The position numbers and the translations under genes were made by a program. A DNA stretch of 64,000 bases from a virus (lineage: Duplodnaviria; Heunggongvirae; Uroviricota; Caudoviricetes), in the IMG/VR virus record IMGVR_UViG_2703718819_000007; one strand, written 5' to 3'. This document shows positions 1 through 64,000 of the stretch, one piece after another. Numbering within the stretch: the stretch's first letter is position 1; every line of letters starts with the position of its first letter. The notes under the pieces were generated by a model that saw nothing but the letters and a program-made list of their open reading frames with translations, had not been told where the DNA came from and searched no databases.

Positions 1-2
1 GG

Positions 3-1513
<1,511 letters not shown>

Positions 1514-1599
1514 ACGACAGCTGTTGTAGTTTCTGGTTTCTACTGAATTTAAATTGTGGGGATGATACTCACCTCACGAATTTCAGAAGGATATATGAA

Positions 1600-2112
1600 A
1601 TGGGGATAACATCGGGATGGGTAGGTTCTTCGGCTAAGAGCGAAACAGGTGAGCAATGGATGGGGGCTGCTGGCACTAAACTAGGATTGGATAAACCTTT
1701 TATGATGAGTCAAATGGTGGGGCGAGCTATGGGTTGTAAAATAGAAACCGCTTACTATAAATGGAACTCTTCGGATCAAGTTGAAAACTGGGGGGCGGTT
1801 GGAGCTGATTGGCCATTAGAAGAAAAAAGCAAAGGGACAATTACAAACGCTGAAAACTGTGGTTCTGGGAGACTGGTGGGGGCTGTCGTTACACTTTCTC
1901 ACTTTTTGACGAACTCTACACCGACAGCTGCTGTTTATTTATCCGGTGGTAAAGCAGGTAACATCACCGTAAACGTAGGTGGTGCTACACAAACCATGAT
2001 TTATCAGGGCGTTGTTAGTGGGTTCCAGTATTACTGGTCAGGTTCTGTTAGTTCCGCTTTCGTGGAGGCAATGAAAAAGACGGGAGTAACCCAGGATCTA
2101 AAAATTAGTTAA
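1600..2112 (+). CDS. Hypothetical phage protein (170 aa) downstream of the tail fibre
   Basis: ORF with GAAGGA RBS-like sequence upstream; no recognisable motif. Confidence 0.4.
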   Translation: MGITSGWVGSSAKSETGEQWMGAAGTKLGLDKPFMMSQMVGRAMGCKIETAYYKWNSSDQVENWGAVGADWPLEEKSKGTITNAENCGSGRLVGAVVTLSHFLTNSTPTAAVYLSGGKAGNITVNVGGATQTMIYQGVVSGFQYYWSGSVSSAFVEAMKKTGVTQDLKIS

Positions 2113-2279
2113 ATGGTAAATGAATAATTTTAAAAACTTCACGTTCTACATACCGGAGACGCCGGATATATAGGATATTGTTTTAAGTTGCCAGAGAAAT
2201 TTTTCCGGACGGATGCTGATAATAATGATGTAATTTTTCAAGATTTCTGGAAATCTGTATTCTGCACAGGCGCAATTGT

Positions 2280-3971
2280 ATGCCGCCTTTAAAACTTCAA
2301 TTCAGTGACTCACCTGCCATTCAAATTTTCGGATACCAGACAACCATGCCTTATATCGATATAACAACTATGCGCGGGATGATGCCAGGCGTTATTGCAT
2401 CTATGCTGCCAGATCATTCTGCTGTACTGGCAGAAAACTGTCATTTTCGCTATGGAGTGATCACGCCTGAACACCAGATGTCAGAGGCTGAGAAAACATT
2501 CGCGATTAAGCCGAAAACCATTTTTCATTACCGTGACGATTTCTGGTTTGCATGGACGGATGTGGTGGATGTGATCCGCAGTCCGGTCGCTCAGGACTCC
2601 CACGGGCGTATTTACTACACTGACGGGCGTTTTCCTAAAGTGACGGATGCGACCATTGCCACAAAAGGGGACGGGAATCACCCGACATCATCGTATCGTC
2701 TGGGGATCCCCGCGCCGACGACAGCACCTGTCTGTACTGTTCAGCAGGGCGGTGATGTTTCTGACGATAACCCGAATGATGACGAAACCCGGTTTTATAC
2801 GGAAACCTTTGTCTCAGATTATGGTGAAGAAGGTCCGCCAGGTCCGGCGTCTCTGGAGGTAACACTCCGTACTCCGGGGACTGCGGTACAGCTGACGCTG
2901 TCTCCGGTGCCATTGCAGAATGCCAGTATTAAACGCCGCCGGATTTATCGCTCTGCATCAGGTGGAGGAGAAGCGGATTTTTTACTTGTGGCTGAACTGG
3001 ATGCATCCGTGCTCAGTTACACGGACAAAATACCGGGGAAAAACCTTGGACCTTCTCTGGCGACATGGGATTACCTGCCGCCGCCAGAGAATATGACAGG
3101 CCTTTGCCTGATGGCTAATGGTATTGCCGCCGGGTTTGCCGGTAATGAAGTGATGTTTTCGGAAGCGTATCTGCCGTATGCATGGCCGGAAGTGAATCGT
3201 CACACGACGGCAGAAGATATTGTGGCTATCTGTCCGCTGGGAACGTCACTGGTGGTGGCGACAAAGGGGGAGCCCTATCTGTTCAGTGGGGTATCGCCTT
3301 CCACAATTTCTGGCTCCAGAATTCCTTCCATGCAGGCATGCCTGAGCCGAAGAAGTATGGTGGCGATGGAGGGATTCGTACTCTATGCTGGGACAAACGG
3401 TCTGGTATCTGTTGATGTAAACGGTAATACAGCACTGGCAACGGAAAAGATTATTTCACCTGAACAGTGGCAGAGTCAGTTTAACCCGGCGTCCATTGTG
3501 GCTTATTCCTGGCGTGGTGAGTACATTGCCTGTTACACGAAACCGGATGGTAAGCAGGATGTGTTTGTATTCAGTCCGGTGAACATGGATATCCGTTATC
3601 TCAGTACACCGTTTGACTGCGCATGGGTTGATCTCGCGAAAGATATGATGCGCGTGGTGACAGGAGACAAAATGTCAGTGCTTGCCGGGAGCTCTCTGCC
3701 CTCCACGATAAGGTGGCATTCAAAAATTTTTTCATTACCTGAAAGAACCTCTTTTTCCTGTATCAGGGTGAAATCTCCGGCGCCTGAGCGGGTGGGGATC
3801 ACCATTATGGCTGATGATGTTCCTGTGATTCATTTTGCGCCGGGTACGTTTAAGGGAAGTGTGGTGAGACTTCCGGCAGCAACCGGGCAAAACTGGCAGG
3901 TGATGGTATCCGGATTCGGGCAGGTGGAACGAATAACCCTGAGTACATCGATGTCGGAGATGCCGGTATGA
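2280..3971 (+). CDS. Hypothetical phage structural/tail-associated protein (563 aa)
   Basis: Long ORF translationally coupled (ATGA overlap) to the next ORF; within virion gene block. Confidence 0.5.
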   Translation: MPPLKLQFSDSPAIQIFGYQTTMPYIDITTMRGMMPGVIASMLPDHSAVLAENCHFRYGVITPEHQMSEAEKTFAIKPKTIFHYRDDFWFAWTDVVDVIRSPVAQDSHGRIYYTDGRFPKVTDATIATKGDGNHPTSSYRLGIPAPTTAPVCTVQQGGDVSDDNPNDDETRFYTETFVSDYGEEGPPGPASLEVTLRTPGTAVQLTLSPVPLQNASIKRRRIYRSASGGGEADFLLVAELDASVLSYTDKIPGKNLGPSLATWDYLPPPENMTGLCLMANGIAAGFAGNEVMFSEAYLPYAWPEVNRHTTAEDIVAICPLGTSLVVATKGEPYLFSGVSPSTISGSRIPSMQACLSRRSMVAMEGFVLYAGTNGLVSVDVNGNTALATEKIISPEQWQSQFNPASIVAYSWRGEYIACYTKPDGKQDVFVFSPVNMDIRYLSTPFDCAWVDLAKDMMRVVTGDKMSVLAGSSLPSTIRWHSKIFSLPERTSFSCIRVKSPAPERVGITIMADDVPVIHFAPGTFKGSVVRLPAATGQNWQVMVSGFGQVERITLSTSMSEMPV

Positions 3972-5236
3972 CCAGAAAACCGTGGCGTGCGGGGAAGGAT
4001 TTATCCACAGTTGTGGAGAACATGGAAATTGGCACCGGGCAGCGTGGTGACGGACGCCACGCATTTGTGACCCGTGAGGAACTGGTTGGTCTTAAACTCG
4101 CCCGGCGTCGAACATCGGGTGGTGCCTCATATGCACTGAATCCGGGTATTGAGATTGACAGTACTTTAATGACTGTTGATTTTCCCACAAAACCGCTGAA
4201 TTTTAAGGCGACAGGAGGATTTGGCTCGGTTCTTCTTGAATGGGATATGCCTAATTATCGCGGACATTCACTGACTGAAATCTGGCGGGGTACGGAGGAT
4301 GACCTTGCTGATGCAGTGCTGGTTGCCACGACGCCGGGGCAGGTTTACGGCGATCCGGTTGACCCTGGCTGGTCGGGATTTTACTGGATACGTTTTGTTA
4401 ACGCGGCAGGAGTGAAAGGTCCATGGAATGCTGAAAAAGGCACTCAGGCACAAACACAGATCGGCGTGAAGGCCATCATTGACCAGATCCGCGATGAGGC
4501 TGCAAAGTCGCCGGTTGTGTCCGAGCTGCGTAAAGAAATAAAAAACGCGCAGGGGCAGGCTGTAAAGGATGCTGCAATTAAGACAACCGAAGTTGTGGGG
4601 ACTCTCAGGGAAGAAACGACAAGAACGATTGGTGGTATTGAAACCCGCATTAGCACACTGGATTCATCAACCAGTGAATCGCTTAATGAGGTCGACAAGC
4701 GCATCACTAAACTGGATAAAGAAGGCGGTGAGGCGTTTCTGGCAATGTGGTCAAAAAAAGCGGGAGTTGATGGTATCACTGCGGGGATCGGGATTGTCGC
4801 CGGAAAAGACAGTGAAGGTAGGCCTGTAAGTCAGGTTGCAATTTCTGCGTCGCAGTTGTTTGTCTTTGACCCGAACAACCCGGATAACACCGCCTATCCG
4901 TTTGCGGTATCAGGTGGCAAGGTTGTGATCCCGAAAGCGATGATTTATGACGCGGTGATTGAAACACTGGTGTCGCGGAAGGTTGTGGCGGATGAGGTAA
5001 AAGCCGGGGTAAGTATCACTTCGCCAGTTATCCGGAGTGCCGTTATTCAGAACGGAAACTTTCAGGTTGATTCTCAGGGTAACCTGAATATTGGAGGCCT
5101 TTTCAGTGTTACGTCACAAGGGCAACTGACAATTCGTTACTCTAATCAGAATGTAGGACTGGTGATCCGCAATGATAAAATTGAGGTTTATGATCAGAAT
5201 GGACGACTGGCTGTTCGCATAGGCAGATTACGCTGA
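3968..5236 (+). CDS. Hypothetical phage tail/host-recognition-associated protein (422 aa)
   Basis: Long ORF coupled to upstream gene; region resembling tail-tip protein segments (GFYWIRFVNAAGVKGPW). Confidence 0.45.
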   Translation: MTRKPWRAGKDLSTVVENMEIGTGQRGDGRHAFVTREELVGLKLARRRTSGGASYALNPGIEIDSTLMTVDFPTKPLNFKATGGFGSVLLEWDMPNYRGHSLTEIWRGTEDDLADAVLVATTPGQVYGDPVDPGWSGFYWIRFVNAAGVKGPWNAEKGTQAQTQIGVKAIIDQIRDEAAKSPVVSELRKEIKNAQGQAVKDAAIKTTEVVGTLREETTRTIGGIETRISTLDSSTSESLNEVDKRITKLDKEGGEAFLAMWSKKAGVDGITAGIGIVAGKDSEGRPVSQVAISASQLFVFDPNNPDNTAYPFAVSGGKVVIPKAMIYDAVIETLVSRKVVADEVKAGVSITSPVIRSAVIQNGNFQVDSQGNLNIGGLFSVTSQGQLTIRYSNQNVGLVIRNDKIEVYDQNGRLAVRIGRLR

Positions 5237-5250
5237 TCAGGAGGTGAGTA

Positions 5251-5529
5251 TTGGAATACGGTTTTGCCATTTATAACAGAAATAACGTTAATGTTACGGG
5301 CGTGCTGACTCCGGTATTTTTCCTGGACAGATTTACAGCGGAGTCTGGCTCAAAGACGTACACGAATAAACCCGACGGGAAATCATTGCAGGCTGTATGT
5401 TGTTTATTTCCCTGGAATAACGTATTTGCGGATCGGAAAGTACCGAAGATAACCATTAATGGCAATACGGTGACGTGGTCGAATCTTGAGCAGGGTATGG
5501 GATCTTATATTTATACATTCTGGGGATAA
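5251..5529 (+). CDS. Hypothetical protein (92 aa)
   Basis: ORF with GGAGG RBS upstream. Confidence 0.35.
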   Translation: MEYGFAIYNRNNVNVTGVLTPVFFLDRFTAESGSKTYTNKPDGKSLQAVCCLFPWNNVFADRKVPKITINGNTVTWSNLEQGMGSYIYTFWG

Positions 5530-5534
5530 GTGTC

Positions 5535-6152
5535 ATGTATGGTTTGAGCATTATGAAGCCGGATGGCAGCGTATGGATAAGTCCAGGTTTTACGCCGCAG
5601 TGTCTGATCAACAAAGGCACCATACCGGCGACTGAAAAGTCTTTTTTTAAAACATCAATCCCGTCAGGCAAAAGTTGTTTTTTCTTTATCAGAACAGAGA
5701 AGAAGGCCGATGTCATGTACACGCATGAACAGATTGATGGATATCATGCACTAAGGCTTCATGTAATTGTCAGGGGAACGAACCCTGGTGTTACGACGGT
5801 TTATGCTTTCGCGAATATGGTTACTCCACCTTCTGAGTATGGTATCGCCATGTATAACCCGGACGGTGAGATGATTTATCATGGCGAAATGATGCTGCTT
5901 GACGCGAAGTTAATACCTGTTGATATCAAATTTGAAAAGGACCTTGGATATCCATGCGCAATCATGCCTGCACTGGTCGGGTATTATAACTGGAAAAGAA
6001 CTCCTTATGATCGACCGATTTATACCACATCCACTGGTGCTACAGGAAATAAAATATATTCCTGTGAGCATTATTCCGGCGGTGCAACATGGGATATTCG
6101 AAAGCCGTATATAGATAAGGTCCTGGTTATTAATACATCAGTATATGATTAG
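5535..6152 (+). CDS. Hypothetical protein (205 aa)
   Basis: ORF immediately following previous gene. Confidence 0.4.
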   Translation: MYGLSIMKPDGSVWISPGFTPQCLINKGTIPATEKSFFKTSIPSGKSCFFFIRTEKKADVMYTHEQIDGYHALRLHVIVRGTNPGVTTVYAFANMVTPPSEYGIAMYNPDGEMIYHGEMMLLDAKLIPVDIKFEKDLGYPCAIMPALVGYYNWKRTPYDRPIYTTSTGATGNKIYSCEHYSGGATWDIRKPYIDKVLVINTSVYD

Positions 6153-6242
6153 TTGAAGCGAGTCTTTAATATTCATTTAAAATGTCTAAAAAGATGTATT
6201 ATTAAAAAGTTTAGCGTGTTATCTGAATACAGGATATCTTAA

Positions 6243-6977
6243 ATGAAGAGTATAGCAACACTGGTTGTGTGTGCAATCTCCGGGATTGCCTGTGTAAATT
6301 TATCTGCACATGCAGCAGAAGGAAACCATACAATTTCTCTGGGGTATGCGCACTTTCAGTTTCCGGGACTGAAGGATTTTGTAAAGGATGCGACTGCTCA
6401 TAACAGGGAGACTTTCAGTCATTTCGTCAACAGAAACTACTTTTCTTCATTGGGCGAATATACAGATGGTCGGGTCAGTGGATATGAAGGCAAGGATAAA
6501 AATCCACAGGGCATTAATATCAGGTATCGCTACGAGATAACGGATGATTTTGGCGTTATCACCTCTTTTACATGGACGCGTTCTCTCACTAACTCACAGA
6601 CATTTATTGATGTGCAGTCAGCCGATCATACCAGGAAGATTAAGAATCCGGCAGCTTCTGCCAGAACGGATATCAGGGCGAATTACTGGAGTCTGTTAGC
6701 GGGGCCTTCATGGCGGGTTAATCAGTACATGAGCTTATATGCGATGGCAGGGATGGGCGTTGCTAAAGTTAGCGCTGACCTGAAAATTAAGGACAATATT
6801 AACAGTAGTGGCGGATTTTCTGAAAGCAACAGCACGAAAAAAAACTCCCTTGCGTGGGCTGCAGGTGCACAGTTTAACCTGAATGAGAGTGTTACACTGG
6901 ATGTGGCTTACGAAGGTTCCGGCTCTGGCGACTGGCGCACGAGTGGAATTACTGCTGGCATTGGCCTGAAATTCTAA
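6243..6977 (+). CDS. lom: Lom/Ail/OmpX-family outer membrane beta-barrel protein with signal peptide
   Basis: N-terminal signal peptide, alternating beta-strand pattern, C-terminal ...GITAGIGLKF typical of Ail/Lom family. Confidence 0.85.
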   Translation: MKSIATLVVCAISGIACVNLSAHAAEGNHTISLGYAHFQFPGLKDFVKDATAHNRETFSHFVNRNYFSSLGEYTDGRVSGYEGKDKNPQGINIRYRYEITDDFGVITSFTWTRSLTNSQTFIDVQSADHTRKIKNPAASARTDIRANYWSLLAGPSWRVNQYMSLYAMAGMGVAKVSADLKIKDNINSSGGFSESNSTKKNSLAWAAGAQFNLNESVTLDVAYEGSGSGDWRTSGITAGIGLKF

Positions 6978-7001
6978 CCTGTATCCGGTAACCGTTTACT
7001 A

Positions 7002-7026
7002 CCCGCTGTGATGGCGGGTTTTTTAT
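7002..7026 (+). terminator. Rho-independent terminator after lom
   Basis: cccgc-tgtgatg-gcggg hairpin followed by T-run. Confidence 0.6.
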
Positions 7027-7428
7027 TGCCCGTACAGGGCAAAAACCGTAAATTATGCGTGGGTGCCTTTCGGCTGATGGCTGGAGGGTGAACCTGAAGG
7101 CCTGATGTGGAAAGGCCCCGAGTCAACTTAACGTTAACCCGAGGCCCTAACACTTCGTACCTTGACAAGTAGAAGGTTAGCGCCTCTCCACTCAGGAGGC
7201 AAGCGCTATGTCGCAAAAATCGCTTATCACCGTCACAATTTGTATGACGGTTATCTTCACTATCTGGATGTTGCACGGTTCGCTGTGTGAGTTCCGGCTG
7301 AATTTGTGGGGAGCGGAGTTTGCGGCGTTCTTACAGTGTAAGCAGTAGGAAAACCGCGACGGGGACGAAAGTCCCCGTCAACTGGTTGCTGAGGTTCAGC
7401 CGATATGGCACCCGTTTCAGGTGAGAGA

Positions 7429-7806
7429 ATGAACGATAAAATTCTCCGGTATATGCAGCGTGTGGTGAGAAATTCCCGCAACCCTGAATTTATGAATGAA
7501 GTTAAAGACGCCTGCCTTAAAAAGCAGGCGTTTTGTTTTGAGGCACCTGATGGCTTTCTGGTGCTGCGTTCTGTGCTCAGTGCTGATGGTATCCCTTATG
7601 TTCTGGTGTTGCTGGGCGTGTGTACGGGGAGTAACAGCGTTGAGCGTTATCTGCCGGAGGTGAAGACATTAACCCGTCTGGCTGGCGGACGTTGGGCTGA
7701 ATTTCATACGGCAAGGCGGGGATTTATCCGGCTGGGAAAACGTCTGGGCTTTGAGCGAATGCCGGATGATGAGGATGGCTTCATGGTGTTCAGGATAGCG
7801 GTCTGA
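7429..7806 (+). CDS. Hypothetical protein (~125 aa)
   Basis: ORF bounded by terminators at 7002-7026 and 7860-7882. Confidence 0.4.
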   Translation: MNDKILRYMQRVVRNSRNPEFMNEVKDACLKKQAFCFEAPDGFLVLRSVLSADGIPYVLVLLGVCTGSNSVERYLPEVKTLTRLAGGRWAEFHTARRGFIRLGKRLGFERMPDDEDGFMVFRIAV

Positions 7807-7859
7807 CTGCCACAGTTTTCATCATCGTGTTTAAACCAACATTGCAATTCACATTCTGA

Positions 7860-7882
7860 CCCTGCTCCGGCAGGGTTTTTTT
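7860..7882 (+). terminator. Rho-independent terminator
   Basis: ccctgc-tccg-gcaggg hairpin followed by 7 T. Confidence 0.65.
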
Positions 7883-7900
7883 ATTATCCAGGGGGCCATT

Positions 7901-8557
7901 ATGGGTGGAAGTAAAGGTGGTGGTGATACCAAAGTAAAACCAACAGCAGCGCAAATAGCACAGGAAGAAGTGGCCTGGAAAGGGTGGCAGGATTACAAAA
8001 ATATCCTCCGCCCGGCTGAAGATAACTTCATGGAAAAGGTCGATGACCTGAACAGTGAGCAGCAGTACGACAATATCGCTGGCACCACAAATCTGGGGTA
8101 TCAGAAACAGTTTGGCGAAGCACGGAAGGAGCTGGCGGGTAATCTTGCTCAGTCCGGTGTTGACCCGTCCAGTGGTCGCTTTAACGCGGTAATGAATGCG
8201 AACCAGAGTGATCAGGTAACCGGGCAGATTGACACAACCACACGGGGGCAGGTATCGCAGGCAGATAAGTATGTTGCCGGGCTACAGGATGTTGCAGCTC
8301 TCGGTTCAGGTCAGAAGGCGGATGCGTTACAGAGTTTTAACTCGCTGGCAGACAGCAGTCTGGCAAAAGCTAAATCGGACGCACAGGCTGCGTTTACGAA
8401 ACAGCAGGGGCGAGCCTCTCTTGTTGGCGCTGGTTTGGGTGCGGTAGGTGCATATGCGATGCATAAGGCTGGTGGTAGCGGAGGAAGTGGCGGTGCTAAA
8501 ACACCGGGCACCGGCGCTAATGCCATTCAGCATCAGGCTCAGAACTGGAGACTGTGA
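7901..8557 (+). CDS. Hypothetical virion-associated protein (218 aa), first gene of a coupled operon ending in the giant ORF
   Basis: AGGGGG RBS, stop/start overlap with next gene. Confidence 0.5.
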   Translation: MGGSKGGGDTKVKPTAAQIAQEEVAWKGWQDYKNILRPAEDNFMEKVDDLNSEQQYDNIAGTTNLGYQKQFGEARKELAGNLAQSGVDPSSGRFNAVMNANQSDQVTGQIDTTTRGQVSQADKYVAGLQDVAALGSGQKADALQSFNSLADSSLAKAKSDAQAAFTKQQGRASLVGAGLGAVGAYAMHKAGGSGGSGGAKTPGTGANAIQHQAQNWRL

Positions 8558-9006
8558 TTATGGAGTACGGTAAATACGAAACACTTGCGAGATACGGTTA
8601 TACCGGAGCTGCCCGTCCACAGGGTGACTGGCAGACGTCAGCAGCGCTGACACGCCAACAATACGACGACTGGCGAACCAGATATTTGCCCCGCGTGGCA
8701 AGGCTGGCTGACCTTGGCGAGAACAACAGCCTGATGAATGCACAGCTTGCCCGGGTGGGCGGCCTTGCCACTTCCAGTCTCCGTACAGCGCAGATGGCGC
8801 AGGATAACCAGATGGCGAGATACGGGGTAAGCCGCCCGGATAATCCCGACAGTAATACGCTGGGGTTACGTAATGCCCTGGCAATTGCTGGCGCGAAAAA
8901 TGGTATCCGTGAAGCCGAACAGGATCGCCAGATGAACATACTGACGGGGGCTTCTGCACCGGCAAGACAGAAACTGAGTGTTGGCGGACAACTGGTGGCA
9001 GCGTAA
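8554..9006 (+). CDS. Hypothetical protein (150 aa)
   Basis: ATGA-coupled to upstream ORF. Confidence 0.5.
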   Translation: MIMEYGKYETLARYGYTGAARPQGDWQTSAALTRQQYDDWRTRYLPRVARLADLGENNSLMNAQLARVGGLATSSLRTAQMAQDNQMARYGVSRPDNPDSNTLGLRNALAIAGAKNGIREAEQDRQMNILTGASAPARQKLSVGGQLVAA

Positions 9007-9015
9007 GGAGGAAAT

Positions 9016-9267
9016 ATGGGGTACGGCTTACTGGATATTGCGAATCAGTCACGGCGTGAGGCATTACAGGGAATAAGTGACGCAGACCGACGACGTGAAG
9101 AAATTGAGGCTGCGAACAAACAGATGGCGGCGCAACAGAAAGCGCAGAACAAGCAGAATATCGGTACGGGCATTGGTACGGGGGCGGCTATTGGCGCATC
9201 CGTTGGTGGTCCTGTTGGTGCTGTTGCTGGAGCAGTAATTGGCGGCATTGCTGGTTCTTTGTTTTAA
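9016..9267 (+). CDS. Small protein with C-terminal glycine-zipper/hydrophobic segment (83 aa)
   Basis: Strong AAGGAGG RBS; C-terminal GTGIGTGAAIGASVGGPVGAVAGAVIGGIAGSLF. Confidence 0.5.
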   Translation: MGYGLLDIANQSRREALQGISDADRRREEIEAANKQMAAQQKAQNKQNIGTGIGTGAAIGASVGGPVGAVAGAVIGGIAGSLF

Positions 9268-9277
9268 GGAGTGGTGA

Positions 9278-10543
9278 ATGAGCGGATTTGCACAGGGGTT
9301 ACTTGCCGGATTCAGCACGGTTGACCAGGCAATGACCCGTCGTAAGGAGCTTGGTCTGCGTGAAGCACAGCTTGCCCGGCAACAGAAAAATAACGAGCGC
9401 GATTTTGAGTTTGCGCAGTCTCAGTTTGAACATAATAAAAACGTTGATCAGCGGAACTTTGATTACAGAGCCAAAGTTGACGACCGTAATTATGCACTGA
9501 AGGAAAGGGAGTTTAACGCTAACCAGAATTACCGGAATGCGTCGCTGGGTATGGAGCAGCAGCGACTCCGGATGCAGAAATACAACCAGCGACGGCTTGA
9601 GTATAACGATATGCTGGCGCGCGATCAGCCTGTGATGGCGGCGCTTGGAAAGGCTGTGGATGCTGGCGATCGGGATGCAGCAATGCGTCTTTACGGCCAG
9701 TTGTCAGAGGGTAATCCGCTGAGGCTGATGGCGAATGATGGCTATGTAGCGAAAGCGGGTCAGGCCGTGAACAACCTGCAAAAAATCTTTGATGACAAGC
9801 CAGACAGGGCTATCGCTTCACTTAATACGCCGGAGAATCTTGATGTCCTTTCCGGGGTGTTTGGCCCGGAACTGCAACAGCGTATTGGCATGCCCGATTC
9901 AACCGGGAAAAAGACGATAAAAGAGGCCAGGATTGGCAGTATAGTACCGGCACAGCAGGAAGGGTACATACTTATCGGCCTTGATCTCACATACAGTGAT
10001 GGCTCTACAGCACATAAACCTGTAACAGAATACGGCAGTGCGCACCCTGATGATCAAACCGTGCTGGCGATACCCGTTGATAAGGCTATCGCTCAGGTCA
10101 GGGATCGCAGCAAATTTGCAGAGATATCGAAAAATTATGGTTATTTTATGCCGAAGCAGCAGGGACTTTCTCTGAAAGAGCTTCAGAAGGGGGCCAGCAA
10201 CGTCGCGGCGGACGCGATCAAGAATGGCGGTAATGCACAGGCTGCGGTGGATGAATATTATGCTGCGACTGGTTCACAACCGCATCAACAGAAAATTCAG
10301 CAACAAAAACTTCAGCAACAGGTTATCAACTGGGCGGGAGATGATCCTGATAAGCTGTCATTTGCCAGAAATGTAGCGGCCCGTCAGCCTGAAATGCTGG
10401 AGCCTCAGAATCAGAAATTGCTGGAGAACGGGTATGCGAATTTTCTCCGTATTCAAAAGGCCAGGGGGGAACAGGCCAGAGATGAAAGTGCTTCATCTGC
10501 ATCTCAGTTTATCCGTGGACTGAAACAGAATTACGCCCAGTAA
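9278..10543 (+). CDS. Hypothetical Q/N-rich protein with predicted coiled-coil character (421 aa)
   Basis: AAGGAG RBS; Q/N/R-rich sequence. Confidence 0.5.
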   Translation: MSGFAQGLLAGFSTVDQAMTRRKELGLREAQLARQQKNNERDFEFAQSQFEHNKNVDQRNFDYRAKVDDRNYALKEREFNANQNYRNASLGMEQQRLRMQKYNQRRLEYNDMLARDQPVMAALGKAVDAGDRDAAMRLYGQLSEGNPLRLMANDGYVAKAGQAVNNLQKIFDDKPDRAIASLNTPENLDVLSGVFGPELQQRIGMPDSTGKKTIKEARIGSIVPAQQEGYILIGLDLTYSDGSTAHKPVTEYGSAHPDDQTVLAIPVDKAIAQVRDRSKFAEISKNYGYFMPKQQGLSLKELQKGASNVAADAIKNGGNAQAAVDEYYAATGSQPHQQKIQQQKLQQQVINWAGDDPDKLSFARNVAARQPEMLEPQNQKLLENGYANFLRIQKARGEQARDESASSASQFIRGLKQNYAQ

Positions 10544-10575
10544 TTCACGATATTCCATTAATACCATTTCCTGAT

Positions 10576-10601
10576 GCCCGGCCATTGTGCCGGGTTTTTT
10601 T
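10576..10601 (+). terminator. Hairpin plus T-run immediately upstream of the giant ORF start
   Basis: cccggc-cattgt-gccggg followed by 7 T; implies the true start of the giant gene is the ATG at 10613. Confidence 0.55.
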
Positions 10602-10612
10602 ATGGAGTCTGT

Positions 10613-13600
10613 ATGGCCTATTCAGAGGAACAGCGTCCTGAGGCGCAACTCGGTAACCAGAATCGTAACAGCCTGAACATTCAGCAACCCGGCGAAACTG
10701 ACAGCTATGAAGCATTTTTCTCTGATCCGAATCGCTGGAAGGATAACAGTACGTCGTTCAGCCTGGGCGATGTATTGCCAACAATGGGTAAAGGTTTCGC
10801 CCAGTCCGTCCGGGGAACAGGGGAAATGGCCCGTGGACTCGGTGATGCGATGATTCAGAGCCCGGTAAAAACAGGGGCGCGTATTTTAAATGAGTTCAGC
10901 CGTATGGGGCTGCCGGGTGTCGCAACTGTGCAGGATATTTTTGCCGGTGGCAGCAGGGGGGCTGATGAGGTCATCGATACCCTGCCTGATGGCAAAAACG
11001 CGGTTACTGATACTGTCGGTAAAGGTCTGAAGGCAACCGGTAAGGCTGTCAGTGATGGTGCTGAAGCCACTGATGAATGGCTGACCGGTAAGATGTCGCC
11101 GGGTGCAGTTCGTGCGCTGAATACGCCGATGACCGAAGGCTATGATGATTCTGCGGTCTGGGTGGCGAAGGGTGTAAACCTGATTGGTGCGCTTGTACCT
11201 GATATGGTTGCTGGCGGTGTGGCTAAAAAGGTGGGTGATGTCACACTGCGAAAAATGCTGACCGCCGGGCTGGAGAAAAAATACATCGCGGCAGGGATGC
11301 AGCCGGAAAGAGCCACGGCACTGGCAGCAGAAGCTGTCGATAAAAAAATGCCGGATTTATTCCAGGCGGGCCTGATCACCCATTCCACAGCCAGTGCACA
11401 GGGGCAGAGTGCAATGGCGGCAGCAGATGCTGTTCTTAATGCGGATTACTCTGAGCTGGCGCAGTCACCGAAATTTCAGCAGACGTTTTTGTCCATTGAC
11501 GCCGACCCGCAGCACGCACAGCTTACTGATCGCCAGAAAATGGATCTGGCAAAAGAGCGTGTTGCCGATGAGGTGCGCGCGCAGCTGGCAACCGATCCTG
11601 AATTGCTGGCTGTGAATGCCATGGCGGCAAAACTGGGTGACGCACAACTGTTTAATCTGGTGACACGAGGCACAGCGAAGACCGTTAAAAGCGGCATTGT
11701 CAGAAATGCCACGGAACAGGGGGCGATTAATGCGGCGCAGGGCGGCTATTCACGCTATCAGGAAAACACGGCATTGCGTGAGACCGCCGGAATGGATGTG
11801 TCACCGTGGGAGGGCGTGGCTGACGCAACGATCGAAGGTGCAGCCTTTGGTGCTGCGATGGGGGCTCCATCCGGTGCGGTTGCCGGATATCGTGGCAGAC
11901 GTCAGGCCGCAGAAGAAGCAGCCATGCGTGATGCTGAAACCGTGCAGCAGGACGACGCAGCCCCGCAACCAGAATCTGTTGATCCGGTGGCGCAGCATCG
12001 TGAATCCATGCAGGGGATGAATCGCGAGCAGCTTCTGGAGCAGTATGCTGATGCGGATATGGCAACAGAGGGGGACGCATCCGCAGCTCATCGCCGGGAA
12101 GCTGCCAGCCAGTTGTTGAATGAACTGGACGAACAGGCGAAGCGACAGGCTGTGATGAATGAGCTGAAGGCGAAGCCGCGTTCTGAACTGCTTGAGGAAT
12201 ACCGCAGACTCAGCCAGAAAGAGGAGCGCACCGAGACTGAAGAACAACAGTTTCAGGCAATACGAGAAGTCATTCGCCCACAACAGGAAGTGACGCCGGA
12301 AGCACAGTCACAGCCTGAAAATGCGGAGGATGGTAACGGGAGCATTTACCCGACGGTGCGGTTCCGGGACCCGAATGAAGTCCGCATTGAAATTAACGGG
12401 AATGGTGCGTCCAGACCAGCGGAACGCATTGAAAAGGTGCGCCCGGACAACCGTTATTTCACGGATGAGAAAAGCGCCATGGGGAGTGATGTTTTCCGTA
12501 ATGCCGCCGCCACCGGCCTGAAACCGTCCGTAGTGAAGAAAGGCGAGACTCAATATGCTGTTGAAATGGATAATCCTGCGTTCTCTGAAGATGTGGCAAC
12601 GGAAACCATTAACACCCTGGCTGACGGAGAGCGTATTGCTGATGCTGACCCGATGGAGCAGCCCGCGTTCATGCGTGACCCACGATTCCGTGGTTTCACG
12701 GGGGATGATACGGAGGTACAGGCCCGCCTTGCCCGTGGCAACGTGCCGACGGCAGAGGAGCTTGTACGTTCACAGATGGCTGAAGGTGATGCCGGTCCGA
12801 CAGCACAGGAGTTAACTGAGCGTCCACGCCTGCCCGCTCCCGGCGATATTCATCCCGGACAGGGATATCCGTTACCGGGAGAGGTGGCGCGTACGCCGGA
12901 TGAGAATCAGGCAGGACGTGGTGGTCGTTTTACCACAACCGGTGAGGTTAAGGGCCAGAGTTTCCAGAAAGGACAAGCTCTGGCACCGGAAAACGCCGCT
13001 GGTCGCCAGGGGGAAACACTCGAGGGTGAAATGGTTCGTCGTGGTCTGCCGTCACCGGATGCGCAGAACGCGACAGCACCGGTACGTGAAGGGCTACCGG
13101 CTCCGGACATTACACACAATGTCCGTATGCCTCAGCCTGATCAGCTTCCCCGAACTGTTCGTAACTCATTGCCTGAGCTCGCACAGCAGGCAGAAGTACG
13201 TCGACAGGCCGGAGGAAATCGTGACATCCCGCAGCCTGAGACAATCGCACCTGAATCTGAAACAACAGTCGCTACTGACAGGGAAGCTACCGTGCGCGGA
13301 GGTGAAGTCAGGGGCAAAAAAATTGAAGACTTTGGTGAAGAAATTAAGGGCGCGGCAAAACACCGTTATGCACAGCTTGCTGAAACACTGGGTAAAACGC
13401 TGGAAGACAGGGATTATGTCACGCAACCGCTGAGCAAACTGTTCCCGAAACCGGACTACGCAAAACTGGCGAGCGAAGGGGCTGATGCTGACACCCTGGC
13501 AATGATAGCGCTGTATCGTAGCGATATTCCGGTGAAGACGAAACACAATACGGCAGGCTGGGGGGAGAGCGTAAAAAAAGTACGACACAGTGTATCGGAA

Positions 13601-16600
13601 ATGCTGAACGGAACGGTCAGCGCGAAACGCCTCGCAGAATGGATGGAAGGCAGAATGCCCTCCCGTTACGCGGACACCTGGCAACTGTTACGCACTCTGC
13701 CACCCTCACAGATGGACAAGGCTTCTGCTTATCGGGTGGTATCGGGTGTGTATCAGGCGGCAGGAGGGAAGCGTTACGATCCGCCACAGAAACTTTATTC
13801 ACTGCGCAATAAGGACAATAAGGGGAGTAACCTCTTTTTCTCGGAAAGCAGGGATGAATTACTGGCAAAGGCGAAAGTCTGGTTTGCAGAGCAGGAGGAA
13901 AAATCACAGGCGAAAGGTGATGAAAAAACAGCACCGTCTCCGGATGACAAAATCCGCTTTGACGTTTACCGGAATACCCGCAGTGGCGATATTTTTATCG
14001 CTTACGGTAAAAACAAAATGCGGGTGAGAGGTGGCTTTAAGTCAGCCAGTGATGCGCGTAAGTACATTGATTTACATCGTGATGAGCTTGTTCGTCATGT
14101 GAAGGAGATGCGGGAGATTTCGCGTGAGGAGCAGCGCAACGCCACCAACCGCGACCGTACCGGACCAGAACGCCGCAAGGGGGATGTTTCACCGGAGCAG
14201 TTCAGTGATGCGTTTGGTTTTCGTGGTGTGCAGTTTGGTAATTATGTGGAAAGTCCGCGTCGTCAGGCTGATTTGAACCGGGCTTATGACTCGCTGCATG
14301 ACCTGGCTGACGTGCTGAATGTACCGACAAAAGCGCTTTCTCTGAACGGTCGTCTTGGGCTTGCTTTTGGTGCCCGTGGTAAGGGTAAGGCGGCGGCACA
14401 CTATGAGTCAGGTGAGGTGGCAATCAACCTGACAAAAGGTAACGGACCGGGTGCGCTGGCGCACGAATGGTTCCATTCTCTGGATAATTATTTTGGTCGT
14501 TATGACGTTTCCAGTGACGGGAAAATTACGTCAGGTGGCGACTTTATGACGGAAGCACAGCGTGTCAGGCGCATATTTAAAGACGGCAGGTATGTTGATG
14601 CTGAATATCCGGTACGTCAGGAGGTTTACGACGCTTTTAAAGGTGTGATTCAGGCCATTAAAAACAGTGACATGCCGCGTCGTTCAGCGCTTCTTGATGA
14701 GGTGCGCTCAAAACCGTACTGGTCAACGGATGTTGAAATGGCGGCACGTGCCTTTGAGCGTTATGTTCAGGATAAGGCGCGTATGGCTGGCGTGGAGAAT
14801 GATTATCTGGTCAATATCCGTAAGGCACCTGAGCACAACACAGATAACACCTACGCTTATCCGACGAATGCGGAACTGGATGGCGGTATTCGTGAGGCAT
14901 TCGATCACCTGTTCCGCACCCTGAAAACCCGTGAGACGGACAAGGGCGTTGCGTTTTATTCCCGTAAGGGCATGACCCGCACACCTGAAGGTAATCTCAT
15001 TTCGGATGTTAACCGTAGTGCGGAAGCCAAAGGCAGCCCGGTCCCGCAGGTTGAAGCGGTTGCCCGTGGCGTGATGAGCGGCATTAAGGACAGTGACCTG
15101 ACGGTCCGTGTGGTGAAGTCACAGAAAGAGGCTGAAGCGCTGGCGGGTGAATCGTTCGACGGTTACGGCAGGGTGCACGCATTCTATCGTCCGGATAAAC
15201 GAGAAATTGTCCTGGTGGCGGATAACATCCCTGACGGGCAGACCGTACGCGAGAAGTTGCGTCACGAGATTATCCACCATGCCATGGAGCATGTTGTCAC
15301 GCCAGCGGAATATCAGACGATTATCAAAACCGTGCTGAAAACCCGCGACAGTGATAACGCCACCATCCGTGAAGCCTGGCGTAAGGTTGATGCGTCCTAT
15401 GGTAAGGAATCACCGGAAGTACAGGCGGGTGAATTTCTGGCACATATGGCGGAGAAACAGCCGAATAAATTCGTGGCGGCATGGGAGCGTGTTGTTGCCC
15501 TGGTCAAAGGGGTACTGCGTCGTACGGGGTTACTGAAGCCGACGGAACTGAACGATATCAGACTTGTTCGCGAGACCATCCGTACGTTAGGCCAGCGTGT
15601 GCGGGAAGGTTACACGCCGCGTGAGGATGGCGTGGGCGCATCGTCTCAGTACTCCCGTAGTGGTAAGCCTGATCCGTTCAAAGTGCCGGAAGGTGAGGGT
15701 GAACGTTATCGCGATGACCTTGCCAGAATGATGAAATCTCTGCGTACCACAGATTTAACGGTAAACATCGGGCGTACGCCGCCGGTATTGCGTCACCTTG
15801 GTGCACCGGATTTGCCGCTGGTTATTTCCCGCGATACTGTGCGGAAGGCCACCAATGGTGTGAAACATGTGGTGCCGATGGATGTTATCGAGAGACTACC
15901 GGAACTGATGCACGATCCGGATGCAATTTACCGCTCAGCGACAGAAAGAAATGCGGTTGTGATGCTGCTTGATGCCGTGGATAAAAATGGTGATCCGGTA
16001 GTGTCTGCGGTGCATATGAAGGCAACCCAAAAACTTCTGGAAGTTAACCGTATTGCTTCTGTTTACGGAACGGAAAACGGGAAAAAACTGAAGAGTATGG
16101 AAACGGCTGGCTTAACATTATACAGGAGAGAAAAACTAAACCCTGATGGTTCTCTGTACAGAGGGCTCCAATTGCCCAAAGATGAGCACTCCCGTCAGGG
16201 TTCTGCGGATAAAATACTCTATCCTGAAGATATTCGCAAGGGGCCGTATTACTCCCGTACCAGCAGTCTGACACCGGAAGAGACAATTGCATCGCGTTTT
16301 GTGCGCCAGATGCAGGATAAATTCCAGGTGCTGAAAGCTGTTCAGGAGAATATCCGTAAAACTGGTGGAAAAATAGACGACAGTAACAACGCTTATATGG
16401 CGGAAGAACTCTTCCACGGGAAGGCGGAAAACGACCTGAACGTGATGAAGGAGCGCTACGTTCAGCCACTGGCTAAATTACTGGCGGACTACAAAATTGC
16501 GCAGGCCGATCTGGATGAGTACCTCTACGCCCGTCACGCGCCGGAACGTAACGCGCATATCGCGAAAATCAACCCGAAAATGCCGGACGGCGGTTCGGGG

Positions 16601-18994
16601 ATGACCAACGCGGAGGCGGCGGAAATCATGCAGCGTGTACGTAACAGCGGCAAACAGGCACAGTATGACCGTCTGGCAGGGATTGTTGACGATATGCTGG
16701 CCCGTCGCCGTGAGCTTATCCGTGAGGCAGGACTGGAAGAGAGCGGCGTGGTGGATGCCTGGCAGAAAGCCTACCGTTACTACGTTCCCCTGAAAGGGCA
16801 GGATGTTGACGGTGTGGTGTCACTGCCACGTACAGGCAAGGGATTCACCATCGGCGGGCGTGAAAGTAAGCAGGCCATGGGGCGCGCATCCCGCGCACAG
16901 TCTCCTTCCACTCAGGCGATACAGGATTTGAGCGAATCACTGATCCGCAATCGCAAAAATGAAGTGGGTAACGCCTTCCTGAAACTGGTACAGGATAATC
17001 CCGACAAGGATTACTGGCAGGTATTCACCGATGACAGACCGGATACCATGCGGACGATTGCAGAGCGCAAGGACAAGGAAACTGGTGAAACCATTCGCGA
17101 AGTTGTCGAACGCCCTGTACCGATGGCAATGATGGCAGACCGGTACTTCACCACCAAAAAGAACGGCAAAACGTACTACATCAAACTCCATGATCCGCGC
17201 CTGATGCGTGCGATGAAGAATATGGGACCGGAAACCAGTAACGCCGTAATCCGCACGCTGGGGAAAGTTAACCGCTTCCTGGCAACGGTGAACACGTCGT
17301 ATAACCCGGAATTCCTGGTCAGTAACTTCATCCGTGACGTACAGACGGCGGTGATGAACCTGAAGGCGGAGCAGGGAAGGAGCGACGGCAAACTGAAAGG
17401 GCTGGATAACTTATCCGCACTGGCTGTGGTGAAAGACAGTCGGTCTGCCATGTCTGCCGTATACGCCAGTCTGCGTGGTAAAACCCTCACGGGCAACGGT
17501 GCGCAGTGGCAGAAGGTGTGGAAAGAGTTTGTTGAGGACGGAGGTAAAACCGGCTGGTTTAACATGGGTGACCTTGAAGGCCAGCAGAAGGAAATGGATC
17601 GCCTTGTATCGCTGGCGAAGGGAGGATGGAAAGGCCAGAGTATCGGTGCATGGAATTCGTTCCTTAACCTTGTCGAGGATGCCAACGGGGCGGTTGAAAA
17701 CGCTCTGCGTCTTTCTGCCTATAAACACGCCCGTGATGCCGGTTTGTCACGCCAGCAGGCGGCGTCTCTTGCCAAAAACATGACGGTGAACTTTAACCGT
17801 CGTGGTGAGCAGGGGGCGCTGATGAACTCGCTGTACATGTTCGCCAACGCCAGTATTCAGGGAACGGCAAATCTGGTGAGAACGCTCGGACATCTTAATG
17901 GTGAGGGACCTTTACTGGAGCGCCTTCGCTGGAAGAATCTGAATGTTCCGCAGAAAATCGCGCTTGCCGCTGTGGGAGCGGGTTATCTGCTTGGCTCGCT
18001 TAACCGCAGCGTGGCGGGTGAGGATGATGACGGGGTTAACTGGTATGACAAAGTACCGTCTCATGTGAAAGAGCGTAACCTCGTCATTATGAAATCGGTG
18101 TTCGGGGGCAAGGCCGGAGAGTACTGGAGTATTCCTCTGCCTTACGGGTACAACGTTTTCTTCCTGCTTGGTCACACAGCCGAAGGGGTGGCAGCGGGCG
18201 ACCTGACCGCTTCACGTGCTGCCGGTAATGTTGTTGGTGGTGTGCTTGGGGCATTCAGTCCTGTGGGCAGTGAAACGTCGGAAACACTGTCCGGGGCATT
18301 GCTGAAAAATGCAGCGCCGACCATTCTGCGTCCGTTTGCGAACCTTGCCATGAATGAAAACTTCATGGGGGCGCAGATTTACCAGGAGAACATGCCGTTT
18401 GGTACACCAAAACCTGACAGCCAGCTGGGAAGACGTTCAACGCCAGAAGCGTACAAGGCGTTTGCATCCTGGCTGAATGCGTTCTCAGGTGGCAGCCAGT
18501 ACCGTCCCGGCGCGGTGGATATCACACCGGAATCGCTGAAATTCTGGATTGACTATATCTCCGGAGGGACAGGGCGCTTCATTTCCAAAACCACGGATGC
18601 GGCGGTGAAATCGCTGAATGGTATTGATATACCGGAACAGCAGGTGCCCTTCCTGGGGAAAATTTCGGGGGAGGTGATGCCGTATGCAGACCAGCAGAAG
18701 ATGTACGACCGGATGACAGAGATTGCGCAGTATCACGCAGAGCTGAAGAGTCTGACCGGTGCAGAAAGAACGGCGTTCATTGACGAGAACAACGGAAAAT
18801 TGTCGATGAACGGGCTTATGCAGGATACCCGGAAGAGACTGAAGGATTTGCGTAAACAGCGTGATGCCATTTATGCCGACAGTTCTCTCAGTCTGGCGCA
18901 GCAGGCGGCGATAGTGAAATCGGTAGAGCGGGATATGAAGGTTGCCGTGGATCGCTTTAACCGCGAGTACAACAAAAAAGTGGGAGTGGATTAA
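10613..18994 (+). CDS. Giant 2793-aa phage protein with two HExxH (zincin-like) motifs; candidate multi-domain polyvalent virion/ejection protein
   Basis: Single uninterrupted ORF; GGAG RBS 5 nt upstream of ATG 10613; HEWFH and HEIIHH motifs. Confidence 0.8.
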   Translation: MAYSEEQRPEAQLGNQNRNSLNIQQPGETDSYEAFFSDPNRWKDNSTSFSLGDVLPTMGKGFAQSVRGTGEMARGLGDAMIQSPVKTGARILNEFSRMGLPGVATVQDIFAGGSRGADEVIDTLPDGKNAVTDTVGKGLKATGKAVSDGAEATDEWLTGKMSPGAVRALNTPMTEGYDDSAVWVAKGVNLIGALVPDMVAGGVAKKVGDVTLRKMLTAGLEKKYIAAGMQPERATALAAEAVDKKMPDLFQAGLITHSTASAQGQSAMAAADAVLNADYSELAQSPKFQQTFLSIDADPQHAQLTDRQKMDLAKERVADEVRAQLATDPELLAVNAMAAKLGDAQLFNLVTRGTAKTVKSGIVRNATEQGAINAAQGGYSRYQENTALRETAGMDVSPWEGVADATIEGAAFGAAMGAPSGAVAGYRGRRQAAEEAAMRDAETVQQDDAAPQPESVDPVAQHRESMQGMNREQLLEQYADADMATEGDASAAHRREAASQLLNELDEQAKRQAVMNELKAKPRSELLEEYRRLSQKEERTETEEQQFQAIREVIRPQQEVTPEAQSQPENAEDGNGSIYPTVRFRDPNEVRIEINGNGASRPAERIEKVRPDNRYFTDEKSAMGSDVFRNAAATGLKPSVVKKGETQYAVEMDNPAFSEDVATETINTLADGERIADADPMEQPAFMRDPRFRGFTGDDTEVQARLARGNVPTAEELVRSQMAEGDAGPTAQELTERPRLPAPGDIHPGQGYPLPGEVARTPDENQAGRGGRFTTTGEVKGQSFQKGQALAPENAAGRQGETLEGEMVRRGLPSPDAQNATAPVREGLPAPDITHNVRMPQPDQLPRTVRNSLPELAQQAEVRRQAGGNRDIPQPETIAPESETTVATDREATVRGGEVRGKKIEDFGEEIKGAAKHRYAQLAETLGKTLEDRDYVTQPLSKLFPKPDYAKLASEGADADTLAMIALYRSDIPVKTKHNTAGWGESVKKVRHSVSEMLNGTVSAKRLAEWMEGRMPSRYADTWQLLRTLPPSQMDKASAYRVVSGVYQAAGGKRYDPPQKLYSLRNKDNKGSNLFFSESRDELLAKAKVWFAEQEEKSQAKGDEKTAPSPDDKIRFDVYRNTRSGDIFIAYGKNKMRVRGGFKSASDARKYIDLHRDELVRHVKEMREISREEQRNATNRDRTGPERRKGDVSPEQFSDAFGFRGVQFGNYVESPRRQADLNRAYDSLHDLADVLNVPTKALSLNGRLGLAFGARGKGKAAAHYESGEVAINLTKGNGPGALAHEWFHSLDNYFGRYDVSSDGKITSGGDFMTEAQRVRRIFKDGRYVDAEYPVRQEVYDAFKGVIQAIKNSDMPRRSALLDEVRSKPYWSTDVEMAARAFERYVQDKARMAGVENDYLVNIRKAPEHNTDNTYAYPTNAELDGGIREAFDHLFRTLKTRETDKGVAFYSRKGMTRTPEGNLISDVNRSAEAKGSPVPQVEAVARGVMSGIKDSDLTVRVVKSQKEAEALAGESFDGYGRVHAFYRPDKREIVLVADNIPDGQTVREKLRHEIIHHAMEHVVTPAEYQTIIKTVLKTRDSDNATIREAWRKVDASYGKESPEVQAGEFLAHMAEKQPNKFVAAWERVVALVKGVLRRTGLLKPTELNDIRLVRETIRTLGQRVREGYTPREDGVGASSQYSRSGKPDPFKVPEGEGERYRDDLARMMKSLRTTDLTVNIGRTPPVLRHLGAPDLPLVISRDTVRKATNGVKHVVPMDVIERLPELMHDPDAIYRSATERNAVVMLLDAVDKNGDPVVSAVHMKATQKLLEVNRIASVYGTENGKKLKSMETAGLTLYRREKLNPDGSLYRGLQLPKDEHSRQGSADKILYPEDIRKGPYYSRTSSLTPEETIASRFVRQMQDKFQVLKAVQENIRKTGGKIDDSNNAYMAEELFHGKAENDLNVMKERYVQPLAKLLADYKIAQADLDEYLYARHAPERNAHIAKINPKMPDGGSGMTNAEAAEIMQRVRNSGKQAQYDRLAGIVDDMLARRRELIREAGLEESGVVDAWQKAYRYYVPLKGQDVDGVVSLPRTGKGFTIGGRESKQAMGRASRAQSPSTQAIQDLSESLIRNRKNEVGNAFLKLVQDNPDKDYWQVFTDDRPDTMRTIAERKDKETGETIREVVERPVPMAMMADRYFTTKKNGKTYYIKLHDPRLMRAMKNMGPETSNAVIRTLGKVNRFLATVNTSYNPEFLVSNFIRDVQTAVMNLKAEQGRSDGKLKGLDNLSALAVVKDSRSAMSAVYASLRGKTLTGNGAQWQKVWKEFVEDGGKTGWFNMGDLEGQQKEMDRLVSLAKGGWKGQSIGAWNSFLNLVEDANGAVENALRLSAYKHARDAGLSRQQAASLAKNMTVNFNRRGEQGALMNSLYMFANASIQGTANLVRTLGHLNGEGPLLERLRWKNLNVPQKIALAAVGAGYLLGSLNRSVAGEDDDGVNWYDKVPSHVKERNLVIMKSVFGGKAGEYWSIPLPYGYNVFFLLGHTAEGVAAGDLTASRAAGNVVGGVLGAFSPVGSETSETLSGALLKNAAPTILRPFANLAMNENFMGAQIYQENMPFGTPKPDSQLGRRSTPEAYKAFASWLNAFSGGSQYRPGAVDITPESLKFWIDYISGGTGRFISKTTDAAVKSLNGIDIPEQQVPFLGKISGEVMPYADQQKMYDRMTEIAQYHAELKSLTGAERTAFIDENNGKLSMNGLMQDTRKRLKDLRKQRDAIYADSSLSLAQQAAIVKSVERDMKVAVDRFNREYNKKVGVD

Positions 18995-19002
18995 CAGAAA
19001 TG

Positions 19003-19024
19003 GCCCCGTACGGAAGTGCGGGGC
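19003..19024. terminator. Hairpin at the convergent junction between late operon and leftward accessory genes
   Basis: gccccg-N10-cggggc inverted repeat between the two converging gene blocks; no strong T-run. Confidence 0.4.
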
Positions 19025-19117
19025 TGATTAAGGAATAAACACACATTAACCTGTAATAACCGGAGCTATTAACATATAGTCAGAAAGAGTATTTCATGTG
19101 AGACAGAGAGCCGATTT

Positions 19118-19309
19118 ATGTTTAATGAAGAAAAAGTTGCGCAAATGGCAGCGTATTTGCTGAAAAAGCATGGCGGATCTATGCGTTTCATTAAGCTGAT
19201 GAAGCTGATGTATCTCTCTGACCGCAAAGCAATGGAGTCTTTAACCGGGAAGGGGAGAGGTTTGAATGCTCCCCCACAATTCCCCGGCATCAAATCTCCA
19301 TGCAGGTGA
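19118..19309 (+). pseudogene. Truncated fragment resembling the N-terminus of a Panacea/DUF4065-type phage-associated protein
   Basis: MFNEEKVAQMAAYLLKKHGGSMRFIKLMKLMYLSDRKAMES then premature stop at ~63 aa. Confidence 0.3.
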
Positions 19310-19395
19310 ACTATTTTACCCCCAGCGGCAAATCGCAAAAACAATCAGTGCGATCGAAATGGCAGCCACTACAATTGCAAATGCTTCAGGCTAGG

Positions 19396-20322
19396 TCATT
19401 GGCTTACCTCCTTCGGCGGTTCTGGTAGCGGCATCCAGTGGGTTACTTCTTTGAGATGCAGGTCTTCGCCATCACCGTCATCCCAAGTGGGATTGCCATC
19501 ATTAAACCAGTCGCCATATACGCCGACCTGAGTGTTGGGGATGCTTGGTGGGTAGTTGTTTTTAAAGTCAGCTGCTAACACATAGTATTGTCGCTCTCCC
19601 ATTTCTGGCATTCGATCACTACAGCTTATCCAACCATCCGGAGTTACCGGAACTGGCGGAACGGCTGTTTGCTCTCGAACGTCATTAGTCGCTATCGGTT
19701 CTGCTGCCAACTGACTGGCATATTTGTTAATGGTAACGATAAGCTCTTGCTCAGCCTCATCCAGACAATCACCGATACCTCGCCTGTCACCGTCAAAATC
19801 ATCGAAATCGGCACGAATCTTGGCAACCTTCTGGATTGCGGACAACACCTCACTAGGAATTACCGGATAGTTGGTTGACGTTTCCGCGATTTCCCGAAAA
19901 TTATTGGTTGACGAATTCTTGTTTTCCCGAAAGTTTCCGGACTGAAGCATGGCGGCGCGGCAGGCATTCCAGCCTCTTACCTCTGCAATAGCGGCAACCG
20001 CATCAACCGCGTACATGCTAAGAGGATTAGGCATTGGTTTTTCTTCCGGTACTACTGGTGCTGGAGGGGCGGCGTAAATGCCCTCTATCACTAAATGTTT
20101 GCGCTCAAAATCATCTGGCTCTCGATGATATACGTAACTCCAATCACCAAGGTTATCATTGCGCCTGCAACGGAAACCTATCGGCTCGGCTTCCAGCGCT
20201 GCCAGAGCAATTCGTGCCAGTTCTTCCGCTTCTTCTGCTGGCAGTACAACGTTGCTACCAGGTCCGTATGTTTCGCGCCACTGCTTGATTGTCAGTAGTC
20301 GCTCTTTGGTAATAGTGATCAT
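19396..20322 (-). CDS. DUF551-like lambdoid prophage protein (308 aa)
   Basis: C-terminal W/D-rich motif (DGWISCSDRMPE...VTHWMPLPEPP) typical of DUF551 proteins. Confidence 0.55.
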   Translation of the reverse strand: MITITKERLLTIKQWRETYGPGSNVVLPAEEAEELARIALAALEAEPIGFRCRRNDNLGDWSYVYHREPDDFERKHLVIEGIYAAPPAPVVPEEKPMPNPLSMYAVDAVAAIAEVRGWNACRAAMLQSGNFRENKNSSTNNFREIAETSTNYPVIPSEVLSAIQKVAKIRADFDDFDGDRRGIGDCLDEAEQELIVTINKYASQLAAEPIATNDVREQTAVPPVPVTPDGWISCSDRMPEMGERQYYVLAADFKNNYPPSIPNTQVGVYGDWFNDGNPTWDDGDGEDLHLKEVTHWMPLPEPPKEVSQ

Positions 20323-20834
20323 GCCGCGTTTCCTTCTTTCTTATTAACAATTACACCGTCATATATTTCATTAAGGTGCCCTCTCAACTCCATGCGCCTT
20401 AATGCAGATAACATGTAATCGCATTCAACCTGCTTATTCCCAATAAAAGGTTTATCTTCAGGGTTACCCCAACAGCAATTCCCCTTGGGCCATCCATGTA
20501 CTTTCCGTACTCTTCCGTTAACAACGTGAAGTAATCCCCAGCCAGGTGGTAAATCCTCAATTGAAATAATTCCCGGCTCACTAATAAAGAATCGCCAGTC
20601 GCCCATTCCAAGAGACGGATTTTTACGAAAACGCTTTTTTCTATCTGCCAACAAGTCAGCACGAGAACATTTCGCCTCTATCAGGCATGATGCTGAATTT
20701 CTGAATCCCATAGCATCTGGCTGTTCTCCGGTACTGGTTACAGCTATAAAGCGGTCATGAAAACAAACCTTGAACCCGTTGCGCTTAAGGAACTTGTACG
20801 CAATCTGACAGAGTTCGCGGTGTGTTAACGCCAT
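20319..20834 (-). CDS. Hypothetical prophage protein
   Basis: ORF coupled to neighbours in leftward operon. Confidence 0.45.
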   Translation of the reverse strand: MALTHRELCQIAYKFLKRNGFKVCFHDRFIAVTSTGEQPDAMGFRNSASCLIEAKCSRADLLADRKKRFRKNPSLGMGDWRFFISEPGIISIEDLPPGWGLLHVVNGRVRKVHGWPKGNCCWGNPEDKPFIGNKQVECDYMLSALRRMELRGHLNEIYDGVIVNKKEGNAA

Positions 20835-20835
20835 A

Positions 20836-21786
20836 TCACTCTCCTTTGATGCGAATGCCAGCAAGCCAGTTTCTTATGCCGATATATTCAGCGTTCCGGA
20901 AACCGCTTTTTACATATATAAATGGCAAGCGAAGATTGTGACCATTGACTGCCAGGTAGTCTTTACAACCCTGTTCGGTGAAACAGCAGGTAACGAATTC
21001 ATCAATATCTTTCACAGCAACGCGCCGCCATTTTTCTGGTGGCTCTCGAAAGTTTTCATGAAGTAGCTCGAGACGACGACTATGGCGTTTATTGGCTTCA
21101 TTGCCATCTTCGTCAACCCAGACAATCCGGTCATGGTCATAATCAGCATCAACAACGATTTCGCGCTTTTGATACACACAAAACATGGGATCTGACGTTA
21201 TTCGATTGTCCTGTGTTCGAATATTTTCACCGATGATGCCAAACGAATCTGGTGCAGATTTTGTCTGCATCTCTTCGATACGTTCAGCCATCGCAGCACA
21301 CTCTTCAAAGTTGCTTAATGCTTTTCGCTCCCATTCGGCGCATTGTTTTTCCAGTTCTGCTATGCGCTTACTTCCATCCGCGATTACTCCCTCGTAATAT
21401 TCACGCTGCTCGTTGAGTTTTGATTTTGCTGTTTCAAGCTCAACGCGCAGCTTCCCTACCGTAAGCGCAATATCCTCGTTCTCCTGGTCGCGGCGTTTGA
21501 TGTATTGCTGGTTTCTTTCCCGTTCATCCAGCAGTGCCAGCACGGTAGCCGGATTGGCTGCGGCGATGAATTCAGCATTGGCCTGCTGTTCCATTTGGAA
21601 ATCTTCATCGAAACCGCTTTCAGGATGTGCTCCTTCAATTCTGCAAATGGGAATATATCCAGCAGCCTCGCGATGAATTAGTGCATCATCACCATCAAAT
21701 CGGTTCTCTCCATATTCGAGCGACCACTCACCACGCGTTGCTTTTTCTGCCTTTTCACGCAGTACCTGATAGTTAATCTCGCTCAT
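20836..21786 (-). CDS. Ea22-like lambdoid prophage protein
   Basis: MSEINYQVLREKAEKATRGEWSLEY N-terminus characteristic of Ea22-family proteins. Confidence 0.6.
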   Translation of the reverse strand: MSEINYQVLREKAEKATRGEWSLEYGENRFDGDDALIHREAAGYIPICRIEGAHPESGFDEDFQMEQQANAEFIAAANPATVLALLDERERNQQYIKRRDQENEDIALTVGKLRVELETAKSKLNEQREYYEGVIADGSKRIAELEKQCAEWERKALSNFEECAAMAERIEEMQTKSAPDSFGIIGENIRTQDNRITSDPMFCVYQKREIVVDADYDHDRIVWVDEDGNEANKRHSRRLELLHENFREPPEKWRRVAVKDIDEFVTCCFTEQGCKDYLAVNGHNLRLPFIYVKSGFRNAEYIGIRNWLAGIRIKGE

Positions 21787-22057
21787 TTTTCTCTTCGCTC
21801 CGGTATACAAGAATTACAACGTCACCTCTGCTAATTACGCGAGCTGGATCTCCTGGCTCCATGCTGTCAATCCCGAAGGCTTCGGAAAACGCATTCATTG
21901 CCTTCTGGCGTTGATCCTGCTTACGGCATTTATTCCATTTTTTCAGTAACAACAGCGATAGCCACCGCCCGGCGCAGAACATAATGTAAAAATAACCAAG
22001 AAGCGCCAGACCTGTGTTGAGGGCCGTATCGATCGTTATAGTGGTGTCTATGCTCAC
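21773..22057 (-). CDS. Small hydrophobic hypothetical protein
   Basis: ORF coupled in operon. Confidence 0.4.
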   Translation of the reverse strand: MSIDTTITIDTALNTGLALLGYFYIMFCAGRWLSLLLLKKWNKCRKQDQRQKAMNAFSEAFGIDSMEPGDPARVISRGDVVILVYRSEEKNERD

Positions 22058-22275
22058 TTCACACCTCTCTGTTTGTTGATAAGTTCAATATCCTGCTGGC
22101 AACTGGCGCAAGTTCGGCATCCGCGAACAGCCTGGCGTCGCCGCTCATCTATCGGATCGCCACACTCGCAACAATGAGTAGCAGATGGGGCATTACTTTC
22201 GGATTTGTATTTTTGCAGGGAGAGATTGCGCTGCAATTCTTCGATTTCAGCGGCATTGTCGATGATATCTGCCAT
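22054..22275 (-). CDS. TraR/DksA-family C4 zinc-finger protein
   Basis: CCECGDPIDERRRQAVRGCRTCASC motif. Confidence 0.65.
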   Translation of the reverse strand: MADIIDNAAEIEELQRNLSLQKYKSESNAPSATHCCECGDPIDERRRQAVRGCRTCASCQQDIELINKQRGVK

Positions 22276-22322
22276 TTTCCTTTCCTTCAGGCATGAAAAA
22301 AGGAGCCGAAGCTCCTTTGGTA

Positions 22323-22946
22323 TCAGAATTCAAATTGTCTTGCTCTTAGTTGCGCTAGCATACTTCTGGCCCTATGCACCATATAGTTGGCGGGATCAAG
22401 TTTTGCTGCTTCGCGGAGCAATGTGTCGCGAGTCCGGTTGGTTATATGACGAGTCTCGTAGGCCAGATCAAACAGTTTCCCGTAGTAATCAGAATTCAGT
22501 TCTCTCATGACGGGGTATAGCTGCTTACTGAGTTGTTGTGCTTTTTCCATCCAGAGTTGAACGTAGCAGAGCAGGATGATGTCTTCTGCTGTGAATTGCT
22601 GCTCAGTTTGTACTGGCTGAATGTTGCGAAGTTTCTTTTCGCACTCGATGAAGTATCGGCGTATCTGGCGGCCTTTTTCGTTACGTTCAACCATCGCAAG
22701 CTCTTTGGCTGTGTCGAGGGTGAGGTGGTAATCCTTGCGGCGGCGGCCTGGAGTTTTCGCCAAATTTGGCGAAAATAGAATGTAGTCTAAATTTTCTACG
22801 AATCCATACTCGTTTAGCTTGGCCCGTATCCAGTTAGAAAAATCTTTACCTACCTCTAAAAATCCATGCAAATCACGCGCGTTCACCAGAAGCGTAGGTT
22901 CATTTGAGATTGTACCTTCAAACACAGGGATGAGTTGAGTGGTCAT
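22323..22946 (-). CDS. Phage antirepressor (AntA-like N-terminal domain plus C-terminal domain)
   Basis: MTTQLIPVF...ARDLHGFLEV...NLDYILFS...RKDYHLTLDTAKELAMVE; AGGAGG RBS. Confidence 0.7.
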   Translation of the reverse strand: MTTQLIPVFEGTISNEPTLLVNARDLHGFLEVGKDFSNWIRAKLNEYGFVENLDYILFSPNLAKTPGRRRKDYHLTLDTAKELAMVERNEKGRQIRRYFIECEKKLRNIQPVQTEQQFTAEDIILLCYVQLWMEKAQQLSKQLYPVMRELNSDYYGKLFDLAYETRHITNRTRDTLLREAAKLDPANYMVHRARSMLAQLRARQFEF

Positions 22947-23195
22947 GATGACCTCCTTTGGCTTTTTTCGAGAAATGCCACCACAAAATGTGGTGCCGGG
23001 AGGCTCGAAACGGCCCAAAAGATACCGCGGACTTATTCCCCTTGCGGGTGTTGTATTCGTCGCCCTCCCGACATTGATCGGGGATGTGACCGCACACTGT
23101 GCTATCACTGAATAACAGGCATAAAAAATCCAACACTGACGGGGTTGGTTTAATCCGCTTTTGGGAGGTTTTCGAGGCCTCGGCGCGGAGTATAG

Positions 23196-23483
23196 TCAGT
23201 ATTGGACGCAGTCGTCAACCATCGCCGTTTCTTTGGCTGTGTCGAGGGTGAGGTGGTAATCCTTGCGGTTGTGACCGCCTCTACCAGATGTTTGCTTTCC
23301 CAAATTGGAAAGCAAAATATAGTCTTGATTTTCAATGAATTCGTATTCTGAAATGCGATTTGTAATCCATGCCGCAAACACCTTTTTCACGCCTAAAAAA
23401 GCATGCAGATCGCGGGCATTGCAGAGTAGGGCTGTTTCGTTGTCGATAGTGCCGTTGAATACGGGGATGAGTTGATTAGCCAT
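23196..23483 (-). CDS. Truncated paralog of the antirepressor N-terminal domain
   Basis: MANQLIPVFNG...ARDLHAFLGV...QDYILLS...RKDYHLTLDTAKETAMVDD; ~60-bp nucleotide near-identity with 22690-22750. Confidence 0.55.
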   Translation of the reverse strand: MANQLIPVFNGTIDNETALLCNARDLHAFLGVKKVFAAWITNRISEYEFIENQDYILLSNLGKQTSGRGGHNRKDYHLTLDTAKETAMVDDCVQY

Positions 23484-23810
23484 AATTATGACTCCTGACG
23501 TTTTAGTATTGACTGCCACCTTAGTGGGGTGGCGGGCTTCAACTACCGCGTCAGACGGCGGAGCGTATTTCCCGAAAGGGTATTGTATTAGGCTCTCTCG
23601 ACCCGCCATTGATATGGCGATACCTGTAAACAGGCATAAAAAAGCCGCAAAGCTATCGGGTGCGGTTGACCGCTGACGTTGTAGTGCAGTCAGTATGCGA
23701 TAGCTCTGGCAGATTTGTCAAATCGTGCAGTAACATCCTTTTCTTCCTTGCCATTTCTCAATGATGACAAAGGGTGGATTCGGATTGGTATTGGGACAAA
23801 AGTGAGACAC

Positions 23811-23844
23811 ACAAAGCTTTGCATCGGCTTACAAAGCTTTGCAT
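23811..23844. repeat. Two direct copies of acaaagctttgcat 20 bp apart next to the prophage/ynfG junction; candidate integrase arm-type sites
   Basis: Exact 14-bp repeat at 23811-23824 and 23831-23844; related ctttgca occurs at the junction. Confidence 0.5.
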
Positions 23845-23924
23845 GTTTTTCAATGTTGGGACGTGTGAGCGCAGAAATGACGGGCTATCTAATTGATTTT
23901 AAACGATACGTAACCAACTTTAAA

Positions 23925-24002
23925 ATCTTTGCACGCCAGTTCGCAGGTTTTACAGCCAGTACAGCGGCTGGAATCGATAAAAAATCCATATTGTGTGGTC
24001 AT
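23925..24002 (-). pseudogene. ynfG: ynfG 5' fragment (Fe-S subunit of DMSO-reductase-family enzyme), truncated by prophage insertion
   Basis: MTTQYGFFIDSSRCTGCKTCELACKD then divergence into phage sequence. Confidence 0.7.
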
Positions 24003-24012
24003 GGGCTACTCC

Positions 24013-26439
24013 TTAAACCTTTTCGATCTGGACAAGATTGCTGTGCGACGGGTTTCCCTTTGCCAGCGGTGAAGGGCGGTGAGAGGTCAGAATATTGATA
24101 CTGCCGCCGTGATCGACCCGGTCACCAAACATATCCGCTTTAAGCCACGCACCTTGCCCGATGGCGGTAACGCCAGGCAGAATACGCGGAGTCACTTTTG
24201 CGGCAATCAGCATTTCTCCATTATTGTTAAATACCCGCACGGTATCGCCATGACGGATACCGCGTGCCTGAGCATCAATGGGGTTGATCCACACCTCTTG
24301 TGGGCAGGCCTGCTGTAACACATCAATATTGCCGTAGCTGGAGTGGGTACGCGCTTTGTAGTGGAAGCCCGTTAACTGCAGTGGATAGGTTTTCCGCAGG
24401 GGATCGTCCCAGCCATCAAAACCTGGGGTATACGCAGGAAGGGGATGAATAATTTCATCTTTTTTCAATTCCCAGGTATCTGCAATCTTCGCCAGTCGTT
24501 CAGAATAAATTTCGATTTTCCCCGAAGGTGTTTTCAACGGGTTTGCCTGTGGATCTTCACGGAATGCGCGGAAAGCGACGTAGTGTTCTTCCGGGCATTT
24601 TTTCTTAAAGATCCCGGTCGTTTTCATCTCCTCGTAGTCGGGCATCTCAGGGTTACGTTCCTTCGTTTTCGCATGGAGATATTTGATCCATTCATGCTGA
24701 CTGCGACCTTCAGTAAAGGTTTGATAAACGTCTGGTCCTAAGCGTTTGGCGACTTCACTCAGCATCCAGTAGATGGGTTTGCGTTCAAATTTTGCTGAGG
24801 TTGCGGGTTGGGCGAGGATCACATAGCCCATATTCCCTGCAGATTCATGAGAGATAAGGTCTTCTTGCTCTGTTGGCATCAGGTCGGGCAACAGGATATC
24901 GCAATACTTAGCCGAGGCCGTCATGAAGTGGTCAATGCCAACAATCATCTCGCACTTGCTGTCATCCTGAAGCACCTCATGGGTGTGATTGATGTCGCCA
25001 TGTTGATTGATCAATGTGTTACTGGCGTAGCACCATAAAAACTTGATGGGGACATCCAGTTTTTCTTTTCCACGAACACCATCACGGGTCGCGGTCATTT
25101 CCGTACCATGGTCGATGGCATCTGTCCATGTAAAGACGGAAATCTGCGTTTTAACAGGATTCTCAAGCATCGGGAACCATTCTACCCCCAGATCCCAGCT
25201 ACCTTCGCGTACACCTGAGTTGCCGCCGTTTATGCCGACGTTACCGGTGAGAACGGAAAGCATGGCAATAGCGCGGGACGTTTGCTCGCCGTTGGAATGT
25301 CGTTGTGGCCCCCAACCCTGACAAATATAAGCAGGTTTTGCTGAACCGATCTCTCGTGCCAACTGGATAATTTTTTCTGCCGGGATGCTGGTGATTTTTG
25401 CTGCCCATTCCGGCGTTTTAGCTATGCCGTCAGGCCCTTCGCCCAGAATATAGGCTTTATAATGCGCGTTACGTGGTGCGTTGGCGGGCAGCGTTTTTTC
25501 ATCGTAACCAACACAATATTTGTCGAGAAATGGCTGATCGACCATGTTTTCAGTAATCAGTACCCAGGCAATCGCACAGGCCAGTGCGCCATCGGTGCCA
25601 GGGCGAATGGGCAGCCATTCATCTTCACGCCCGGCAGCAGTGTCGTTATAACGTGGATCGATGACGATCATGCGTGCGTTTGAACGTTCGCGGGCTTGCT
25701 CGACGTAGTAAGTGACACCACCGCCGCTCATCCGCGTTTCTGCCGGGTTATTTCCGAACATAACGACCAGTTTCGTATTGGCGATATCATCCGGGCTGTT
25801 GCCATCATTGGCACCGAACATATAACTCATTGCGGCACTGATCTGTGCGGTACTGTAGCTGCCATAGCGACTGAGAAAACCACCGCAAGAGTTCATCAGA
25901 CGGTACGGGACGTTTGAGTTGGTGATGTTTCCGCCATCTACGCCTGTTCCGTACAGGACATGTACAGCCTCATTGCCGTAATCTTTCAGGATCCGCCGAA
26001 GATTATCACTGATGGTATCCAGGGCTTCGTCCCAACTTATCCGTTCAAATTTACCTTCACCGCGCTTGCCGACGCGCTTCATGGGATATTTCAACCTATC
26101 AGGATGATTCATCCGTCGGCGGATAGAGCGCCCGCGTAAACACGCTCGAACCTGATGGTTACCGTAGACGTCGTCACCTGTCGTATCAGACTCCACCCAG
26201 TACACGGTGTCATCTTTCACATGCAAACGTAACAGACAGCGGCTCCCGCAGTTAACGGTGCAGGAACTCCAGACCGCTTTCTCTTCTACCGGAGCCTCTG
26301 CCGCCCGGACCATTTGGGAAAATGGCAGAGTGAAAGCACTGCTTGCCAGCGCAAGACTGCCAAGTGCGGAGGTTTTCATCAGACTTCTACGGCTGATTTC
26401 AGCCTTCATGAGCGCCTCTGTGGTATGGATTTTCATCAT
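24013..26439 (-). CDS. ynfF: DMSO-reductase-family molybdopterin oxidoreductase catalytic subunit YnfF (Tat signal)
   Basis: RRSLMKTSALGSLALA twin-arginine signal, CxxCxxxC Fe-S motif, 808 aa. Confidence 0.85.
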   Translation of the reverse strand: MMKIHTTEALMKAEISRRSLMKTSALGSLALASSAFTLPFSQMVRAAEAPVEEKAVWSSCTVNCGSRCLLRLHVKDDTVYWVESDTTGDDVYGNHQVRACLRGRSIRRRMNHPDRLKYPMKRVGKRGEGKFERISWDEALDTISDNLRRILKDYGNEAVHVLYGTGVDGGNITNSNVPYRLMNSCGGFLSRYGSYSTAQISAAMSYMFGANDGNSPDDIANTKLVVMFGNNPAETRMSGGGVTYYVEQARERSNARMIVIDPRYNDTAAGREDEWLPIRPGTDGALACAIAWVLITENMVDQPFLDKYCVGYDEKTLPANAPRNAHYKAYILGEGPDGIAKTPEWAAKITSIPAEKIIQLAREIGSAKPAYICQGWGPQRHSNGEQTSRAIAMLSVLTGNVGINGGNSGVREGSWDLGVEWFPMLENPVKTQISVFTWTDAIDHGTEMTATRDGVRGKEKLDVPIKFLWCYASNTLINQHGDINHTHEVLQDDSKCEMIVGIDHFMTASAKYCDILLPDLMPTEQEDLISHESAGNMGYVILAQPATSAKFERKPIYWMLSEVAKRLGPDVYQTFTEGRSQHEWIKYLHAKTKERNPEMPDYEEMKTTGIFKKKCPEEHYVAFRAFREDPQANPLKTPSGKIEIYSERLAKIADTWELKKDEIIHPLPAYTPGFDGWDDPLRKTYPLQLTGFHYKARTHSSYGNIDVLQQACPQEVWINPIDAQARGIRHGDTVRVFNNNGEMLIAAKVTPRILPGVTAIGQGAWLKADMFGDRVDHGGSINILTSHRPSPLAKGNPSHSNLVQIEKV

Positions 26440-26496
26440 TACTCACTTATTGCTTTTCAAACAAAATGTCATGCCAGAATTTATGATTGTCGTGGG

Positions 26497-27523
26497 TTAT
26501 ATTTTTTCGATCTCGACCAGATTAGTGTGCTGCGGGTTTCCCTTCGCCAGTGGTGAAGGGCGCAGAGTGGTTAGCGTATTCACACAGCCGCCATGGTCGA
26601 TTTTATCGCCAGACATATTGGCCTCGTGCCAGGCTCCCTGGCCCATAGCGCTAACTCCAGGGAGAATACGTGGTGTTACTTTGGCTGGTAGCCGAACTTC
26701 GCCACGATGGTTAAACACCCGCACCATATCGCCGTTGGCAATCCCACGTTTCTGCGCATCTATAGGGTTGATCCACACCTCCTGACGGCAGGCAGCCTTC
26801 AGGAGATCAATATTGCCGTAGGTCGAGTGAGTACGGGATTTGTAATGGAAACCAAACAGTTGCAGTGGGAAGGTTCTACGTTCAGGGGAGTCCCAGCCTT
26901 CAAAGGTAGAGGCATAAACTGGCAGTGGGCTTATCACTTCATCTTTTTCCAGTTCCCAGGTACGGGCAATTTCCGCCAGCTTGCTGGAATAAATTTCAAT
27001 CTTACCGGAAGGTGTTTTAAGTGGATTTGCCTCGGGGTCGTCACGAAATGCTTTGTAGGCGACAAAATGACCATTGGGATCTTTACGCTTATAGATACCC
27101 ATTTTTTTCAGTTCGTCGTAAGACGGTAACGCCGGATCTTTGGCAAGCATTTTGGCGTACAGATGTTGTAACCATTGTTCCTGCGTGCGACCTTCAGTGA
27201 ACTTTTGATAGACGTCAGGTCCAAGACGTTTCGCGACTTCACTCAGGATCCAGTAAATCGGTTTGCGTTCGAATTTTTCGCTGGTGACAGGCTGGAGGAA
27301 AATGAGATATCCCATGTTACCGGCGTAGTCGTTAGGAATAATATCTTCCTGCTCAACGGTCATCAGGTCTGGCAGCAGAATGTCGGCATATTTTGCCGAT
27401 GAGGTCATAAAGTTTTCGATGACCACAATCATTTCGCATTTCGATTCGTCCTGCAGAATTTCATGCGTTTTGTTGATGTCAGAATGCTGATTAACGAGGG
27501 TATTTCCCGCGTAGTTCCAGATG
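26497..27523 (-). pseudogene. ynfE: ynfE 3' (C-terminal) fragment, separated from its 5' part by the 6.7 kb insertion
   Basis: Translation ...ESIWNYAGNTLVNQHSDINKTHEILQDESKCEM... to ...VEIEKI paralogous to the YnfF C-terminus; upstream part of the ORF reads into element DNA. Confidence 0.8.
27513..27523. repeat. Left copy of 11-bp direct repeat agttccagatg (target duplication or att core)
   Basis: Identical 11-mer at 34224-34234; joining the flanks restores an in-frame ynfE (KFIWNYAGN). Confidence 0.75.
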
Positions 27524-27588
27524 GACTCCACTGTCAGACGGATGGACGGACTTGAAGTAGTTGACTCAACGCTACTTAAGGTCCTGAT

Positions 27589-29211
27589 ATGACTGACATT
27601 AACCATGACAATACTGTATATCCATCCAGTTCTTTCTCTGGGTCTCCCTATCTGTATCAGCAAGTCTACACCTCAAGTCCTGACACAAGGCTGACACAAA
27701 TCAACCTACTCGGCGTGGCTTGCTCGCTACTTGCTAAGCCTCAGTTAGTCCGTAGAGCCAATGGTCGATATACTATCCGCTTCAGACTCAAGGGACAGAC
27801 CATCCCGTTTCTTTCAGTATCGACCCGAAGCACAGACAGGAGAGTAGCCACAATGCGTCAGAGAGAGCTTGCAGCCACAGCTAAGTCCTTCATGTTGGAT
27901 AGGCCTGATGTCTCGCTACAGGAGCTTACAGAGCACCTCCGGTCTATGGCTGAGCAGTTCCTGACAGACGCTAGTGACGATTACTGGAATGGACTTGAGG
28001 TCGCTACTTTGGTGGACGAGAAGTCCAACCTGAAGGAGCTAGCCGCTACGCAAGCCTTAAGTCTGGACCAGCAGAAGGGCATAAGGTTAGCGCTTGAAGT
28101 CCTGACCGCAGCACAGCAGAGGGTAGACACTGGTGATACCTCTGGTCTGATTAAGCTGATTGATGATAATAACCATACTGATTACTCAACTATAGGCGAC
28201 TCTACGTCAATTCTGAAGAATGAGCAGGGGGATAGACCAGCAGTTTTCACACAGGAGCCCCAACCTGAGGTCACTATCGCTGACCAACCAGCTATCTGTA
28301 GTTTTTCTGAGCTAGTGTCCTCGCTGCTGGCTGAGAAGGTCCAGACCCTGAAGTCATCCAGCTACAAGGACCTGTCGTCCTCACTGAATACCGTCTCTCG
28401 GTTCTTACCTGAAGACATGGACCTGATGTCCCGCTCTGAGTGGCTGGCTGTCAGGGACGCTATGCTGGCTTCTGAGGTGAGACCGTCGACGATTAACAAG
28501 CTGCTGACTAAGGCGAAGATGTGTCTTGACTACGGTCTGATGAATGGGCAACTTGAGGGCCGCAACCCTATTGAACGGATGAAGCTGACCAAGGATATCG
28601 ACTCCAAGCGCAGAGCGTTCACAGACGAGGAGCTGGAGAGACTTCTGGTCCGTGTTGAGGCTGAGTATCAGTTCACACGACACACGGCTCACACGACCTC
28701 TGAGGCCCGTAGATGGGCGTCTCTGGTGTCTGTAGTTACTGGCGCTCGGTCTGCTGAGGTCTGCCACCTGACTAAACGTGACATTGTAACCTTAGACAAT
28801 GGACTGGTCTGTATCGACATCAACGAAGATGGGGACGGTAAGTCTGTGAAGAACAAGCATTCAGTCCGACTTGTGCCGTTGACCGATGGGGCCTGTGGTC
28901 TTGACCTGAAGTCCTTCCTCGAATGGGTAGACATGCAGCCTGACGAGGGTCCTCTCTTCGGGATGACTCCAAGCGCATACTCTAGCTGGTTTAACTCTAG
29001 GGTCCTGACTGAGGCCCTAGGAGACTCTCAGGATGTCTCTCTCCACAGTCTGAGGCATTGGCTGGCGACCCGCATGAAAGAGCGTGGAGTCAATCTGGTG
29101 GATGCTCAGGGCATCTTAGGCCATAGCAGTCAGTCCATTACGTATGACCTGTACGGGAAAGGACATGCAGTCCAGAGACTGGCTGAGGTGCTGAAGACAG
29201 CTTTACTTTAA
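27589..29211 (+). CDS. Tyrosine recombinase/phage integrase (start uncertain: ATG 27589, GTG 27715 or ATG 27853)
   Basis: C-terminal HSLRHWLAT...GHSSQSITYDLYG catalytic motifs (H-x-x-R, Y); N-terminal RYTIRFRLKGQ arm-binding-like motif. Confidence 0.85.
   Translation: MTDINHDNTVYPSSSFSGSPYLYQQVYTSSPDTRLTQINLLGVACSLLAKPQLVRRANGRYTIRFRLKGQTIPFLSVSTRSTDRRVATMRQRELAATAKSFMLDRPDVSLQELTEHLRSMAEQFLTDASDDYWNGLEVATLVDEKSNLKELAATQALSLDQQKGIRLALEVLTAAQQRVDTGDTSGLIKLIDDNNHTDYSTIGDSTSILKNEQGDRPAVFTQEPQPEVTIADQPAICSFSELVSSLLAEKVQTLKSSSYKDLSSSLNTVSRFLPEDMDLMSRSEWLAVRDAMLASEVRPSTINKLLTKAKMCLDYGLMNGQLEGRNPIERMKLTKDIDSKRRAFTDEELERLLVRVEAEYQFTRHTAHTTSEARRWASLVSVVTGARSAEVCHLTKRDIVTLDNGLVCIDINEDGDGKSVKNKHSVRLVPLTDGACGLDLKSFLEWVDMQPDEGPLFGMTPSAYSSWFNSRVLTEALGDSQDVSLHSLRHWLATRMKERGVNLVDAQGILGHSSQSITYDLYGKGHAVQRLAEVLKTALL
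27681..27700. repeat. Left arm-type repeats tgacacaagg-c-tgacacaaa
   Basis: Same 20-mer recurs at the right end (34136-34155) in direct orientation. Confidence 0.6.
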
Positions 29212-29218
29212 GTAGGAA

Positions 29219-29270
29219 GACCCAAGGTGGAGACCATATACGGCTTGATGGTTGAGACCTTGGGTCACTG
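29219..29270 (+). terminator. Long-stem hairpin after integrase stop; possible terminator or processing site
   Basis: gacccaagg ... ccttgggtc 9-bp inverted repeat. Confidence 0.35.
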
Positions 29271-29399
29271 AAGTCTGACTGAAGTTAGGGAGGGTGATAA
29301 TAATCATAATCCCTCCTGACTATAGGCCCACTGGTTCGCCTTCGGCTGTCCGACTCTAAGTCTGTCTGTGGTCTTATTTAAACTGCGTCCTAAACTCCA

Positions 29400-29650
29400 G
29401 TCCCTCCAAATTCCTATGGTCTCCTCTTGACATTCCTGTTTAACTGTGAGTCGCCTCTGGTCTCTCTTTATATATACTTCCTTAATTCCTGAGGCGTCTT
29501 TAGTCCTTGACATTCTGTCCAACCTGTGAGTCACATCCGGTCCTCCCTCTTTATATTTACTTCCTTAATTCCTAGGGTCGCCTTAATCCTTGACATCCAG
29601 TCCAGCCTGTGAGTCACATCCTGTCGCGCTACTGTATGCATCACCAGTGG
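29400..29650. repeat. Three tandem ~80-83 bp repeat units each containing TTGACAT and palindrome TGTGAGTCACA; candidate operator or iteron array
   Basis: TTGACA at 29427, 29507, 29590; cttccttaattcct and ctgtgagtcac recur with the same period. Confidence 0.65.
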
Positions 29651-29652
29651 TG

Positions 29653-29675
29653 GACTTGATTATCACTATAGGGGA
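29653..29675 (+). promoter_or_regulatory. T7-type single-subunit phage-RNAP promoter motif (tatcactatagggga)
   Basis: 12/12 match to T7 core TCACTATAGGGA (-8 to +4); 36 nt upstream of an RBS-preceded ORF. Confidence 0.6.
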
Positions 29676-29705
29676 ACCAACTAATTCAACGACAGGAGAT
29701 ACTCT

Positions 29706-30074
29706 ATGGCACGACCAATCGCAACTCACGACAACACGTTCACCAAAGCCTACTTGCAGCAGCACTGCGGGGACCTGCTGTCATTCGATGGTCAGGGTGA
29801 CTTGAGTGGCTGGCTGGATGATGTCCTTACTGGTGCTGGTCGCCTGAGCGAATCAATGGCAAGCAATACCAAGCCTGTCAGCCCATACTTGATTCTGACC
29901 CAACTACTAACGCACGACACATTAACTGTAAGCGCTGTGCAGGAGTCCCTGAGCCGTAAGCGTGTTGCCTTGGGTGAACCTATGGTTTCAACTCGCTACG
30001 CTCGCTACGTCTATTCTACGGTGGTCAGCGCCAGTAAATCCGTCAAGTACCACGCCAGTAAAGCTGGTTCATGA
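29706..30074 (+). CDS. Hypothetical protein (122 aa), first gene downstream of a T7-type promoter
   Basis: AGGAGA RBS 6 nt upstream of ATG. Confidence 0.6.
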   Translation: MARPIATHDNTFTKAYLQQHCGDLLSFDGQGDLSGWLDDVLTGAGRLSESMASNTKPVSPYLILTQLLTHDTLTVSAVQESLSRKRVALGEPMVSTRYARYVYSTVVSASKSVKYHASKAGS

Positions 30075-30095
30075 TAAAGGACCCTAAACTATCAC
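30073..30095 (+). promoter_or_regulatory. Second T7-type promoter motif (tatcactatagggaaga)
   Basis: Shares exact 13-mer tatcactataggg with 29660-29672. Confidence 0.6.
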
Positions 30096-30504
30096 TATAG
30101 GGAAGACCAACCTTGCCTCTGAGTCTGATGCGTCAGAACATGCGAGCATCTGGTCAACCGACATTAAGTATCTCTCCTAAGTAATCAAGGCCCGTGACCG
30201 CCTCTGTCAGACCTCCTGTATGACCTCCAGCTCGTTAGCGTTCTTTAGTCGTCTCGGTTAGTAGCTCGTCTACTCACTACATTGGCTTAAGTCTATCACC
30301 GCTCACCATCTGGAAGTCCTTACAGCTCGTCCTGACATGCGGTCGCACCTTTATACGTACATGGAGAACATGGTCACTCCAGACCGTCAACATTTAACCA
30401 TTCACTTTCGTTAAGCACTTTCTGATGGGTCCGTTTAGGATGCGTCTGAATGGTGCGGACTCCATGTGGAGACAGAAAGTGCTTTACCAAAGGAGCATCT
30501 TTGT

Positions 30505-31020
30505 ATGAATACCGAATTACCAGTAACTAACCGCCAGTTCTTAATCATCCTGCTGACCAATGCAGAGTCCAGTGTCGATTGCTGTCGCTATAACTTAGAC
30601 CTGCTGAAGTTATCCCGATGGTATGCCCAGGCGGAAGACTGGGACTATGAGAAAATCCGGGAGATGTACGCGGAGCCTATCCAGTCATACCTCCAGACAC
30701 ACACCGAGGAAGAGCTGAAGCGTGGCCTGCAGGACATCTTCTATTTCAACAATCCTTACACCTGTGAGGGTGACTCAGAAGAGATGGATTGGATAGCGTC
30801 ACGCTCTGATGCCGACTTGAAGCACATCTCTAACGCGATGATGCAGGTGGAGAGCAAATGGTCTCGCCGACTTCAGGTCCTAACTGAGGATTACGAAAAC
30901 GGCACCTTTGATAAGCTGGTCCCACCTGATACCGAACGTCTTCAGGCGAAAGCTGACCAAGAACAGCGCTTCAAGTCCTTTGCCGAAGCTCTGGCGGGAG
31001 GTGCCTCTTATGACTTCTGA
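30505..31020 (+). CDS. Hypothetical acidic protein (~171 aa)
   Basis: AAGGAG RBS 10 nt upstream of ATG 30505. Confidence 0.55.
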   Translation: MNTELPVTNRQFLIILLTNAESSVDCCRYNLDLLKLSRWYAQAEDWDYEKIREMYAEPIQSYLQTHTEEELKRGLQDIFYFNNPYTCEGDSEEMDWIASRSDADLKHISNAMMQVESKWSRRLQVLTEDYENGTFDKLVPPDTERLQAKADQEQRFKSFAEALAGGASYDF

Positions 31021-31504
31021 CAATAAGCAGGAATACACCATTCATATCTTCGGTCAGGACATCACCAGTCAGGACGGATTGTTTCGACTCGATGAAATTC
31101 GCCGGGTCGGCATTCAGATTGGCAAAGTAGAAGACACCGAGTCGACACAGTACAAGCGTTTTGCTCAGACCAAAGTTGGAAAGCTACTGAGGAATAGGCA
31201 GAAAATCCGCCTTATCCGAATGGGTGAACTCGGGTCTACCGTCCTTGCTGACCCCGCCGCTACTGTAGAGTTTGGTCGCTGGCTGGACTTTGAGTACGGA
31301 CTGGCAGTCTCTGAAGCCTTCGTGTCTATGACCTCCAGCGCCACCGTGCAGTCTGCTGTAGCGTCTGCTGAGGACATCAAGCCGGAGACCAAGGAATTCA
31401 TCCAGCGTCATGGCACAGGCCTCTACATCGCCGGACGTGAAGTCTCACAGGCTGAGTATTCAGACTATCAAGCTGTGACCGCTGGTCGCTGTGAGTGGAG
31501 GTAA
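31009..31504 (+). CDS. Hypothetical protein (~165 aa)
   Basis: ATG overlapping the upstream stop (translational coupling). Confidence 0.5.
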
Positions 31505-31510
31505 GTAATC

Positions 31511-31684
31511 ATGGCTATGATTGACCCACGCACACCTGAGGGCCGCATGACTCTCCGTTACCGTGGCTACCGGACTGAAGTCCTCCTCAGAGAGCTTGGT
31601 CTAGACCCGGAAGATGAGACCCGCCAGCACCAATCCCGAGACGAGCTGATAGCGCAACTGGTCGCTATGAAACTGTCTGCCTAA
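31511..31684 (+). CDS. Small hypothetical protein (57 aa)
   Basis: GGAGG RBS upstream of ATG; not in ORF track because <60 aa. Confidence 0.45.
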   Translation: MAMIDPRTPEGRMTLRYRGYRTEVLLRELGLDPEDETRQHQSRDELIAQLVAMKLSA

Positions 31685-31780
31685 TTTTAAAACCTTTTGA
31701 GATGACCGATGCGGGGAGACCCGTAGGCGCTACTGCGTCTGCGATACCGATAGTCTCAACTCTCAAGAGGAGAATTACCT

Positions 31781-32272
31781 ATGATGTTCAACAACAACAA
31801 CTGGAAGCTGTCAGTCACCGACATCAACCTTTATGAAAACACTGTGAGTCTGGACGGTCAGCCCTATCCGCTGTCGCTCGCTATCAAGACCCTCATTCCG
31901 GGCTACCTGTCAGGCCTGCCGTCTACCAGCCGCGAGGCAATGGAGTTACTGGAAGCTCTGGCTGAAGCTGGCGTAGCTATTGGCAACTTCTTCAGTAATG
32001 ACCTGATGACCGCCTATGGTCGCCGCCAGCTTAACAAACGAGCTGAGGCTGAGCGTATCGCTAAAGAGCTGGCATCTCAGAAAGAGCGTATGCGTGAAGA
32101 GAACATGACCGATGCAGAGTGGCAGAAAGAGCTACAGCGCCGCGAACAAGTCAAAGCTGAACGCCGGACCTATGGTGAGAACCTCCGCAGTGCAACCCAT
32201 TCCGCTGGTCGCTCCCGTGCCGCTATTGTCGCTGACCTTGAGTCAGGCGGTAACTGGCTGGACAGCTTATAA
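31781..32272 (+). CDS. Hypothetical protein with charged coiled-coil C-terminal half (163 aa); scaffold-like by position
   Basis: AGAGGAGA RBS; K/E/R-rich helical region; immediately precedes the 328-aa ORF. Confidence 0.5.
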   Translation: MMFNNNNWKLSVTDINLYENTVSLDGQPYPLSLAIKTLIPGYLSGLPSTSREAMELLEALAEAGVAIGNFFSNDLMTAYGRRQLNKRAEAERIAKELASQKERMREENMTDAEWQKELQRREQVKAERRTYGENLRSATHSAGRSRAAIVADLESGGNWLDSL

Positions 32273-32356
32273 GACACACAGTCCCTGACCCGATGTTAGG
32301 GACTCCTCAGTTTTGAGGACTCACAGTATTTAAACTAATTTAGGAGATTGATTATT

Positions 32357-33343
32357 ATGACGATTAAAGACGCTTTCCAGTTTGGCATTGAGCCAGTACG
32401 CATCACCGATACCGACAACATTCAGGTCAATGAAGGTCTGCCGACTAACGCTGACCCGCAGGTCTACGCCCTCCAGTTAGCTAAGACGGTTAAGGCTATG
32501 CTGAACGGTGTACTTAAGGACGCTCAAGAGAACATCCCGTTCCCTGTAGAAGTCCTGCCGACCCGTAACAGCTTACCGACCCCAATCATTGCCCACACTC
32601 TGGCTGACCGCTCTGTGGTCGTTCCTGTCCGTGGTGGCAAGCGACCTGAAGTCGTGACCATTCCGTCTGGACAAGAAATCGTGGTCGAACCAATCGAGCA
32701 GGCTATTCTCATCTCTGAGCAGACCACTCTCTGGGACGCCAAGTCATCCACCGGATTCACTCAGGGCACACTTCAGCAGGACGCTATGAACATCTGTGAG
32801 AATGTGGTCCGTACCATCAACGCTCACATGGTCGACGTTCTGGAATCCTCTAAGCTGCTGAAGACCGTAGAGCTTCCTGTCCTGACTGGTAGCCTGACCG
32901 CTAAGGCAGACGCTATCATGGACGCTCTGTATGAGAACACAGAGCCTTCTTTCGGTTCTGAGGTGTCTAACTACGGTATTATCGCTCATGAGAGCCAACT
33001 GAAAGCACTGTCCCGTCTGGCTGCTAAGCAAGGCTTCTCCGGTGAAGACGCTATCGTCGATATGCTGGGAACAGACATCGCCTACTACAACGGTGAAGAC
33101 AAGGGTGTATTCATGCTGGCTAAACGCTTCACGGCTCTGAGCTTCGGTTGCTTCCGTCACGATGGCGAGAATATTACGGTCGTCCTTTCACGTGATGGCG
33201 ACTCTCAGTCCCACGACTTGGAAATCCTCGGTAAAGTGTACGTTGTCGCTGAAGCTGCTACGACCATCAAGATGGGCACTGGCTCAGCTACTGCCGTCCT
33301 GCCTGTAGTCAAACGCCTGAAGTTCACCAAGACCGAAGCGTAA
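32357..33343 (+). CDS. Hypothetical 328-aa protein, largest non-integrase gene of the element; candidate structural (capsid-like) protein by context only
   Basis: AGGAGA RBS 8 nt upstream; leader tttaaactaatttaggagattgattattATG resembles the T7 gene-10 leader. Confidence 0.5.
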   Translation: MTIKDAFQFGIEPVRITDTDNIQVNEGLPTNADPQVYALQLAKTVKAMLNGVLKDAQENIPFPVEVLPTRNSLPTPIIAHTLADRSVVVPVRGGKRPEVVTIPSGQEIVVEPIEQAILISEQTTLWDAKSSTGFTQGTLQQDAMNICENVVRTINAHMVDVLESSKLLKTVELPVLTGSLTAKADAIMDALYENTEPSFGSEVSNYGIIAHESQLKALSRLAAKQGFSGEDAIVDMLGTDIAYYNGEDKGVFMLAKRFTALSFGCFRHDGENITVVLSRDGDSQSHDLEILGKVYVVAEAATTIKMGTGSATAVLPVVKRLKFTKTEA

Positions 33344-33348
33344 GACCA

Positions 33349-33588
33349 ATGGGTAAGAGCATTAGTAAAGGCTTCAGGTCCATCGCCAAGGGCCTGACAG
33401 GTGGTGGTGGGACTCAAGGTGGGGCTTCGGTCCCGCCTCCTGTAGCTCCTCCTGTAGCTCCTCCAGATGACGCTCAGCAAGCTGTAGTCGATACCCAAGG
33501 TCAGGAGACCGAGGGAGGTAAGACCATGAGCAGAGGTAAGTCTGGACTGAATATCAGCAGGACTTCAGGTGGTGGCCTGTCACTGTGA
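33349..33588 (+). CDS. Small Gly/Pro-rich protein (79 aa)
   Basis: ORF 5 nt after previous stop. Confidence 0.4.
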   Translation: MGKSISKGFRSIAKGLTGGGGTQGGASVPPPVAPPVAPPDDAQQAVVDTQGQETEGGKTMSRGKSGLNISRTSGGGLSL

Positions 33589-33826
33589 TTAAGACATCTA
33601 TACAGCCTGTGGAGGGTGGACGATATCAAGCAACAATCTGGATGACACGCAGAGTCTATAAGCGGCTATGCTGGTCACTGGCTGAAGCTGAACAGTGGGT
33701 GAGACGTAAAGTGCCTACCGTTCAATCGTTCCAATCATCATGATAACTATGGTCTGGACCAATGGTCTGGACCTTTGTTTTGTACTAGTTATCTAGTGCA
33801 GTAGTACAATAGACGAAGGAGGCTTT

Positions 33827-33982
33827 ATGTCCATGACTTCCGCAGACCTAAGGTCCCTCCTGACTCTGGTCTATAAACTCGTGCTCCTCTCTGTGGGTCT
33901 CTATATGGTCCTCTCCGGTCGACTCGGTGTGAATGTATTCGACACTCTGTCTAAGGCTGTGGGTGGGCTTCTGGGGGCTTAG
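33827..33982 (+). CDS. Small hydrophobic (single transmembrane) protein, 51 aa; holin-like by size only
   Basis: Strong AAGGAGG RBS; LVYKLVLLSVGLYMVLSG hydrophobic core. Confidence 0.4.
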   Translation: MSMTSADLRSLLTLVYKLVLLSVGLYMVLSGRLGVNVFDTLSKAVGGLLGA

Positions 33983-34135
33983 GTTTGGACTCACAGTGGG
34001 ACCGATGGTTTCTGACAGAAAAATGTGAATGACCATCTAATACATTAAGCCAGCAGACTTCTCCCCCATAGCCCCGCCTCAAGTCCAGACCGAGGCCACC
34101 GGGGTCCTGACCAGCCGTCTAGACATCCCGTCTAA

Positions 34136-34168
34136 TGACACAAGGCTGACACAAAGCCTGACACAAAG
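34136..34168. repeat. Right arm-type repeats: three copies of tgacacaa(g/a)g
   Basis: Direct repeats at 34136, 34147, 34159 matching the left-end 20-mer. Confidence 0.6.
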
Positions 34169-34223
34169 TCCTTGACTCAATGCAGGACCTCAGACCTACT
34201 AAGGGTCCGCTTCAAGTCCTTGA

Positions 34224-34234
34224 AGTTCCAGATG
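34224..34234. repeat. Right copy of 11-bp direct repeat agttccagatg
   Basis: Identical to 27513-27523. Confidence 0.75.
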
Positions 34235-35634
34235 AACTTAATGGGCACATCCAGTTTATCTTTGCCGCGGACGCCGTCGCGGATTGCCGTCATTTGCGGA
34301 CCATGATCGATAGCATCTGTCCAGCTGAAGCAGGAGATTGACATTTTGACCGGATTATCCAGCACCGGCAGGCGTTCTATGGTAATGGTATAGGTCGATT
34401 CACGCGCGCCACTATTTCCGCCGCTGATGCCGACATTGCCCGTCAAAATAGGTAACATAGCAATAGCGCGTGCAGTCAGTTCGCCGTTTGCCTGGCGTTG
34501 CGGCCCCCAGCCCTGGCAGATATAAGCGGGTTTTGCTGTGCCAATTTCACGCGCCAGTTTGATGATACGGTCTACCGGGATACCGGTAATTTGCGAAGCC
34601 CACTGCGGCGTTTTCGCTGTGTTATCATCACCTTCACCAAGAATATAGGCTTTATAGTGACTATTTTTGGGTGCATCTGCGGGTAAGGTTTTTTCGTCAT
34701 AGCCGACGCAGTATTTATCGAGAAAAGGTTGATCAACGAGATTTTCGTTAATCAATACCCAGGCAATACCCGCAACCAGCGCGGCATCGGTGCCCGGGCG
34801 AATAGGGAGCCATTCATCTTCACGACCAGCAGCCGTATCGGTATATCGCGGATCGATAGCAATCATTTTGGCGTTCGATTTCTCGCGCGCTTTTTCAAGA
34901 AGATAAGTGATGCCACCGCCGCTCATGCGGGTTTCTGCCGGGTTGTTACCAAACATCACGACCAGCTTGCTGTTTTCAATATCCGTGGTGCTGTTGCCAT
35001 CATTACTGCCGTAGGTGTAGGGCATGGCACAGGAAATTTGCGCGGTGCTGTAGGAGCCATACTGATTGAGTGAACCGCCGTAGCAGTTCATCAGGCGTTT
35101 GACCGCCGAGGCTGATGGCGAAGAGCGGGTCATATTGCCGCCAACGATCCCCGAAGAGTACTGAATATATACAGCCTCATTGCCATATTGTTCGACGGTT
35201 TTCTTCAGGCTACTGGCGATAGTATCCAGGGCTTCATCCCAGCTAATCCGTTCGAATTTGCCTTCGCCGCGTTTGCCCACGCGTTTCATTGGGTAATTCA
35301 AGCGATCGGGATGATTAATACGCCGACGGATGGATCGACCACGCAAACAGGCGCGTACTTGATGATTGCCATACTCGTCGCTGCCGGTGTTGTCAGTTTC
35401 CACCCAGGTGACTTCATTATCTTTAACATGTAGACGAAGTGCACAGCGGCTACCACAGTTGACGGAACAGGCACCCCAGATCACTTTTTCGCTGGCCTGT
35501 TGTACCGCTGCCGCTGCACTGCGCAGGGTGAACGGTAAAGAAAAACCGCCTGCAGCCAGCGCCAGAGAACCTATCGCGGTTGATTTAACGAGTGTTCTGC
35601 GGCTGATGCCCACCATTCGGTCATTTTTGGACAT
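34224..35634 (-). pseudogene. ynfE: ynfE 5' (N-terminal) fragment with Tat signal, interrupted by the element
   Basis: MSKNDRMVGISRRTLVKSTAIGSLALAAGG...; reading frame runs into element sequence and stops at 34177. Confidence 0.85.
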
Positions 35635-35832
35635 AACTCACTCCCTGTTCTTTATCGTTATATAAATGTTTATATATTGAATATTTAGCGCGCTAACAAT
35701 AGAGGGAGTCTACCCATTTTGGGTTAAGAATTATTAATCCATATCAATAGAAGGGTATGAGTAATAAGGTGGGATTATGTTGTATGTTCAAATCGCCGGA
35801 TGTGTCGTATCCGGCGTTCAGTCGATAATGTA

Positions 35833-36141
35833 TTACTGCGGTTCGGCAGGCGCGCCATCCTGGGTAGACTGCGCGGGAGCAGAGACGTTACCGCTGGTGG
35901 TGCGGGTATAGAGAATTTTATGCGTATCATTAGCGCAATGGCCGACGACCTGGGAATCAGGCTGATCAACCTGGTCATTGGGTACAATACTTAACGTGAA
36001 GCTGCTTTCGGGTACGCCATTATTGATAATGCGCTGTGATATATCGCTCTGTATGCGCTCACAGGATCCCGGCGCGGCGAGTACCGCGGGTGAGGCGAGG
36101 GCGAGCAGAAGCGCGGCACAGCAGGTTGAGAGTTTCATCAT
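35833..36141 (-). CDS. ynfD: YnfD (DUF1161) secreted protein
   Basis: MKLSTCCAALLLALASPAVLA signal peptide. Confidence 0.75.
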   Translation of the reverse strand: MMKLSTCCAALLLALASPAVLAAPGSCERIQSDISQRIINNGVPESSFTLSIVPNDQVDQPDSQVVGHCANDTHKILYTRTTSGNVSAPAQSTQDGAPAEPQ

Positions 36142-36245
36142 AAGCTCCTTACGCGAAGATAACTTCTTTAAGCATAGCATTTAACGTGTAAAGTACTGTA
36201 TTTGCTACTATGATTGAGAATCATCTCTACTCTCTGGTGACTGTT

Positions 36246-36956
36246 GTGAAATACAAATTACTACCATGCTTACTCGCGATATTCCTCACAGGATGTGACC
36301 GCACAGAGGTAACACTTTCATTTACCCCTGAGATGGCCAGTTTCTCTAATGAATTCGATTTTGATCCGCTGCGTGGTCCGGTAAAAGATTTCACTCAGAC
36401 ATTAATGGATGAGCAAGGTGAAGTGACGAAACGTGTTTCTGGGACTTTGTCGGAAGAAGGCTGTTTTGATTCACTCGAATTACTGGATCTGGAAAATAAT
36501 ACCGTGGTCGCTCTGGTACTGGACGCCAATTATTACCGTGATGCCGAGACGCTGGAGAAGAGAGTACGTTTACAGGGAAAATGCCAGCTAGCAGAATTAC
36601 CTTCTGCCGGGGTGAGTTGGGAAACCGATGATAATGGCTTCGTGATTAAAGCCAGCAGCAAACAAATGCAGATGGAATATCGCTATGATGATCAGGGTTA
36701 TCCACTGGGTAAAACCACGAAAAGTAACGACAAAACATTATCTGTCAGCGCCACGCCATCAACGGACCCGATCAAAAAATTAGATTACACAGCGGTTACT
36801 TTACTGAATAATCAACGAGTTGGTAATGTAAAACAGAGCTGTGAATATGACAGTCACGCCAATCCGGTGGACTGTCAGCTGATCATTGTTGATGAAGGAG
36901 TAAAACCCGCCGTCGAAAGGGTTTACACCATCAAAAATACGATCGATTATTATTAA
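36246..36956 (+). CDS. ynfC: YnfC lipoprotein (UPF0257), GTG start
   Basis: KYKLLPCLLAIFLTGC lipobox. Confidence 0.75.
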   Translation: MKYKLLPCLLAIFLTGCDRTEVTLSFTPEMASFSNEFDFDPLRGPVKDFTQTLMDEQGEVTKRVSGTLSEEGCFDSLELLDLENNTVVALVLDANYYRDAETLEKRVRLQGKCQLAELPSAGVSWETDDNGFVIKASSKQMQMEYRYDDQGYPLGKTTKSNDKTLSVSATPSTDPIKKLDYTAVTLLNNQRVGNVKQSCEYDSHANPVDCQLIIVDEGVKPAVERVYTIKNTIDYY

Positions 36957-36958
36957 TG

Positions 36959-37519
36959 CTATTGTGCGGTCGGCTTCAGGAGAGTCTGACCCGGTGTTTT
37001 GTGCTCTGCCAGATACTGATGCTGGAATATACACATGCGAATGGCATTACGATATTGACCATTAATAAAGAACTCGTGCATCAATTCACCTTCAACCGTA
37101 AAGCCAAGCTTGCGGTAAATGTGAATCGCTTTTTCATTCTCTTTATCGACGATCAGATACAGCTTATAGAGATTGAGAACGGTGAAGCCATAGTCCATTG
37201 CTAATTTGGCGGCACGGGTTGCCAGACCTTTCCCCTGATACTCCGGGGAGATAATTATCTGAAATTCTGCCCGGCGATGTACATGGTTAATTTCCACCAG
37301 CTCCACCAGACCGGCTTTTTCGCCGTCACATTCCACCACAAAGCGTCGTTCGCTCTGATCGTGAATATGCTTATCATACAGATCAGAGAGTTCAACAAAG
37401 GCTTCGTAGGGTTCCTCAAACCAGTAACGCATCACACTGGCGTTATTGTCGAGTTGATGTACATAGCGTAAATCTTCACGCTCCAGCGGGCGTAGCTTAA
37501 CACTGTGGGCGCTTGGCAT
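36959..37519 (-). CDS. speG: Spermidine N1-acetyltransferase
   Basis: [39 protein letters not shown]...; GNAT fold, 186 aa. Confidence 0.9.
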
Positions 37520-37553
37520 AACGTGTCCTTACATTCCTTAAATCAATAACAGG

Positions 37554-37895
37554 TTAGGGGGTAATAACGCGGCCAGTTCGACGGTCCAGGCAGCGCAAAG
37601 TATTTGGCTCCCAGTAGGCATTGATGTTGGCGCTTTGCTCACATTTATCGCGGTTATCAAAAGCGGCGTCGGCTTTATCCCACTCTTTTTCAGTGCGTTT
37701 ATTCACTTTCTGACGCAGATTGCGCGTGTCATTCCATTGCTCTTTTTCCATAGCGGCGTGCTGGCGGCTTTGTGCACTGTCGCCAGACTCAATCACCAGT
37801 TTGTTAGTTTCGGCATGAACAGTTGTGCTCAGTGCCAGTGCGCAAGGCAGCAGAAAAGCGAGCAGGCCGATTCGTTTGCTGAGAGTGATTTTCAT
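37554..37895 (-). CDS. ynfB: YnfB (UPF0482) secreted protein
   Basis: Signal peptide; 113 aa. Confidence 0.75.
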
Positions 37896-38029
37896 AATTC
37901 ATTCCCTGTATGAATGATTAAAGGAGATTCTACACCATCCACTGCGAACGCAAAACGTACCAGGAGGGTGTTTATATTGATGATATTATGTCGCCCTATA
38001 ACTATACATGATGTCAATAAGTGACAAAG

Positions 38030-38356
38030 ATGATTAAAGCAACGTTACTATTTTTTGCTACTGCGCTGTGTGAAATTATTGGATGCTTTCTGCCCTGGTT
38101 GTGGTTAAAACGAAACGCCAGTATCTGGCTGTTGCTTCCGGCGGGGATTTCACTGGCGCTGTTTGTCTGGTTGTTAACGTTGCATCCAGCGGCGAGTGGG
38201 CGTGTTTACGCGGCTTATGGTGGCGTTTATGTCTGCACGGCGTTGATGTGGCTGCGCGTTGTGGATGGCGTGAAACTGACTCTTTATGACTGGACGGGTG
38301 CGTTGATTGCGCTTTGCGGCATGTTGATCATTGTTGCGGGCTGGGGGCGCACGTAG
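38030..38356 (+). CDS. ynfA: YnfA (UPF0060) small membrane protein
   Basis: Four hydrophobic segments, 108 aa. Confidence 0.75.
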
Positions 38357-38561
38357 GAACATAAATCCATTTTATCAATAAGATAAGAGGAAGTGTCAGC
38401 TGACAAAAGGTATTCTATTTCATCTTTTGTCAACCATTCACAGCGCTAATATACGCCTTTTTTTGTGATCACTCCGGCTTTTTTCGATCTTTATACTTGT
38501 ATGGTAGTAGCTCAGTTGCGTAGATTTCATGCATCACGACAAGCGATGCAAGGAATCGAAC

Positions 38562-39776
38562 ATGAAGATCGTAAAGGCTGAAGTTTTTGTTACCTGTCCG
38601 GGGCGTAATTTCGTCACATTAAAAATCACCACTGAGGACGGTATTACGGGCCTTGGGGATGCCACCCTCAATGGACGTGAGCTTTCCGTGGCCTCTTATT
38701 TGCAGGATCACCTTTGTCCGCAGCTTATTGGTCGCGATGCGCACCGTATCGAAGATATCTGGCAGTTTTTCTATAAAGGTGCTTACTGGCGTCGCGGTCC
38801 GGTTACGATGTCGGCCATTTCAGCGGTTGATATGGCGCTGTGGGATATTAAAGCCAAAGCTGCCAACATGCCGCTTTACCAGTTACTCGGCGGCGCGTCT
38901 CGTGAAGGGGTGATGGTTTATTGCCATACCACCGGTCACAGTATTGATGAAGCTCTGGATGATTATGCCCGTCATCAGGAGCTGGGATTCAAAGCCATCC
39001 GCGTGCAGTGCGGAATCCCTGGTATGAAAACCACCTACGGCATGTCGAAAGGTAAAGGTCTGGCTTATGAACCCGCAACCAAAGGACAGTGGCCGGAAGA
39101 GCAGTTGTGGTCGACGGAGAAATACCTCGATTTCATGCCGAAATTGTTTGACGCGGTACGTAACAAGTTTGGTTTTAATGAACATTTGCTGCATGACATG
39201 CACCATCGCTTAACGCCTATTGAAGCGGCGCGCTTTGGTAAAAGCATTGAAGATTATCGCATGTTCTGGATGGAAGACCCGACGCTTGCAGAAAACCAGG
39301 AATGCTTCCGTCTCATTCGCCAACATACCGTCACACCCATCGCAGTGGGTGAAGTCTTCAACAGCATCTGGGACTGCAAACAACTGATTGAAGAGCAACT
39401 CATCGATTATATCCGCACCACGCTGACCCATGCAGGCGGAATTACCGGTATGCGCCGGATTGCCGATTTTGCTTCGCTGTATCAGGTACGTACTGGCTCA
39501 CACGGTCCTTCCGATTTGTCACCAGTCTGCATGGCTGCAGCGCTGCACTTTGATCTGTGGGTCCCCAATTTCGGTGTCCAGGAATACATGGGTTATTCCG
39601 AACAAATGCTCGAAGTCTTCCCGCACAACTGGACTTTCGATAACGGCTATATGCATCCGGGAGACAAACCGGGTCTTGGCATCGAATTCGATGAAAAGCT
39701 GGCGGCGAAATATCCCTATGAACCTGCTTATCTACCAGTCGCACGTCTGGAAGATGGCACGCTGTGGAACTGGTAA
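38562..39776 (+). CDS. rspA: Starvation-sensing protein RspA (enolase superfamily, mannonate dehydratase-like)
   Basis: [38 protein letters not shown]... Confidence 0.9.
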
Positions 39777-39787
39777 GGAGTAAGATA

Positions 39788-40807
39788 ATGAAAAGCATAT
39801 TAATTGAAAAACCGAATCAACTGGCGATTGTCGAACGTGAAATACCCACCCCGTCAGCGGGTGAAGTACGAGTAAAAGTGAAACTTGCCGGAATTTGTGG
39901 TTCAGATAGCCATATTTATCGTGGGCATAATCCTTTTGCGAAATATCCGCGCGTCATTGGACATGAATTCTTTGGCGTCATTGATGCGGTGGGTGACGGC
40001 GTGGAAAGCGCCAGAGTCGGTGAACGTGTTGCTGTCGATCCGGTGGTCAGCTGTGGGCATTGCTATCCGTGCTCTATAGGTAAACCGAACGTTTGTACGA
40101 CACTTGCTGTATTAGGTGTGCACGCTGACGGTGGTTTCAGTGAATATGCCGTGGTTCCGGCAAAAAATGCGTGGAAAATTCCTGAAGCAGTGGCCGATCA
40201 ATATGCGGTGATGATCGAACCTTTTACCATTGCGGCTAACGTAACCGGACATGGTCAACCGACTGAAAATGATACCGTTCTGGTTTATGGTGCCGGTCCA
40301 ATCGGCCTGACGATCGTTCAGGTATTAAAAGGCGTCTATAACGTTAAAAATGTGATTGTTGCCGATCGCATTGATGAACGACTGGAAAAAGCGAAAGAGA
40401 GCGGGGCAGACAGGGCGATTAATAACAGCCAGACACCGCTTGGCGAGATTTTCGCTGAAAAAGGCATCAAGCCGACATTAATTATCGATGCGGCTTGTCA
40501 TCCTTCTATCCTGAAAGAGGCCGTTACGCTGGCTTCTCCAGCGGCACGTATTGTATTGATGGGCTTCTCCAGTGAACCGTCTGAAGTGATTCAGCAAGGA
40601 ATTACCGGAAAAGAACTCTCTATTTTCTCTTCACGCTTAAATGCAAATAAATTTCCGGTTGTTATCGACTGGTTAAGTAAAGGGTTAATTAAACCAGAAA
40701 AATTAATTACCCATACGTTTGATTTCCAGCATGTTGCTGATGCCATTAGTTTATTTGAACAGGATCAAAAACATTGCTGCAAAGTCTTACTCACTTTTTC
40801 TGAATAA
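39788..40807 (+). CDS. rspB: Starvation-sensing protein RspB (zinc-dependent alcohol dehydrogenase family)
   Basis: GICGSDSHIYRGHNPFAKYPRVIGHEFFG zinc-binding motif; GAGPIG Rossmann motif. Confidence 0.9.
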   Translation: MKSILIEKPNQLAIVEREIPTPSAGEVRVKVKLAGICGSDSHIYRGHNPFAKYPRVIGHEFFGVIDAVGDGVESARVGERVAVDPVVSCGHCYPCSIGKPNVCTTLAVLGVHADGGFSEYAVVPAKNAWKIPEAVADQYAVMIEPFTIAANVTGHGQPTENDTVLVYGAGPIGLTIVQVLKGVYNVKNVIVADRIDERLEKAKESGADRAINNSQTPLGEIFAEKGIKPTLIIDAACHPSILKEAVTLASPAARIVLMGFSSEPSEVIQQGITGKELSIFSSRLNANKFPVVIDWLSKGLIKPEKLITHTFDFQHVADAISLFEQDQKHCCKVLLTFSE

Positions 40808-40994
40808 TACCAATAACGGCGAGTAAGTAGTACGCATCTTACCTCTTTTTTAGAGATAACCATTATGACAATAGAAAAACATGAAAGAAGCACTAAGGAT
40901 TTGGTGAAAGCAGCAGTATCGGGATGGCTGGGCACTGCGCTTGAATTTATGGATTTCAAGAGTCATGCGTGTTAACTATTTGATAAATATTAAA

Positions 40995-42290
40995 TTAATT
41001 TTTCATTGATTCGTTATGGGGCATGGTTGGGGCAAACTCGCTTAACTGTGTATTTAACAAAGCTACCTGTGCATTATTGTTTTCAGACATCCATTTTCCG
41101 TATACCTGAAATACCATTTGCGCATCTGCATGGCCCATCTGGTTTGCTATAAATGCCGGGTTAGCACCAGCTGTCAGCGACCAGCAGGCATAAGTATGTC
41201 TCGACTGATATGATTTTCGATGGCGGAGTCCGGCACGTTTTATCGCTGCGTCCCACATCTGCCTTATTGAGTCAACGGTAAAATGGTCACCATAATTTTT
41301 TACTCTCGCTGACACTTCAGGTTGAAAAACAAAGGTGCATTTTTGTTTTTCTGTTCTGCCATACTCTCTGAGGTGAACATCAATGATATGCTCTTTGCTC
41401 AGTCTCGTTAATGTCATCTGACTCCGGAGAGCGTCGATTGCTGGCTTAATAAGATGAATGGCCCGATTGGTTCCCGCCTGTGTTTTTGGTACCGTGAAAC
41501 GGTCTTTTGCTAAATTTCTCCTGATCATCATTGTTCCATTTTTCAGATCTATGTCCTCCCATCCAAGTGCACACAGCTCACCAGGGCGAACGCCAGTATA
41601 AACAGAAACACACCATAAATTTTTTGCTTGCTGATTTCTGCACGCATCGATAAGACGGATAAATTCCTCCCGCGAAAGAGGATCCGGAATGGTTCTTGAT
41701 TCCTTTAATGGCGAGATCCCCTTAAACGGATTATCTGCCAGGTAACCGTTATCAACACCAAACTGGAACACGGCGTTAAGATTTGTCATGTAATTATTTA
41801 CAGTTACAGCCGATCTCCCTGGTTGTGTAACAATATAGTTACTTTTGGGGATCTGGTATCCAGTCAGTAGCTCTTTACGAACCTCCAGTAATTTTTCTTT
41901 ATTAATCGATGAGGCAAGATTTTTTTCACCGATTATGCTCAGGATATTTTTGATGACGGCACGGTATGTGTTGAGTGATGTTTTGGCGACTTCAGTTTCT
42001 TTCAGTGCCAGAAATTTTTCAGCCAGTTCTTTTATGGTTAAATCTTGTCGGGCCTCACCAAATTTTTCCAGATTGCGTGAGGAGGGAAACTGTTTTGCAT
42101 AGTCGAAAACACCAGTTTTTATTGCGTAACAAACAGAGGAGCGTAGTTCACCTGCAACGCGCCTGTTTTTTGCTGTGTCAGGAACCCCCAGATTTTCCCT
42201 GACTCTTACGCCTTTATAAACAAACCAGATACGTAATTTCCCTCCATGGTTTTCCACGCCTGTCGGATATTTCATTTCAACTTCTCTCAT
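40995..42290 (-). CDS. Phage integrase (tyrosine recombinase) of the Qin-type prophage
   Basis: C-terminal catalytic region (RHTYACWS...GHADAQMVFQVYGKW); start may be M6. Confidence 0.85.
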   Translation of the reverse strand: MREVEMKYPTGVENHGGKLRIWFVYKGVRVRENLGVPDTAKNRRVAGELRSSVCYAIKTGVFDYAKQFPSSRNLEKFGEARQDLTIKELAEKFLALKETEVAKTSLNTYRAVIKNILSIIGEKNLASSINKEKLLEVRKELLTGYQIPKSNYIVTQPGRSAVTVNNYMTNLNAVFQFGVDNGYLADNPFKGISPLKESRTIPDPLSREEFIRLIDACRNQQAKNLWCVSVYTGVRPGELCALGWEDIDLKNGTMMIRRNLAKDRFTVPKTQAGTNRAIHLIKPAIDALRSQMTLTRLSKEHIIDVHLREYGRTEKQKCTFVFQPEVSARVKNYGDHFTVDSIRQMWDAAIKRAGLRHRKSYQSRHTYACWSLTAGANPAFIANQMGHADAQMVFQVYGKWMSENNNAQVALLNTQLSEFAPTMPHNESMKN

Positions 42291-42309
42291 TAGTTAGTGT
42301 GGCTTTTAG

Positions 42310-42561
42310 TCAAGTAAGATGACATCTTGGTCTCGCTGATGCTTGGCGCTCAATCCAGCGATCAATTTCTTCCAGGTTGTAAAAGCATGGACTGTTATCC
42401 CATGGCATACCGTCATGAGCGACATGCTTATATTCCCTTCCTTCCATAAACGATTTTTCCCGAGCCTTTTTTAACGTACCTTTTTTTATTCCTTTCAGCG
42501 CAATTAACTGCTCTTCGGATACCCATTTGCCGGGAGAGACAATCATGATTACTTCGCTCAT
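42310..42561 (-). CDS. Excisionase-like protein (DUF1233 type)
   Basis: Position upstream of int; KWVSEEQLIALKGIKKGTLKKARE...CFYNLEEIDRWIERQ. Confidence 0.55.
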   Translation of the reverse strand: MSEVIMIVSPGKWVSEEQLIALKGIKKGTLKKAREKSFMEGREYKHVAHDGMPWDNSPCFYNLEEIDRWIERQASARPRCHLT

Positions 42562-42633
42562 CGATTTCTTTATCTCTTACATCAGACGAGCGCCGGTTGC
42601 AGAATACCAGTCACAACCGGCGACAGTTGAACA

Positions 42634-45105
42634 TTAAGAATCAGCCTGACTCGGGATCAGTTTTTGCCAGATAACTGAAACGTATTTTGCCTGGTAACGG
42701 GCGTCATCAAGTGCATTATGGCGCTCACCTTCGAATGGAATAGCCGTTCTGGCATCGAAGTCTATGGCTTTCCCCAGCTCAACGATTGTGCGTACATCGC
42801 GATCGTTGTAGTAACGCCACGGGCAGGGGATCCCCTGCCGTTCATATGAACGGCGCAAAATCGTGTTGTCGAAGTTGGCTCCATTTCCCCAAACCTGAAC
42901 AAAAAATTCACCGGAGTTTTCGTCGATAAATTCCCGCAATTGTAACAGTGCATCATCTAACGGGATTTCATCGGTCATAATGGCAGATTGCGCTTCGCGT
43001 GATTGCTTAAGCCACCATTTAATGGTGTCCCGATCAATGACTCCGCCAGCAGTTTCCAGATCGATAGTCTTACTAAATTCCGGTCCCATATCTCCGGTTT
43101 GCGGATCGAAAAATATTGCACCTATTGAGATGATCGGGGCATCAGGATTTTTTCCCATGGTTTCAAGGTCGATCATTAGATGGTCACACGTCCTGCTGGT
43201 GGATGTGATTTCGTGATGACCGTTCACCTTAATTGGGTGATCTGCCGTCTCGCCAGTTTCATTATCGCTATTGTGATGCTGATTGCCGCCAGTGTTCTCC
43301 TTGTGTGGATGTTCAGCGCCTTCCATTTCCTCCGGATCATCTTCCTGAACTTCAACCTGATACTCTTCATCGAATGTTTCTTGGTATGTTGCGTCGCCCA
43401 TCACCGCGCCACAATCAGGGCAGTTGCCGCCGCCGGTCTGACCGCAGGCGGTGCAGACCTTTTCCACTTCCTGTTGCGCCACTGGTTCAGGCTGTTTCGT
43501 TTCTGGCTCGTTTTGTAACGCATTTGGACTGTTTTGTTCCGCTTTTTGGTAGTTCCGTTCCGATTCATGCTGGTTCTGGTTCACAGAATCGCGGGTCTGG
43601 ATCCCCTTAACCCATTTCGGATCATTCGGGTCACTAATCCCTTCAACAAATTCACCACGTGATGCAGCAAGCAACTTATCGGCGTCAGGCTGGCTGATAT
43701 TGGCTGCCTGCATAATTTTGTTTACTTCGTCAGCGGTAACTTTTATCGGCTCTGGTTGTTCTGAATCTTCAGCGGTATCTACATTTTGCGGTAAGCCCGT
43801 GTATGTGCCATTTTTTCGGGCAAAATATTCTTCTTTTGTGATTTCAGTGGCGCCAGCAGCCAGTGCCTTATCCAGACCAGAAAGTTTGTTTGCGCGACCG
43901 TATTTTTCTCCGTCCTTATCTGCGAAGAGGAAATAGAACGGCCCCTCACGCTCTACAGATGGTTCAGCTTCCGGCGCGGTTTCATTTTTTGGGATATCAG
44001 ATACCTCAGTTTCCACTGCATCAGTTTGTGTTTCTGATGACTGGAGAACATCAACAGTGCCCAGGTCTGTTTCTTCATTCTCAAACACGCCCTTTGTCGT
44101 CAGGTATTCGCAGATATATTTGTTCAGTGCTACGGGATCTTTGTGAATGTCGATCGGACGCTCACGGACAAGGCCAAAAATAGTTTGGCGGTCGTAGCGA
44201 AGGGCATCAGGCTGTTTGCGCATTGATGCCGAGATACGCTTCCAGTCTTCGCGGTCGTTGTCGATAACTTCTTTTTTTGCCCAGCGATGGATGCTGCCGT
44301 CAATGTTTCCGGCATCCACATCACCAGGCCAGAGAGCGTAGGCCAGTTCGTCATCCAGTGTTTTCCATGTCTGCTTGTATTCGCGATGAATGGCAGCAAT
44401 GACCGGGCTGATTTTTCCTGTTGAATTTTCAGTGTACTGTTGATTGGCTCTGGCGCGGGCGAGATCAACAACAGACGTGTATTTTCCGGTTTCCTTGCGT
44501 TCACCTTCGCGACGTTTTTTCCAGATGCGCATCTCTGCCTGAATTTCGGGCCATTTAGCACCAGGAATACATTTATGCTTAACCCACCCAATGGCGTGCA
44601 ACTTAAGCTCCGGATACATGGCGTTAACTTCTGGCATTTTCATCAACGCTTCAACGATATGTCCGTCGAATGTTGCCATGTCTTCCTGCAACAATTCCTG
44701 TGCGCTAATAACCATATCAACGGTGATGTTTTCACATGTGTCGAACTTAACCATGACAGCGTTCTGTACTTCAGGGGCCAGCTTGTCAAAAGTGACGTTC
44801 ATCGGATCGGATTCAGTCTCAACCGGGACAAAAGAAGCAGACTCCTCATCCCAGCGGTTTTCCTGCATATATTCAGCATCCCATGAATCGAGGGCAGGGC
44901 GGGGTATGCCAGGTTTATCCTCGCAGACAATAAATTTATAAGCGCAGTCCTGAGCAGCCGGATAATGTTCCAGGAATTGCCAGTGAAATTTTGCTCGAGC
45001 ACGGCGTTCGTCGCCAGCTTCAATGGCTGTGGCTACAGCCACAGCGCCTTCTTCCCTTGTTGCCAGTTCGTCAGGAATAGCGGCGCAAATAAAGACTTTA
45101 CTCAT
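42634..45105 (-). CDS. Prophage exonuclease (823 aa) with C-terminal DEDDh 3'-5' exonuclease-like domain
   Basis: C-terminal DHLMIDLETMG...GNGANFD...HNALDDARYQ motifs. Confidence 0.65.
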   Translation of the reverse strand: MSKVFICAAIPDELATREEGAVAVATAIEAGDERRARAKFHWQFLEHYPAAQDCAYKFIVCEDKPGIPRPALDSWDAEYMQENRWDEESASFVPVETESDPMNVTFDKLAPEVQNAVMVKFDTCENITVDMVISAQELLQEDMATFDGHIVEALMKMPEVNAMYPELKLHAIGWVKHKCIPGAKWPEIQAEMRIWKKRREGERKETGKYTSVVDLARARANQQYTENSTGKISPVIAAIHREYKQTWKTLDDELAYALWPGDVDAGNIDGSIHRWAKKEVIDNDREDWKRISASMRKQPDALRYDRQTIFGLVRERPIDIHKDPVALNKYICEYLTTKGVFENEETDLGTVDVLQSSETQTDAVETEVSDIPKNETAPEAEPSVEREGPFYFLFADKDGEKYGRANKLSGLDKALAAGATEITKEEYFARKNGTYTGLPQNVDTAEDSEQPEPIKVTADEVNKIMQAANISQPDADKLLAASRGEFVEGISDPNDPKWVKGIQTRDSVNQNQHESERNYQKAEQNSPNALQNEPETKQPEPVAQQEVEKVCTACGQTGGGNCPDCGAVMGDATYQETFDEEYQVEVQEDDPEEMEGAEHPHKENTGGNQHHNSDNETGETADHPIKVNGHHEITSTSRTCDHLMIDLETMGKNPDAPIISIGAIFFDPQTGDMGPEFSKTIDLETAGGVIDRDTIKWWLKQSREAQSAIMTDEIPLDDALLQLREFIDENSGEFFVQVWGNGANFDNTILRRSYERQGIPCPWRYYNDRDVRTIVELGKAIDFDARTAIPFEGERHNALDDARYQAKYVSVIWQKLIPSQADS

Positions 45106-45198
45106 TTTGTTTTAACCTCATGACAGATTTAAGGATGAACAAATCCCTGCCATTGCTGGCATATAAGAATGAAACCGGATATTTATTACGGAACTGTT

Positions 45199-45390
45199 TT
45201 AAAGACCTGCCGGGATTTCGATATTATCCTGGTGAATAACTTTATCGACCGGGTAACAGTTACCGGGAATTTTCTGTTCGGTTGCTGCAGTCATACACTC
45301 CTGCATTGTCCTGTGAACACTGACTGCAATATCAACTGGCACTCCGGAAACAAGAAAAACTGTCAGAACAAGCGCAAATGCTGAATTCAT
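45199..45390 (-). CDS. Small hypothetical protein with N-terminal hydrophobic segment
   Basis: AAGGA RBS; MNSAFALVLTVFLVSG. Confidence 0.45.
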   Translation of the reverse strand: MNSAFALVLTVFLVSGVPVDIAVSVHRTMQECMTAATEQKIPGNCYPVDKVIHQDNIEIPAGL

Positions 45391-45575
45391 TGTGCACATC
45401 CTTTTGGCATCAGACGTAAACGAGCCAGCATTGAAACAATGCATATTTTATTTAATAGCTCCCGTTCTTGTTTTCTCTTGTTAATGGCATCTTCAGTAAA
45501 TACAGGGTTACTGATAGTGACACCAATTTCAAAACAACCTTCAGACGTATTAACGTTTGGTAATAACGTTTTCAT
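45387..45575 (-). CDS. dicB: Cell-division inhibitor DicB (62 aa)
   Basis: MKTLLPNVNTSEGCFEIGVTISNPVFTEDAINKRKQERELLNKICIVSMLARLRLMPKGCAQ. Confidence 0.8.
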   Translation of the reverse strand: MKTLLPNVNTSEGCFEIGVTISNPVFTEDAINKRKQERELLNKICIVSMLARLRLMPKGCAQ

Positions 45576-45749
45576 TATCGCGTCCTCAACAATGAATTTT
45601 GTGATGCAGTGCCTGGTGCCTCCAGGTGACGTTAACCAGTTAACAATTAACGTCGGATACAGAGAATCCACCCATAACACTGTTTTTGGTTTTAACTGTT
45701 CCGCGTGCGCTTAGCCGCATTCACCGCATCACAAAATTCACTTTAAAAA

Positions 45750-45802
45750 CGGCGGCAGAGCAGTCACGGAGTAAAACTGATACCGCCAAACGTCACCAGA
45801 AA
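45750..45802 (-). ncRNA. dicF: DicF small regulatory RNA (targets ftsZ mRNA) with 3' terminator
   Basis: Reverse complement reads tttctggtgacgtttggcggtatcagttttactccgtgactgctctgccgcc followed by T-run. Confidence 0.8.
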
Positions 45803-46448
45803 ATTGATAACAGAGGGCGTTGCAGCGGGGTTGTCACTTAAGCGTATGGTCAACCTGACAACTCGGTGTCCTCAACGGGGAAGGAATAACCCCGCCATAC
45901 TTACCGCCGCGCCATTTTGCGGGTTGCCACAACCGGAAGCGCACGGTCGAATTAAATTTAACGACACCGTACAGCGAGACGAACTTCGCCGTGCGCTTTC
46001 GTGTTGTGTGCCTGCTTTTAACCACGTCAGGCGAGGTGGTATCCTTAAAATCACCACAGTTTTAAGGATTCATTAAGCAATGTCGCAACCACCAATAAAT
46101 CCGCTTAAGAACATGAAAATTGATTACTGGTATAAAGCGCTTACAGTTGTTGGCGCTGCGTTGTTTGTCTTTAATGGAACGTCTTTTTTTGACAGATATC
46201 CCGTTGTTCCATTGGGTTTTTTGTCCTCCGGCATCTTTTTTATTGGTTTGGGGGAGTGGATTAATCACCCTCTCAAAGTGAGATTTATTGGTCCTGGAGT
46301 TTGGACTCGTGGATATAATAGTTCTTCGTGCGCACTCGGTATCATCTTCGACATACTTGGTTGTTTCCTGATTGTTACAGGAGTCGTCAAGTTCTTCTGA
46401 TGTAAAACCGCAAATGGGGCACGTAACGGGAATTTTGAAAAGCGTTTC

Positions 46449-46637
46449 TCAGGGTTCCAGAACAAAATTTTCTGCGGTCTGATTTTGCTTCTCATATTTG
46501 TGCTCCGCGTCATTGTGAGAGCACATTCTTATTCTGAGTGCCTGTTTAAACTCACTGAAGCTGAGAGCTTCTTCGCCTTCGGCAAGGCCTTCGAAGTATT
46601 CTTCGTAAGCCTTTTCCATGATTGTGTCGAAATCCAT
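46449..46637 (-). CDS. YdfB-like small protein of the dicB operon
   Basis: MDFDTIMEKAYEEYFEGLAEGEE...; operon position. Confidence 0.5.
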   Translation of the reverse strand: MDFDTIMEKAYEEYFEGLAEGEEALSFSEFKQALRIRMCSHNDAEHKYEKQNQTAENFVLEP

Positions 46638-46638
46638 A

Positions 46639-46794
46639 TCACTCACCTGAGTTTCTTTCCAGCCAGCGACGGGCACCATTTTCGGTTTTAAACGTTTTGC
46701 TTTTGGTATACGTCATCGCGGTGAACGTACCGTCCTGGTTGGGGAATACGCCACATACCAGAGATTCGTTGTTGCCAAGATCGATAGTATCCAT
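46639..46794 (-). CDS. YdfA-like small protein (51 aa)
   Basis: MDTIDLGNNESLVCGVFPNQDGTFTAMTYTKSKTFKTENGARRWLERNSGE. Confidence 0.6.
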   Translation of the reverse strand: MDTIDLGNNESLVCGVFPNQDGTFTAMTYTKSKTFKTENGARRWLERNSGE

Positions 46795-46986
46795 GCTGAC
46801 CTCATTTCCCCTTAACGCCGGGGTAGCGGAACTGTTTGCTGAGAACACCGTGCGGTGTCTTGATGGAGGTAATTTAGTTTTCTCATTGTTTTTCGTCAAG
46901 GTTTTTTGATGAGAAAACTCAAGTATTGGCGCAAGATAAAGCCAATACATTGAAATGTAAGGCTTTAAAATTTTGTGAAGGGATGA

Positions 46987-47397
46987 TTATTGATGCTTGT
47001 TGCGTTTGCGAGCCTCTAATAGCTCGGTGAACAGGCGATTAAAATTCTCAACGCGGGCGCGGAGTTCGCTGAGTTGTGCTTGTTGCTCTGATTTAGGAAG
47101 TGCGCGATACAAACGCAGCATCTCTAACTCATCTTCCGATAAGTCTAAGGCACTATCGAGTGAAACAGGGGGAGCTGGTGTTTTGTCCTCGTCGCCAAAC
47201 AGTATCCAGGTTGGTGAACATTGCAATACCTCGGCGAGGCGATGCAAATTTTGCCCGCGCGGGGCTGTATGGTCACTTTCCCATAATGAAATTGATGAGC
47301 CAGATACGCCAGCAGCTTTGCTTAAACCGTTTTGACTTAAGCCTACCTGCTTACGTCTTTCTCTAATGCGTTGACCTAAAGTTTTCTCGTTCATATT
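46987..47397 (-). CDS. dicA: DicA-like HTH (XRE family) repressor
   Basis: GLSQNGLSKAAGVSGSSISLWESDHTAPRGQNLHRLAEVLQCSPTWILFGDEDK. Confidence 0.8.
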   Translation of the reverse strand, partial: NMNEKTLGQRIRERRKQVGLSQNGLSKAAGVSGSSISLWESDHTAPRGQNLHRLAEVLQCSPTWILFGDEDKTPAPPVSLDSALDLSEDELEMLRLYRALPKSEQQAQLSELRARVENFNRLFTELLEARKRNKHQ

Positions 47398-47471
47398 TAG
47401 ATATCTTAATAACCCTTGACTTGAGATTCCTTGAGTGATTAGCATTGAGAAAACTCAATATTGGAGGTGCG

Positions 47472-47699
47472 ATGTTTAAATCAGACGTAATTAATTTTTA
47501 CGGTACGAAAGCCAAAGTAGCGAAAGCTGCTGGCGTTGACCCATCTGCTGTTTCTCAATGGCAAGAGCTGGTTCCTGAAGGTCGCGCGATGCGTCTACAG
47601 GAGGCATCTGGCGGCGAGCTTCAGTATGATCCCAAGGTTTATGACGAATATCGTAAGACGAAGCGGGCGGGGCGGTTGAACAATGAAAATCACTCCTGA
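47472..47699 (+). CDS. dicC: DicC-like (Cro-type) regulator, divergent from dicA
   Basis: GGAGG RBS; ...LVPEGRAMRLQEASGGELQYDPKVYDEYRKTKRAGRLNNENHS. Confidence 0.75.
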   Translation: MFKSDVINFYGTKAKVAKAAGVDPSAVSQWQELVPEGRAMRLQEASGGELQYDPKVYDEYRKTKRAGRLNNENHS

Positions 47700-48204
47700 A
47701 CAGGCTCGTGAGGCTCTGGATGCCTGGATATGTCGACCAGGAATGACACAGGAGCAGGCGACGATATTAATCACTGAAGCATTCTGGGCTTTGAAAGAGC
47801 GCCCGAACATCGATGTTCAGCGTGTCACAGATGAAGGTGGCGCGGTTGATCAGCGAGCGCTTGGCGTTAATCGAGTGAAGATATTCGAACGCTGGAAGGC
47901 TATCGACACCAGGGATAAGCGTGAAAAGTTCACGGCGCTAGTGCCTGCAATTATGGAGGCTATCCGGATTAATGATTTCAGGTTGTATCGTGAAATTAGT
48001 GACGGAAAAAGCATCACGTACATGATCGCCGGGTTAAACAAAGAATATGGCGATGTGGTGGAGTCCGGACTGCTTTTTGCTGATCCTGCCGTAGTGGATC
48101 GTGAAACTGACGAACTTATAGAAAAAGCAATTGCTTTCAAACTTGCGTATCGACAGCAATACCAACAAAAAGCTGGATGGAATTATGAGCCTTCTTTTTG
48201 CTGA
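47683..48204 (+). CDS. Hypothetical prophage early protein (173 aa)
   Basis: ORF following dicC. Confidence 0.5.
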   Translation: MKITPEQAREALDAWICRPGMTQEQATILITEAFWALKERPNIDVQRVTDEGGAVDQRALGVNRVKIFERWKAIDTRDKREKFTALVPAIMEAIRINDFRLYREISDGKSITYMIAGLNKEYGDVVESGLLFADPAVVDRETDELIEKAIAFKLAYRQQYQQKAGWNYEPSFC

Positions 48205-49150
48205 ACGCCCACTGGTTATAAACACACAGCTTGCGATGAAGATTGGCTTAAATGAAGCCATTGTGTTGCAGCAGTTGCATTACTGGTTGAGAGATACCAA
48301 TTCCGGTATGGAATGTGATGGTGTTCGCTGGATTTACAACACAACGGAACAATGGCTGGAACAGTTCCCATTCTGGTCAGAGTCAACGTTAAAGCGCGCG
48401 TTTGCAAGTCTGAAAACGCTGGGGCTTTTGCGTTGTGAAAAGCTCAATAAATCAAAGCGCGATATGACCAATTTCTACACGATCAACTACGGGAGCGAGC
48501 TTTTAGATGATGGCAAATTGAGCGAATCCATCGGTTCAAAATGCGCCGCTCCATCAGGTCAAAATGACACGATGGAAGAGGTCAAAATGAAACGCTCCAT
48601 TGGTTCAAAACGATCCAATGTCATCGGGTCAAAATGGCCTGATGATCTTACAGAGAATACAACAGAGATTACTACAGAGAATAAAAACACTTTTCGTCCG
48701 GAAGCTTCGCAACCGGACCCGCAGACGACTGAACAGGATTTTTTAACCCGGAACTCCGACGCGGTTGTGTTTAGTGCGAAAAAACGCCAGTGGGGTAGCA
48801 GGGAGGATTTGGCGTGTGCGCAGTGGATCTGGGGGCGGATCGTGGGCCTCTACGAACAGGCAGCCAGTGATGATGGCGAGATCATGAGACCAAAAGAGCC
48901 TAACTGGACTGTCTGGGCCAATGACGTGCGCACAATGCGGATGCTGGATGGCAGAAGCCACAGACAAATTTGCGAAATGTTTGGTCGGGTTCAGCGAGAT
49001 CCATTCTGGGTAAAAAACATCATGAGCCCGTCAAAGCTCCGCGAAAAATGGGACGAACTGGTCATCCGCCTGGGACGTTCACCTGTACAGCGTTGTGTTA
49101 ATCATATTTCTGAACCGGATACAGAAATTCTGCCTGGTTTCAGAGGATAA
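48185..49150 (+). CDS. Phage replication initiation/replisome-organiser-like protein
   Basis: N-terminal helix-turn-helix-like region; position downstream of cro-like gene. Confidence 0.5.
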   Translation: MSLLFAERPLVINTQLAMKIGLNEAIVLQQLHYWLRDTNSGMECDGVRWIYNTTEQWLEQFPFWSESTLKRAFASLKTLGLLRCEKLNKSKRDMTNFYTINYGSELLDDGKLSESIGSKCAAPSGQNDTMEEVKMKRSIGSKRSNVIGSKWPDDLTENTTEITTENKNTFRPEASQPDPQTTEQDFLTRNSDAVVFSAKKRQWGSREDLACAQWIWGRIVGLYEQAASDDGEIMRPKEPNWTVWANDVRTMRMLDGRSHRQICEMFGRVQRDPFWVKNIMSPSKLREKWDELVIRLGRSPVQRCVNHISEPDTEILPGFRG

Positions 49151-49190
49151 GTGTTGATTTCAGGTCATGAGGTAATTTTAAGGGGGACTT

Positions 49191-49613
49191 GTGGCAAAAG
49201 TTTTTACACAAGAAGAGCGGGAAAAAATTAAAGGGCAGGTGGTGGAACTCGTGCGCCAGAGCGGTCGTGAGACGTTACGGCAACTGGAAGCTAAAACAGG
49301 TGCGACTAGATATCTGATGAGCGTTCTTGCCAGAGAGCAGGTAGCCAGTGGCGATGTATACAACTCCGGCTACGGGTTATTCCCGTCTGAACAGGCGCGT
49401 AAGGACTGGCAAAACGCCCGCAAAAAACTCTCGAGGGCAAAGGTGAAGAAACCTGCTGTGGTTGATCCGGACCTTATCTGGTCATTACCTGACGGAGAAA
49501 TACGCCGCTACGACAGTCGTCTAAACATAATCTGTCGCGAGTGCCGGAAGAGCGAAGTTATGCAGCGTGTTCTGACGTTTTATCAGGGGAATTATCGGGA
49601 GGTGATGCTGTGA
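49191..49613 (+). CDS. Hypothetical prophage protein (140 aa)
   Basis: ORF in early-right operon. Confidence 0.45.
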   Translation: MAKVFTQEEREKIKGQVVELVRQSGRETLRQLEAKTGATRYLMSVLAREQVASGDVYNSGYGLFPSEQARKDWQNARKKLSRAKVKKPAVVDPDLIWSLPDGEIRRYDSRLNIICRECRKSEVMQRVLTFYQGNYREVML

Positions 49614-49843
49614 GTACATCGGCTACCATTCTCGACATGTGCTGTGGCAGTCGCATGCTCTGGTTCGATAAGAATGACGAATGGTCGATATTTAGCGATA
49701 TCAGGAAAGAGGAACATTCGCTATGTGATGGACGTCACCCGATTATTAATCCCGACATTATCGCTGATTTTCGTGCGCTGCCGTGGTTGTCTGCTTTGCA
49801 TCAAAAGCAGACATTACCAGATTTAGACATCTGTTTCCGATAG
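49611..49843 (+). pseudogene. Short ORF that may be a truncated remnant of an early gene (possibly a methyltransferase N-terminus)
   Basis: ILDMCCGSRMLWFDK... then ends abruptly before the QueH-like gene. Confidence 0.25.
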
Positions 49844-49875
49844 CCCGTTCTGATGCTACACTTTTTGCTATTTTC

Positions 49876-50562
49876 ATGAACCTCATAAACACATTTATGA
49901 CTGTTGCTGATTTCAAACGCCCCAAATTGGAGCTCCCAAACGGGGCAAAAAAACTATTACTGCACTCTTGCTGTGCTCCATGTTCCGGTGAAGTGATGGA
50001 GGCGCTTCAGGCCTCGGGAATCGACTACACCATCTTTTTCTACAACCCGAACATTCATCCTCAGAAAGAGTATTTAATTCGTAAGGATGAGAATATTCGC
50101 TTTGCTAAACAACACGGCGTGCCATTTATTGATGCTGATTACGACACAGACAACTGGTTTGAGCGAGCCAAAGGAATGGAATGGGAGCCTGAACGAGGGA
50201 TCCGTTGTACCATGTGTTTTGACATGCGTTTTGAGCGGACTGCACTGTATGCCGCTGAAAATGGTTTCAGTGTGATCAGTAGCTCACTGGGCATTTCACG
50301 CTGGAAAAATATGCAGCAGGTTAACGACTGTGGACGGCGAGCCGTCGCGCATTATCCGGGCATGGTGTACTGGGATTATAACTGGCGAAAACAGGGCGGC
50401 TCTTCCCGCATGATTGAAATCAGCAAGCGCGAACAATTCTATCAGCAGGAATATTGTGGCTGCGTGTATTCACTGCGCGATACCAATCTACACCGCAAAT
50501 CTCAGGGACGCCCTCTAATCAAAATTGGTCAACTGCACTACGGTAAGGAAGGACAGGAATGA
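49876..50562 (+). CDS. QueH-like (DUF208) epoxyqueuosine reductase family protein; start uncertain
   Basis: [16 protein letters not shown] motif and conserved Cys spacing. Confidence 0.6.
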
Positions 50563-51174
50563 TTTTATATTATGCCAACGGAGCGTAGCAGTGTTTCTAT
50601 ATATAGTACGCCTACCTTAATTTTCAAATAATCATGATTAATGAGCAGGTCATCAGTGCAAGCAATGACCTGCTCATCTTGTTGAAATTAGAGGAAATCT
50701 TGCAGCCATGATATGGCTTAAAATAACGTTTGATTATTTTACCTGCTGTTTGTCCCTGGTTTAAAGTCGGTTGTCTGATTTGATTACGCGCAACTGACGC
50801 TTACGTATTGAAGTAACGAGCACGAAGACACATATTTATCAGTGCCTGTATACGTCAAGAGCAGGAGATTTATGTGCTGGTTCTCAAATGCACGCTGGCT
50901 ATTGTGGCTGTAATGGCAATTTATTGTCTTGTTATTGTTCTTATGGATCACCTTTCTGATTGATTTCATATTGGCGAGGTAACGGTAGTTAAGTAGAATG
51001 GCTGCGGGTGCTTGAGGCTATCTGCCTCGGGCATGAACACCAACGGCAGATAGAGAAAAGCCCCAGTTAACATTACGCGTCCTGCAAGACGCTTAACATT
51101 AATCTGAGGCCAATTTCATGCTAGACACATGTAGGTTAGCCTCTTACGTGCCGAAAGGCAAGGAGAAGCAGGCT

Positions 51175-51330
51175 ATGAAGCAGCAAAAGGCGATGTTAAT
51201 CGCCCTGATCGTCATCTGTTTAACCGTCATAGTGACGGCACTGGTAACGAGGAAAGACCTCTGCGAGGTACGAATCCGAACCGGCCAGACGGAGGTCGCT
51301 GTCTTCACAGCTTACGAACCTGAGGAGTAA
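51175..51330 (+). CDS. hokD: Hok/Gef-family membrane toxin (51 aa), with in-frame upstream extension
   Basis: MKQQKAMLIALIVICLTVIVTALVTRKDLCEVRIRTGQTEVAVFTAYEPEE. Confidence 0.85.
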   Translation: MKQQKAMLIALIVICLTVIVTALVTRKDLCEVRIRTGQTEVAVFTAYEPEE

Positions 51331-51398
51331 GAGACCCGGCGAGGGAGAAATCCCTCGCCACCTCTGATGTGGCAGGCATCCTCAACGCACCCGCACTT

Positions 51399-51425
51399 AA
51401 CCCGCTTCGGCGGGTTTTTGTTTTT
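51399..51425 (+). terminator. Rho-independent terminator after hok
   Basis: cccgc-ttcg-gcggg hairpin plus T-run. Confidence 0.7.
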
Positions 51426-51546
51426 ATTTTCAACGCGTTTGAAGTTCTGGACGGTGCCGGAATAGAATCAAAAATACTTAAGTAGCGCGCAGGGATAAGA
51501 GGGATGGTCCCTTAAAGGGGAGAGCTAATTATCCGGAAGGATTCTG

Positions 51547-51798
51547 ATGATGAACATCGAAGAACTGCGTAAAATTTTTTGTGAAGATGGCCTCTATGCT
51601 GTGTGCGTTGAAAATGGAAACATTGTTAGTCATTACCGCATTCTGTGTTTGCGAAAGAATGGGGCTGCGTTAATTAATTTTGTGGATGCTCGGGTCACGG
51701 ACGGATTTATCTTGCGCGAAGGTGAGTTTGTCACTTCATTACAGGCACTGAAAGAGATCGGAATAAAAGCAGGCTTTTCAGCTTTTGCAGAAGAATAA
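51547..51798 (+). CDS. Hypothetical protein (83 aa)
   Basis: ORF with GGAAGG RBS-like sequence. Confidence 0.4.
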   Translation: MMNIEELRKIFCEDGLYAVCVENGNIVSHYRILCLRKNGAALINFVDARVTDGFILREGEFVTSLQALKEIGIKAGFSAFAEE

Positions 51799-51864
51799 AC
51801 TCATCTACAATCTTGCGCGGGGCTGAACTCCCGCTGAGTAACACCGTGCCACCGGAGAAAACCG

Positions 51865-52143
51865 ATGGCACGCAACGTAAAATATTACAATTCTGATAAT
51901 TCGCCCGTTCTTGTCTGCACGCACGAGCGGTATTCTCACGCATTCAAGTCTGAATGGTTCCAACACCCTCCATGCACTGAAGAGCAGGCTGAATGGATAA
52001 TTCAGTGTTACCGCAGGCGCGGATACGAGGTTAAGAAAGCCCTTAGCCTCGACTACCGTCACTGGATAATCTCAGTCAGATTGCCTTACTCCGAACGCCC
52101 ACCACGTGCGTCCCGCACTTTCCAGCAACGGATCTGGAGGTAA
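51865..52143 (+). CDS. Hypothetical protein (92 aa)
   Basis: ORF. Confidence 0.35.
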   Translation: MARNVKYYNSDNSPVLVCTHERYSHAFKSEWFQHPPCTEEQAEWIIQCYRRRGYEVKKALSLDYRHWIISVRLPYSERPPRASRTFQQRIWR

Positions 52144-53194
52144 CGTGCGGGTATTACTTAGACCTGTTCTGGTGCCTGAGCTTGGGCTGGTGGTCCTTAA
52201 GCCGGGCCGTGAATCCATACAGATATTTCATAATCCTCGAGTGCTGGTGGAACCGGAACCAAAAAGCATGCGTAATCTGCCATCCGGAGTCGTTCCTGCC
52301 GTTCGCCAGCCGCTGGCGGAAGACAAAACATTGCTGCCGTTTTTTAGTAACGAACGGGTGATTCGTGCTGCTGGCGGCGTTGGCGCATTGTCTGACTGGC
52401 TATTACGTCATGTTACATCCTGCCAGTGGCCTAATGGCGATTACCATCACTCTGAAACAGTCATTCACCGTTATGGTACCGGCGCAATGGTGTTGTGTTG
52501 GCACTGCGACAACCAACTGCGTGACCAGACATCGGAATCACTGGATCTGCTTGCTCAACAAAATCTGACAGCATGGGTGATTGACGTCATCCGTCACGCA
52601 ATAAGCGGTACGCAGGAACGTGAATTATCTCTGGCTGAATTATCCTGGTGGGCGGTCCGCAATCAGGTGGCGGACGCGCTACCGGAAGCGGTATTACGTC
52701 GTTCGCTGGGATTACCAGCGGAAAAAATCTGCTCGGTGTACCGCGAGAGCGACATCGTACCGGGAGAGCAGACCGCCACCAGCATATTGAAACAACGCAC
52801 AAAAAATCTTGCACCGTTGCCTTACGCCCACCAGCAACAAAAACTACCACAGGAAAAGACGGTGGTAAGCATCACCGTTGATCCAGAGTCTCCGGAATCT
52901 TTCATGAAGCTGCCTAAACGTCGCCGCTGGGTTAAGGAGAAATACACACGTTGGGTTAAGACACAGCCGTGTGCTTGCTGCGGTATGCCAGCCGACGATC
53001 CGCATCATCTGATTGGTCACGGGCAGGGCGGAATGGGAACAAAAGCACATGATCTCTTTGTGTTGCCTTTGTGCAGAAAGCATCACAACGAGCTGCATAG
53101 GGATACAGTGGCATTTGAAGAGAAGTATGGCTCCCAACTGGAGCTGATATTTCGTTTTATCGATCGCGCGCTGGCAATTGGCGTACTGGCGTAA
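52106..53194 (+). CDS. DUF968 (YdfU-like) prophage protein with C-terminal Cys/His cluster
   Basis: CACCGMPADDPHHLIGHGQGGMGTKAHDLFVLPLCRKHHNELH. Confidence 0.6.
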   Translation: MRPALSSNGSGGNVRVLLRPVLVPELGLVVLKPGRESIQIFHNPRVLVEPEPKSMRNLPSGVVPAVRQPLAEDKTLLPFFSNERVIRAAGGVGALSDWLLRHVTSCQWPNGDYHHSETVIHRYGTGAMVLCWHCDNQLRDQTSESLDLLAQQNLTAWVIDVIRHAISGTQERELSLAELSWWAVRNQVADALPEAVLRRSLGLPAEKICSVYRESDIVPGEQTATSILKQRTKNLAPLPYAHQQQKLPQEKTVVSITVDPESPESFMKLPKRRRWVKEKYTRWVKTQPCACCGMPADDPHHLIGHGQGGMGTKAHDLFVLPLCRKHHNELHRDTVAFEEKYGSQLELIFRFIDRALAIGVLA

Positions 53195-53207
53195 GTGGAG
53201 AACGAGC

Positions 53208-53960
53208 ATGAACCTTGAAGCCTTACCAAAATATTACTCCCCAAAATCTCCAAAATTGAGCGATGACTCTCCAGCGACAGGCACCGGTTGTTTAACAATT
53301 ACGGATGTAATGGCAGCGCAGGGGATGGTGCAGTCGAAAGCACCACTTGGGTTGGCCTTATTTCTGGCAAAAGTTGGTGTTCAGGACCCTCAGTTTGCGA
53401 TTGAAGGCCTGCTAAATTACGCGATGGCACTGGATAACCCGACATTGAACAAATTGAGTGAAGAAATCCGGTTACAGATTATTCCTTACCTCGTGAGTTT
53501 TGCCTTTGCTGATTACTCCAGGTCTGCGGCAAGTAAGGCTCGCTGTGAGCATTGTTCAGGTACGGGATTTTATAATGTATTGCGCGAAGTGGTGAAACAC
53601 TACAGACGCGGGGAATCTGTAATCAAGGAAGAATGGGTGAAGGAACTATGTCAGCATTGCCATGGTAAGGGCGAAGTCAGCACAGCGTGCAGAGGGTGTA
53701 AGGGTAAAGGGATTGTTCTGGATGAAAAAAGAACCCGGTTTCATGGCGTACCGGTATATAAGATTTGTGGGCGTTGTAATGGAAACCGGTTTAGTCGTTT
53801 ACCGACCACGCTGGCACGACGTCATGTCCAGAAGCTGGTACCAGACCTGACCGATTATCAGTGGTATAAGGGGTATGCGGACGTCATTGATAAACTGGTA
53901 ACAAAGTGCTGGCAGGAAGAAGCATACGCGGAAGCGCAATTGAGGAAGGTGACGAGATAA
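53208..53960 (+). CDS. Late-gene antiterminator Q
   Basis: [20 protein letters not shown]...; Cys-rich zinc-binding region CEHCSG...CQHCHGKG...CRGCKGKG...CGRCNG. Confidence 0.75.
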
Positions 53961-54066
53961 ATGATTTTTGCTGAAGATGGCGACATGATGTTTGCATTTT
54001 TCAAAAAACATGGATAAGATTTTCTCAACGATGGGCTTTGTGTATCCGACGTTTAGAAAAAAGTAG

Positions 54067-54092
54067 AAAACCCGCTGATAAGCGGGTTTTTG
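54067..54092 (+). terminator. Hairpin terminator downstream of Q (tR'-like)
   Basis: cccgc-tgataa-gcggg followed by T-run. Confidence 0.55.
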
Positions 54093-54096
54093 TGCT

Positions 54097-54325
54097 TTAA
54101 ATGGGGCAATAGAGATATTGAATCTCATCCCGGGATAAACATTGGGAGTTGAAGGTCCACGCGAACCATTTATCCGGCAAAATTCCACGCGTAATCCTGT
54201 GGTAATTTCTTCTGCATCTCGAAGATTGAGAGCTGAAACGTGAAGCTGGGCATCGATACGCCATCGGATGGGAATATAAGACCTTTGCTGCTTTTGTAGT
54301 CAAAGTTTTTGACAATTCCTGTCAT
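54097..54325 (-). pseudogene. CspF/CspH-like cold-shock gene remnant, frameshifted
   Basis: Manual translation [16 protein letters not shown]... then out of frame; [17 protein letters not shown] found in a second frame (ORF 53799..54188). Confidence 0.4.
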
Positions 54326-54635
54326 TTTAGGGGACAGAAAAACTCCTTAATACTGATAACCTGGTGCACCATACACACGTTCCTGGAGAAAACTACTTTG
54401 TTGATAGGGTTGAAGGTGTCTGGATGTCTAAAATAAACATTGCTTCATATGTTCAACTATGAGTTAATGACTGCGTCGGTTTGAAGAACAGACGATATAC
54501 GAAGTAGTTTACTAAAGCAGTTCTCATTTCAGGTGTTATTCACTTATTCCTTCTTTGAGTCTCTCCAATTAAGTACGAAGTCGTTTCTGTTATGCAAACC
54601 ATTTATGCCGAAAGGCTCAAGTTAAGGAATGTAGA

Positions 54636-54851
54636 ATGTCAAATAAAATGACTGGTTTAGTAAAATGGTTTAACGCTGATAAAGGTTTCGGCTTTATTTC
54701 TCCTGTTGATGGTAGTAAAGATGTGTTTGTGCATTTTTCTGCGATTCAGAATGATAATTATCGAACCTTATTTGAAGGTCAAAAGGTTACCTTCTCTATA
54801 GAGAGTGGTGCTAAAGGTCCTGCAGCAGTAAATGTCATCATTACTGATTAA
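54636..54851 (+). CDS. cspB: Cold-shock protein (CspA family)
   Basis: [38 protein letters not shown] (RNP1/RNP2 motifs). Confidence 0.85.
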
Positions 54852-55133
54852 AATTCATCGCTCGTCTGTATACGATAACGAAGAAGGCTGATGCCTGAGT
54901 AGAGATACGGACAGAGTAGTGAATATTGGATTTCTTTAATAAAAATTAAGGAGGTCCAATACATGAAACAATGGCCAGCATATTTGGCAAAATCTTAATC
55001 AGGAAAAGTATGCTAACCATTGTGGTGAAGTGCAGGTTTGCTGCATGAATAGTTTTACAGCAGAAGCTAACTGCTGGCATGGCAAAACAAAGTGCGTAAG
55101 TGGATGACTCCCACAAAAAGCACCACAATCTCA

Positions 55134-55157
55134 AACCCGCTCAGGCGGGTTTTTTAT
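55134..55157 (+). terminator. Rho-independent terminator
   Basis: cccgc-tcag-gcggg plus T-run. Confidence 0.6.
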
Positions 55158-55213
55158 TATCTGCTTTAAATATATTATTAAAATATAAAAATACTTGTTA
55201 CTAATAAAATCAA

Positions 55214-55384
55214 TCAGGCTACAGCTTTAAGATTTGTCTGGAATACTTTGTTGCAATGAGGGCAGATCAAAAGGGCACCTTTTTGTACTCTTGAAAAACT
55301 GTGTTCTGACTCTTGGGTGCAGTTTGGGCAGGAACATTTAACGAGATAATTACGGCGTGATTTTGAGTCTTTACGTTCTGACAT
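55214..55384 (-). CDS. Small zinc-ribbon protein (two CxxC pairs)
   Basis: CSCPNC...CPHC. Confidence 0.4.
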   Translation of the reverse strand: MSERKDSKSRRNYLVKCSCPNCTQESEHSFSRVQKGALLICPHCNKVFQTNLKAVA

Positions 55385-55603
55385 AGGCTTTTCCTGTATA
55401 AATGGCCGTATACAGTACACTAAATATGAAAACATTTCTCGTATTATTATTTTATATATGACTTTCTTTCAAAATAATTACTCACATTTTTAATGTGTAT
55501 GTTTCTTTAGCGCCGTTGAGAACAACGTGTGCTGTCAAAACTACCCCGTAGACTCCGATCTTTTCAAACATATTGCACCATCCGTGTACATCGGGGTGAG
55601 GAT

Positions 55604-55819
55604 ATGAAATCAATGGATAAGTTAACAACAGGTGTTGCCTATGGCACATCGGCGGGTAATGCTGGTTTCTGGGCATTGCAGTTACTCGATAAAGTAACTC
55701 CGTCACAGTGGGCTGCAATCGGTGTGCTGGGTAGCCTGGTTTTTGGCCTGCTGACGTATCTGACAAATCTTTATTTCAAGATTAAAGAAGACAGGCGTAA
55801 GGCTGCGAGAGGAGAGTAA
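55604..55819 (+). CDS. Lambdoid holin (S-like, dual-start MKSM motif)
   Basis: [28 protein letters not shown]...[22 protein letters not shown]. Confidence 0.85.
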
Positions 55820-55823
55820 TCCA

Positions 55824-56131
55824 ATGACTCAAGACTATGAACTGGTTGTGAAAGGAGTCCGTAATTTTGAGAATAAAGTTACGGTAACTGTAGCCTTACA
55901 GGACAAAGAACGCTTTGACGGTGAAATTTTTGGCCTGGATGTCGCCATGGACCGTGTTGAAGGAGCTGCGCTGGAGTTTTATGAGGCAGCAGCCAGAAGG
56001 AGCGTCCGGCAAGTCTTCCTGGAAGTAGCAGAAAAATTGTCAGAAAAAGTTGAGTCTTATCTGCAGCATCAGTACTCCTTTAAGATTGAAAATCCTGCCA
56101 ATAAGCACGAGCGTCCTCATCATAAATATAT

Positions 56132-56135
<4 letters not shown>
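55824..56135 (+). CDS. DUF1327 (YdfR-like) protein
   Basis: Position between holin and lysozyme. Confidence 0.6.
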
Positions 56136-57159
<1,024 letters not shown>

Positions 57160-57520
57160 GGTAATATTAAATCGGAACATTTACATCGCGGAATGTAAAA
57201 TTTAAATAAAAAGGACTCTTCCATGAGCCAAAATTCCTGAAATCTTAAGGGTAAGATAAAAGGTCTTAATCAGAATGACACGTTTTATTAATAAATAAAG
57301 CTATTCTTTCATTGCTGTGTTTTTCTTTACAAAAGTAATCCTTGCTATGGGTGGTTAATCATGCGTTAATGGTGTTCTGGTTTGTTACAAATTTATCTGA
57401 AGCAGTCATTGTTATAATTTTATTATTTGTACCTCTTGAGATTTCCTTGTTGGTTTTTCTCTCTGATATTTTTTTCGGACCATTCTGCCCAAGGGCTAAT
57501 TTCTTCAAAAGGTAATAATT

Positions 57521-57733
57521 ATGTCTAACAAAATGACTGGTTTAGTGAAATGGTTTAACCCTGAAAAAGGTTTTGGTTTCATCACGCCGAAAGATGGCAG
57601 CAAAGATGTGTTTGTCCATTTCTCAGCAATTCAGAGCAACGATTTCAAAACATTAACTGAGAATCAGGAAGTTGAATTTGGTATTGAGAACGGACCTAAA
57701 GGTCCTGCCGCTGTTCATGTAGTGGCGCTTTGA
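57521..57733 (+). CDS. cspI: Cold-shock protein (CspA family)
   Basis: [45 protein letters not shown]. Confidence 0.85.
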
Positions 57734-57938
57734 GGTAGACAATATTACAAACCATATTCACTTTAGATGCCCGTGTTGTCATGGTTCCCAGTATAGAACA
57801 TCATCTTTTGATGTTTCTGACATGAATCCTTTCGGGGCAAAATGTATCTTTTGTAAATCAATGATGATTACATTTGATAATATTTCACAATACTTAAATG
57901 CCAGCCGTCTGTCGTTGGATTTAAAAAAGTGAAAATGA

Positions 57939-57961
57939 AGGCTCCTTCGGGAGCTTTTTTG
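57939..57961 (+). terminator. Rho-independent terminator after cspI
   Basis: gctcc-ttcg-ggagc plus T-run. Confidence 0.7.
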
Positions 57962-58004
57962 CTTGGTGTCTATTCGATGGATACTCACATACTACGGTAA
58001 CATC

Positions 58005-58235
58005 ATGAAAAAAATCATAGTTTTTTTTAACTCTGAACCAGCAGTGGTAGTGCCAGCGATGACTGGAGTTAACACCATCATGCGTGAATATCCAAATGGC
58101 GAAAAAACACACCTTACTGTAATGGCCGCAGGGTTTCCATCTCTGACCGGAGATCATAAAGTCATTTATGTAGCCGCGGATCGACATGTCACTTCAGAAG
58201 AAATTCTGGAAGCAGCAATAAGGCTCTTGAGTTGA
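58005..58235 (+). CDS. YnfN-like small prophage protein
   Basis: MKKIIVFFNSEPAVVVPAMTGVNTIMREY... Confidence 0.5.
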   Translation: MKKIIVFFNSEPAVVVPAMTGVNTIMREYPNGEKTHLTVMAAGFPSLTGDHKVIYVAADRHVTSEEILEAAIRLLS

Positions 58236-58403
58236 TTTGATGCTATTGCATTGATAATTCAGGAAAATTCTCTTTGTCTGTTTGTGTAAAATTTAGACTA
58301 TCGTATGTTGATTATTGCGATGTTTCATCTTATCTTTTACACGTTTGCACCATATAATCGACTTACTGTGTAACTGGAAAGTCATAACAGACTAAAAGAG
58401 GAA

Positions 58404-58580
58404 ATGATGAATATTGAAGACTTAAAAACAAAAGCAGAAGCAGATATTTCTGAATATATAACAAAAAAAATTATTGAACTTAAGAAAAAGACCGGGAAAG
58501 AAGTTACCAGTATTCAGTTTACCGCACGGGAAAAAATGACGGGTCTTGAAAGCTATGATGTCAAGATTAATTTAATCTGA
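58404..58580 (+). CDS. gnsB: GnsA/GnsB-family small protein (57-58 aa)
   Basis: MNIEDLKTKAEADISEYITKKIIELKKKTGKEVTSIQFTAREKMTGLESYDVKINLI. Confidence 0.75.
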   Translation: MMNIEDLKTKAEADISEYITKKIIELKKKTGKEVTSIQFTAREKMTGLESYDVKINLI

Positions 58581-58731
58581 TGTATTCAATAATAAAATTT
58601 ATCCATAAACCTCGTTTTTACGGGGTTTTGTTATATTTGAATGGTTCCGAATATCTAAATCACAATTGTTGATGGTTTTTATTAAACCAATGCAGTCCGG
58701 CTCAGGAGTGAGAGAAGCCGGACGTTATGGT

Positions 58732-59142
58732 TTAGCGTGGTAAGATCTGTGTAGTTTTCTGGATGCTTTCAGTAAATAGTAATGAGTTATCAAAGGCATA
58801 GTAATATCTTTGGTGTTCCTGGATATTTGTAACCCATCGGAAAACTCCTGCTTTAGCAAGATTTTCCCTGTATTGTTGAAATGTGATTTCTTTTGATTTC
58901 AACTTATTATAGGAGGTCTCTATAAGATGTTTGTTTCTGGAGAATTTAACATTTACAACCTTTTTGAGTCCTTTTACTAACACTATGTTGTCGTTTTCTA
59001 ACACAATGTGAATATTATCTGTGGCTAAATAGTAAATATAAAGTGAGACATTGTGACGTTTTAGCTCAGAATAAAATAATTCACAGTTTAAATCTTTACG
59101 CACTTGATCGAATATTTCTTTAAAAATGGCAGCCTGAGCCAT
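58732..59142 (-). CDS. DUF1398 (YdfO-like) protein
   Basis: [43 protein letters not shown]. Confidence 0.6.
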
Positions 59143-59442
59143 TGGTAAACCTTCCATGTGATACGATAGCGCGTAGTTTGCATTATCGTGTTTATTGTTT
59201 CAATCTGGTCTGACCTCTTTGTGTTTTGTTGATGATTTATGTCAAATATTAAGCCTGTTTTTAATGAATAGTGTTGATTGCGTAACAAAGTTGAGCCTTG
59301 CTGGCATCCAGGAGGGATATGCAACCGACAGATGTATGTAAGGTCGATGTACTCAAACTTTCATACTTTTCCTCTTTTATGCAGAAAGATTTGAAGTAAT
59401 ATTTTAACCGCTAGATGACGAGCAAACGCATGGAGCGACAAA

Positions 59443-59649
59443 ATGAATAAAGAACAATCTGCTGATGAACTCTCGTTGGATCTGATTCGTGTAAAAAATA
59501 TGCTTAATAGCACCATTTCTATGAGTTACCCGGATGTTGTAATTGCATGTATAGAACATCAGGTGTCTCTGGAAGCATTCAGGGCAATTGAGGCAGCGTT
59601 GGTGAAGCACGATAAGAATTCGAAGGATTATTCCCTGGTGGTTGACTGA
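59443..59649 (+). CDS. Hypothetical small protein (68 aa)
   Basis: ORF. Confidence 0.35.
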
Positions 59650-59989
59650 GCACCATAACTGCTAATCATTCAAACTATTTCACCTGTGACAGAGTCAATG
59701 TCGCATTCTGTCACTGTCATGCTAATACAGAGCTGCAATTCAACTACTGCAATGTCCTCGTAATTAGGTGAATTTACAATATCGTCCTGTTCGGATGCCG
59801 GCTGCATTGCTGAAGATGAGGCATTTATGGTTCGCATATTTTCCCCTCATGCTCGTCAGTCCTGTGCGTAGGAAGAAACAGGACACTCACACTAATTTGT
59901 GTGGGCATGCTGTGATGTCCTTCTGAATTATTCCTATGCCATTATGTAAAGCGCTGTATCAGATGCTCGTCACGGCTGTCAGGCTGTCG

Positions 59990-60080
59990 GGTCCTCCCGG
60001 TGGGGCCCCTGCCACGGGGCGGGAGCGTCGCGGAAAAAGGCTAGTTTTTGAAATTTTATTCGTCATCACCACTACTGTAA
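59990..60080. other. cos-like packaging site (cosN/cosB region) upstream of the terminase small subunit
   Basis: ggggcgggagcgtcgcgg...tttttgaaatttt...ttcgtcatcacc resembles lambda cos (GGGCGGCGACCTCGCGG...TTTATGAAAATTTT...TTCGTCATAACT). Confidence 0.5.
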
Positions 60081-60202
60081 TTGATTGATATTACAGTTGT
60101 TTTATTTTTATGGTGTCGATTCTGATTGTTTTTTGTTCATCACTAACACCGTTTGCCTAAAGTTGTTCGCAAGATGCATGTTTAAAACATTCTGGAGCGG
60201 GT

Positions 60203-60697
60203 ATGGATCGAGAGTTAAAAAATCTGACGCTGAATATCAGTCAACTGGCGGCATTGTCAGGTGTACATCGCCAGACTGCTGCGGCAAGGCTGCAAAATCT
60301 ACCCGTTGCAGGGGGGCATGAAAGCAACCTCAAGCTTTATCGGGTGGTTGATATTGTGTCGGCATTTCTGGCATTACCACCGCCGGTTGCAGAAGGCGAA
60401 ATGGACGCGCATGAGCGCAAAGCCTGGTATCAGTCTGAACGTGAGCGTCTTAAGTTCGAACAGGAAACGGCACAACTCATTCCGGCCAGTGATGTCAGAC
60501 GGGAGTTTGCCATCTGGGCAAAAGCGGTCGTGCAGGTGCTGGAGACATTACCGGATATTCTTGAACGTGACTGCGGTCTGCAGCCTGCCGCTGTGAGCCG
60601 TGTTCAGTCCATTATTGATGATCTGCGCGATCAGATAGCCCTGCGGGTGACTGAAGCAGGTGCGGATGATGAGGAGGAATTACAGCAGGAGGAGTAA
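60203..60697 (+). CDS. Terminase small subunit (Nu1-like)
   Basis: N-terminal HTH-like LNISQLAALSGVHRQTAA; immediately upstream of large terminase, downstream of cos. Confidence 0.7.
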   Translation: MDRELKNLTLNISQLAALSGVHRQTAAARLQNLPVAGGHESNLKLYRVVDIVSAFLALPPPVAEGEMDAHERKAWYQSERERLKFEQETAQLIPASDVRREFAIWAKAVVQVLETLPDILERDCGLQPAAVSRVQSIIDDLRDQIALRVTEAGADDEEELQQEE

Positions 60698-62799
60698 TGC
60701 TGAATCAGGAAACCGCAAAGGCAGCACGAACCGATTCAGGTTATATCCTTCGCGCACCGAGACGAATGCGGGTTGCTGATGCCGTTGCTCAGTATATGCG
60801 GGTGCCCATGGGGGCAGGGAACTCAGTCCCGTGGGATCCGCTGGTGGCACCGTATGTTATTGAGCCTATGAACTGCCTGGCCTCGCGTGAATACGACGCA
60901 GTGATATTTGTTGGCCCGGCACGAACCGGCAAGACTATCGGCCTGATTGACGGCTGGGTGATTTACAACGTGATTTGCGATCCTGCTGATATGCTGATCA
61001 TTCAGATGACGGAGGAAAAAGCCCGCGAACACTCCAAAAAACGACTCGCCAGAACGTTTCGCGTCAGCCCGGAAGTGGTCAGTCGCCTGAGTCCGAACAA
61101 AAATGACAACAACGTTTATGACAGAACATTCCTTGCTGGCAACTACCTGAAAATCGGCTGGCCGTCAGTCAATATCATGTCTTCATCAGATTATAAATGC
61201 GTGGCGCTGACGGATTATGACCGTTTTCCGGAAGATATTGATGGTGAGGGGGATGCCTTCTCTCTTGCCTCAAAACGTACCACCACATTTATGTCCAGTG
61301 GTATGACGCTGGTGGAGAGTTCCCCCGGCAGGGATGTGAAGGATGTGAAATGGCGACGGACTTCACCGCATGAGGCTCCACCAACCACGGGGATCCTGTC
61401 GCTCTATAACCGTGGCGATCGCCGTCGCTGGTACTGGCCCTGTCCACACTGTGGTGAGTATTTTCAGCCCTGCGGCGATGTGGTTGCTGGTTTCCGTGAT
61501 ATTGCCGATCCTGTGCTGGCAAGTGAGGCGGCTTATATTCAGTGTCCTTCCTGTTCAGGACGGATTTTGCCTGAACAAAAACGCGAGCTGAACGGACGTG
61601 GGGTCTGGTTACGGGATGGTGAATCCATCAATGCAGATGGCAGTCGTTATGGTGATCCCCGGCGTTCACGTATTGCGTCATTCTGGATGGAGGGGCCGGC
61701 AGCTGCTTATCAGACACTCTCGCAACTCGTTTACAAACTGCTTACTGCAGAACAGGAATACGAGACAACCGGAAGTGAAGAGACACTCAAGACGGTTATC
61801 AATACCGACTGGGGATTACCTTATCTTCCCCGCGCCAGCATGGAGCAACGAAAAAGTGAATTGCTTGAGCAGCGGGCAGAGCCAGTTCCTTCCCGCAGTG
61901 TGCCGGATGGCGTTAATTTCCTTGTGGCGACAGTGGATGTGCAGGCGGGACGTCATCGCCGTTTTGTGGTTCAGGTAACGGGCTATGGCAGCCGTGGCGA
62001 ACGCTGGATTATTGATCGTTACAACATCACGCAGTCATTGCGCGGTGACAGCGACGGGGAGAGCCAGCGAATTGATCCGGCCAGCTATCCGGAAGACTGG
62101 GATGTCCTGCTGACGGATGTTTTTCATAAAAGCTGGCCGCTGGCCTCCGATCCTTCTCAACAAATGCGACTGATGGCAATGGCGGTGGACTCCGGCGGTG
62201 AAGACGGGGTCACTGATAATGCCTATAAATTCTGGCGTCGTTGCCGTCGTGATGGCCTTGGTAAACGTATTTACCTGTTTAAGGGCGACAGCATCCGGCG
62301 CGCAAAACTGATCACCCGTACATTCCCTGATAACACCGGACGAACGGGCCGACGGGCGCAGGCCGCAGGTGATGTACCGCTCTGGCTTCTTCAGACGGAT
62401 GCCCTGAAAGACCGGGTGAATAACGCGTTATGGCGTGACTCGCCAGGTCCCGGCTATGTGCATTTCCCTGACTGGCTGGGGAGCTGGTTTTACGACGAAC
62501 TGACGTATGAAGAGCGGAGCAGTGACGGGAAATGGAGTAAGCCGGGTCGCGGTGCCAACGAAGCTTTTGACCTGATGGTGTATGCCGAGGCTCTGGTCAT
62601 TCTGCATGGATACGAAAAGATCCGCTGGCCGGATGCACCGGAGTGGGCGAGCCGGGAAACCTGGCTGGAGTGTGTCCCGGACAGTACCGAACCGTCACCC
62701 ACACCGGAACCGGTATCCACGCCTGTTAAAAAACAAAAACGGAAGAAAACAGTAACTGACGATGTTAACCCCTGGCTGACTTCCGGAGGATGGTTATGA
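60697..62799 (+). CDS. Terminase large subunit (lambda gpA-like)
   Basis: Walker A-like VGPARTGKT; CPHCGEYFQPCGD zinc-ribbon-like motif as in gpA; 700 aa. Confidence 0.85.
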   Translation: MLNQETAKAARTDSGYILRAPRRMRVADAVAQYMRVPMGAGNSVPWDPLVAPYVIEPMNCLASREYDAVIFVGPARTGKTIGLIDGWVIYNVICDPADMLIIQMTEEKAREHSKKRLARTFRVSPEVVSRLSPNKNDNNVYDRTFLAGNYLKIGWPSVNIMSSSDYKCVALTDYDRFPEDIDGEGDAFSLASKRTTTFMSSGMTLVESSPGRDVKDVKWRRTSPHEAPPTTGILSLYNRGDRRRWYWPCPHCGEYFQPCGDVVAGFRDIADPVLASEAAYIQCPSCSGRILPEQKRELNGRGVWLRDGESINADGSRYGDPRRSRIASFWMEGPAAAYQTLSQLVYKLLTAEQEYETTGSEETLKTVINTDWGLPYLPRASMEQRKSELLEQRAEPVPSRSVPDGVNFLVATVDVQAGRHRRFVVQVTGYGSRGERWIIDRYNITQSLRGDSDGESQRIDPASYPEDWDVLLTDVFHKSWPLASDPSQQMRLMAMAVDSGGEDGVTDNAYKFWRRCRRDGLGKRIYLFKGDSIRRAKLITRTFPDNTGRTGRRAQAAGDVPLWLLQTDALKDRVNNALWRDSPGPGYVHFPDWLGSWFYDELTYEERSSDGKWSKPGRGANEAFDLMVYAEALVILHGYEKIRWPDAPEWASRETWLECVPDSTEPSPTPEPVSTPVKKQKRKKTVTDDVNPWLTSGGWL

Positions 62800-63008
62800 A
62801 TCAGAATGATATTGAAGCCATGATTCAGCGTTATACGGAAGCTGAAATGGCAGTGCTGGACGGAAAATCCGTCACTTTTAATGGTCAGCAGATGACCATG
62901 GAAAACTTATCTGAGATCCGGCAGGGGCGGCAGGAGTGGGAGCGCCGCCTTGCGGCTCTGATTACACGACGACGGGGGCATCCCGGGTACCGGCTGGCGA
63001 GGTTCTGA
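62790..63008 (+). CDS. Head-tail joining protein (gpW-like)
   Basis: ~70 aa, C-terminal RRRGHPGY as in lambda W; position between terminase and portal. Confidence 0.65.
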   Translation: MVMNQNDIEAMIQRYTEAEMAVLDGKSVTFNGQQMTMENLSEIRQGRQEWERRLAALITRRRGHPGYRLARF

Positions 63009-64000
63009 TGGCAATTCTTGATGATGTGATTGGCGTTTTTTCACCAGGATGGAAAGCGGCAAGGCTGCGTTCCCGAGCGGTGATCCAAGCTTATGAGGCC
63101 GTAAAAACGACGCGGACACACAAAGCCCGACGGGAGAACCGAACTGCCGACCAGTTAAGCCAGTACGGGGCCGTGTCGTTACGTGAGCAGGCCCGTTACC
63201 TTGATAACAACCACGATCTGGTCATTGGTGTATTTGACAAGCTGGAAGAACGGGTGGTGGGGAAAAACGGGATTATTGTCGAGCCACATCCGGTATTACG
63301 CAATGGTGCCATTGCCCGTGACCTGGCAGCGGAGATACGTACCCGATGGAGTGAATGGTCTGTCAGTCCGGAAGTCACCGGGCAGTTTACCCGTCCGATG
63401 CTGGAACGTCTGATGCTGCGTACCTGGCTGCGCGATGGTGAGGTGTTTGCCCAGATGGTTTCCGGGCGCATAAACAGCCTGACGCCTTCTGCCGGTGTTC
63501 ATTTCTGGCTGGAGGCGCTCGAGCCGGACTTTATTCCCATGACCAGTGATGAGAGCAACAGGCTGAATCAGGGCGTGTTTGTTGATGACTGGGGGCGTCC
63601 CGAAAAATATCTGGTGTATAAAAGTCGTCCTGTATCCGGACGGCAGATGGAAACCAAAGAAGTGGATGCAGAGCGAATGCTGCATCTTAAATTTGTTCGC
63701 CGTCTGCACCAGATGCGCGGGACGTCTTTATTGTCCGGTGTGCTGATCCGCCTCAGCGCCCTGAAAGAGTATGAAGATTCTGAGCTGACTGCAGCAAGGA
63801 TCGCCGCTGCTCTGGGGATGTACATCCGGAAAGGCGACGGACAGAGCTATGAAACGGATGGTAATGACAGCAAGGAGAATGAACGCGAGCTTACCATTCA
63901 GCCAGGCATTATTTACGACGATCTGAAACCCGGCGAAGAAATCGGAATGGTGAAGTCGGATCGTCCCAATCCTAACCTTGAAACTTTTCGTAATGGTCAG
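63007..64000 (+). CDS. Portal protein (lambda gpB-like), 3' truncated by the window end
   Basis: Open frame from ATG 63007 to the window end (not in ORF track because no stop); position after gpW. Confidence 0.7.

Follow-up and report, generated by a model that had tools for sequence, protein, structure and literature searches.

The heterobivalent tyrosine integrases of lambda, P2, HP1 and P4 act on a short core that is identical in attP and attB and holds dyad-symmetric core sites. In attP of the lambda type, each arm also has directly repeated copies of a second sequence, arranged 3+2 (in lambda, P'1-3 and P1-2), and in P2 and P4 the int gene adjoins attP and its 5' end faces the core. The locus described here shares this architecture.

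The PICI/cf-PICI, P4-like and PLE satellites are chromosomal islands with an integrase that live at the expense of a helper phage, which for PLE is a virulent one. In known satellites, interference with the helper and transfer are commonly joined. These islands are 10-20 kb long and have their own replication modules and genes that redirect capsids or terminase; we know of none that uses the promoters of a single-subunit phage RNA polymerase. Chung and Hinkle (1990, J Mol Biol) reportedly found that a plasmid bearing both a T7 promoter-type origin and the T7 concatemer junction is replicated by T7, which packages it as concatemers of genome length.

PICMI of the Vibrionaceae and the marine VEIMEs are 5-7 kb, with very few genes, no capsid-remodelling genes and a virulent helper (PMC10803314, PMC9618062). 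They are packaged as helper-genome-length concatemers; for PICMI115, 8 x ~6 kb gives 49 kb (PMC10803314, PMC9618062). PICMI carries genes for AlpA and a primase, and its insertion site adjoins fis (PMC10803314). Islands in ynfE, Eco892.7.ynfE and Sfl13.8.ynfE, are already catalogued by TIGER, where they disrupt the Molybdopterin domain of ynfE and are candidates for regulated gene integrity (Mageeney et al, 2020, NAR; PMC7192596).

Here we describe an element in ynfE that is probably a satellite of K1F/T7-type virulent phages (Kayfunavirus), so far undescribed as such. The TIGER islands share its target gene and fall in the same size class of 7-8 kb (PMC7192596), and they almost certainly belong to the same family; the passages of that work that deal with ynfE describe no arm repeats, gene content, phage promoters or link to T7-like phages.

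Integration at an 11-bp core in ynfE

The window, which is the whole 64-kb stretch of DNA that we analysed, contains exactly two copies of AGTTCCAGATG, compared to 0.07 expected from shuffling. Both are on the + strand, at the positions first given for them: the attL core at 27513-27523 is the left boundary and the attR core at 34224-34234 the right boundary of an integrated element of 6,711 bp (27524-34234). It interrupts ynfE, whose 3' fragment (26497..27523) and 5' fragment (34224..35634) are on the - strand. As the original prediction held, joining the flanks restores an in-frame ynfE. The left flank, one core and the right flank match the uninterrupted site of K-12 MG1655, where the 11-mer occurs once, at 91/91 positions; the rejoined ORF of 808 aa reads ...KFIWNYAGN... 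and is identical to K-12 YnfE at 798/809 positions.

Together with the next four bases, the attR core makes up the attB dyad AGTTC-CAGAT-GAACT (AGTTC-N5-GAACT), which is retained in a variant host core, TAGTTCAGATTGAACT (L015). Identity between attL and attR runs on imperfectly past 11 bp, as AGTTCCAGATG followed by G or A and then ACT; we infer that strands are exchanged within a 7-bp overlap (~7 bp), CCAGATG. The same 11-bp core bounds copies of the element in E. coli, Shigella, Leclercia and metagenomes, and copies in Citrobacter and Kluyvera occupy the same site with variant left cores, AGTTCCAGAT-A and AGTTCCAGA-A-G. Located 66 bp from the core is the ORF of a 540-aa tyrosine integrase (27589..29211, + strand; Pfam PF00589, 1.7e-14; phrog_1, 4.7e-43) with its catalytic domain at aa 358-522. 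Given that a shared core bounds many copies, that the K-12 site is empty and that an integrase lies beside the core, these comparisons show that insertion into ynfE took place at the 11-bp core through conservative site-specific recombination, bearing out the proposal of a tyrosine-recombinase att site within a coding sequence.

Signals of K1F-like phages

The comparisons with phage sequences show that the element carries cis-signals of virulent K1F-like phages: two promoters and a split look-alike of a concatemer junction. Both were missed in the original prediction, which had the ends and the att site right. We scored the window with a 33-nt position weight matrix (PWM) from 11 annotated EcoDS1 promoters, with a threshold of at least 15 bits. 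There are only two matches in 64 kb, at 31.5 and 23.7 bits; both lie within the element, in intergenic positions on the gene strand. The stronger, CCTAAACTATCACTATAGGGAAG (30083..30105, + strand; predicted +1 at 30100), is of the Kayfunavirus type, and its 31.5 bits fall inside the range of genuine EcoDS1 promoters, which mostly score 28-39 bits on this matrix (one mis-registered site scores -7). The weaker, promoter-like match ACTTGATTATCACTATAGGGGAA (29654..29676, + strand) is directly upstream of the ORF at 29706. Its 23.7 bits include the flanks; the 23-mer, from identical copies in related elements, scores 20.0 bits. The stronger promoter is identical at 26/27 positions to the repeated promoters of K1F, EcoDS1, CR44b and PE3-1, and promoters are kept throughout the family at 2-4 per element, the weaker ACTTGATTATCACTATAGGGGAA included. 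No phage promoter precedes int while the element is integrated, a point against the satellite model, in which excision would have to be triggered within a ~20-min lytic cycle.

The second signal is divided between the two ends. At the right end, 33987..34135 (+ strand) resembles the Kayfunavirus concatemer junction from the sequence before the direct terminal repeat (DTR) into the DTR start; TCTAATAC at 34036 matches phage TCTCACAG, and the segment, which also has CCCCCATAGCCCC and AGTCCAGACC, is common to tRNA-Gly-type elements. At the left end, a mimic of the DTR end with a CACCTCAAGTC repeat (27629..27680, + strand) lies inside int codons 14-31, where GGGTCTCCCTATCTGTATCAG matches phage GAGTCTCT|ATCTGTATCAG. 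Against the Kayfunavirus junction the rejoined ends score 69.7 bits, where 300 shuffles reach 19.5 +/- 2.2 (max 26.8). The aligned sequences are colinear, and the core separates the DTR start from the DTR end. These data show that the rejoined ends mimic a phage concatemer junction that is split by the att core, with a DTR similarity of only about 70% and a DTR-end mimic that is weak in the tRNA-Gly lineage.

Repeats on the arms of the att site

The 8-mer TGACACAA is found on both arms, always on the + strand: twice on the left (27681-27688 and 27692-27699, 158 and 169 bp from the core) and three times on the right (34136..34166, starting at 34136, 34147 and 34159; 88, 77 and 65 bp before the core). 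Five of the six copies in the window are thus in the arms, the other being at 8230, and the - strand of the 64-kb window has none. The left pair is inside the int ORF, at codons 31-38, where the DNA is coding. The repeats had been described as tgacacaa(g/a)g, two on the left and three on the right; the five TGACACAA copies are there, but the second left copy, TGACACAAAT, does not fit the longer pattern.

It is plausible that these repeats are arm-type integrase sites. Both arms carry them, all point the same way, and they are phased at 11-12 bp; they do not vary among 27 distinct left arms, and the divergent Jnd12 element has kept them. In a sister lineage at tRNA-Gly, which shares the promoters and the DTR-start mimic but has an Int of only 31% identity, CACTGTRACYA stands in place of TGACACAA in a 2+2 arrangement of the same layout. 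We favor the arm-site reading because of the placement on both arms, the phasing, the invariance and this swap of the repeat along with a different integrase and tRNA-Gly.

The same sequences could instead belong to a mimic of the helper's terminal repeat, for example as sites for packaging or replication proteins, in which case the integrase would need the core alone or other arm sequences. Indeed, the repeat pair of each arm is part of a ~40-bp module, GTCTAnACnTCnnGTC..TGACACAAGGCTGACACAA, that has its homologue inside the Kayfunavirus DTR of BHUENT8 and Pisces (GTCTAAACCTCAAGTCATTGACCCAAGGTTGACCAGAAGTCTGAC); in the phage DTR, the TGACCCAAGG-TTGACCAGAAG repeats are colinear with those of the right arm. 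This homology suggests that the TGACACAA repeats may be, or derive from, packaging-region sequence of the helper phage. Moreover, a search for an arm-binding domain in Int confirmed none. In contrast, the tRNA-Gly lineage, although it shares the promoter type and the DTR-start mimic, has no TGACACAA but a 2+2 repeat of its own, present on both arms; repeats in the phage are degenerate, while all five 8-mers of the element are exact and invariant; and the left pair is situated past the DTR-end mimic, at a point where the phage repeats differ. On balance, we regard the packaging role as rather unlikely.

For the arm-site reading, integrase residues ~50-130, with a predicted beta3-alpha fold, are a possible arm-binding domain: in the AF2 model, aa 46-170 form three beta strands and then a helix (pLDDT 74-84). 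Residues 1-~45 form an extension whose coding sequence overlaps DNA signals. Unlike lambda-type systems, the element has only this candidate domain and no recognised excisionase, two repeats and much of one arm are inside the int coding sequence, and its arms at the same time imitate the terminal repeat of another phage.

Gene content

An 83-bp tandem repeat (x2.5; 29426..29625, + strand) has a TTGACA box in each unit. The ORFs that follow are on the + strand. Between the two phage promoters is an ORF of 122 aa (phrog_23123; 29706..30074). A variable accessory region (30466..31504) has ORFs of 184 and 198 aa, where relatives have KilA-N, Rha/Ant, HNH or DUF4145 genes instead. Next are a conserved 57-aa ORF (31511..31684) and two conserved core ORFs of 163 aa (31781..32272) and 331 aa (32348..33343); the latter belongs to a family of 64 clusters and has no match in Pfam, PHROG or PDB. 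The 79-aa product of 33349..33588 is a homologue of gp7.3, a virion protein of the T7 group (phrog_1320, 1.8e-11), 37% identical to gp7.3 of EcoDS1; in a database-wide tblastn the similarity did not reach E<=1e-3. Two small ORFs of 52 aa and 51 aa (hydrophobic) follow (33585..33982), with a terminator-like hairpin between them at 33751-33773.

We found no replication, capsid, portal or terminase genes in the element, nor the family-defining genes of PICI/cf-PICI, P4-like or PLE satellites. Compared to PICMI, it lacks a recognisable replication or AlpA gene and has no sequence similarity; instead, it has promoters for the helper RNA polymerase, and attP divides its mimic of a concatemer junction.

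A satellite model and its alternatives

The satellite reading draws on the promoters, the junction mimic, the gp7.3 homologue, the lack of replication and capsid genes and the tight size. We think it likely that the full explanation, combining Int-driven integration into ynfE, arm sites, phage cis-signals and a satellite lifestyle on T7-like phages, is correct. In this model, the element's own tyrosine integrase would have carried out integration, with strand exchange in the ~7-bp overlap and the TGACACAA repeats serving as Int arm-type sites, three on the int-distal and two on the int-proximal arm as in lambda-type attP. Upon infection, the helper RNA polymerase would transcribe the element from both promoters, integrase-mediated excision would join the ends and place attP inside a restored DTR-like junction, and the helper's replication and terminase machinery would copy and package the element. 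Packaging would probably be as concatemers, given that 6 x 6.6 kb is ~40 kb, the size of the helper genome; the idea is based on this arithmetic and on T7 plasmid transduction, and the size arithmetic also suggests a parallel with PICMI and VEIMEs. The T7 plasmids were engineered constructs; the element has natural counterparts of both of their cis-elements but is integrative, and its junction would form only after excision. Helper virions may be the target of the gp7.3 homologue and of the two conserved proteins of 163 and 331 aa.

Promoters of this kind could also serve a defence or decoy island that makes toxic or interfering proteins only on K1F-like infection and spreads by other means. 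All genes other than int appear to be driven by phage RNA polymerase promoters, the accessory region varies (HNH, Ant/Rha, KilA-N, DUF4145), and the excised form was not seen: the contigs and loci examined contain no attP junction, and IMG/VR has no exact match to the attP junction pattern of either the ynfE or the tRNA-Gly type, which also counts against the satellite model. We nevertheless consider this improbable. PADLOC gives no matches on the element, the junction mimic is conserved in two lineages and would have no role in pure defence, homologues of the virion proteins gp7.3 and gp16 are present, and sizes are narrowly distributed (6.30-6.83 kb, n=25). The two readings also overlap, since known satellites often combine interference with transfer.

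In our view it is very unlikely that a temperate T7-like prophage once sat in ynfE and has decayed to this remnant, with promoters and DTR pieces as fossils. Some copies are riddled with IS elements, and Jnd12, a 13-kb variant at the ynfE site, retains a gp16 homologue. However, sizes are tight, ORFs are intact and in conserved order in >80 loci from several genera and two att lineages, and no variant contains remnants of RNA polymerase, DNA polymerase, capsid, portal or terminase genes; gp7.3 and gp16 are only 37-42% identical to Kayfunavirus proteins, and the promoters are at full PWM strength.

Transposition likewise leaves direct repeats around an insertion, but a target-site duplication is extremely unlikely here, as the insertion is at the same nucleotide in every copy across several genera, the repeat is part of a dyad that pre-exists in attB, the element has a tyrosine integrase beside the core and neither transposase nor terminal inverted repeats, and the sister lineage targets a classic att site, the 3' end of tRNA-Gly.

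The element is one of a family of small integrative elements found in Enterobacteriaceae, and the ynfE-site form is present in ~168 of 5,426 complete E. coli genomes. Metagenome contigs end exactly at the flank plus core (44 nt + 11 nt, equal to the k-mer of 55); these breaks indicate that occupied and empty sites coexist.

An integrated element at a single site in ynfE

There are exactly two copies of the 11-bp core AGTTCCAGATG in the window, one at 27513-27523 (attL) and one at 34224-34234 (attR), where 0.07 would be expected; the original prediction of a direct duplication at the ends of the element (27524-34234) was correct. Rejoining the flanks restores ynfE in frame, as had also been claimed: the joined ORF of 808 aa reads KFIWNYAGN across the junction and is identical to K-12 YnfE at 798 of 809 positions. 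A junction sequence with a single core between the two flanks matched the intact gene of E. coli K-12 MG1655 at 91 of 91 bases; the K-12 empty site is the same as the rejoined flanks, and the core is common to attL, attR and the empty attB. Because the uninterrupted K-12 MG1655 ynfE carries the 11-mer, once and at the rejoined site, the intact gene does not contradict the predicted insertion.

The attB sequence forms a dyad, AGTTC-CAGAT-GAACT, in which a 5-bp dyad surrounds a 5-bp spacer. From this dyad and the point where identity between attP and attB stops, we infer that the strand-exchange overlap is 7 bp, CCAGATG; with the overlap placed there, the core-type sites are inverted and enclose an overlap in the 6-8 bp range, as in lambda-type systems. 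The right arm of the element is found in 168 of 5,426 complete E. coli genomes, at ynfE every time, and most of the element is present, at high identity, in 47 genomes. The 11-bp core is identical in the Shigella and Leclercia copies, the left core varies in those from Citrobacter and Kluyvera (AGTTCCAGAT-A / AGTTCCAGA-A-G), and a 6661-nt Logan contig (L015, from SRR29836470) holds a copy in the diverged ynfE-like gene of another host, with the core TAGTTCAGATTGAACT and the dyad kept. Reading the duplication as the target-site duplication of a transposon is excluded, since all copies share one site rather than many, the dyad pre-exists, and the element has neither a transposase nor terminal inverted repeats.

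In several metagenome assemblies the element is a contig of its own with 44 nt of ynfE at either side. Because 44 + 11 = 55, the k-mer size of the assembler, the assembly graph forks precisely at the core, the outcome that would be expected where occupied and empty sites coexist in metagenomes. These element-length contigs were rejected as circular excised forms; they are the element plus k-mer-length ynfE flanks.

With a PF00589 integrase adjoining the core, an empty site in K-12 and a single site across copies, the proposed tyrosine-recombinase att site and site-specific integration into a coding sequence both hold. Integration in ynfE is not new: the TIGER survey (PMC7192596) already lists the islands Eco892.7.ynfE and Sfl13.8.ynfE and names ynfE as a candidate for regulated gene integrity. 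The att site is an ordinary, lambda/P2-like arrangement in a catalogued island. The paralogue ynfF (24013-26439) adjoins the interrupted ynfE and reads FLWCYAS at the homologous position; it lacks the att core and is therefore not a secondary site, and it may compensate for the loss of ynfE.

The integrase and candidate arm-type repeats

The first ORF of the element, int (27589-29211, + strand), starts 66 bp from the core and encodes a product of 540 aa. Its catalytic domain matches PF00589 (E=1.7e-14, aa 358-522), phrog_1 (4.7e-43) and the XerC-like PDB entry 4a8e (E=1e-4); a tyrosine recombinase domain is encoded beside att, as in lambda-type systems. A profile search of PDB sequences gave no match to an arm-binding domain in Int, and hhalign aligned KPQLVRRANGRYTIR with lambda PPNLYIRNNGYYCYR weakly (E=0.26). 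Relatives that integrate at the 3' end of a tRNA-Gly gene form a sister lineage whose Int is only 31% identical and matches DUF6538 weakly in Pfam. No Xis/AlpA family was matched in the element (Pfam, PHROGs). The metagenome, IMG/VR and genome loci compared contain no attP junction (junction k-mer of the element, TCCTTGAAGTTCCAGATGGACTCC), and IMG/VR has no exact match to the ynfE-type or tRNA-Gly-type attP junction pattern. In Shigella flexneri the integrase is widely truncated, with hundreds of partial Int entries.

All six matches to the 8-mer TGACACAA in the window are on the + strand. The element ends contain five of them, at 34136, 34147 and 34159 (88, 77 and 65 bp before the core) and at 27681 and 27692 (158 and 169 bp after it), all in one orientation and spaced 11-12 bp apart. 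The claim of two left and three right copies of tgacacaa(g/a)g stands for the 8-mer at all five sites but not for the full motif; the pattern TGACACAARG has four matches in the window, with TGACACAAAT as the second left copy. Neither left copy varies among 27 distinct left arms, and the repeats are kept in the strongly diverged element of E. coli Jnd12 although the adjacent bases differ. Both arms of attP carry repeats unlike the core, as in lambda-type systems, here as candidate sites. The sister lineage is without TGACACAA and has CACTGTRACYA twice per arm, with 11-bp spacing. Because this lineage, with its other Int, carries CACTGTRACYA, the repeat changes with the integrase and not with the presumed helper, a covariation seen in n=2 lineages; 60 metagenome loci held only these two integrase/att lineages.

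The repeat pair of each arm is part of a module of ~40 bp, alignable with an internal stretch of the direct terminal repeat (DTR) of Kayfunavirus phages. The claim of arm-type sites is upheld in part: the layout, the invariance and, most tellingly, the swap with Int in the sister lineage argue for it, and against it stand the lack of a Pfam match to any arm-binding family in Int and the alignment of the modules with the phage DTR. On balance, we consider it somewhat more likely than not that the TGACACAA repeats are arm-type integrase sites, and their origin may well lie in the terminal repeat of a phage.

Gene content and phage-type promoters

The element comprises 6,711 bp between the cores, with about ten ORFs, all on the + strand; of 10 ORFs, just two have recognizable products, namely Int and a protein homologous to gp7.3, a T7-group virion protein. 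The latter, a 79-aa ORF, was assigned by PHROG profile (phrog_1320, 1.8e-11) and by a search of a single genome, EcoDS1, to whose gp7.3 it is 37% identical; tblastn of this protein against all phages gave no match at E<=1e-3. A 12-bp tandem repeat within this ORF (CCTCCTGTAGCT x2.4, 33436-33464) encodes PPVAPPVAPP. Searches of the element with Pfam and PHROGs revealed no polymerase, primase, capsid, portal or terminase, PADLOC no defence family, an Rfam scan nothing, and blastn with the whole element no match among 50,697 phage records. As expected of a satellite, the integrated element is without most phage virion and replication genes. Of the core proteins of 163 and 331 aa, the larger yielded 64 clusters in a profile search of 1.8e9 proteins, none annotated; PDB gave nothing, PHROG matches were limited to the Ig-like domain of one long homologue, neither hmmsearch nor hhalign found anything among all EcoDS1 proteins, and the AF2 model (pLDDT 39, shallow alignment) was unusable. 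At 33751-33773, 3' of a 52-aa ORF, GGTCTGGACC-AAT-GGTCTGGACC followed by a T-run makes up a strong terminator-like hairpin.

Two phage-RNAP promoter-like sites of the same motif, at 29654-29676 and 30083-30105 on the + strand, are intergenic and flank a 122-aa ORF; the motif GGACTAAACTATCACTATAGGGAG is seen twice in a tRNA-Gly relative. A 37-mer round the second site has matches in 238 phage records, mostly at 6-10 places per genome. This site is identical at 26 of 27 positions to annotated promoters of EcoDS1, CR44b and PE3-1 and is also present in K1F; all four are Kayfunavirus, T7-group podophages with their own RNA polymerase. We built a 33-nt weight matrix from the 11 annotated EcoDS1 promoters and scanned both strands of the window with a cut-off of at least 15 bits. 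The only two matches in the 64 kb are the element sites, at 31.5 and 23.7 bits, and genuine EcoDS1 promoters score roughly 28-39 bits on the same matrix, with one mis-registered site at -7. Related elements carry 2-4 such sites at the same positions, always on the gene strand. The variant in the Logan contig L015, AAATTATCACT(A/T)TAGG, suggests that this copy is adapted to a helper of different RNAP specificity.

Sigma-70 promoter matches in the element are no commoner than in shuffles, and int was assigned no promoter. Between int and the first phage promoter lies an 83-bp tandem repeat (x2.5, 29426-29625), each unit having a TTGACA box and a TATAT-rich stretch, with unconvincing -10 elements; the arrangement recalls the trio of early host promoters in T7-group phages.

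A split mimic of the phage concatemer junction

After the two promoter sites, the best match between the element and EcoDS1 pairs 33987-34097 with EcoDS1 39025-39135, a segment that covers the start of the 178-bp DTR. We joined the ends as by excision (33960-34234 followed by 27524-27720) and set the resulting sequence against three junctions from Kayfunavirus. Joined positions 34-203 (33993-34162) align with the pre-DTR sequence and DTR start of BHUENT8 (69.5% over 177 nt), with TCTAATAC at 34036 opposite the phage end in that alignment, TCTCACAG. On the other side, the DTR end of phage Pisces is matched by 27629-27684 (78% over 59 nt), where GGGTCTCCCTATCTGTATCAG stands opposite GAGTCTCT/ATCTGTATCAG, the stroke marking the annotated DTR boundary. 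The best junction score is 69.7 bits; 300 dinucleotide shuffles gave 19.5 +/- 2.2, with a maximum of 26.8. In the sister lineage the DTR-start block scores 48-51 bits and the DTR-end block is weak.

The mimic halves lie at 33987-34135 in the right end and 27629-27680 in the left end, with the att core between them. Because attP lies inside the mimic, this putative packaging site would be assembled only when Int joins the ends. The promoters and the junction mimic together appear to be cis-signals matched to a specific helper, as in satellites.

The left half of the mimic falls within the int reading frame. The ynfE-type Int has an N-terminal extension of 45-68 aa that is missing from the tRNA-Gly-type Int, and the DTR-end mimic and the two left repeats sit within int codons 14-38. 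In an alignment of this extension (27589-27740, the first ~45 codons), SPYLY and DTxLTQ are the sole conserved blocks, and the rest is variable, with in-frame indels; SPYLY is the translated DTR-end mimic, and DTxLTQ the translated TGACACAA x2. That the extension is conserved just where the DNA signals lie argues for a DNA-level constraint laid over the ORF, and the 5' part of int appears to be overprinted on cis-elements. Two related loci (L006 at 4373 and L008 at 4061) have an additional copy of TGACACAAGG directly after the int stop codon, absent from the window element.

A satellite model for T7-group helpers

Comparison of sequences shows that the element combines site-specific insertion at the core, helper-type promoters and a split junction mimic. 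In the mechanism that we propose, infection by a K1F-like phage would supply the RNA polymerase that transcribes the element; Int would then excise it as a circle with a DTR-like junction, attP inside; and helper replication and terminase would amplify and package the circle. Our joint reading, tentative and somewhat short of probable, is that virulent T7-group phages have minimal satellites in these elements, which occur in ~5% of complete E. coli genomes and have no replication or packaging genes of their own; the single-subunit RNAP of the helper would switch them on directly, its replisome would copy them, and packaging, as concatemers of genome length, would proceed from a site assembled by Int, with arm sites recruited from DTR repeats and a mimic partly overprinted on int.

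IS-free ynfE-type copies measure 6.30-6.83 kb (median 6.60, n=25) and tRNA-Gly-type copies 6.13-6.43 kb. Six copies, or three of a large variant, total about 37-41 kb, with 39.6 kb for the ynfE-type median, and the compared Kayfunavirus genomes are about 37-41 kb, mostly 39-40.7 kb; by this arithmetic, the element sizes fit concatemer packaging. Engineered plasmids with a T7 origin and a concatemer junction were reportedly packaged likewise by Chung and Hinkle in 1990. PICMI and marine VEIMEs (PMC10803314, PMC9618062) are both packaged as concatemers of helper-genome length.

Like PICMI, VEIME and PLE, which are minimal satellites of virulent phages, the element would work as such a satellite. 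Its likeness to PICMI is functional only: PICMIs belong to Vibrionaceae, lie beside fis and have int, alpA and prim as core genes, so that host, site and gene set all differ. PICIs and cf-PICIs are larger (~10-15 kb) and carry int, a master repressor/alpA, pri-rep, and terS or capsid morphogenesis genes, whereas the 6.7-kb element has no primase/rep, terS or capsid genes by Pfam and PHROGs. An Autographiviridae prophage would have a single-subunit RNAP, DNAP, portal, capsid, tail and terminase; none is in the element, whose homologues are only gp7.3 and, in one variant, gp16, at 37-42% identity. We rejected a decayed prophage, since no variant has remnants of RNAP, DNAP, capsid, portal or terminase genes.

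The apparent logic of the proposed satellite joins helper-RNAP promoters, an absence of replication genes and a packaging junction built by excision. A full-text literature search, with many subscription papers outside it, returned no description of a satellite exploiting T7-like phages or of such logic. Ordinary as the att site is, the element that it bounds is not. T7-like phages serve as the textbook example of strict virulence and self-sufficiency and as workhorses of phage therapy. If the satellite reading is true, a parasite can sense infection through the private RNA polymerase of a phage, all replication genes can be dispensable for a satellite, and site-specific excision can serve to assemble a packaging signal. 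K1F-like phages would then have a natural gene-transfer vehicle among E. coli, Shigella, Citrobacter and relatives, and the element could covertly affect how well therapeutic Kayfunavirus phages work and which hosts they infect.

Related lineages and a large variant

The sister lineage has core genes, phage promoters and part of the right arm in common with the ynfE-type element. It is exemplified by E. coli ECONIH6 (locus L007, 373-9259) and by about 20 metagenome loci, and is present in 120 of 5426 complete E. coli genomes; the two lineages together occur in about 5%. One metagenome contig (OGXI01003134.1, L062) has the C-terminus of a ynfE-type Int at its left end and a tRNA-Gly-type core near its right end; either recombination between the lineages or a chimeric assembly could account for it. 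IS elements are found in many copies (including L002, L012, L007 and L009): ISCro1 twice in RM10410, IS21-family ISEc12, IS3 and IS4.

The large variant at the ynfE site of E. coli Jnd12 (L009, NZ_CP095820.1 2719336-2735000) is ~15.7 kb, or about 13 kb without IS. It encodes a gp16-type internal virion protein, 37-42% identical to EcoDS1 gp16 and split by ISEc12, together with HNH endonuclease and Ant/Rha regulator genes, and carries four phage-type promoters.

Follow-up and report, generated by a model that had tools for sequence, protein, structure and literature searches.

A GATC-free integrative element in Escherichia coli, probably a satellite of virulent T7-like phages

Results

The window analysed here (the whole stretch of DNA, 64 kb) contains a 6.7-kb integrase-bearing island inside a ynfE-like E. 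coli gene, and this island coincides with a gap in which GATC does not occur. The avoidance of GATC is the result of active selection, as seen from synonymous-site tests and from its persistence across relatives, and the island is probably a GATC-avoiding satellite of virulent T7-like phages, its sites having been purged in a phage-type phase. The gap, the element and its borders are as follows:

27251–34304, no strand: GATC-free interval, 7,054 bp from one host GATC site to the next (gap length 7,058 bp)
27524–34223, plus strand: body of the integrative element, 6.7 kb, all ORFs on the plus strand, helper-like composition
27513–27523, plus strand: left att core AGTTCCAGATG, one of the two direct repeats within the interrupted ynfE-like gene
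34224–34234, plus strand: right att core AGTTCCAGATG
27589–29211, plus strand: tyrosine integrase (int), 540 aa (Pfam Phage_integrase, E=1.7e-14; phrog_1, E=4.7e-43)
27681–27700, plus strand: TGACACAAGGCTGACACAAA, copy 1, with an identical partner near the opposite end; may serve the integrase as an arm-type site
34136–34155, plus strand: TGACACAAGGCTGACACAAA, copy 2, exact
29219–29266, plus strand: inverted repeat GACCCAAGGTGGAGACCAT...ATGGTTGAGACCTTGGGTC, directly behind the int stop codon
29426–29625, plus strand: tandem array of three units of about 83 bp; CTTGACAT and an AT-rich segment are present in every unit

By exact count the window holds 200 GATC sites, none of them between those at 27247–27250 and 34305–34308, and its second-longest gap is 2,103 bp. 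About 270 bp of host DNA at the left and 70 bp at the right of the gap are GATC-free by chance. For the element proper (6,700 bp, GC 51.6%), the first-pass annotation had reported no GATC over some 6.7 kb against about 26 expected, and the count agrees: 0 sites, nowhere near the expected frequency, against 26.1 from base composition, 31.4 from a first-order and 20.3 from a maximal-order Markov model (Poisson P ~5e-12, 2e-14 and 2e-9, respectively). This is despite an enrichment of the dinucleotides GA (509) and TC (493). The flanks carry 200 sites against 222–267 expected, and other palindromic tetramers are without comparable depletion in the element. GATC does return in host DNA just outside it, as had been noted, the true site being 34305–34308 and not 34307–34310.

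The same holds at the level of codons. In 1,000 synonymous-codon shuffles over the 5,241 coding nt of the element, 16.6±3.1 GATC arose, with a minimum of 9. GAT for Asp ahead of a C-initial codon is never used (0/17, versus 31/86 elsewhere; P=0.0025), nor is ATC for Ile behind a G-ending codon (0/10, versus 43/66 elsewhere; P=1e-4), and xGA codons followed by TCN score 0/45. Could the gap be an artefact of chance or base composition? Long GATC gaps do exist, the runner-up in the window among them; however, the Poisson probabilities, the shuffles, none of which fell below 9, the match of the gap edges to the element borders and the recurrence of the gap in independent relatives leave this explanation virtually no weight. 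It was already refuted by the Poisson values, the shuffles and the recurrence in E. coli copies.

Relatives occur in E. coli, Citrobacter, Rouxiella and other Enterobacterales, and promoters and GATC avoidance are kept in them. The AGTTCCAGATG repeat likewise borders the element in seven other E. coli genomes, and the eight E. coli copies together hold three GATC in about 53 kb, all singletons at different positions. No GATC is found in a Rouxiella relative at a different att site (7.0 kb), in the L091 relative (6.6 kb) or in that of C. portucalensis (5.9 kb), whose integrase is only 31% identical. Relatives with 32–41% identical capsid proteins have 1–4 GATC, and 3 of those 4 fall in a minus-strand cargo ORF. 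Taken over all relatives, GATC avoidance spans 32–93% capsid-protein identity and unrelated integrases; like the avoidance of CCWGG and the promoters, it is kept where diverged relatives have different integrases and occupy different insertion sites. The unit is intact across genera and att sites (6.1–6.9 kb, common gene order). IMG/VR yielded three matches, all integrated copies, with no free or concatemeric form among them, and no published description of such an element was found in the literature.

The composition of the element is that of a phage. Its tetranucleotide signature is indistinguishable from that of the T7-like phage GA2A and unlike that of E. coli (r=0.87 to GA2A versus r=0.27 to the E. 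coli flank, GA2A's own chunks scoring 0.86–0.91 against the GA2A signature). Every segment, int included, is nearer to GA2A, and the signature switches exactly at the element borders. CCWGG (Dcm) density is 0.15/kb in the element, 1.97/kb in the flank and 0.10/kb in GA2A. That T7 is strongly depleted in GATC, as the annotation had stated, is confirmed (6 sites versus 141 expected), and GA2A has 7 versus 149; with 0 against about 20–31, the deficit of the element is of similar size. Poverty in Dcm sites and tolerance of CTAG are also common to the element and these phages. The element differs from them in being a chromosomally integrated 6.7-kb island and not a phage genome; although mostly replicated and methylated as host DNA, it has kept a phage-type signature.

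Two phage-type promoters and a leader lie behind int:

29654–29676, plus strand: promoter P1, T7-group phage RNA polymerase type, CTTGATTATCACTATAGGGGAAC, predicted +1 at 29671
30083–30105, plus strand: promoter P2, CCTAAACTATCACTATAGGGAAG, predicted +1 at 30100, exact match to the GA2A consensus
30106–30465, plus strand: conserved untranslated leader of 360 nt downstream of P2, candidate origin or regulatory RNA

The nine promoters of GA2A share the consensus CT(A/T)AACTATCACTATAGG, from which P1 departs at −13 and −11. The motif occurs exactly twice in the 64 kb, both times intergenic and on the plus strand. As predicted promoters, P1 and P2 are shown to be of the Kayfunavirus (K1F/GA2A-type, T7-like) RNA polymerase type, and they face the element's genes. 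The promoter is present in only four species-representative genomes, always adjoining an integrase of the element's family, and in variant elements a second-specificity promoter (T7-like or T3-like) is stacked beside the Kayfunavirus one. The leader opens with GCCTCTGAGTCT, a sequence that also stands directly behind the GA2A terminal repeat; an Rfam search of the leader gave no match. In the integrated state int is without a phage promoter upstream, and a sigma-70 promoter scan around the tandem repeats did not rise above chance.

Three further sequences resemble phage packaging signals:

27635–27660, plus strand: TCTCTGGGTCTCCCTATCTGTATCAG, within the 5' end of int
29289–29316, plus strand: hairpin GGAGGGTGATAATAATCATAATCCCTCC, 96–100% identical to the Kayfunavirus right-end hairpin
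33986–34162, plus strand: look-alike of the helper concatemer junction/terminal-repeat start, collinear with GA2A 40226–40335 and Enterobacter phage BHUENT8

TCTCTGGGTCTCCCTATCTGTATCAG resembles the sequence found where the terminal repeat has its inner edge, both in T7 (TCTCTGTGTCCCTATCTGTTACAG, which holds the sole ATCTGTT in T7) and in GA2A (CCTCTGAGTCTCTATCTGTATAACC). The T7 sequence is presumably an RNA polymerase pause or concatemer-processing site, and the same role for TCTCTGGGTCTCCCTATCTGTATCAG is putative. The Kayfunavirus hairpin lies between the rightmost promoter and the terminal repeat (GA2A 39771–39798, with counterparts in phiYIO1-1, IMM-002, Pisces, ECG4 and others), and in T7 a comparable hairpin follows phiOR at a distance of about 100 nt; in the element the hairpin is upstream of P1, whereas its phage counterpart is downstream of the promoter. 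The junction mimic finds its best place genome-wide in GA2A at z=8.3 and scores z=10.4 against BHUENT8, at an identity to helper junctions of only about 65–74%.

The remaining genes are the following:

29706–30074, plus strand: ORF of 122 aa, first gene downstream of P1 (phrog_23123, E=1e-8)
30466–31020, plus strand: ORF of 184 aa, variable module, probable start ATG 30505
30908–31504, plus strand: ORF of 198 aa that probably starts near 31010
31511–31684, plus strand: conserved ORF of 57 aa, 95% identical in Citrobacter portucalensis
31781–32272, plus strand: ORF of 163 aa immediately preceding the capsid gene, charged helical C-terminal half
32348–33343, plus strand: HK97-fold major capsid protein, 331 aa
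33349–33588, plus strand: T7 gp7.3 homologue, 79 aa (phrog_1320, E=1.8e-11)
33585–33743, plus strand: ORF of 52 aa
33751–33783, plus strand: terminator-like hairpin, then a T-run
33827–33982, plus strand: ORF of 51 aa with a hydrophobic segment

The 122-aa product has no Pfam, NCBIfam or PADLOC match, and an excision or regulatory role is our guess. The slot of the 198-aa ORF is taken by a bona fide KilA-N protein in some relatives. Position and composition make the 163-aa product, which matched no family in Pfam, PHROG or NCBIfam searches, a candidate scaffolding protein, and the 51-aa product may be a small membrane protein. The gp7.3 homologue is 42% identical over its full length to GA2A gp36, which itself passes Pfam VirionAssem_T7. 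Structural neighbours of the capsid protein include SaPIbov5 Ccm (HK97-fold, size-redirecting); no sequence relation to the helper capsid protein was found. Replication, terminase and portal genes are absent from the element, which means that everything would depend on a helper.

Discussion

An origin in a T7-like lineage, proposed in the first-pass annotation, is supported with one refinement. Promoters, gp7.3, the junction and hairpin look-alikes and the signature make the link a strong one; however, the element itself is not a fragment of such a phage, since gp7.3 alone was detected by tblastn against GA2A and the capsid protein is not that of the helper. This bears on the view that the island is a decayed integrated T7-like phage with inherited GATC poverty and no selection of its own. 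The signature shared with T7 and GA2A, the gp7.3 homologue and the phage promoters would fit such a remnant, but no trace of RNA polymerase, DNA polymerase, primase, portal, terminase or tail genes was found, and size and gene order are constant across genera and att sites. Moreover, two integrases with only 31% mutual identity are both GATC-free, the rare GATCs are scattered singletons, and avoidance reaches down to the most diverged capsid proteins; we consider a remnant very unlikely.

Most likely, as judged from the DNA alone, the element is an undescribed parasite and represents a new satellite family of virulent T7-like (Kayfunavirus) phages, a reading that follows from the T7-like promoters, the packaging-signal look-alikes, the phage composition and its own capsid gene. 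From these features we infer excision, helper-dependent transcription, replication and packaging in the following way. The element would be silent in the chromosome until the helper RNA polymerase fires P1 and P2. Excision would bring the halves of the junction mimic together at att, the helper replisome would copy the excised element, and the helper terminase would package its DNA, either into shells built or resized by the element's capsid protein or as approximately 6-mers in helper heads. Several points count against the satellite reading. A T7-like infection is fast and destroys the host DNA, so that there is little time in which to excise. The lack of replication, terminase and portal genes, the modest identity of the junction mimic, the displaced hairpin, the departures of P1 from the consensus, the missing phage promoter ahead of int and the purely integrated IMG/VR copies weigh in the same direction.

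How the sites were lost may be explained by the same cycle, and the best reading is that selection, acting while the element is replicated and transferred in phage fashion, upholds its avoidance of GATC and CCWGG. DNA synthesis in the phage phase may be too fast for methylation, so that the methylation state would differ between donor copy, progeny and recipient, turning every Dam site (GATC) or Dcm site (CCWGG) into a liability. Such sites would be open to attack by MutH or by nucleases that are sensitive to, or dependent on, methylation, and would be purged from the element as from helper genomes. Selection against GATC, which the annotation had suggested, is borne out by the synonymous-site tests and the relatives; candidate agents are Dam/MutH, GATC-specific restriction and co-amelioration under the helper polymerase mutation spectrum. 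To our knowledge, no common GATC-cutting restriction system exists in E. coli, Citrobacter and Rouxiella, and this, together with the sparing of other palindromic tetramers, argues against a satellite shaped by GATC-specific restriction during transfer instead of Dam/MutH. On the other hand, depletion of both Dam and Dcm sites fits avoidance of any methylation-state-dependent nuclease, DpnI, DpnII and DpnIII cassettes acting on GATC are documented (PMC12707154), and mutation-rate effects alone fail to explain GATC avoidance in a φX174 study (PMC5014478). Restriction as the agent is a possibility of some substance, if the less probable one. MboI/DpnII-like enzymes cut unmethylated and DpnI-like enzymes methylated GATC, and EcoRII-like enzymes would act on CCWGG. 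Counter-selection of GATC in enterobacteriophages through Dam/MutH has a published precedent (PMC5014478), and avoidance of GATC and CCWGG in the genomes of T7-group phages and other enterobacteriophages goes back to McClelland 1984 and to Deschavanne & Radman 1991, both cited there.

It is also conceivable that the island is a fixed anti-phage device and not a transmissible satellite, its composition being that of recently captured phage DNA. Helper RNA polymerase promoters would then induce a decoy capsid-like protein and a gp7.3 mimic, poisoning T7-like assembly. The wiring of its genes to helper promoters, the stacked specificities resembling broad sensing, the KilA-N module of the variants and the structural kinship to SaPIbov5 Ccm agree with this. 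In contrast, a PADLOC search of the element found no match, the intact integrase and att, the multi-genus spread with module exchange and the junction and hairpin mimics argue for mobilisation, and long-term synonymous-site avoidance of GATC and CCWGG is hard to explain for chromosome-only DNA; we hold such a device to be unlikely. In known satellites, interference and mobilisation are not mutually exclusive.

Read as a satellite of T7-like phages, the element can be placed beside known systems. Chung and Hinkle reportedly found in 1990 that plasmids with a T7 promoter-origin and a concatemer junction were replicated and packaged during T7 infection. The element has matching, putative cis logic in its phage promoters and junction-like sequence, the kind of elements that sufficed there, and differs in being natural, integrative and protein-coding where the plasmid system is artificial. 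Size redirection is known from SaPIbov5 Ccm and P4 Sid, which have no sequence similarity to the element; SaPI and P4 helpers are temperate siphoviruses or myoviruses, and induction proceeds by anti-repression and not by helper RNA polymerase promoters. According to published descriptions, capsid-forming PICIs (cf-PICIs, e.g. EcCI2) encode capsid, portal, protease, head-tail adaptors and terminases and steal tails only; of the genes so listed, the element has the capsid protein alone. Unlike them, it has helper RNA polymerase promoters that link it to virulent T7-like phages. cf-PICIs are about twice its size.

By description, the phage-inducible chromosomal minimalist islands (PICMI) of Vibrionaceae (PMC10803314) are alike in being integrative satellites of virulent phages with about 6 kb and a minimal gene set. 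PICMI integrates beside fis, has no capsid gene and is packaged headful as concatemers (PMC10803314), whereas the element sits in ynfE-like or other sites, codes for both an HK97 capsid protein and a homologue of gp7.3, and bears helper RNA polymerase promoters and a junction mimic. The genome of the PICMI helper is a whole-number multiple of the PICMI unit (8 x 6.1 kb; PMC10803314), and a similar ratio is seen here, with 6 x 6.7 kb = 40.2 kb against a helper of 40.5 kb.

GATC avoidance in the element

An exact scan of the window finds 200 GATC sites, none of them between 27247-27250 and 34305-34308; this GATC-free gap of 7,058 bp compares with 2,103 bp for the second-longest in the window, and the next-longest stretches (44805-46779 and 53162-55265) lie in a Qin-like cryptic prophage region. 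The element itself (27524-34223; 6,700 bp, GC 51.6%) contains no GATC at all, against 26.1 sites expected from base composition, 31.4 from a first-order Markov model and 20.3 from a maximal-order Markov model. The Poisson probability of a zero count under these three expectations is ~2e-9 to 2e-14, which excludes chance as the origin of the gap. The first-pass annotation had claimed zero sites against about 26 expected, and both figures hold under exact counting; no model brings the observed frequency near to expectation. It was also right that GATC returns just outside the element, although the first right-hand site is at 34305 and not at 34307.

Composition does not account for the deficit: the dinucleotides GA (509) and TC (493) are enriched in the element and the trinucleotides GAT (79) and ATC (85) are common. 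Shuffling synonymous codons over the 5,241 coding bases (n=1,000) gave 16.6±3.1 GATC with a minimum of 9, against none observed, and the avoidance is visible in every reading frame. Aspartate is encoded by GAT before a C-initial codon in 0/17 cases versus 31/86 elsewhere (P=0.0025), isoleucine by ATC after a G-ending codon in 0/10 versus 43/66 elsewhere (P=1e-4), and TCN follows none of the 45 xGA codons. The absence of GATC thus reflects selection at silent sites; the annotation had named selection as one of two explanations, and counts and silent-site tests together confirm the absence.

A helper-like genome signature

The missing GATC is one facet of a genome signature shared with T7-like phages. 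T7 was said to be strongly depleted in GATC, and indeed it has 6 sites where 141 are expected; the Kayfunavirus GA2A, a T7-like phage that we use as reference for the presumed helper, has 7 where 149 are expected. Tetranucleotide deviation profiles of the element correlate with GA2A at r=0.87 and with T7 at 0.83, versus 0.27 with the E. coli flanks; 6.7-kb pieces of GA2A correlate with their own genome at r=0.86-0.91, so the value of the element is equally high. In dinucleotide distance the element lies 58 from GA2A and 216 from the flanks. All segments, including the integrase gene, are nearer to phage than to host in composition, and in a sliding window the change from host-like to phage-like falls at the borders of the element. 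The Dcm site CCWGG occurs once (0.15/kb), compared with 1.97/kb in the flanks and 0.10/kb in GA2A, and CTAG occurs 11 times, compared with 10 times in 57 kb of E. coli, which avoids it. These are the traits of the T7-group signature: GATC observed/expected below ~0.1, scarce CCWGG, unavoided CTAG and T7/GA2A-like tetranucleotides. The proposed link to a T7-like lineage is upheld by this signature together with promoters of the GA2A type and a homologue of gp7.3, and the GATC clue points beyond a mere compositional curiosity.

Two further biases are shared with GA2A: GTC and GAC are strongly enriched (27-30/kb vs 12/kb in the flanks), as is GGTCTC/GAGACC (1.8/kb vs 0.12/kb). The core recognition sequence of T7 primase is GTC, and the GTC/GAC enrichment may be related to helper-driven priming. 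GA2A encodes a methyltransferase, which was ruled out as a factor in GATC avoidance because it is a C5-cytosine enzyme and not Dam.

Insertion site and gene content

The element interrupts a ynfE-like DMSO/selenate-reductase gene and is bounded by an 11-bp direct repeat, which flanks it in 8 E. coli genomes.

26497-27663: C-terminal part of the ynfE-like gene, split by the element
27513-27523 and 34224-34234: att direct repeat, AGTTCCAGATG
34177-35634, minus strand: N-terminal part of the ynfE-like gene, split by the element

The reductase gene is split and inactivated, its reading frame not being restored by the att core; the ynfF paralogue (24013-26439) is intact. At least 80% of the query is present in 47 of 5,426 complete E. 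coli genomes, and a ynfE-type reductase context is annotated for all element copies among the matches listed.

The element carries ten ORFs, all on the plus strand:

tyrosine integrase, 540 aa
122-aa ORF, downstream of promoter P1
variable pair of ORFs, replaced by a KilA-N protein in some strains
57-aa and 163-aa ORFs
331-aa capsid protein
79-aa gp7.3 homologue, 42% identical over its full length to GA2A gp36
two very small ORFs

Only the integrase, the capsid protein and the gp7.3 homologue are recognisable. The 331-aa protein is modelled by AF2 as an HK97-fold major capsid protein; the model is confident with a 35-sequence alignment from a profile search, and 13 close sequences gave a pLDDT of 45, which is unusable. 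The protein had no match by tblastn in 50,697 phage records, nor in Pfam, PHROG, NCBIfam or PDB sequences. Kinship with GA2A gp10 was considered and rejected, as hhalign of the capsid family returned a probability of 0.2. By tblastn of all element ORFs against GA2A, gp7.3 alone was matched, and the genes that characterise Autographiviridae (RNAP, DNAP, primase-helicase, portal, terminase and tail genes) are not among the ten.

Between the hairpin described below and P1, three ~83-bp tandem repeats (29426-29625; 84% identical) each contain CTTGACAT and an AT-rich TTTATATATAC stretch; they may be iterons, an origin or host promoters. Their place is taken by a DUF4145 ORF in relatives from the Rouxiella/Enterobacter branch. 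A sigma-70 and terminator scan of the element did not rise above shuffled expectation, and we therefore make no claim on host promoters. Rfam gave no match within the element.

Promoters and other helper-like cis elements

Reading of the intergenic DNA revealed two predicted phage-RNAP promoters in the two long intergenic regions, and further stretches resemble cis elements of the helper.

27635-27660: TCTCTGGGTCTCCCTATCTGTATCAG, just inside the left end, closely resembling the inner edge of the terminal repeat of T7 and GA2A
29289-29316: 28-nt hairpin, 96-100% identical to a hairpin of many Kayfunavirus genomes
29654-29676, plus strand: P1, GGACTTGATTATCACTATAGGGGAACC, upstream of the 122-aa ORF
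30083-30105, plus strand: P2, GACCCTAAACTATCACTATAGGGAAGACC, upstream of the rest of the operon
33986-34162: noncoding right end, collinear with the helper sequence that runs from the concatemer junction into the start of the terminal repeat

Exactly two copies of the 15-mer TATCACTATAGGGRA lie in the 64-kb window, each on the plus strand. The specificity region of these promoters differs from that of T7 phi10, and the phi10 promoter was not found at up to 3 mismatches. A motif scan of viral contigs led instead to ~40-kb phages of the genus Kayfunavirus (Autographiviridae, Studiervirinae). GA2A has nine promoters of this type, all rightward, with the consensus CT(A/T)AACTATCACTATAGG; P2 equals this consensus over 20 nt, and P1 deviates at -13 and -11. 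Both are predicted to be of the T7-group class III type, with a CACTATAGG core and a helper-specific region from -16 to -8, and they face genes. With an exact (P2) and a near (P1) match in silico to the consensus of the Kayfunavirus RNAP, the element may be inducible by a specific helper.

The counterpart of the 28-nt hairpin in Kayfunavirus lies between the last promoter and the terminal repeat, and T7 has an analogous hairpin ~100 nt past phiOR. The right end of the element aligns to GA2A with z=8.3, its top-scoring site anywhere in the 40-kb genome being exactly 40226-40335, and to Enterobacter phage BHUENT8 with z=10.4 over 170 nt. At the left end, the T7 inner-edge sequence is TCTCTGTGTCCCTATCTGTTACAG, which holds the sole ATCTGTT in T7; we take this to be the site at which RNA polymerase pauses, as concatemer processing requires. 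While the element is integrated, 6.5 kb separate the two halves of this junction mimic, which would come to lie side by side only across att, once it is an excised circle or part of a concatemer.

A 360-nt leader after P2 (30106-30465) is conserved between the E. coli and Citrobacter elements and has no Rfam match. It opens with GCCTCTGAGTCT, as found after the terminal repeat in GA2A, and is a candidate origin or structured RNA.

Relatives across Enterobacterales

Eight E. coli copies are 92-98% identical over their shared parts, with modules swapped, and contain 0, 1, 0, 1, 0, 1, 0 and 0 GATC when IS insertions are left out; the three sites differ in position, each being a singleton. Further GATC enters with IS66 and IS3 insertions in other copies. 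A Rouxiella element, inserted elsewhere and with a capsid protein 74% identical, shares the two promoters and has no GATC in a 7,017-bp gap; the 6.6 kb of a complete copy at locus L091, bounded by direct repeats of its own and with 88% identity in the capsid protein, are likewise GATC-free. In the Citrobacter portucalensis element, 93% identity in the capsid module goes with only 31% in the integrase, and the first 5.9 kb of the locus are free of GATC. GATC occurs 4 times in a more distant relative with 41% capsid-protein identity and once in one with 32%; the flank of the latter has ~9 GATC per kb. The former, L083, occupies the same ynfE site, and 3 of its 4 GATC lie in a 146-aa minus-strand ORF (8878-9318 of that locus), which looks like recently gained cargo from which GATC has not yet been purged.

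These comparisons bear on the possibility that the element is merely a decayed T7-like prophage, a reading that would account for its phage-like signature. This is unlikely: tblastn against GA2A detected no remnants of other phage genes, the unit is intact and conserved across genera, and unrelated integrases are equally free of GATC.

Promoter type varies by lineage. In several variants, one or both of the promoter positions hold an additional promoter of different specificity, T7-like (AATAAGCACTCACTATAGGGGA) or T3-like (ACCC(C)TCACTATAGGG), which lies ~28 nt ahead of the Kayfunavirus-type promoter; stacking at both positions is seen in Citrobacter portucalensis.

Stacked promoters in loci of element relatives
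L087: ~4571-4626
L088: ~4650-4704
L089: ~4527-4582
L098: ~3885-3912 and ~4428-4482
L100: ~2335-2389 and ~2905-2959

This arrangement suggests that several helper genera may be able to trigger one element. Among 100,044 species, with one genome each, the Kayfunavirus-type promoter was present in 4 genomes, each time adjoining an integrase of the element family. The unit length in the family is constrained to 6.1-6.9 kb (the element in the window and the relatives L082, L085, L091 and L095); six units of 6.7 kb make 40.2 kb, compared with a Kayfunavirus genome size of 39.2-40.9 kb.

In IMG/VR we saw integrated copies only and no free or concatemeric ones. Public assemblies hold several contigs of near-element length (6.4-6.8 kb), such as L082 (6,413 bp) and L091 (6,661 bp). 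They were rejected as free forms and are not counted as evidence of excision, because L091 has short host flanks besides its direct repeats; such contigs may arise from assembly breaks at att where occupied and empty sites are mixed.

A proposed satellite of virulent T7-like phages

Judged by its predicted genes and cis elements, the element works like a phage satellite. It is integrative, with its own integrase and att repeats, and it has no full set of replication, packaging and virion genes; therefore, it would depend on a helper. The junction and hairpin mimics and the spread over several genera suggest that it may be packaged in helper-derived particles and transduced. We lean towards the reading that it represents an undescribed family of ~6.5-kb, capsid-encoding satellites of virulent T7-like phages of Enterobacterales, which sense the helper RNAP, are replicated by the helper, are packaged through a junction mimic and avoid GATC and CCWGG owing to alternating methylation.

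We propose the following course. The element would be silent until the single-subunit RNA polymerase of a helper appears, which would be sensed directly, P1 and P2 driving the element genes; stacked promoters of two specificities, often present, would widen the helper range. Excision would complete the junction mimic. The helper replisome may then copy the element, with the 360-nt leader after P2 as candidate origin; in T7, origins are phage promoters. The helper terminase would package the element through the junction mimic, while shells would be formed or resized by the capsid protein and the 163-aa candidate scaffold, whose gene lies upstream of the capsid gene; in another scenario, six units could fill a helper head. 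DNA made at phage speed would be unmethylated and the chromosomal copy methylated. Because of this difference, the element would be vulnerable at GATC and CCWGG sites, either to MutH or to methylation-sensitive or -dependent nucleases, and the sites would be purged, so that their total avoidance may be the footprint of alternation between a methylated chromosomal state and an unmethylated, phage-type replication state. A methylation-mismatch explanation has been proposed for enterobacteriophages (Deschavanne & Radman 1991, McClelland 1984, as cited in PMC5014478).

A second possibility is a non-mobile defence device triggered by the helper RNAP. No element ORF matched a PADLOC defence family at E<=0.1, and such a device would leave the turnover of att and integrase, the junction mimics and the long-term avoidance at silent sites unexplained; we consider it less likely than the satellite.

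Among known satellites, the P4-like type features a primase/helicase alpha, Sid/Psu/Delta and a P2-type cos site; the element does not fit this type, with no family match for any ORF. The cf-PICIs share with the element a major capsid protein of their own but are described as also encoding a portal, prohead protease, head-tail connectors and terminase(s), which the element, at only 6.7 kb, does not; no ORF had a Pfam, PHROG or NCBIfam match to a portal, protease, connector or terminase. PICMIs lie next to fis, have no capsid gene and belong to Vibrionaceae (PMC10803314), unlike the element with its ynfE-like site, capsid gene and Enterobacterales hosts. PICMIs fill the helper head with eight units (PMC10803314), and the six-unit filling proposed here would be of the same kind. 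A literature search that was sparse in subscription journals turned up no account of a satellite of T7-like or Kayfunavirus phages, and novelty is accordingly provisional.

Few virulent phages have been studied as well or used as widely as T7 and its relatives, which serve in expression systems and in therapy against K1 and other E. coli. If our proposal is true, reading the helper's own RNA polymerase would be a very direct mechanism of satellite induction and would explain how chromosomal islands can spread on strictly lytic podoviruses; interference or gene transfer could then influence the outcome of phage therapy. The old Dam/MutH hypothesis for GATC counter-selection would also gain a natural test, as one and the same DNA would at times be chromosomal and fully methylated and at other times undergo phage-type replication. 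A tract free of GATC and CCWGG with a phage-like signature in a Dam+ genome would be a simple, annotation-free marker for such elements.

Other features of the window

Rfam matches to DicF, sok and two cspA-type thermoregulators (45750-45801, 51006-51180, 54475-54898 and 57376-57760) mark the Qin-like cryptic prophage region, which has low GC (35-44%). Two sRNA-Xcc1 matches on the minus strand (22987-23072 and 23523-23607; 74.5 and 53 bits) lie downstream of ynfF-G-H-type genes. A single plus-strand ORF of 2,806 aa (10574-18994) is possibly a giant adhesin or repeat protein. The first 1,000 nt (1-1000) have a GC content of 0.589 and an unusually strong plus-strand purine skew (GC skew 0.24, AT skew 0.32).

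Follow-up and report, generated by a model that had tools for sequence, protein, structure and literature searches.

A tandem array of promoter-like repeats beside a candidate LexA box and a phage-type promoter in an integrase-bearing island of Escherichia coli

The locus and the island that carries it

Between an integrase gene and a block of small genes we found a short array of tandem repeats that stops just before a T7-type promoter, which raises the question of what such repeats do at this place. An initial annotation had offered two answers, an operator array bound by a dimeric regulator or the iterons of a replication origin. The window (the whole stretch of 64 kb that was analysed) is E. 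coli chromosome, and the array lies within an integrase-bearing island of ~6.6 kb that is inserted in ynfE. The island has the following features.

27561-27569 (left) and 34172-34180 (right), no strand: att core TTGACTCAA, 9 bp, a direct repeat; a split ynfE is annotated in relatives
27589-29211, + strand: tyrosine integrase (Pfam PF00589, phrog_1)
29212-29705: intergenic region of 494 bp that holds the array
29706-30074, + strand: p122, the first gene after the array, 122 aa, all-helical, phrog_23123
29706-34000 (approximately): nine small or medium ORFs without assigned function
33349-33588: 79-aa protein, 40% identical to a gp7.3-like virion assembly protein of a Kayfunavirus, the sole phage match among the nine ORFs

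The core genes of the island encode proteins of 57, 163 and 328 aa with no known domains. A capsid function was considered for the 328-aa protein and rejected, as its structural model was poor (pLDDT 46) and it gave no profile match to the Kayfunavirus capsid. No match to PADLOC defence-system models was found. The island is present in about 158 of 5426 complete E. coli genomes, and the intergenic region was matched in 119 genomes, with almost full coverage in 76 of these. Relatives of the island occur in Shigella, Citrobacter, Leclercia, Buttiauxella, Enterobacter and Rouxiella, and at least seven enterobacterial genera are represented. A literature search found no description of such an element or family, the nearest concept being the PICMI satellites, and the island family appears to be undescribed. 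We know of no integrated parasites of T7-family phages; the island may be a satellite of, or a defence element against, virulent phages of this family.

Several further observations concern the island and its surroundings. Direct repeats of CTGACACAA lie just inside the island ends, two on the left and three on the right (27679-27700, 34134-34166), and are probably arm-type integrase binding sites. A non-coding leader of ~400 nt (30103-30505) extends from the second phage promoter to the next gene and contains an inverted repeat of 20 nt with 90% complementarity (30405-24 / 30473-92); sibling islands carry a different but well-conserved leader at the matching position, and the leader may serve as an RNA element or as an origin of replication of the phage type. 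Elsewhere in the window a lambdoid prophage starts at about 40940-47000 with integrase, excisionase and exonuclease, and is 99.9% identical to Escherichia phage HannyBb.

Extent and geometry of the repeat array

Tandem Repeats Finder reported a tandem repeat at 29426-29625 with a period of 83, 2.5 copies, 82% matches and a score of 245, and a gap-free repeat search placed the unit starts at 29426, 29506 and 29589, spaced by 80 and 83 bp. The ~80-bp tandem repeats of the initial annotation are real, with a period of 80-83 bp, and they amount to 2.5 units instead of three, the third being truncated. Each unit opens with a segment that we call block A, and the two complete units continue with a segment that we call block B.

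29426-29625, + strand: tandem array of 2.5 units, ~200 bp (unit 1 29426-29505, unit 2 29506-29588, truncated unit 3 29589-29625)
29427-29452, + strand: block A of unit 1, TTGACA-N14-TGAGTC (TTGACATTCCTGTTTAACTGTGAGTC), an exact pattern match whose hexamers and spacing are kept in relatives
29463-29490, + strand: block B of unit 1, TCTCTTTATATATACTTCCTTAATTCCT, an AT-rich, -10-like TATACT with a CT-rich box; a homologous single block B lies upstream of the p122 homologue in relatives L009 and L180
29507-29532, + strand: block A of unit 2, identified by pattern match and conservation, with the palindrome TGTGAGTCACA at 29525-29535
29546-29573, + strand: block B of unit 2, CCTCTTTATATTTACTTCCTTAATTCCT, whose GTCACA-16-TATATT scores highest among the sigma-70-like matches of the array
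29590-29615, + strand: block A of unit 3, terminal, with the palindrome at 29608-29618 and no block B after it

The pattern TTGACA-N14-TGAGTC is exact in all three units, and the repeat stands above chance because this bipartite motif finds no other match in the window even when up to two mismatches are allowed. The sequence CTTGACAT occurs at exactly the three unit starts and at just one other site in 64 kb. The gap from CTTGACAT to CTGTGAGTC is 10-11 nt in the units of the window, somewhat shorter than the 12 bp or so formerly given between cttgacat and ctgtgagtcac, and the geometry is better described by the fixed distance between the two hexamers. The palindrome that had been assigned to every unit is perfect (TGTGAGTCACA) in units 2 and 3 only, and unit 1 carries the imperfect form TGTGAGTCGCC. 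Likewise, tttatat and cttccttaattcct are present in units 1 and 2 and missing from the truncated unit 3, which keeps only CTTGACAT...CTGTGAGTCAC.

The 9-mer CTGTGAGTC was also considered as an island-wide signal. All six copies in the 64-kb window lie inside the island (29444, 29524 and 29607 in the array; 31842, 32318 and 33988 outside it), where 0.41 copies are expected in the window, so that the recurrence is statistically real. This candidate was nevertheless rejected, since one of the copies outside the array is coding and the two non-coding ones are kept in only some relatives.

Conservation of blocks A and B among related islands

The comparison covered 18 distinct unit sequences, which came from the window, from five E. 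coli/Shigella loci, from eight metagenome contigs and from the lineages L011, L012, L178 and L179, whose first gene is 78-82% identical to that of the window. The TTGACA of block A was invariant in all 18 (three diverged lineages), and TGAGTC was invariant save for a single TGAGTT in L179. The spacing between the two hexamers was fixed at 14 bp, while none of the 14 spacer positions was invariant among six diverged units. Near-invariant hexamers at a fixed distance, a free spacer and an invariant hexamer equal to the -35 consensus together make the pattern of a bipartite polymerase site. Block B follows the form TCTCT(T)TATAT(A/T)TA(C/T)TTCCTTAATTCCT, or TCTCT-TATAT(A/T)TAC-TTCCTTAATTCCT in short form; its -10-like box (TATACT or TATATT) leads into a CT-rich stretch that is conserved, and the distance from TGAGTC to its AT box varies between 16 and 19 bp.

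The layout of the array is always (A-B)n-A, with n = 1 or 2, so that every array closes with a lone block A, and all units are oriented toward the downstream genes in every lineage. There are 1.5 copies in L004, L013, L088, L129, L011, L012, L178 and L179 and 2.5 in the window; both alleles are found within E. coli, and hybrid units occur in L004, L013, L088 and L129. In L005-type strains an insertion of 18 bp separates block A from the LexA box described below, and because this insertion is tolerated block A behaves as a unit complete in itself. Where the first gene is only distantly homologous (56-58% identity; L009/L010 and L180), it is preceded by one block-B-like box, and block A is missing.

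A dyad-symmetric site is not what is conserved among copies and relatives. The palindrome TGTGAGTCACA is present in two of the three units of the window and is not kept in the diverged relatives, where the corresponding site reads CTCTGAGTCACTT, ACCTGAGTCAGCT, CTGTGAGTCATCT or CTGTGAGTTATCT and only the 7-bp core TGAGTCA (or TGAGTC) is kept, locked 14 bp from the non-symmetric TTGACA. No repressor-like gene was detected in the island either, and the dimeric regulator on an 11-bp palindrome that had been proposed for the array finds no support in these comparisons.

Conservation in homologous elements, which had been suggested as a check on the repeats, holds within one sub-lineage and fails in others. 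The array is absent from L006 and L007, which are sibling islands with the same integrase and att site, and from L014-L021, which have a different integrase and the same core genes. In L076, a short food-metagenome contig of 2.8 kb, a junction inside the phage promoter links the array (1912-2280) to a downstream module that belongs to another type of island, and no p122 gene follows the promoter. From this junction, phage promoters may act as recombination points at which modules are shuffled. Outside the island family, blastn of the array against 50,697 phage records gave no match except for the hairpin upstream of it, no similarity to Kayfunavirus ends and no occurrence of the pattern in Kayfunavirus PQ593108 was found, homology to plasmids was not found, and when viral and metagenome collections were scanned for the pattern, the matches other than chance ones were all copies of the E. 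coli type.

Candidate LexA boxes beside the array and the integrase

Both of the best LexA scores in the 64-kb window fall within the island. The scores come from a weight matrix (PWM) built on twenty E. coli boxes and are approximate, the training boxes themselves scoring 12.6-27.1.

29630-29649, + strand: candidate LexA (SOS) box TACTGTATGCATCACCAGTG, CTGT-N8-CCAG, PWM 16.5, second best in the window
27612-27631: candidate LexA box TACTGTATATCCATCCAGTT at the 5' end of the integrase ORF, PWM 23.6, best in the window

The box at 29630-49 lies between the last block A and the phage promoter, and this 20-mer, of the CTGT-N8-ACAG type, scores within the range of known boxes. An orthologous box follows the last block A in L012, L178 and L179, where it is near-consensus (e.g. 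TACTGTATGTCCATACAGTT) and scores 23.4-25.0; a LexA box stands directly after the last block A in every array with an intact last unit, the E. coli lineage having the score of 16.5. It is missing in L011, whose last unit has been interrupted by recombination with a different promoter module, and in all islands without an array. The placement of the array between integrase and gene block had been taken as a sign of a control region, and this interpretation is supported by its link to the LexA box and by its position directly before the first gene and the phage promoter.

All ynfE-type islands have the integrase box; its sequence varies among them, but CTG...CAG stays intact, and it overlaps a promoter-like CTGACA-18-TATATC. 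This arrangement suggests that expression of the integrase is controlled by the SOS response and that its true start codon would lie further downstream.

Phage-type promoters and resemblances to phage ends

As noted in the initial annotation, the array is followed by the first T7-type promoter. The promoter core ATCACTATAGGG occurs at 29662 and 30091, where 0.12 occurrences are expected by chance, and the region contains the following phage-related features.

29654-29676, + strand: first phage-type promoter ACTTGATTATCACTATAGGGGAA, +1 G at 29671; TATCACTATAGGG is identical (13/13) to promoters of Kayfunavirus PQ593108
30079-30105, + strand: second phage-type promoter CCTAAACTATCACTATAGGGAAGACC; CTAAACTATCACTATAGGGA agrees at 20/20 positions with two Kayfunavirus PQ593108 promoters
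29219-29266, + strand: hairpin directly 3' of the integrase stop codon, an inverted repeat with 19-nt arms, 79% complementary, a possible terminator with no T-run
29288-29324, + strand: GGGAGGG...CCCTCC hairpin GGGAGGGTGATAATAATCATAATCCCTCC, sharing 32 nt at 97% identity with a sequence that lies ~450 bp from the ends of Kayfunavirus genomes

The promoters on the island backbone differ between hosts and are of Kayfunavirus, T3 or T7 type. Those of L009 are of T3 type (AATTAACCCTCACTAAAGGGAGA; 2150-2175 and 2755-2775), that of L180 is of T7 type (TTATCGACTCACTATAGGGAGA; 585-607), and L014-L021 have two different promoters in tandem, CCCTCACTATAGGGGA and TTAACTATCACTATAGGGAGA (e.g. L021 5478-5525). 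Swapping of promoters may set which helper phages an island answers to.

The hairpin at 29288-29324 is inverted relative to the phage genes, and its loop resembles a Fur box (GATAATGATAATCATTATC). Near the other end of the island, at 33984-34100, GGACTCACAGTGGGACCGATGG, CTCCCCCATAGCCCC and CCTCAAGTCC resemble the Kayfunavirus terminal-repeat pieces TCTCACAGT..., CCTCAAGTCTCCCCATAGGCCC and GGACCGATGGT in matches of only 11-13 nt; as a weak lead, this stretch may be the remnant of a packaging site.

Possible SOS-gated host promoters

We tentatively interpret the array as tandemly duplicated, promoter-like modules for the host RNA polymerase that are gated by the SOS response and drive the first island gene (p122) alongside the phage promoter, a reading that we rate somewhat short of an even chance. 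The sequences show how the array is built and conserved, that it goes together with the LexA box and what the phage promoters are; from this we infer that RNA polymerase would initiate at the array, from one or another of its hexamers. Every unit, in the window as in the relatives, has a perfect TTGACA as its -35 element, and the TG of TGAGTC falls at the position of an extended -10 TG for a 17-bp spacer.

The weak point of this reading is the -10 element. No canonical hexamer was found 16-18 bp after TTGACA; the critical A at -11 is missing from GTCACA (17 bp) as well as from TCACAT (18 bp). Scores from a sigma-70 PWM, which are approximate and come from a matrix built on published hexamer frequencies, reached 8.47 for GTCACA-16-TATATT and 8.18 for TTGACA-18-TCACAT within the array, both below the 99.99th percentile of the window (9.46). 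A simple consensus scan of 29000-30500 gave two promoter-like sites against 1.8 expected from shuffles, hence no excess. The alternative pairing of TGAGTC (-35) with TATAT (-10) is not rigid either (16-19 bp), and the last unit has no block B. It is because of the missing canonical -10 at the right distance, the moderate scores and the unfixed distance between TGAGTC and TATAT that our confidence is held at this level.

Some relatives carry sites that score higher. In L009 the TATACT of block B is the -10 of a strong sigma-70-like site, TTGGCT-16-TATACT (PWM 11.2), and in L006 and L007, which have no array, a single sigma-70-like site, TTTCCA-16-TACAAT (PWM 10.1), stands where the array would be; on the same approximate scale both exceed the 99.99th percentile of the window. 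From these sites it seems that such islands commonly place a host promoter just before the phage promoter, and the array would be a duplicated version of this arrangement.

LexA usually acts at sigma-70 promoters. Under the proposed mechanism, the host sigma-70 polymerase would bind the array modules and transcribe rightward into p122, and LexA just downstream of the last module would keep this host-driven transcription off until the SOS response. When a matching phage infects, the adjacent phage-type promoter would take over (from 29671). Duplication of the modules (1.5 or 2.5 copies) might tune the strength, as with the tandem early promoters of T7. The first island gene would thereby have two inputs, SOS-controlled host transcription and transcription by the phage polymerase.

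Other readings were tried and dropped. Sites for sigma-32, sigma-E/ECF, sigma-54 and sigma-28 misfit in spacing or key bases when compared by eye with their consensus sequences. The half-sites TGTGA and TCACA of a CRP site are present, but they are 1 bp apart instead of 6 and are not conserved. A structured RNA gave no Rfam match in 27400-34300 at E<=1, and the plus-strand fold (z = -2.5) has a stem that is not conserved, the minus strand having z = 0.3. An anti-Shine-Dalgarno function, in which the CU-rich block B would mask the ribosome site of p122 in long transcripts, was rejected on a fold of 29462-29740 with z = 0.2.

Alternative explanations

A serious rival, though on balance an unlikely one, is that a sequence-specific DNA-binding protein occupies the repeats, be it p122, the integrase of the island or a factor from the host or a helper phage, and that the array works as an operator or sink through which the p122 module is repressed or activated. 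Such a protein would read the asymmetric block A, with TTGACA and TGAGTCA two helical turns apart, or block B, and not the 11-bp palindrome, whose extended form is not conserved. The rigid bipartite motif and its association with p122 fit this explanation. Among the candidate proteins, p122 has no recognisable DNA-binding signature, searches having given no Pfam, PHROG-function, PDB-sequence or significant fold match; the L076 array has no p122 gene after its promoter; and the same integrase occurs in islands without an array. Moreover, that the invariant half-site equals the exact -35 consensus would have to be a coincidence.

A more far-reaching proposal, which we regard as improbable, is that the array acts in cis as the switch of a family, so far undescribed, of elements that live as satellites or parasites on virulent T7-family phages. 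Here block A, promoter-shaped but lacking a normal -10, would capture the host polymerase or else a protein of the helper or the island, and block A together with LexA would decide between silence, a DNA-damage response and handover to the incoming phage polymerase. If this were true, the regulatory logic would be one that is not described for any satellite.

It is also rather improbable that only one copy is functional, as promoter or operator, and that the extra copies are a recent neutral tandem duplication by unequal crossing-over. The coexistence of 1.5- and 2.5-copy alleles in E. coli, the hybrid units and the single block B of the distant relatives are what such a history would leave behind. 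Against it, A-B-A is kept in three lineages that are ~20% diverged at the protein level, and since paralogous units differ in their spacers and not in their motifs, purifying selection is likely to act on each copy.

Still more doubtful is a packaging or genome-end repeat, either an analogue of the short-repeat regions found in T7-family genomes between the terminal repeat and the first promoters or a set of terminase small-subunit sites for packaging by a helper. The array lies 100 bp downstream of the hairpin that is 97% identical to near-end Kayfunavirus sequence, the helper-type phage has tandem repeats of ~30 bp between its terminal repeat and its early promoter, and GACTCACAG on the minus strand of the units, with two more copies in non-coding island DNA, resembles the left terminus TCTCACAG of the phage. 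The array itself has no detectable similarity to any of the 50,697 phage records or to Kayfunavirus ends, however, and both L011 and unit 1 of L012 have lost the CAG of GACTCACAG. The array is absent from sibling islands that share the core genes and would have to be packaged by the same route, its copy number is polymorphic, and the linkage to LexA has no place in this model.

Least probable of all are the iterons of an origin that the initial annotation had proposed, with AT-rich block B as unwinding element: direct repeats with AT-rich segments about eight helical turns apart, beside genes of unassigned function, would suit such a role, but searches with the ten island proteins revealed no initiator, primase or helicase, the unit measures 80-83 bp against 17-22 bp for iterons, no DnaA box is conserved, many strains have 1.5 copies and the siblings L006, L007 and L014-L021 none, and replication of T7-family phages begins at phage promoters, of which the island already has two.

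Implications and comparison with known systems

If the units are SOS-gated host promoters, as we tentatively propose, the first gene would be under two independent triggers, DNA damage through LexA and the phage-polymerase promoter, and this would make the island a compact chromosomal element that responds to its host cell as well as to a virulent phage. In this mosaic island family the array is the marker of one module and a possible first handle on how the islands are controlled. The island merits attention in its own right, as it belongs to a family whose promoters match those of different T7-family phages and which also has two candidate LexA boxes and a homologue of a phage virion protein.

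For the island, though not for the array, the nearest relatives in concept are the PICMI, minimal satellites of virulent vibriophages that have the core genes int, alpA and prim, are located at fis and are packaged as headful concatemers (bioRxiv 10.1101/2023.07.18.549517). Both are integrase-bearing elements of ~6 kb with very few genes and a link to a virulent helper, which is putative for the island. The island differs in having no alpA or prim and in carrying phage-polymerase promoters and the gp7.3-like gene.

The array belongs with the familiar tandem promoter or operator repeats, in variant form. It shares with the operators of temperate phages (lambda OR1-3), plasmid iterons and centromere repeats (F sopC) the arrangement of tandem similar sites in an intergenic control region, some with a short dyad. 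In contrast to these, its units are 80 bp long, conservation does not lie in the 7-bp dyad, a gene for a cognate repressor, Rep or ParB was not detected, and it is absent from sibling elements.

LexA-controlled operons are a known feature of satellites and prophages, for instance SaPI operon I and tum of phage 186. As in these systems, a candidate SOS box lies at the start of an operon in what would be a helper-responsive mobile element. In the island the SOS box is appended to a repeat array, and the helper signal would be a phage RNA-polymerase promoter instead of an antirepressor.

The closest functional analogy is found in the left end of T7, which in the sequence of Dunn and Studier reportedly carries the tandem host-polymerase early promoters A1, A2 and A3. 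The T7 promoters have good -10 elements, as does Kayfunavirus (TTGACA-18-TAATAT in PQ593108, approximate PWM score 12.9), whereas the island units do not, and the array differs further in carrying a LexA box and in lying away from any demonstrated genome end; in sequence the two are not homologous. Nevertheless, both the T7 A1-A3 region and the array consist of three co-directional promoter-like units with a TTGACA -35, ~80-125 bp apart, which look like duplicates, adjoin a phage-polymerase promoter and precede the first genes.

Follow-up and report, generated by a model that had tools for sequence, protein, structure and literature searches.

The window analysed here, a 64-kb stretch of DNA, contains a 6,711-bp island that is integrated in ynfE and carries the two promoter sites P1 and P2. 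The left edge of the island within ynfE is the 11-mer att core AGTTCCAGATG (27513-27523, + strand), which is repeated as the right att core at 34224-34234 (+), and ynfE is found in two pieces on the - strand, the C-terminal part at 26497-27663 and the N-terminal part at 34177-35634. A tyrosine integrase gene occupies the left end of the island (27589-29211, +, start uncertain; Pfam Phage_integrase E=1.7e-14, PHROG 1 E=4.7e-43), and its product is 85-93% identical to the integrases of related islands. Repeats of the TGACACAA type, probably integrase arm sites, form a 20-mer at 27681-27700 (+) that recurs exactly at 34136-34155, with a third TGACACAA copy at 34159-34166; these repeats are kept in the related islands of Citrobacter freundii (L086) and Serratia (L088).

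Downstream of the integrase gene lies a hairpin element (29289-29324, +) made up of GGAGGG, a 16-nt AT-rich loop and CCCTCC, followed by TGACTATA. Over 32 nt it is 100% identical to positions 40046-40077 of the K1F-like phage phiYIO1-1, on the opposite strand, and in K1F-like phages the element sits, in either orientation, in the interval that separates gene 19.5 from the last promoter (the phiOR region). It is followed by three tandem repeats of 80-83 bp each, of the form TTGACAT...CTGTGAGTCACA (29426-29625, +), which fall into two repeat families, D1 and D2, and are restricted to an E. coli sublineage. We considered these repeats as analogues of the T7 A1-A3 host promoters and rejected this, given that they have no acceptable -10 and occur in one sublineage only.

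The first gene after P1, orf122 (29706-30074, +), has the RBS AGGAG (29694-29698) 8 nt 5' of its ATG; its product belongs to PHROG 23123, a family of unknown function (E=1e-8), and is 97% identical in the related island L006. P2 precedes a predicted transcript that starts with a non-coding leader of ~400 nt (30100-30504, +) without a credible ORF. The leader RNA folds with z=-3.75 versus shuffles, Rfam gave zero matches anywhere in the island, leader included, and the L086 and L088 promoters likewise precede long leaders. The ORFs of the middle module, orf171, orf166 and orf57 (30505-31684, +), are variable and have no protein-family matches in Pfam, PHROG or NCBIfam; orf166 and orf57 are kept in L086 and L048, and L006 has a KilA-N protein at this position. 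The conserved orf163 (31781-32272, +) lies directly 5' of the capsid gene. It is 33% identical to its L086 counterpart and 30% identical (E=0.002) to a DUF6971 protein at the same gene position in the distant island L100, and we infer that it is a candidate scaffold protein. Behind the capsid gene and a gp7.3 homologue, both discussed below, follow orf52 (33585-33743, +), a small basic protein that rests on the ORF call and has no family match, and a hairpin terminator that closes the gene block (33751-33783, +), with a 10-bp stem containing 6 GC pairs and the T-run TTTGTTTTGT. The last ORF is the small hydrophobic orf51 (33827-33982, +; RBS GAAGGAGG), which occupies the place that gene 19.5 has in T7 and is 80% identical in L086, compared with just 44% for the capsid protein there.

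Sequence and probable polymerase specificity of P1 and P2

The 13-mer TATCACTATAGGG occurs exactly twice in the window, at 29661-29673 and 30090-30102, both on the + strand. A preceding sequence-only reading had reported the two exact copies correctly, though at 29660-29672 and 30080-30092, which is off by 1 and 10 nt; its end coordinate, 30095, falls inside the second copy because the position of that copy was wrong. With the predicted +1 G at 29671 and 30100, P1 extends over 29654-29676 (-17 to +6, +; ACTTGATTATCACTATAGGGGAA) and P2 over 30083-30105 (-17 to +6, +; CCTAAACTATCACTATAGGGAAG). The same reading had matched both copies to the T7 core from -8 to +4, TCACTATAGGGA: for P2 the match is exact, whereas P1 agrees at 11 of 12 positions and has G at +4. 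A difference from T7 at -12 to -9, as it had noted, is seen in both sites. The RBS and ORF that it placed 36 nt beyond the first copy are there, at a distance that we measure as 35 nt from the +1 to the ATG at 29706. Both sites are intergenic and point in the direction of all island genes, P1 upstream of orf122 and P2 upstream of the leader and the orf171 block.

Might the motifs be chance matches, or belong to a conserved sequence of another kind, for instance a regulatory site of the host? The 13-mer with up to two mismatches is not rare among shuffles, as 18 of 100 shuffles had at least two such matches, and this test is uninformative. Decisive instead is a position weight matrix (PWM) derived from 11 phiYIO1-1 promoters and applied to the whole window and to 20 shuffles, because it separates P1 and P2 from the background and thereby excludes chance. 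P2 scores 34.8, inside the range of the phage's own sites (29.3-35.0), P1, a diverged copy, scores 20.3, which is above the shuffle maximum of 17.1 but below the phage's own promoters, and the site ranked third in the window reaches 13.0. Moreover, P2 has the exact 20-mer CTAAACTATCACTATAGGGA in common with the phiYIO1-1 promoters at 17122 and 20942, and homologous islands hold other T7-group promoter types at the same position. The sequence comparisons thus effectively refute a chance or unrelated origin, to which we assign a negligible probability.

On sequence grounds, P1 and P2 are very probably genuine promoters that the RNA polymerase of T7-like coliphages of the K1F type would recognise, and this identity is well supported. 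Like K1F-class T7-group promoters, they have a 23-bp architecture with an AT-rich region at -17 to -13, the AACTAT specificity region at -12 to -8, the TCACTATA core and a GGGA start, and P2 is not distinguishable from the phiYIO1-1 promoters. phiYIO1-1, which encodes its own RNAP at 2009-4690, has 11-13 copies of the consensus cCTAAACTATCACTATAGG(G/A), and AACTATCACTATAGGGAGA serves as the K1F-specific promoter in orthogonal T7 RNAP engineering. In IMG/VR, the promoter 18-mer is found almost only on T7-like genomes of ~39-40 kb, with several copies each, and on three relatives of the island, so that a search of T7-group phage genomes for the motif, which had been suggested as a check, came out in favour of the promoter assignment. 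The P1-variant 17-mer and the 16-mer GAGACCCACACTATAG gave scattered single matches in IMG/VR and nothing more. Additional TATACCCTCACTATAGG matches in L117, L120, L121 and L124 were examined and have no relation to the island.

Unlike the promoters of K1F-class phages, P1 and P2 reside in a bacterial chromosome, within an element that lacks a polymerase gene. The window had been said to encode no single-subunit RNAP, and tblastn with the phiYIO1-1 and CR8 polymerases bears this out, with nothing better than E=0.28. The proposal that the sites are T7-group promoters of distinct specificity, read by a polymerase supplied in trans, is supported as well, and the type of polymerase can now be named, very probably K1F.

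Related islands and exchange of promoter types

Both sites are kept in relatives of the island. P1 is found in four related loci (L001, L005, L006 and L085), and L004 has a full consensus in its place. Among 5426 complete E. coli genomes, the P2 region is present in 91, with one copy per genome, and 190 contain at least a portion of the island region around it. In strain 2017.15.01CC (NZ_AP021890), for example, the P2 region matches at 100% over 45 nt. Relatives of the island occur in at least 12 Gammaproteobacterial genera. Their integrase-to-capsid order and their size of ~6.4-6.7 kb are conserved even in distant lineages, while their T7-group promoters differ. Several island copies are truncated or hit by IS elements.

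The promoter type changes with the island lineage. The C. freundii island L086, with a capsid protein that is 41-44% identical, carries two exact copies of the annotated 23-nt promoter of Citrobacter phage CR8, AAGGAAGGTACACTATAGGGAGA. The Serratia island L088 has TAAACCCCGACTATAGAGAG twice, a promoter type for which we searched for a cognate phage and found none. Of three near-T7 sites in L100, one shares 21 of the 23 bases of the T7 consensus. In L101 there are two sites of the sequence CCCTCACTATTG, and in L103 two copies each of AAAAACCCTCACT and AAAAACCCCCACTC. Near-T7, T3-like and gh-1-like promoter classes are represented among the islands, and some adjacent pairs combine two specificities. 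In Leclercia, Citrobacter, Enterobacter, Buttiauxella, Kluyvera and Shimwellia, the islands contain K1F-, ATACCCTCACTATAGG-, CR8- or ACCCACACTATAG-type sites, which are often paired side by side. Within the ~17-kb loci of these genera, the sites are confined to the coding strand of the stretch that separates the integrase gene from the capsid gene, and the flanks have none. One capsid cluster at ≥90% identity spans six genera. Such covariation of helper-type promoters with lineage implies that induction would be helper-dependent. The orphan promoters therefore point to a probable phage satellite, since relatives of the island that hosts them carry the promoters of other phages.

Structural proteins and terminal-repeat-like boxes

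The product of the gene at 32354-33343 (+), of 329 aa, is by structure prediction an HK97-fold major capsid protein. An AlphaFold2 model from close homologues alone had a pLDDT of 43 and was discarded; repeated with distant homologues (36-sequence alignment), the prediction reached pLDDT 82 and pTM 0.77. Foldseek with this model returned 193 PDB and 196 BFVD matches at E<=1e-3, and the matches listed comprise capsid proteins of phages, encapsulins and a small number of further phage structural proteins. The protein has no sequence relation to the capsid protein of the proposed helper (hhalign probability 0.15). Directly downstream, 33349-33588 (+) encodes a homologue of T7 gp7.3, a tail/adsorption protein (PHROG 1320, E=1.8e-11), which is 40% identical to phiYIO1-1 gp33 (E=6e-15) and 44% to CR8 gene 7.3, and has the MGKSISK N-terminus and SRTSGGG C-terminus of the family. 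Beyond gp7.3, tblastx and tblastn revealed no island homology to phiYIO1-1 or CR8. No portal, protease, terminase or head-tail connector was found among the 10 ORFs of the island (Pfam, PHROG, NCBIfam), and other tail genes, a DNA polymerase or replication genes are not recognisable in it.

Could the island, then, be what decay has left of a temperate T7-like prophage, with promoters that are functionless fossils? Some T7-like phages, for example LUZ100, are reported to have integrases, and the truncated or IS-hit copies would fit decay. However, lineages whose capsid proteins are only 24-44% identical share this minimal gene set and size, RNAP, DNA polymerase, portal and terminase leave no trace, and the capsid protein shows no sequence relationship to those of the T7 type. 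The promoters retain a perfect consensus and have been exchanged between lineages, and therefore seem to be under ongoing selection rather than fossils. Altogether, we regard a prophage remnant as very unlikely.

Two further boxes, which stand on either side of att, resemble parts of T7-like terminal repeats. The 'L box' TCTCCCCCATAGCCCCGCCTCAAGTCCAGACCGAGGCC (34059-34097, +) is like the left part of these repeats and aligns with phiYIO1-1 23-61 (z=7). Its core, CCCCCATAG, is found at nt 25-37 in T7, phiYIO1-1 and CR8; in the islands it is non-coding and kept in most lineages examined, L101 and L103 not among these, with a CCCCCCGTAGGCCC variant in L100. The second box, TCTCTGGGTCTCCCTATCTGTAT (27630-27657, +), resembles the right border of the T7 terminal repeat with the CJ pause site, with local alignments to phiYIO1-1 187-212 (z=9) and T7 145-166 (z=5.4), but is ambiguous. 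The 5' end of the integrase ORF overlaps this box and encodes SPYLYQQ there, and YLYQ is also present N-terminally in the distant L100 integrase. Because the box encodes the conserved YLYQ, its likeness to T7 may be partly or wholly coding-driven, and we have downgraded this reading.

A proposed satellite of K1F-type phages

With its own tyrosine integrase and 11-bp direct att repeats, the island is an integrative element; genes for an autonomous virion or for replication are absent, and the capsid protein and the gp7.3 homologue are what is recognisable. The reading that we favour, and consider probable though by no means certain, is that P1 and P2 are K1F-type RNAP promoters in a 6.7-kb ynfE element that acts as a satellite of these phages. 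The element would be silent until a cognate phage infects the cell and produces its polymerase. This polymerase would then transcribe the entire rightward block from P1 and P2, including orf122, the long leader, the variable genes, the scaffold-like protein, the HK97-fold capsid protein and the gp7.3 homologue, despite the phage's shut-off of host transcription. The integrase would excise and circularise the element, and the helper replisome might copy it, because T7-type replication origins are phage promoters. Packaging would depend on the helper terminase, portal and tail, probably into capsids of the element's own capsid protein, with the terminal-repeat-like boxes, contiguous only across the circular att junction, as the putative packaging signal for transfer. 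Several observations count against this model. P1 has non-consensus bases at -13 and -11 and a lower score than the phage's own promoters, and the integrase gene lies upstream of P1, which leaves the trigger of excision unaccounted for. The absence of portal and terminase genes, a capsid protein unlike the helper's in sequence, the ambiguous CJ-like box and the failure to find a phage for the Serratia promoter type weigh against it too.

Also against the model, an exact search of IMG/VR and JGI metagenomes for the predicted circular attP junction (34234 joined to 27524) gave 0 matches, and among contigs of about island length (L007, L008, L125 and L126) there was no excised form; these are chromosomal or flanked, L126 being flanked. 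That no excised form was found in the attP-junction search would suit a different kind of element, one in which the phage polymerase triggers defence or interference, the island itself is not transferred, and a decoy capsid protein and gp7.3 mimic poison assembly of the infecting T7-like phage, by an abortive or interference mechanism. Expression wired to a phage polymerase is in keeping with such a role, the gp7.3 homologue could be a dominant-negative tail component, and the top fold matches of the capsid protein include encapsulins. Interference and transfer are also compatible, as known satellites interfere with their helpers too. However, PADLOC gave zero matches to defence systems in the island, the terminal-repeat-like boxes at the att junction would have no role in pure defence, and the conserved integrase, att sites and ~6.5-kb unit, together with near-identical capsids in six genera, indicate active mobility. 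We therefore consider pure defence unlikely, although less so than prophage decay.

How does the proposed satellite compare with known systems? Like cf-PICIs, the island is an integrative element that encodes its own HK97-fold capsid protein instead of merely remodelling that of the helper. cf-PICIs are described as containing a full head and packaging module, comprising portal, protease, terminase and connectors, and take only tails from the helper. In contrast, the island has a major capsid protein but none of the other components of this module, is 6.7 kb in size, about half that of cf-PICIs, would have virulent podophages as helpers, and is wired by phage-RNAP promoters. PICMI and PLE are also small integrative elements that are activated by lytic helper infection, and we know of none with promoters for a helper single-subunit RNAP. 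PICMI, at ~6 kb and with minimal gene content, are comparable with the island in these respects (PMC10803314). They differ in lacking capsid genes, in residing in Vibrionaceae and in their helpers, and show no protein homology to the island beyond the integrase class; the PICMI set of int, alpA, fis and primase went undetected as families in the island, which has a capsid gene and Enterobacterales hosts.

In the P4/P2 system, too, the satellite has helper-type promoters, so that the helper transcription machinery activates it. P4 uses sigma-70 promoters that respond to the zinc-finger activators Ogr and delta, whereas the island would hijack an entire orthogonal polymerase; no P4-like genes (alpha primase, Sid, Psu, delta) are among the island families detected. 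Plasmids with a T7 promoter-origin and a concatemer junction were reportedly replicated and packaged by T7 in work by Chung and Hinkle in 1990. The island similarly combines phage promoters with terminal-repeat-like boxes, but is natural, has an integrase and its own capsid gene, and carries a putative junction mimic of which one box is ambiguous. In the literature, we found no earlier description of such elements, nor of any satellite of T7-like phages.

More tentatively, and with somewhat more doubt than conviction, we suggest that the island could represent widespread, undescribed 'mini-capsid' satellites of ~6.5 kb that exploit virulent T7-like phages across Gammaproteobacteria. These would have exchangeable promoter cassettes, some in tandem for two helpers, use promoters as replication origins, form a terminal-repeat mimic after excision, and place their own small HK97 capsid on the helper portal and tail. 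The minimal gene set, with a capsid protein and no portal or terminase, raises the question of how a foreign capsid protein would be accommodated on a T7-type portal.

T7-like phages are, according to the textbook view, strictly virulent, and phage therapy and synthetic biology both draw heavily on them. If the satellite reading is true, the islands would be a likely source of resistance to, or interference with, therapeutic K1F-type phages, and would provide a natural catalogue of polymerase-promoter specificities and helper-host pairings. Lytic podophages would become a candidate route of gene transfer. Even orthogonal, phage-encoded transcription would then be open to hijacking, by a chromosomal element that stays silent to the host polymerase until the right phage polymerase arrives.

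Promoter-like sites in an island within ynfE

The window is E. coli chromosome, and P1 and P2, the two T7-group promoter-like sites under study, lie in an integrated island of 6,711 bp that is inserted in ynfE and splits this gene into two fragments. An 11-bp direct repeat (AGTTCCAGATG; 27513-27523 and 34224-34234) forms both island ends, and every gene of the island is encoded on the + strand. Window positions 1 to about 23000 are the end of a separate prophage, with tail-fibre proteins carrying Phage_fiber_2, collagen repeats, a Peptidase_S74 chaperone domain and Phage_Tail_Tip, a 2806-aa polyvalent protein (10574-18994; LPD38, LPD5, LPD1 and MuF_C domains) and, on the - strand, Ead/Ea22 and DUF551 genes. 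A second prophage, lambdoid or Rac-like, occupies 40995-64000, including an integrase with an Arm-DNA-binding domain (40995-42290, - strand), an 823-aa ORF (42634-45105, - strand) at the position of an exonuclease in the related locus L001, a DUF968/HNH protein (52106-53194) and a gpA-type large terminase (60697-62799).

The whole window has just two copies of the 13-mer TATCACTATAGGG, as the sequence-only reading had claimed; both are on the + strand, at 29661-29673 and 30090-30102, and the coordinates first given were off by 1 nt and 10 nt, respectively. Following the T7 convention, the predicted +1 G is 29671 in P1 (29654-29676, + strand) and 30100 in P2 (30083-30105, + strand). The T7 core from -8 to +4, TCACTATAGGGA, had been proposed for both sites and is exact in P2, but P1 has a G at +4; the proposed departure from T7 at -12 to -9 is true of both. 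As expected from that reading, an RBS and ORF follow the first site: the P1 start is 35 nt 5' of the ATG of a 122-codon ORF (orf122, 29706-30074, + strand) with an AGGAG. A tblastn search of the window with two T7-like RNA polymerases found no T7-like RNAP gene (best E=0.28), in line with the claimed absence of a single-subunit RNAP. Given the 13-mer copies, core match, ORF spacing and tblastn result, the earlier factual claims therefore hold.

Which polymerase might read these sites? Escherichia phage phiYIO1-1 was the sole phage match to a 2.4-kb query from the P1/P2 region, and this 40.5-kb T7-like phage is K1F-like because it has an endosialidase tailspike. It carries TATCACTATAGG(G/A) at 11-13 sites ahead of gene blocks, with the promoter consensus cCTAAACTATCACTATAGG(G/A), and P2 (CCTAAACTATCACTATAGGGA) has an exact 20-mer in common with two of its promoters. 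On a position weight matrix from 11 phiYIO1-1 promoter sites, P2 scored 34.8, within the 29.3-35.0 range of those sites; P1 scored 20.3, the next window position 13.0 and the shuffled-window maximum 17.1. The 18-mer CTAAACTATCACTATAGG is found in 77 stretches in IMG/VR, all of them, save three island-relative contigs, T7-like genomes of ~39-40 kb with several copies each. AACTATCACTATAGGGAGA is the K1F-specific promoter paired with K1F-loop T7 RNAP variants. Engineering of K1F-loop T7 RNAP is mentioned in PMC11880802. P1 departs from the phage consensus at -13 and -11, its variant is a multi-copy promoter of no phage in IMG/VR, and it is probably the weaker site; the related locus L004 has a full-consensus promoter at the equivalent position. 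These comparisons identify P1 and P2 as very probable promoters for a K1F-type phage polymerase, P2 with the full consensus and P1 diverged, and this match to K1F-type phage promoters also supports the proposal that a polymerase supplied in trans would read them.

Gene content of the island

The island begins with a tyrosine integrase gene (27589-29211, + strand), followed by a non-coding stretch (29212-29650) that holds a hairpin element and three tandem repeats of 80-83 bp. These repeats (29426-29625), restricted to the island's E. coli sublineage, each consist of TTGACAT, 12 nt and then CTGTGAGTC, with the palindrome TGTGAGTCACA in units 2 and 3 and an AT-rich tract after units 1 and 2; no convincing sigma-70 -10 element was found in them. 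From the P2 start runs a non-coding leader of ~400 nt (30100-30504), which matches no Rfam family and folds significantly better than shuffles (z=-3.75); the promoters of the related loci L086 (~640 nt) and L088 are also followed by long leaders. Further along the + strand are orf171, orf166 and orf57 (30505-31684), orf163 (31781-32272), genes for a 329-aa (32354-33343) and a 79-aa protein (33349-33588), orf52 (33585-33743, from the ORF listing), a hairpin and T-run terminator (33751-33783), orf51 (33827-33982) and the right arm (33983-34234). By eye, the 52-aa orf52 product (...GRYQATIWMTRRVYKRLCWSLAEAEQWV...) looks like a small AP2-type DNA-binding domain, a resemblance with no database support.

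Neither Pfam nor PHROG has a match for the 329-aa protein. Distant homologues were collected with HMMER from 1.8 billion cluster representatives, and an AlphaFold2 model that included them reached a pLDDT of 82. Foldseek with this model gave ~190 matches each from PDB and BFVD (E<=1e-3), those listed being mostly HK97-fold phage capsid proteins and encapsulins, several T7-like phages included. The predicted fold identifies the protein as a major capsid protein. The next product, of 79 aa, matches PHROG 1320 (E=1.8e-11), is 40% identical to phiYIO1-1 gp33 and 44% to CR8 gene 7.3, and has conserved MGKSISK and SRTSGGG termini; by homology it is the T7 gp7.3 counterpart, and no other resemblance to helper proteins was found in the island. 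Searches of Pfam, PHROG and NCBIfam placed none of the island ORFs in portal, terminase, protease, tail, polymerase or primase families. The island is integrative and minimal, and codes for a capsid protein of its own as well as for a helper-like tail protein.

Promoters in related islands

Of 5426 complete E. coli genomes, 190 match some part of the island region and 91 contain the P2 region, one copy each and always chromosomal. Genes for capsid homologues share one minimal layout, in which the integrase is followed by a small number of short ORFs, then by a protein of 131-165 aa and finally by the capsid protein; related islands with both ends definable measure ~6.4-6.7 kb. The loci examined were from Citrobacter freundii (L086) and Serratia (L088), L100, a JGI metagenome contig (L101), a Logan contig (L103) and, as L105-L116, from Leclercia, Citrobacter, Enterobacter, Buttiauxella, Kluyvera and Shimwellia. 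The L100 island is integrated in a tRNA gene, and one capsid cluster of at least 90% identity spans Citrobacter, Enterobacter, Hafnia, Salmonella, Escherichia and Proteus. IS3 or IS66 insertions, inside the integrase gene or between promoters, were seen in L004 (3657-4870), L005 (4746-5959 and 6828-8041) and L086 (5009-7321); since several island copies are IS-disrupted, part of the population is decaying.

Every lineage examined has T7-group promoter-like sites in the integrase-capsid interval, on the coding strand, with a specificity region that differs by lineage; outside the islands, the ~17-kb loci contain no such sites. Adjacent pairs with differing specificity regions, 26-33 nt apart, were observed in L105 (5483/5509, 6035/6062), L107 (2348/2375, 2918/2945) and L114 (4641/4674, 5342/5375). 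In Citrobacter phage CR8, the 23-nt sequence AAGGAAGGTACACTATAGGGAGA is annotated as the promoter of genes 9 and 10; L086 and Kluyvera L114 have it twice, without mismatch, and also contain ACCCACACTATAG-type and AATTAACCACACTATAG sites. L100 has AATTACGACTCACTATAGGGAGA, 21/23 to the T7 consensus, and two variants, L101 has AAAAACCCTCACTATTG and AAAACCCCTCACTATTG, and L103 has two AAAAACCCTCACT and two AAAAACCCCCACTC sites, presumably gh-1-like; for the two copies of TAAACCCCGACTATAGAGAG in L088, no matching phage was found. Two T7-like genomes of ~40 kb each have two copies of the 17-mer TATACCCTCACTATAGG. In islands of Leclercia, Citrobacter portucalensis and a Buttiauxella MAG, a CC(C/T)TCACTATAGG site (ATACCC..., ATACCT... 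or AACCCC...) precedes a K1F-type site by 26-27 nt, and such pairing suggests responsiveness to two different helper polymerases. Judged by sequence, relatives of the island carry promoters of other T7-like phages. The swapping of perfect-consensus promoters among homologous islands would be hard to explain unless they are functional and suited to the phages encountered by each host.

Possible packaging signals and the proposed satellite reading

Local alignment of the non-coding island ends with phage termini gave two terminal-repeat-like matches, colinear once the island is circularised. The box at 34059-34097 aligns to the phiYIO1-1 terminal repeat over nt 23-61 (z=7). Its core CCCCCATAG is found at nt 25-37 in T7, phiYIO1-1 and CR8; it does not code for protein, and most of the island lineages examined retain it. 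The second box, TCTCTGGGTCTCCCTATCTGTAT at 27630-27657, looks like the CJ pause site together with the right repeat border, which in T7 read TCTCTCTGTGTCCCT|ATCTGTT and in phiYIO1-1 are similar (z=9). Its assignment as a repeat border or CJ-like box is ambiguous, because it falls within the 5' part of the integrase ORF, where it codes for SPYLYQQ, and a distant integrase likewise begins ...TYLYQR; in Serratia L088, however, there is a CCTCTATCTGTAA box that is non-coding. In the integrated island the two boxes are at opposite ends, and after excision they would lie ~300 nt apart across attP.

The hairpin element (29289-29324) has an AT-rich loop conserved between the island and a K1F-like phage, and its 32 nt at 29293-29324 are 100% identical to phiYIO1-1 40046-40077. 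In K1F-like phages the last (phiOR-like) promoter and gene 19.5 flank the element, which can have either orientation. Further positions are L040 7189-7217 and L077 ~8639, and the Serratia island L088 has an analogous hairpin at ~12005-12045.

The attP junction, searched as an exact match, was not found in IMG/VR or JGI metagenomes, and the island-length contigs examined still had chromosomal flanks attached. One contig, L126 (Logan SRR29836470, 6661 bp), consists of one island relative with ~15 nt of flank per side, bounded by the 16-nt repeat TAGTTCAGATTGAACT; it is probably an assembly break at att from mixed occupied and empty sites rather than a circular form.

T7 replication origins are phage promoters, T7 concatemer processing needs polymerase pausing at CJ, and T7 packages plasmids that carry an origin and a concatemer junction. 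This biology makes it plausible that a helper would drive replication and packaging of the island. No account of T7-like phage satellites, or of chromosomal elements with promoters for phage single-subunit RNAPs, turned up in full-text searches of the literature. The main rival explanation is a pure interference or defence role, which is compatible with a satellite; no defence systems were matched in the island. Both the observation and the interpretation of the sequence-only reading are supported, and are sharpened here to the K1F type. Most likely, the islands make up a new satellite family with virulent T7-like phages as helpers, and the polymerase of the helper would switch the satellite on.
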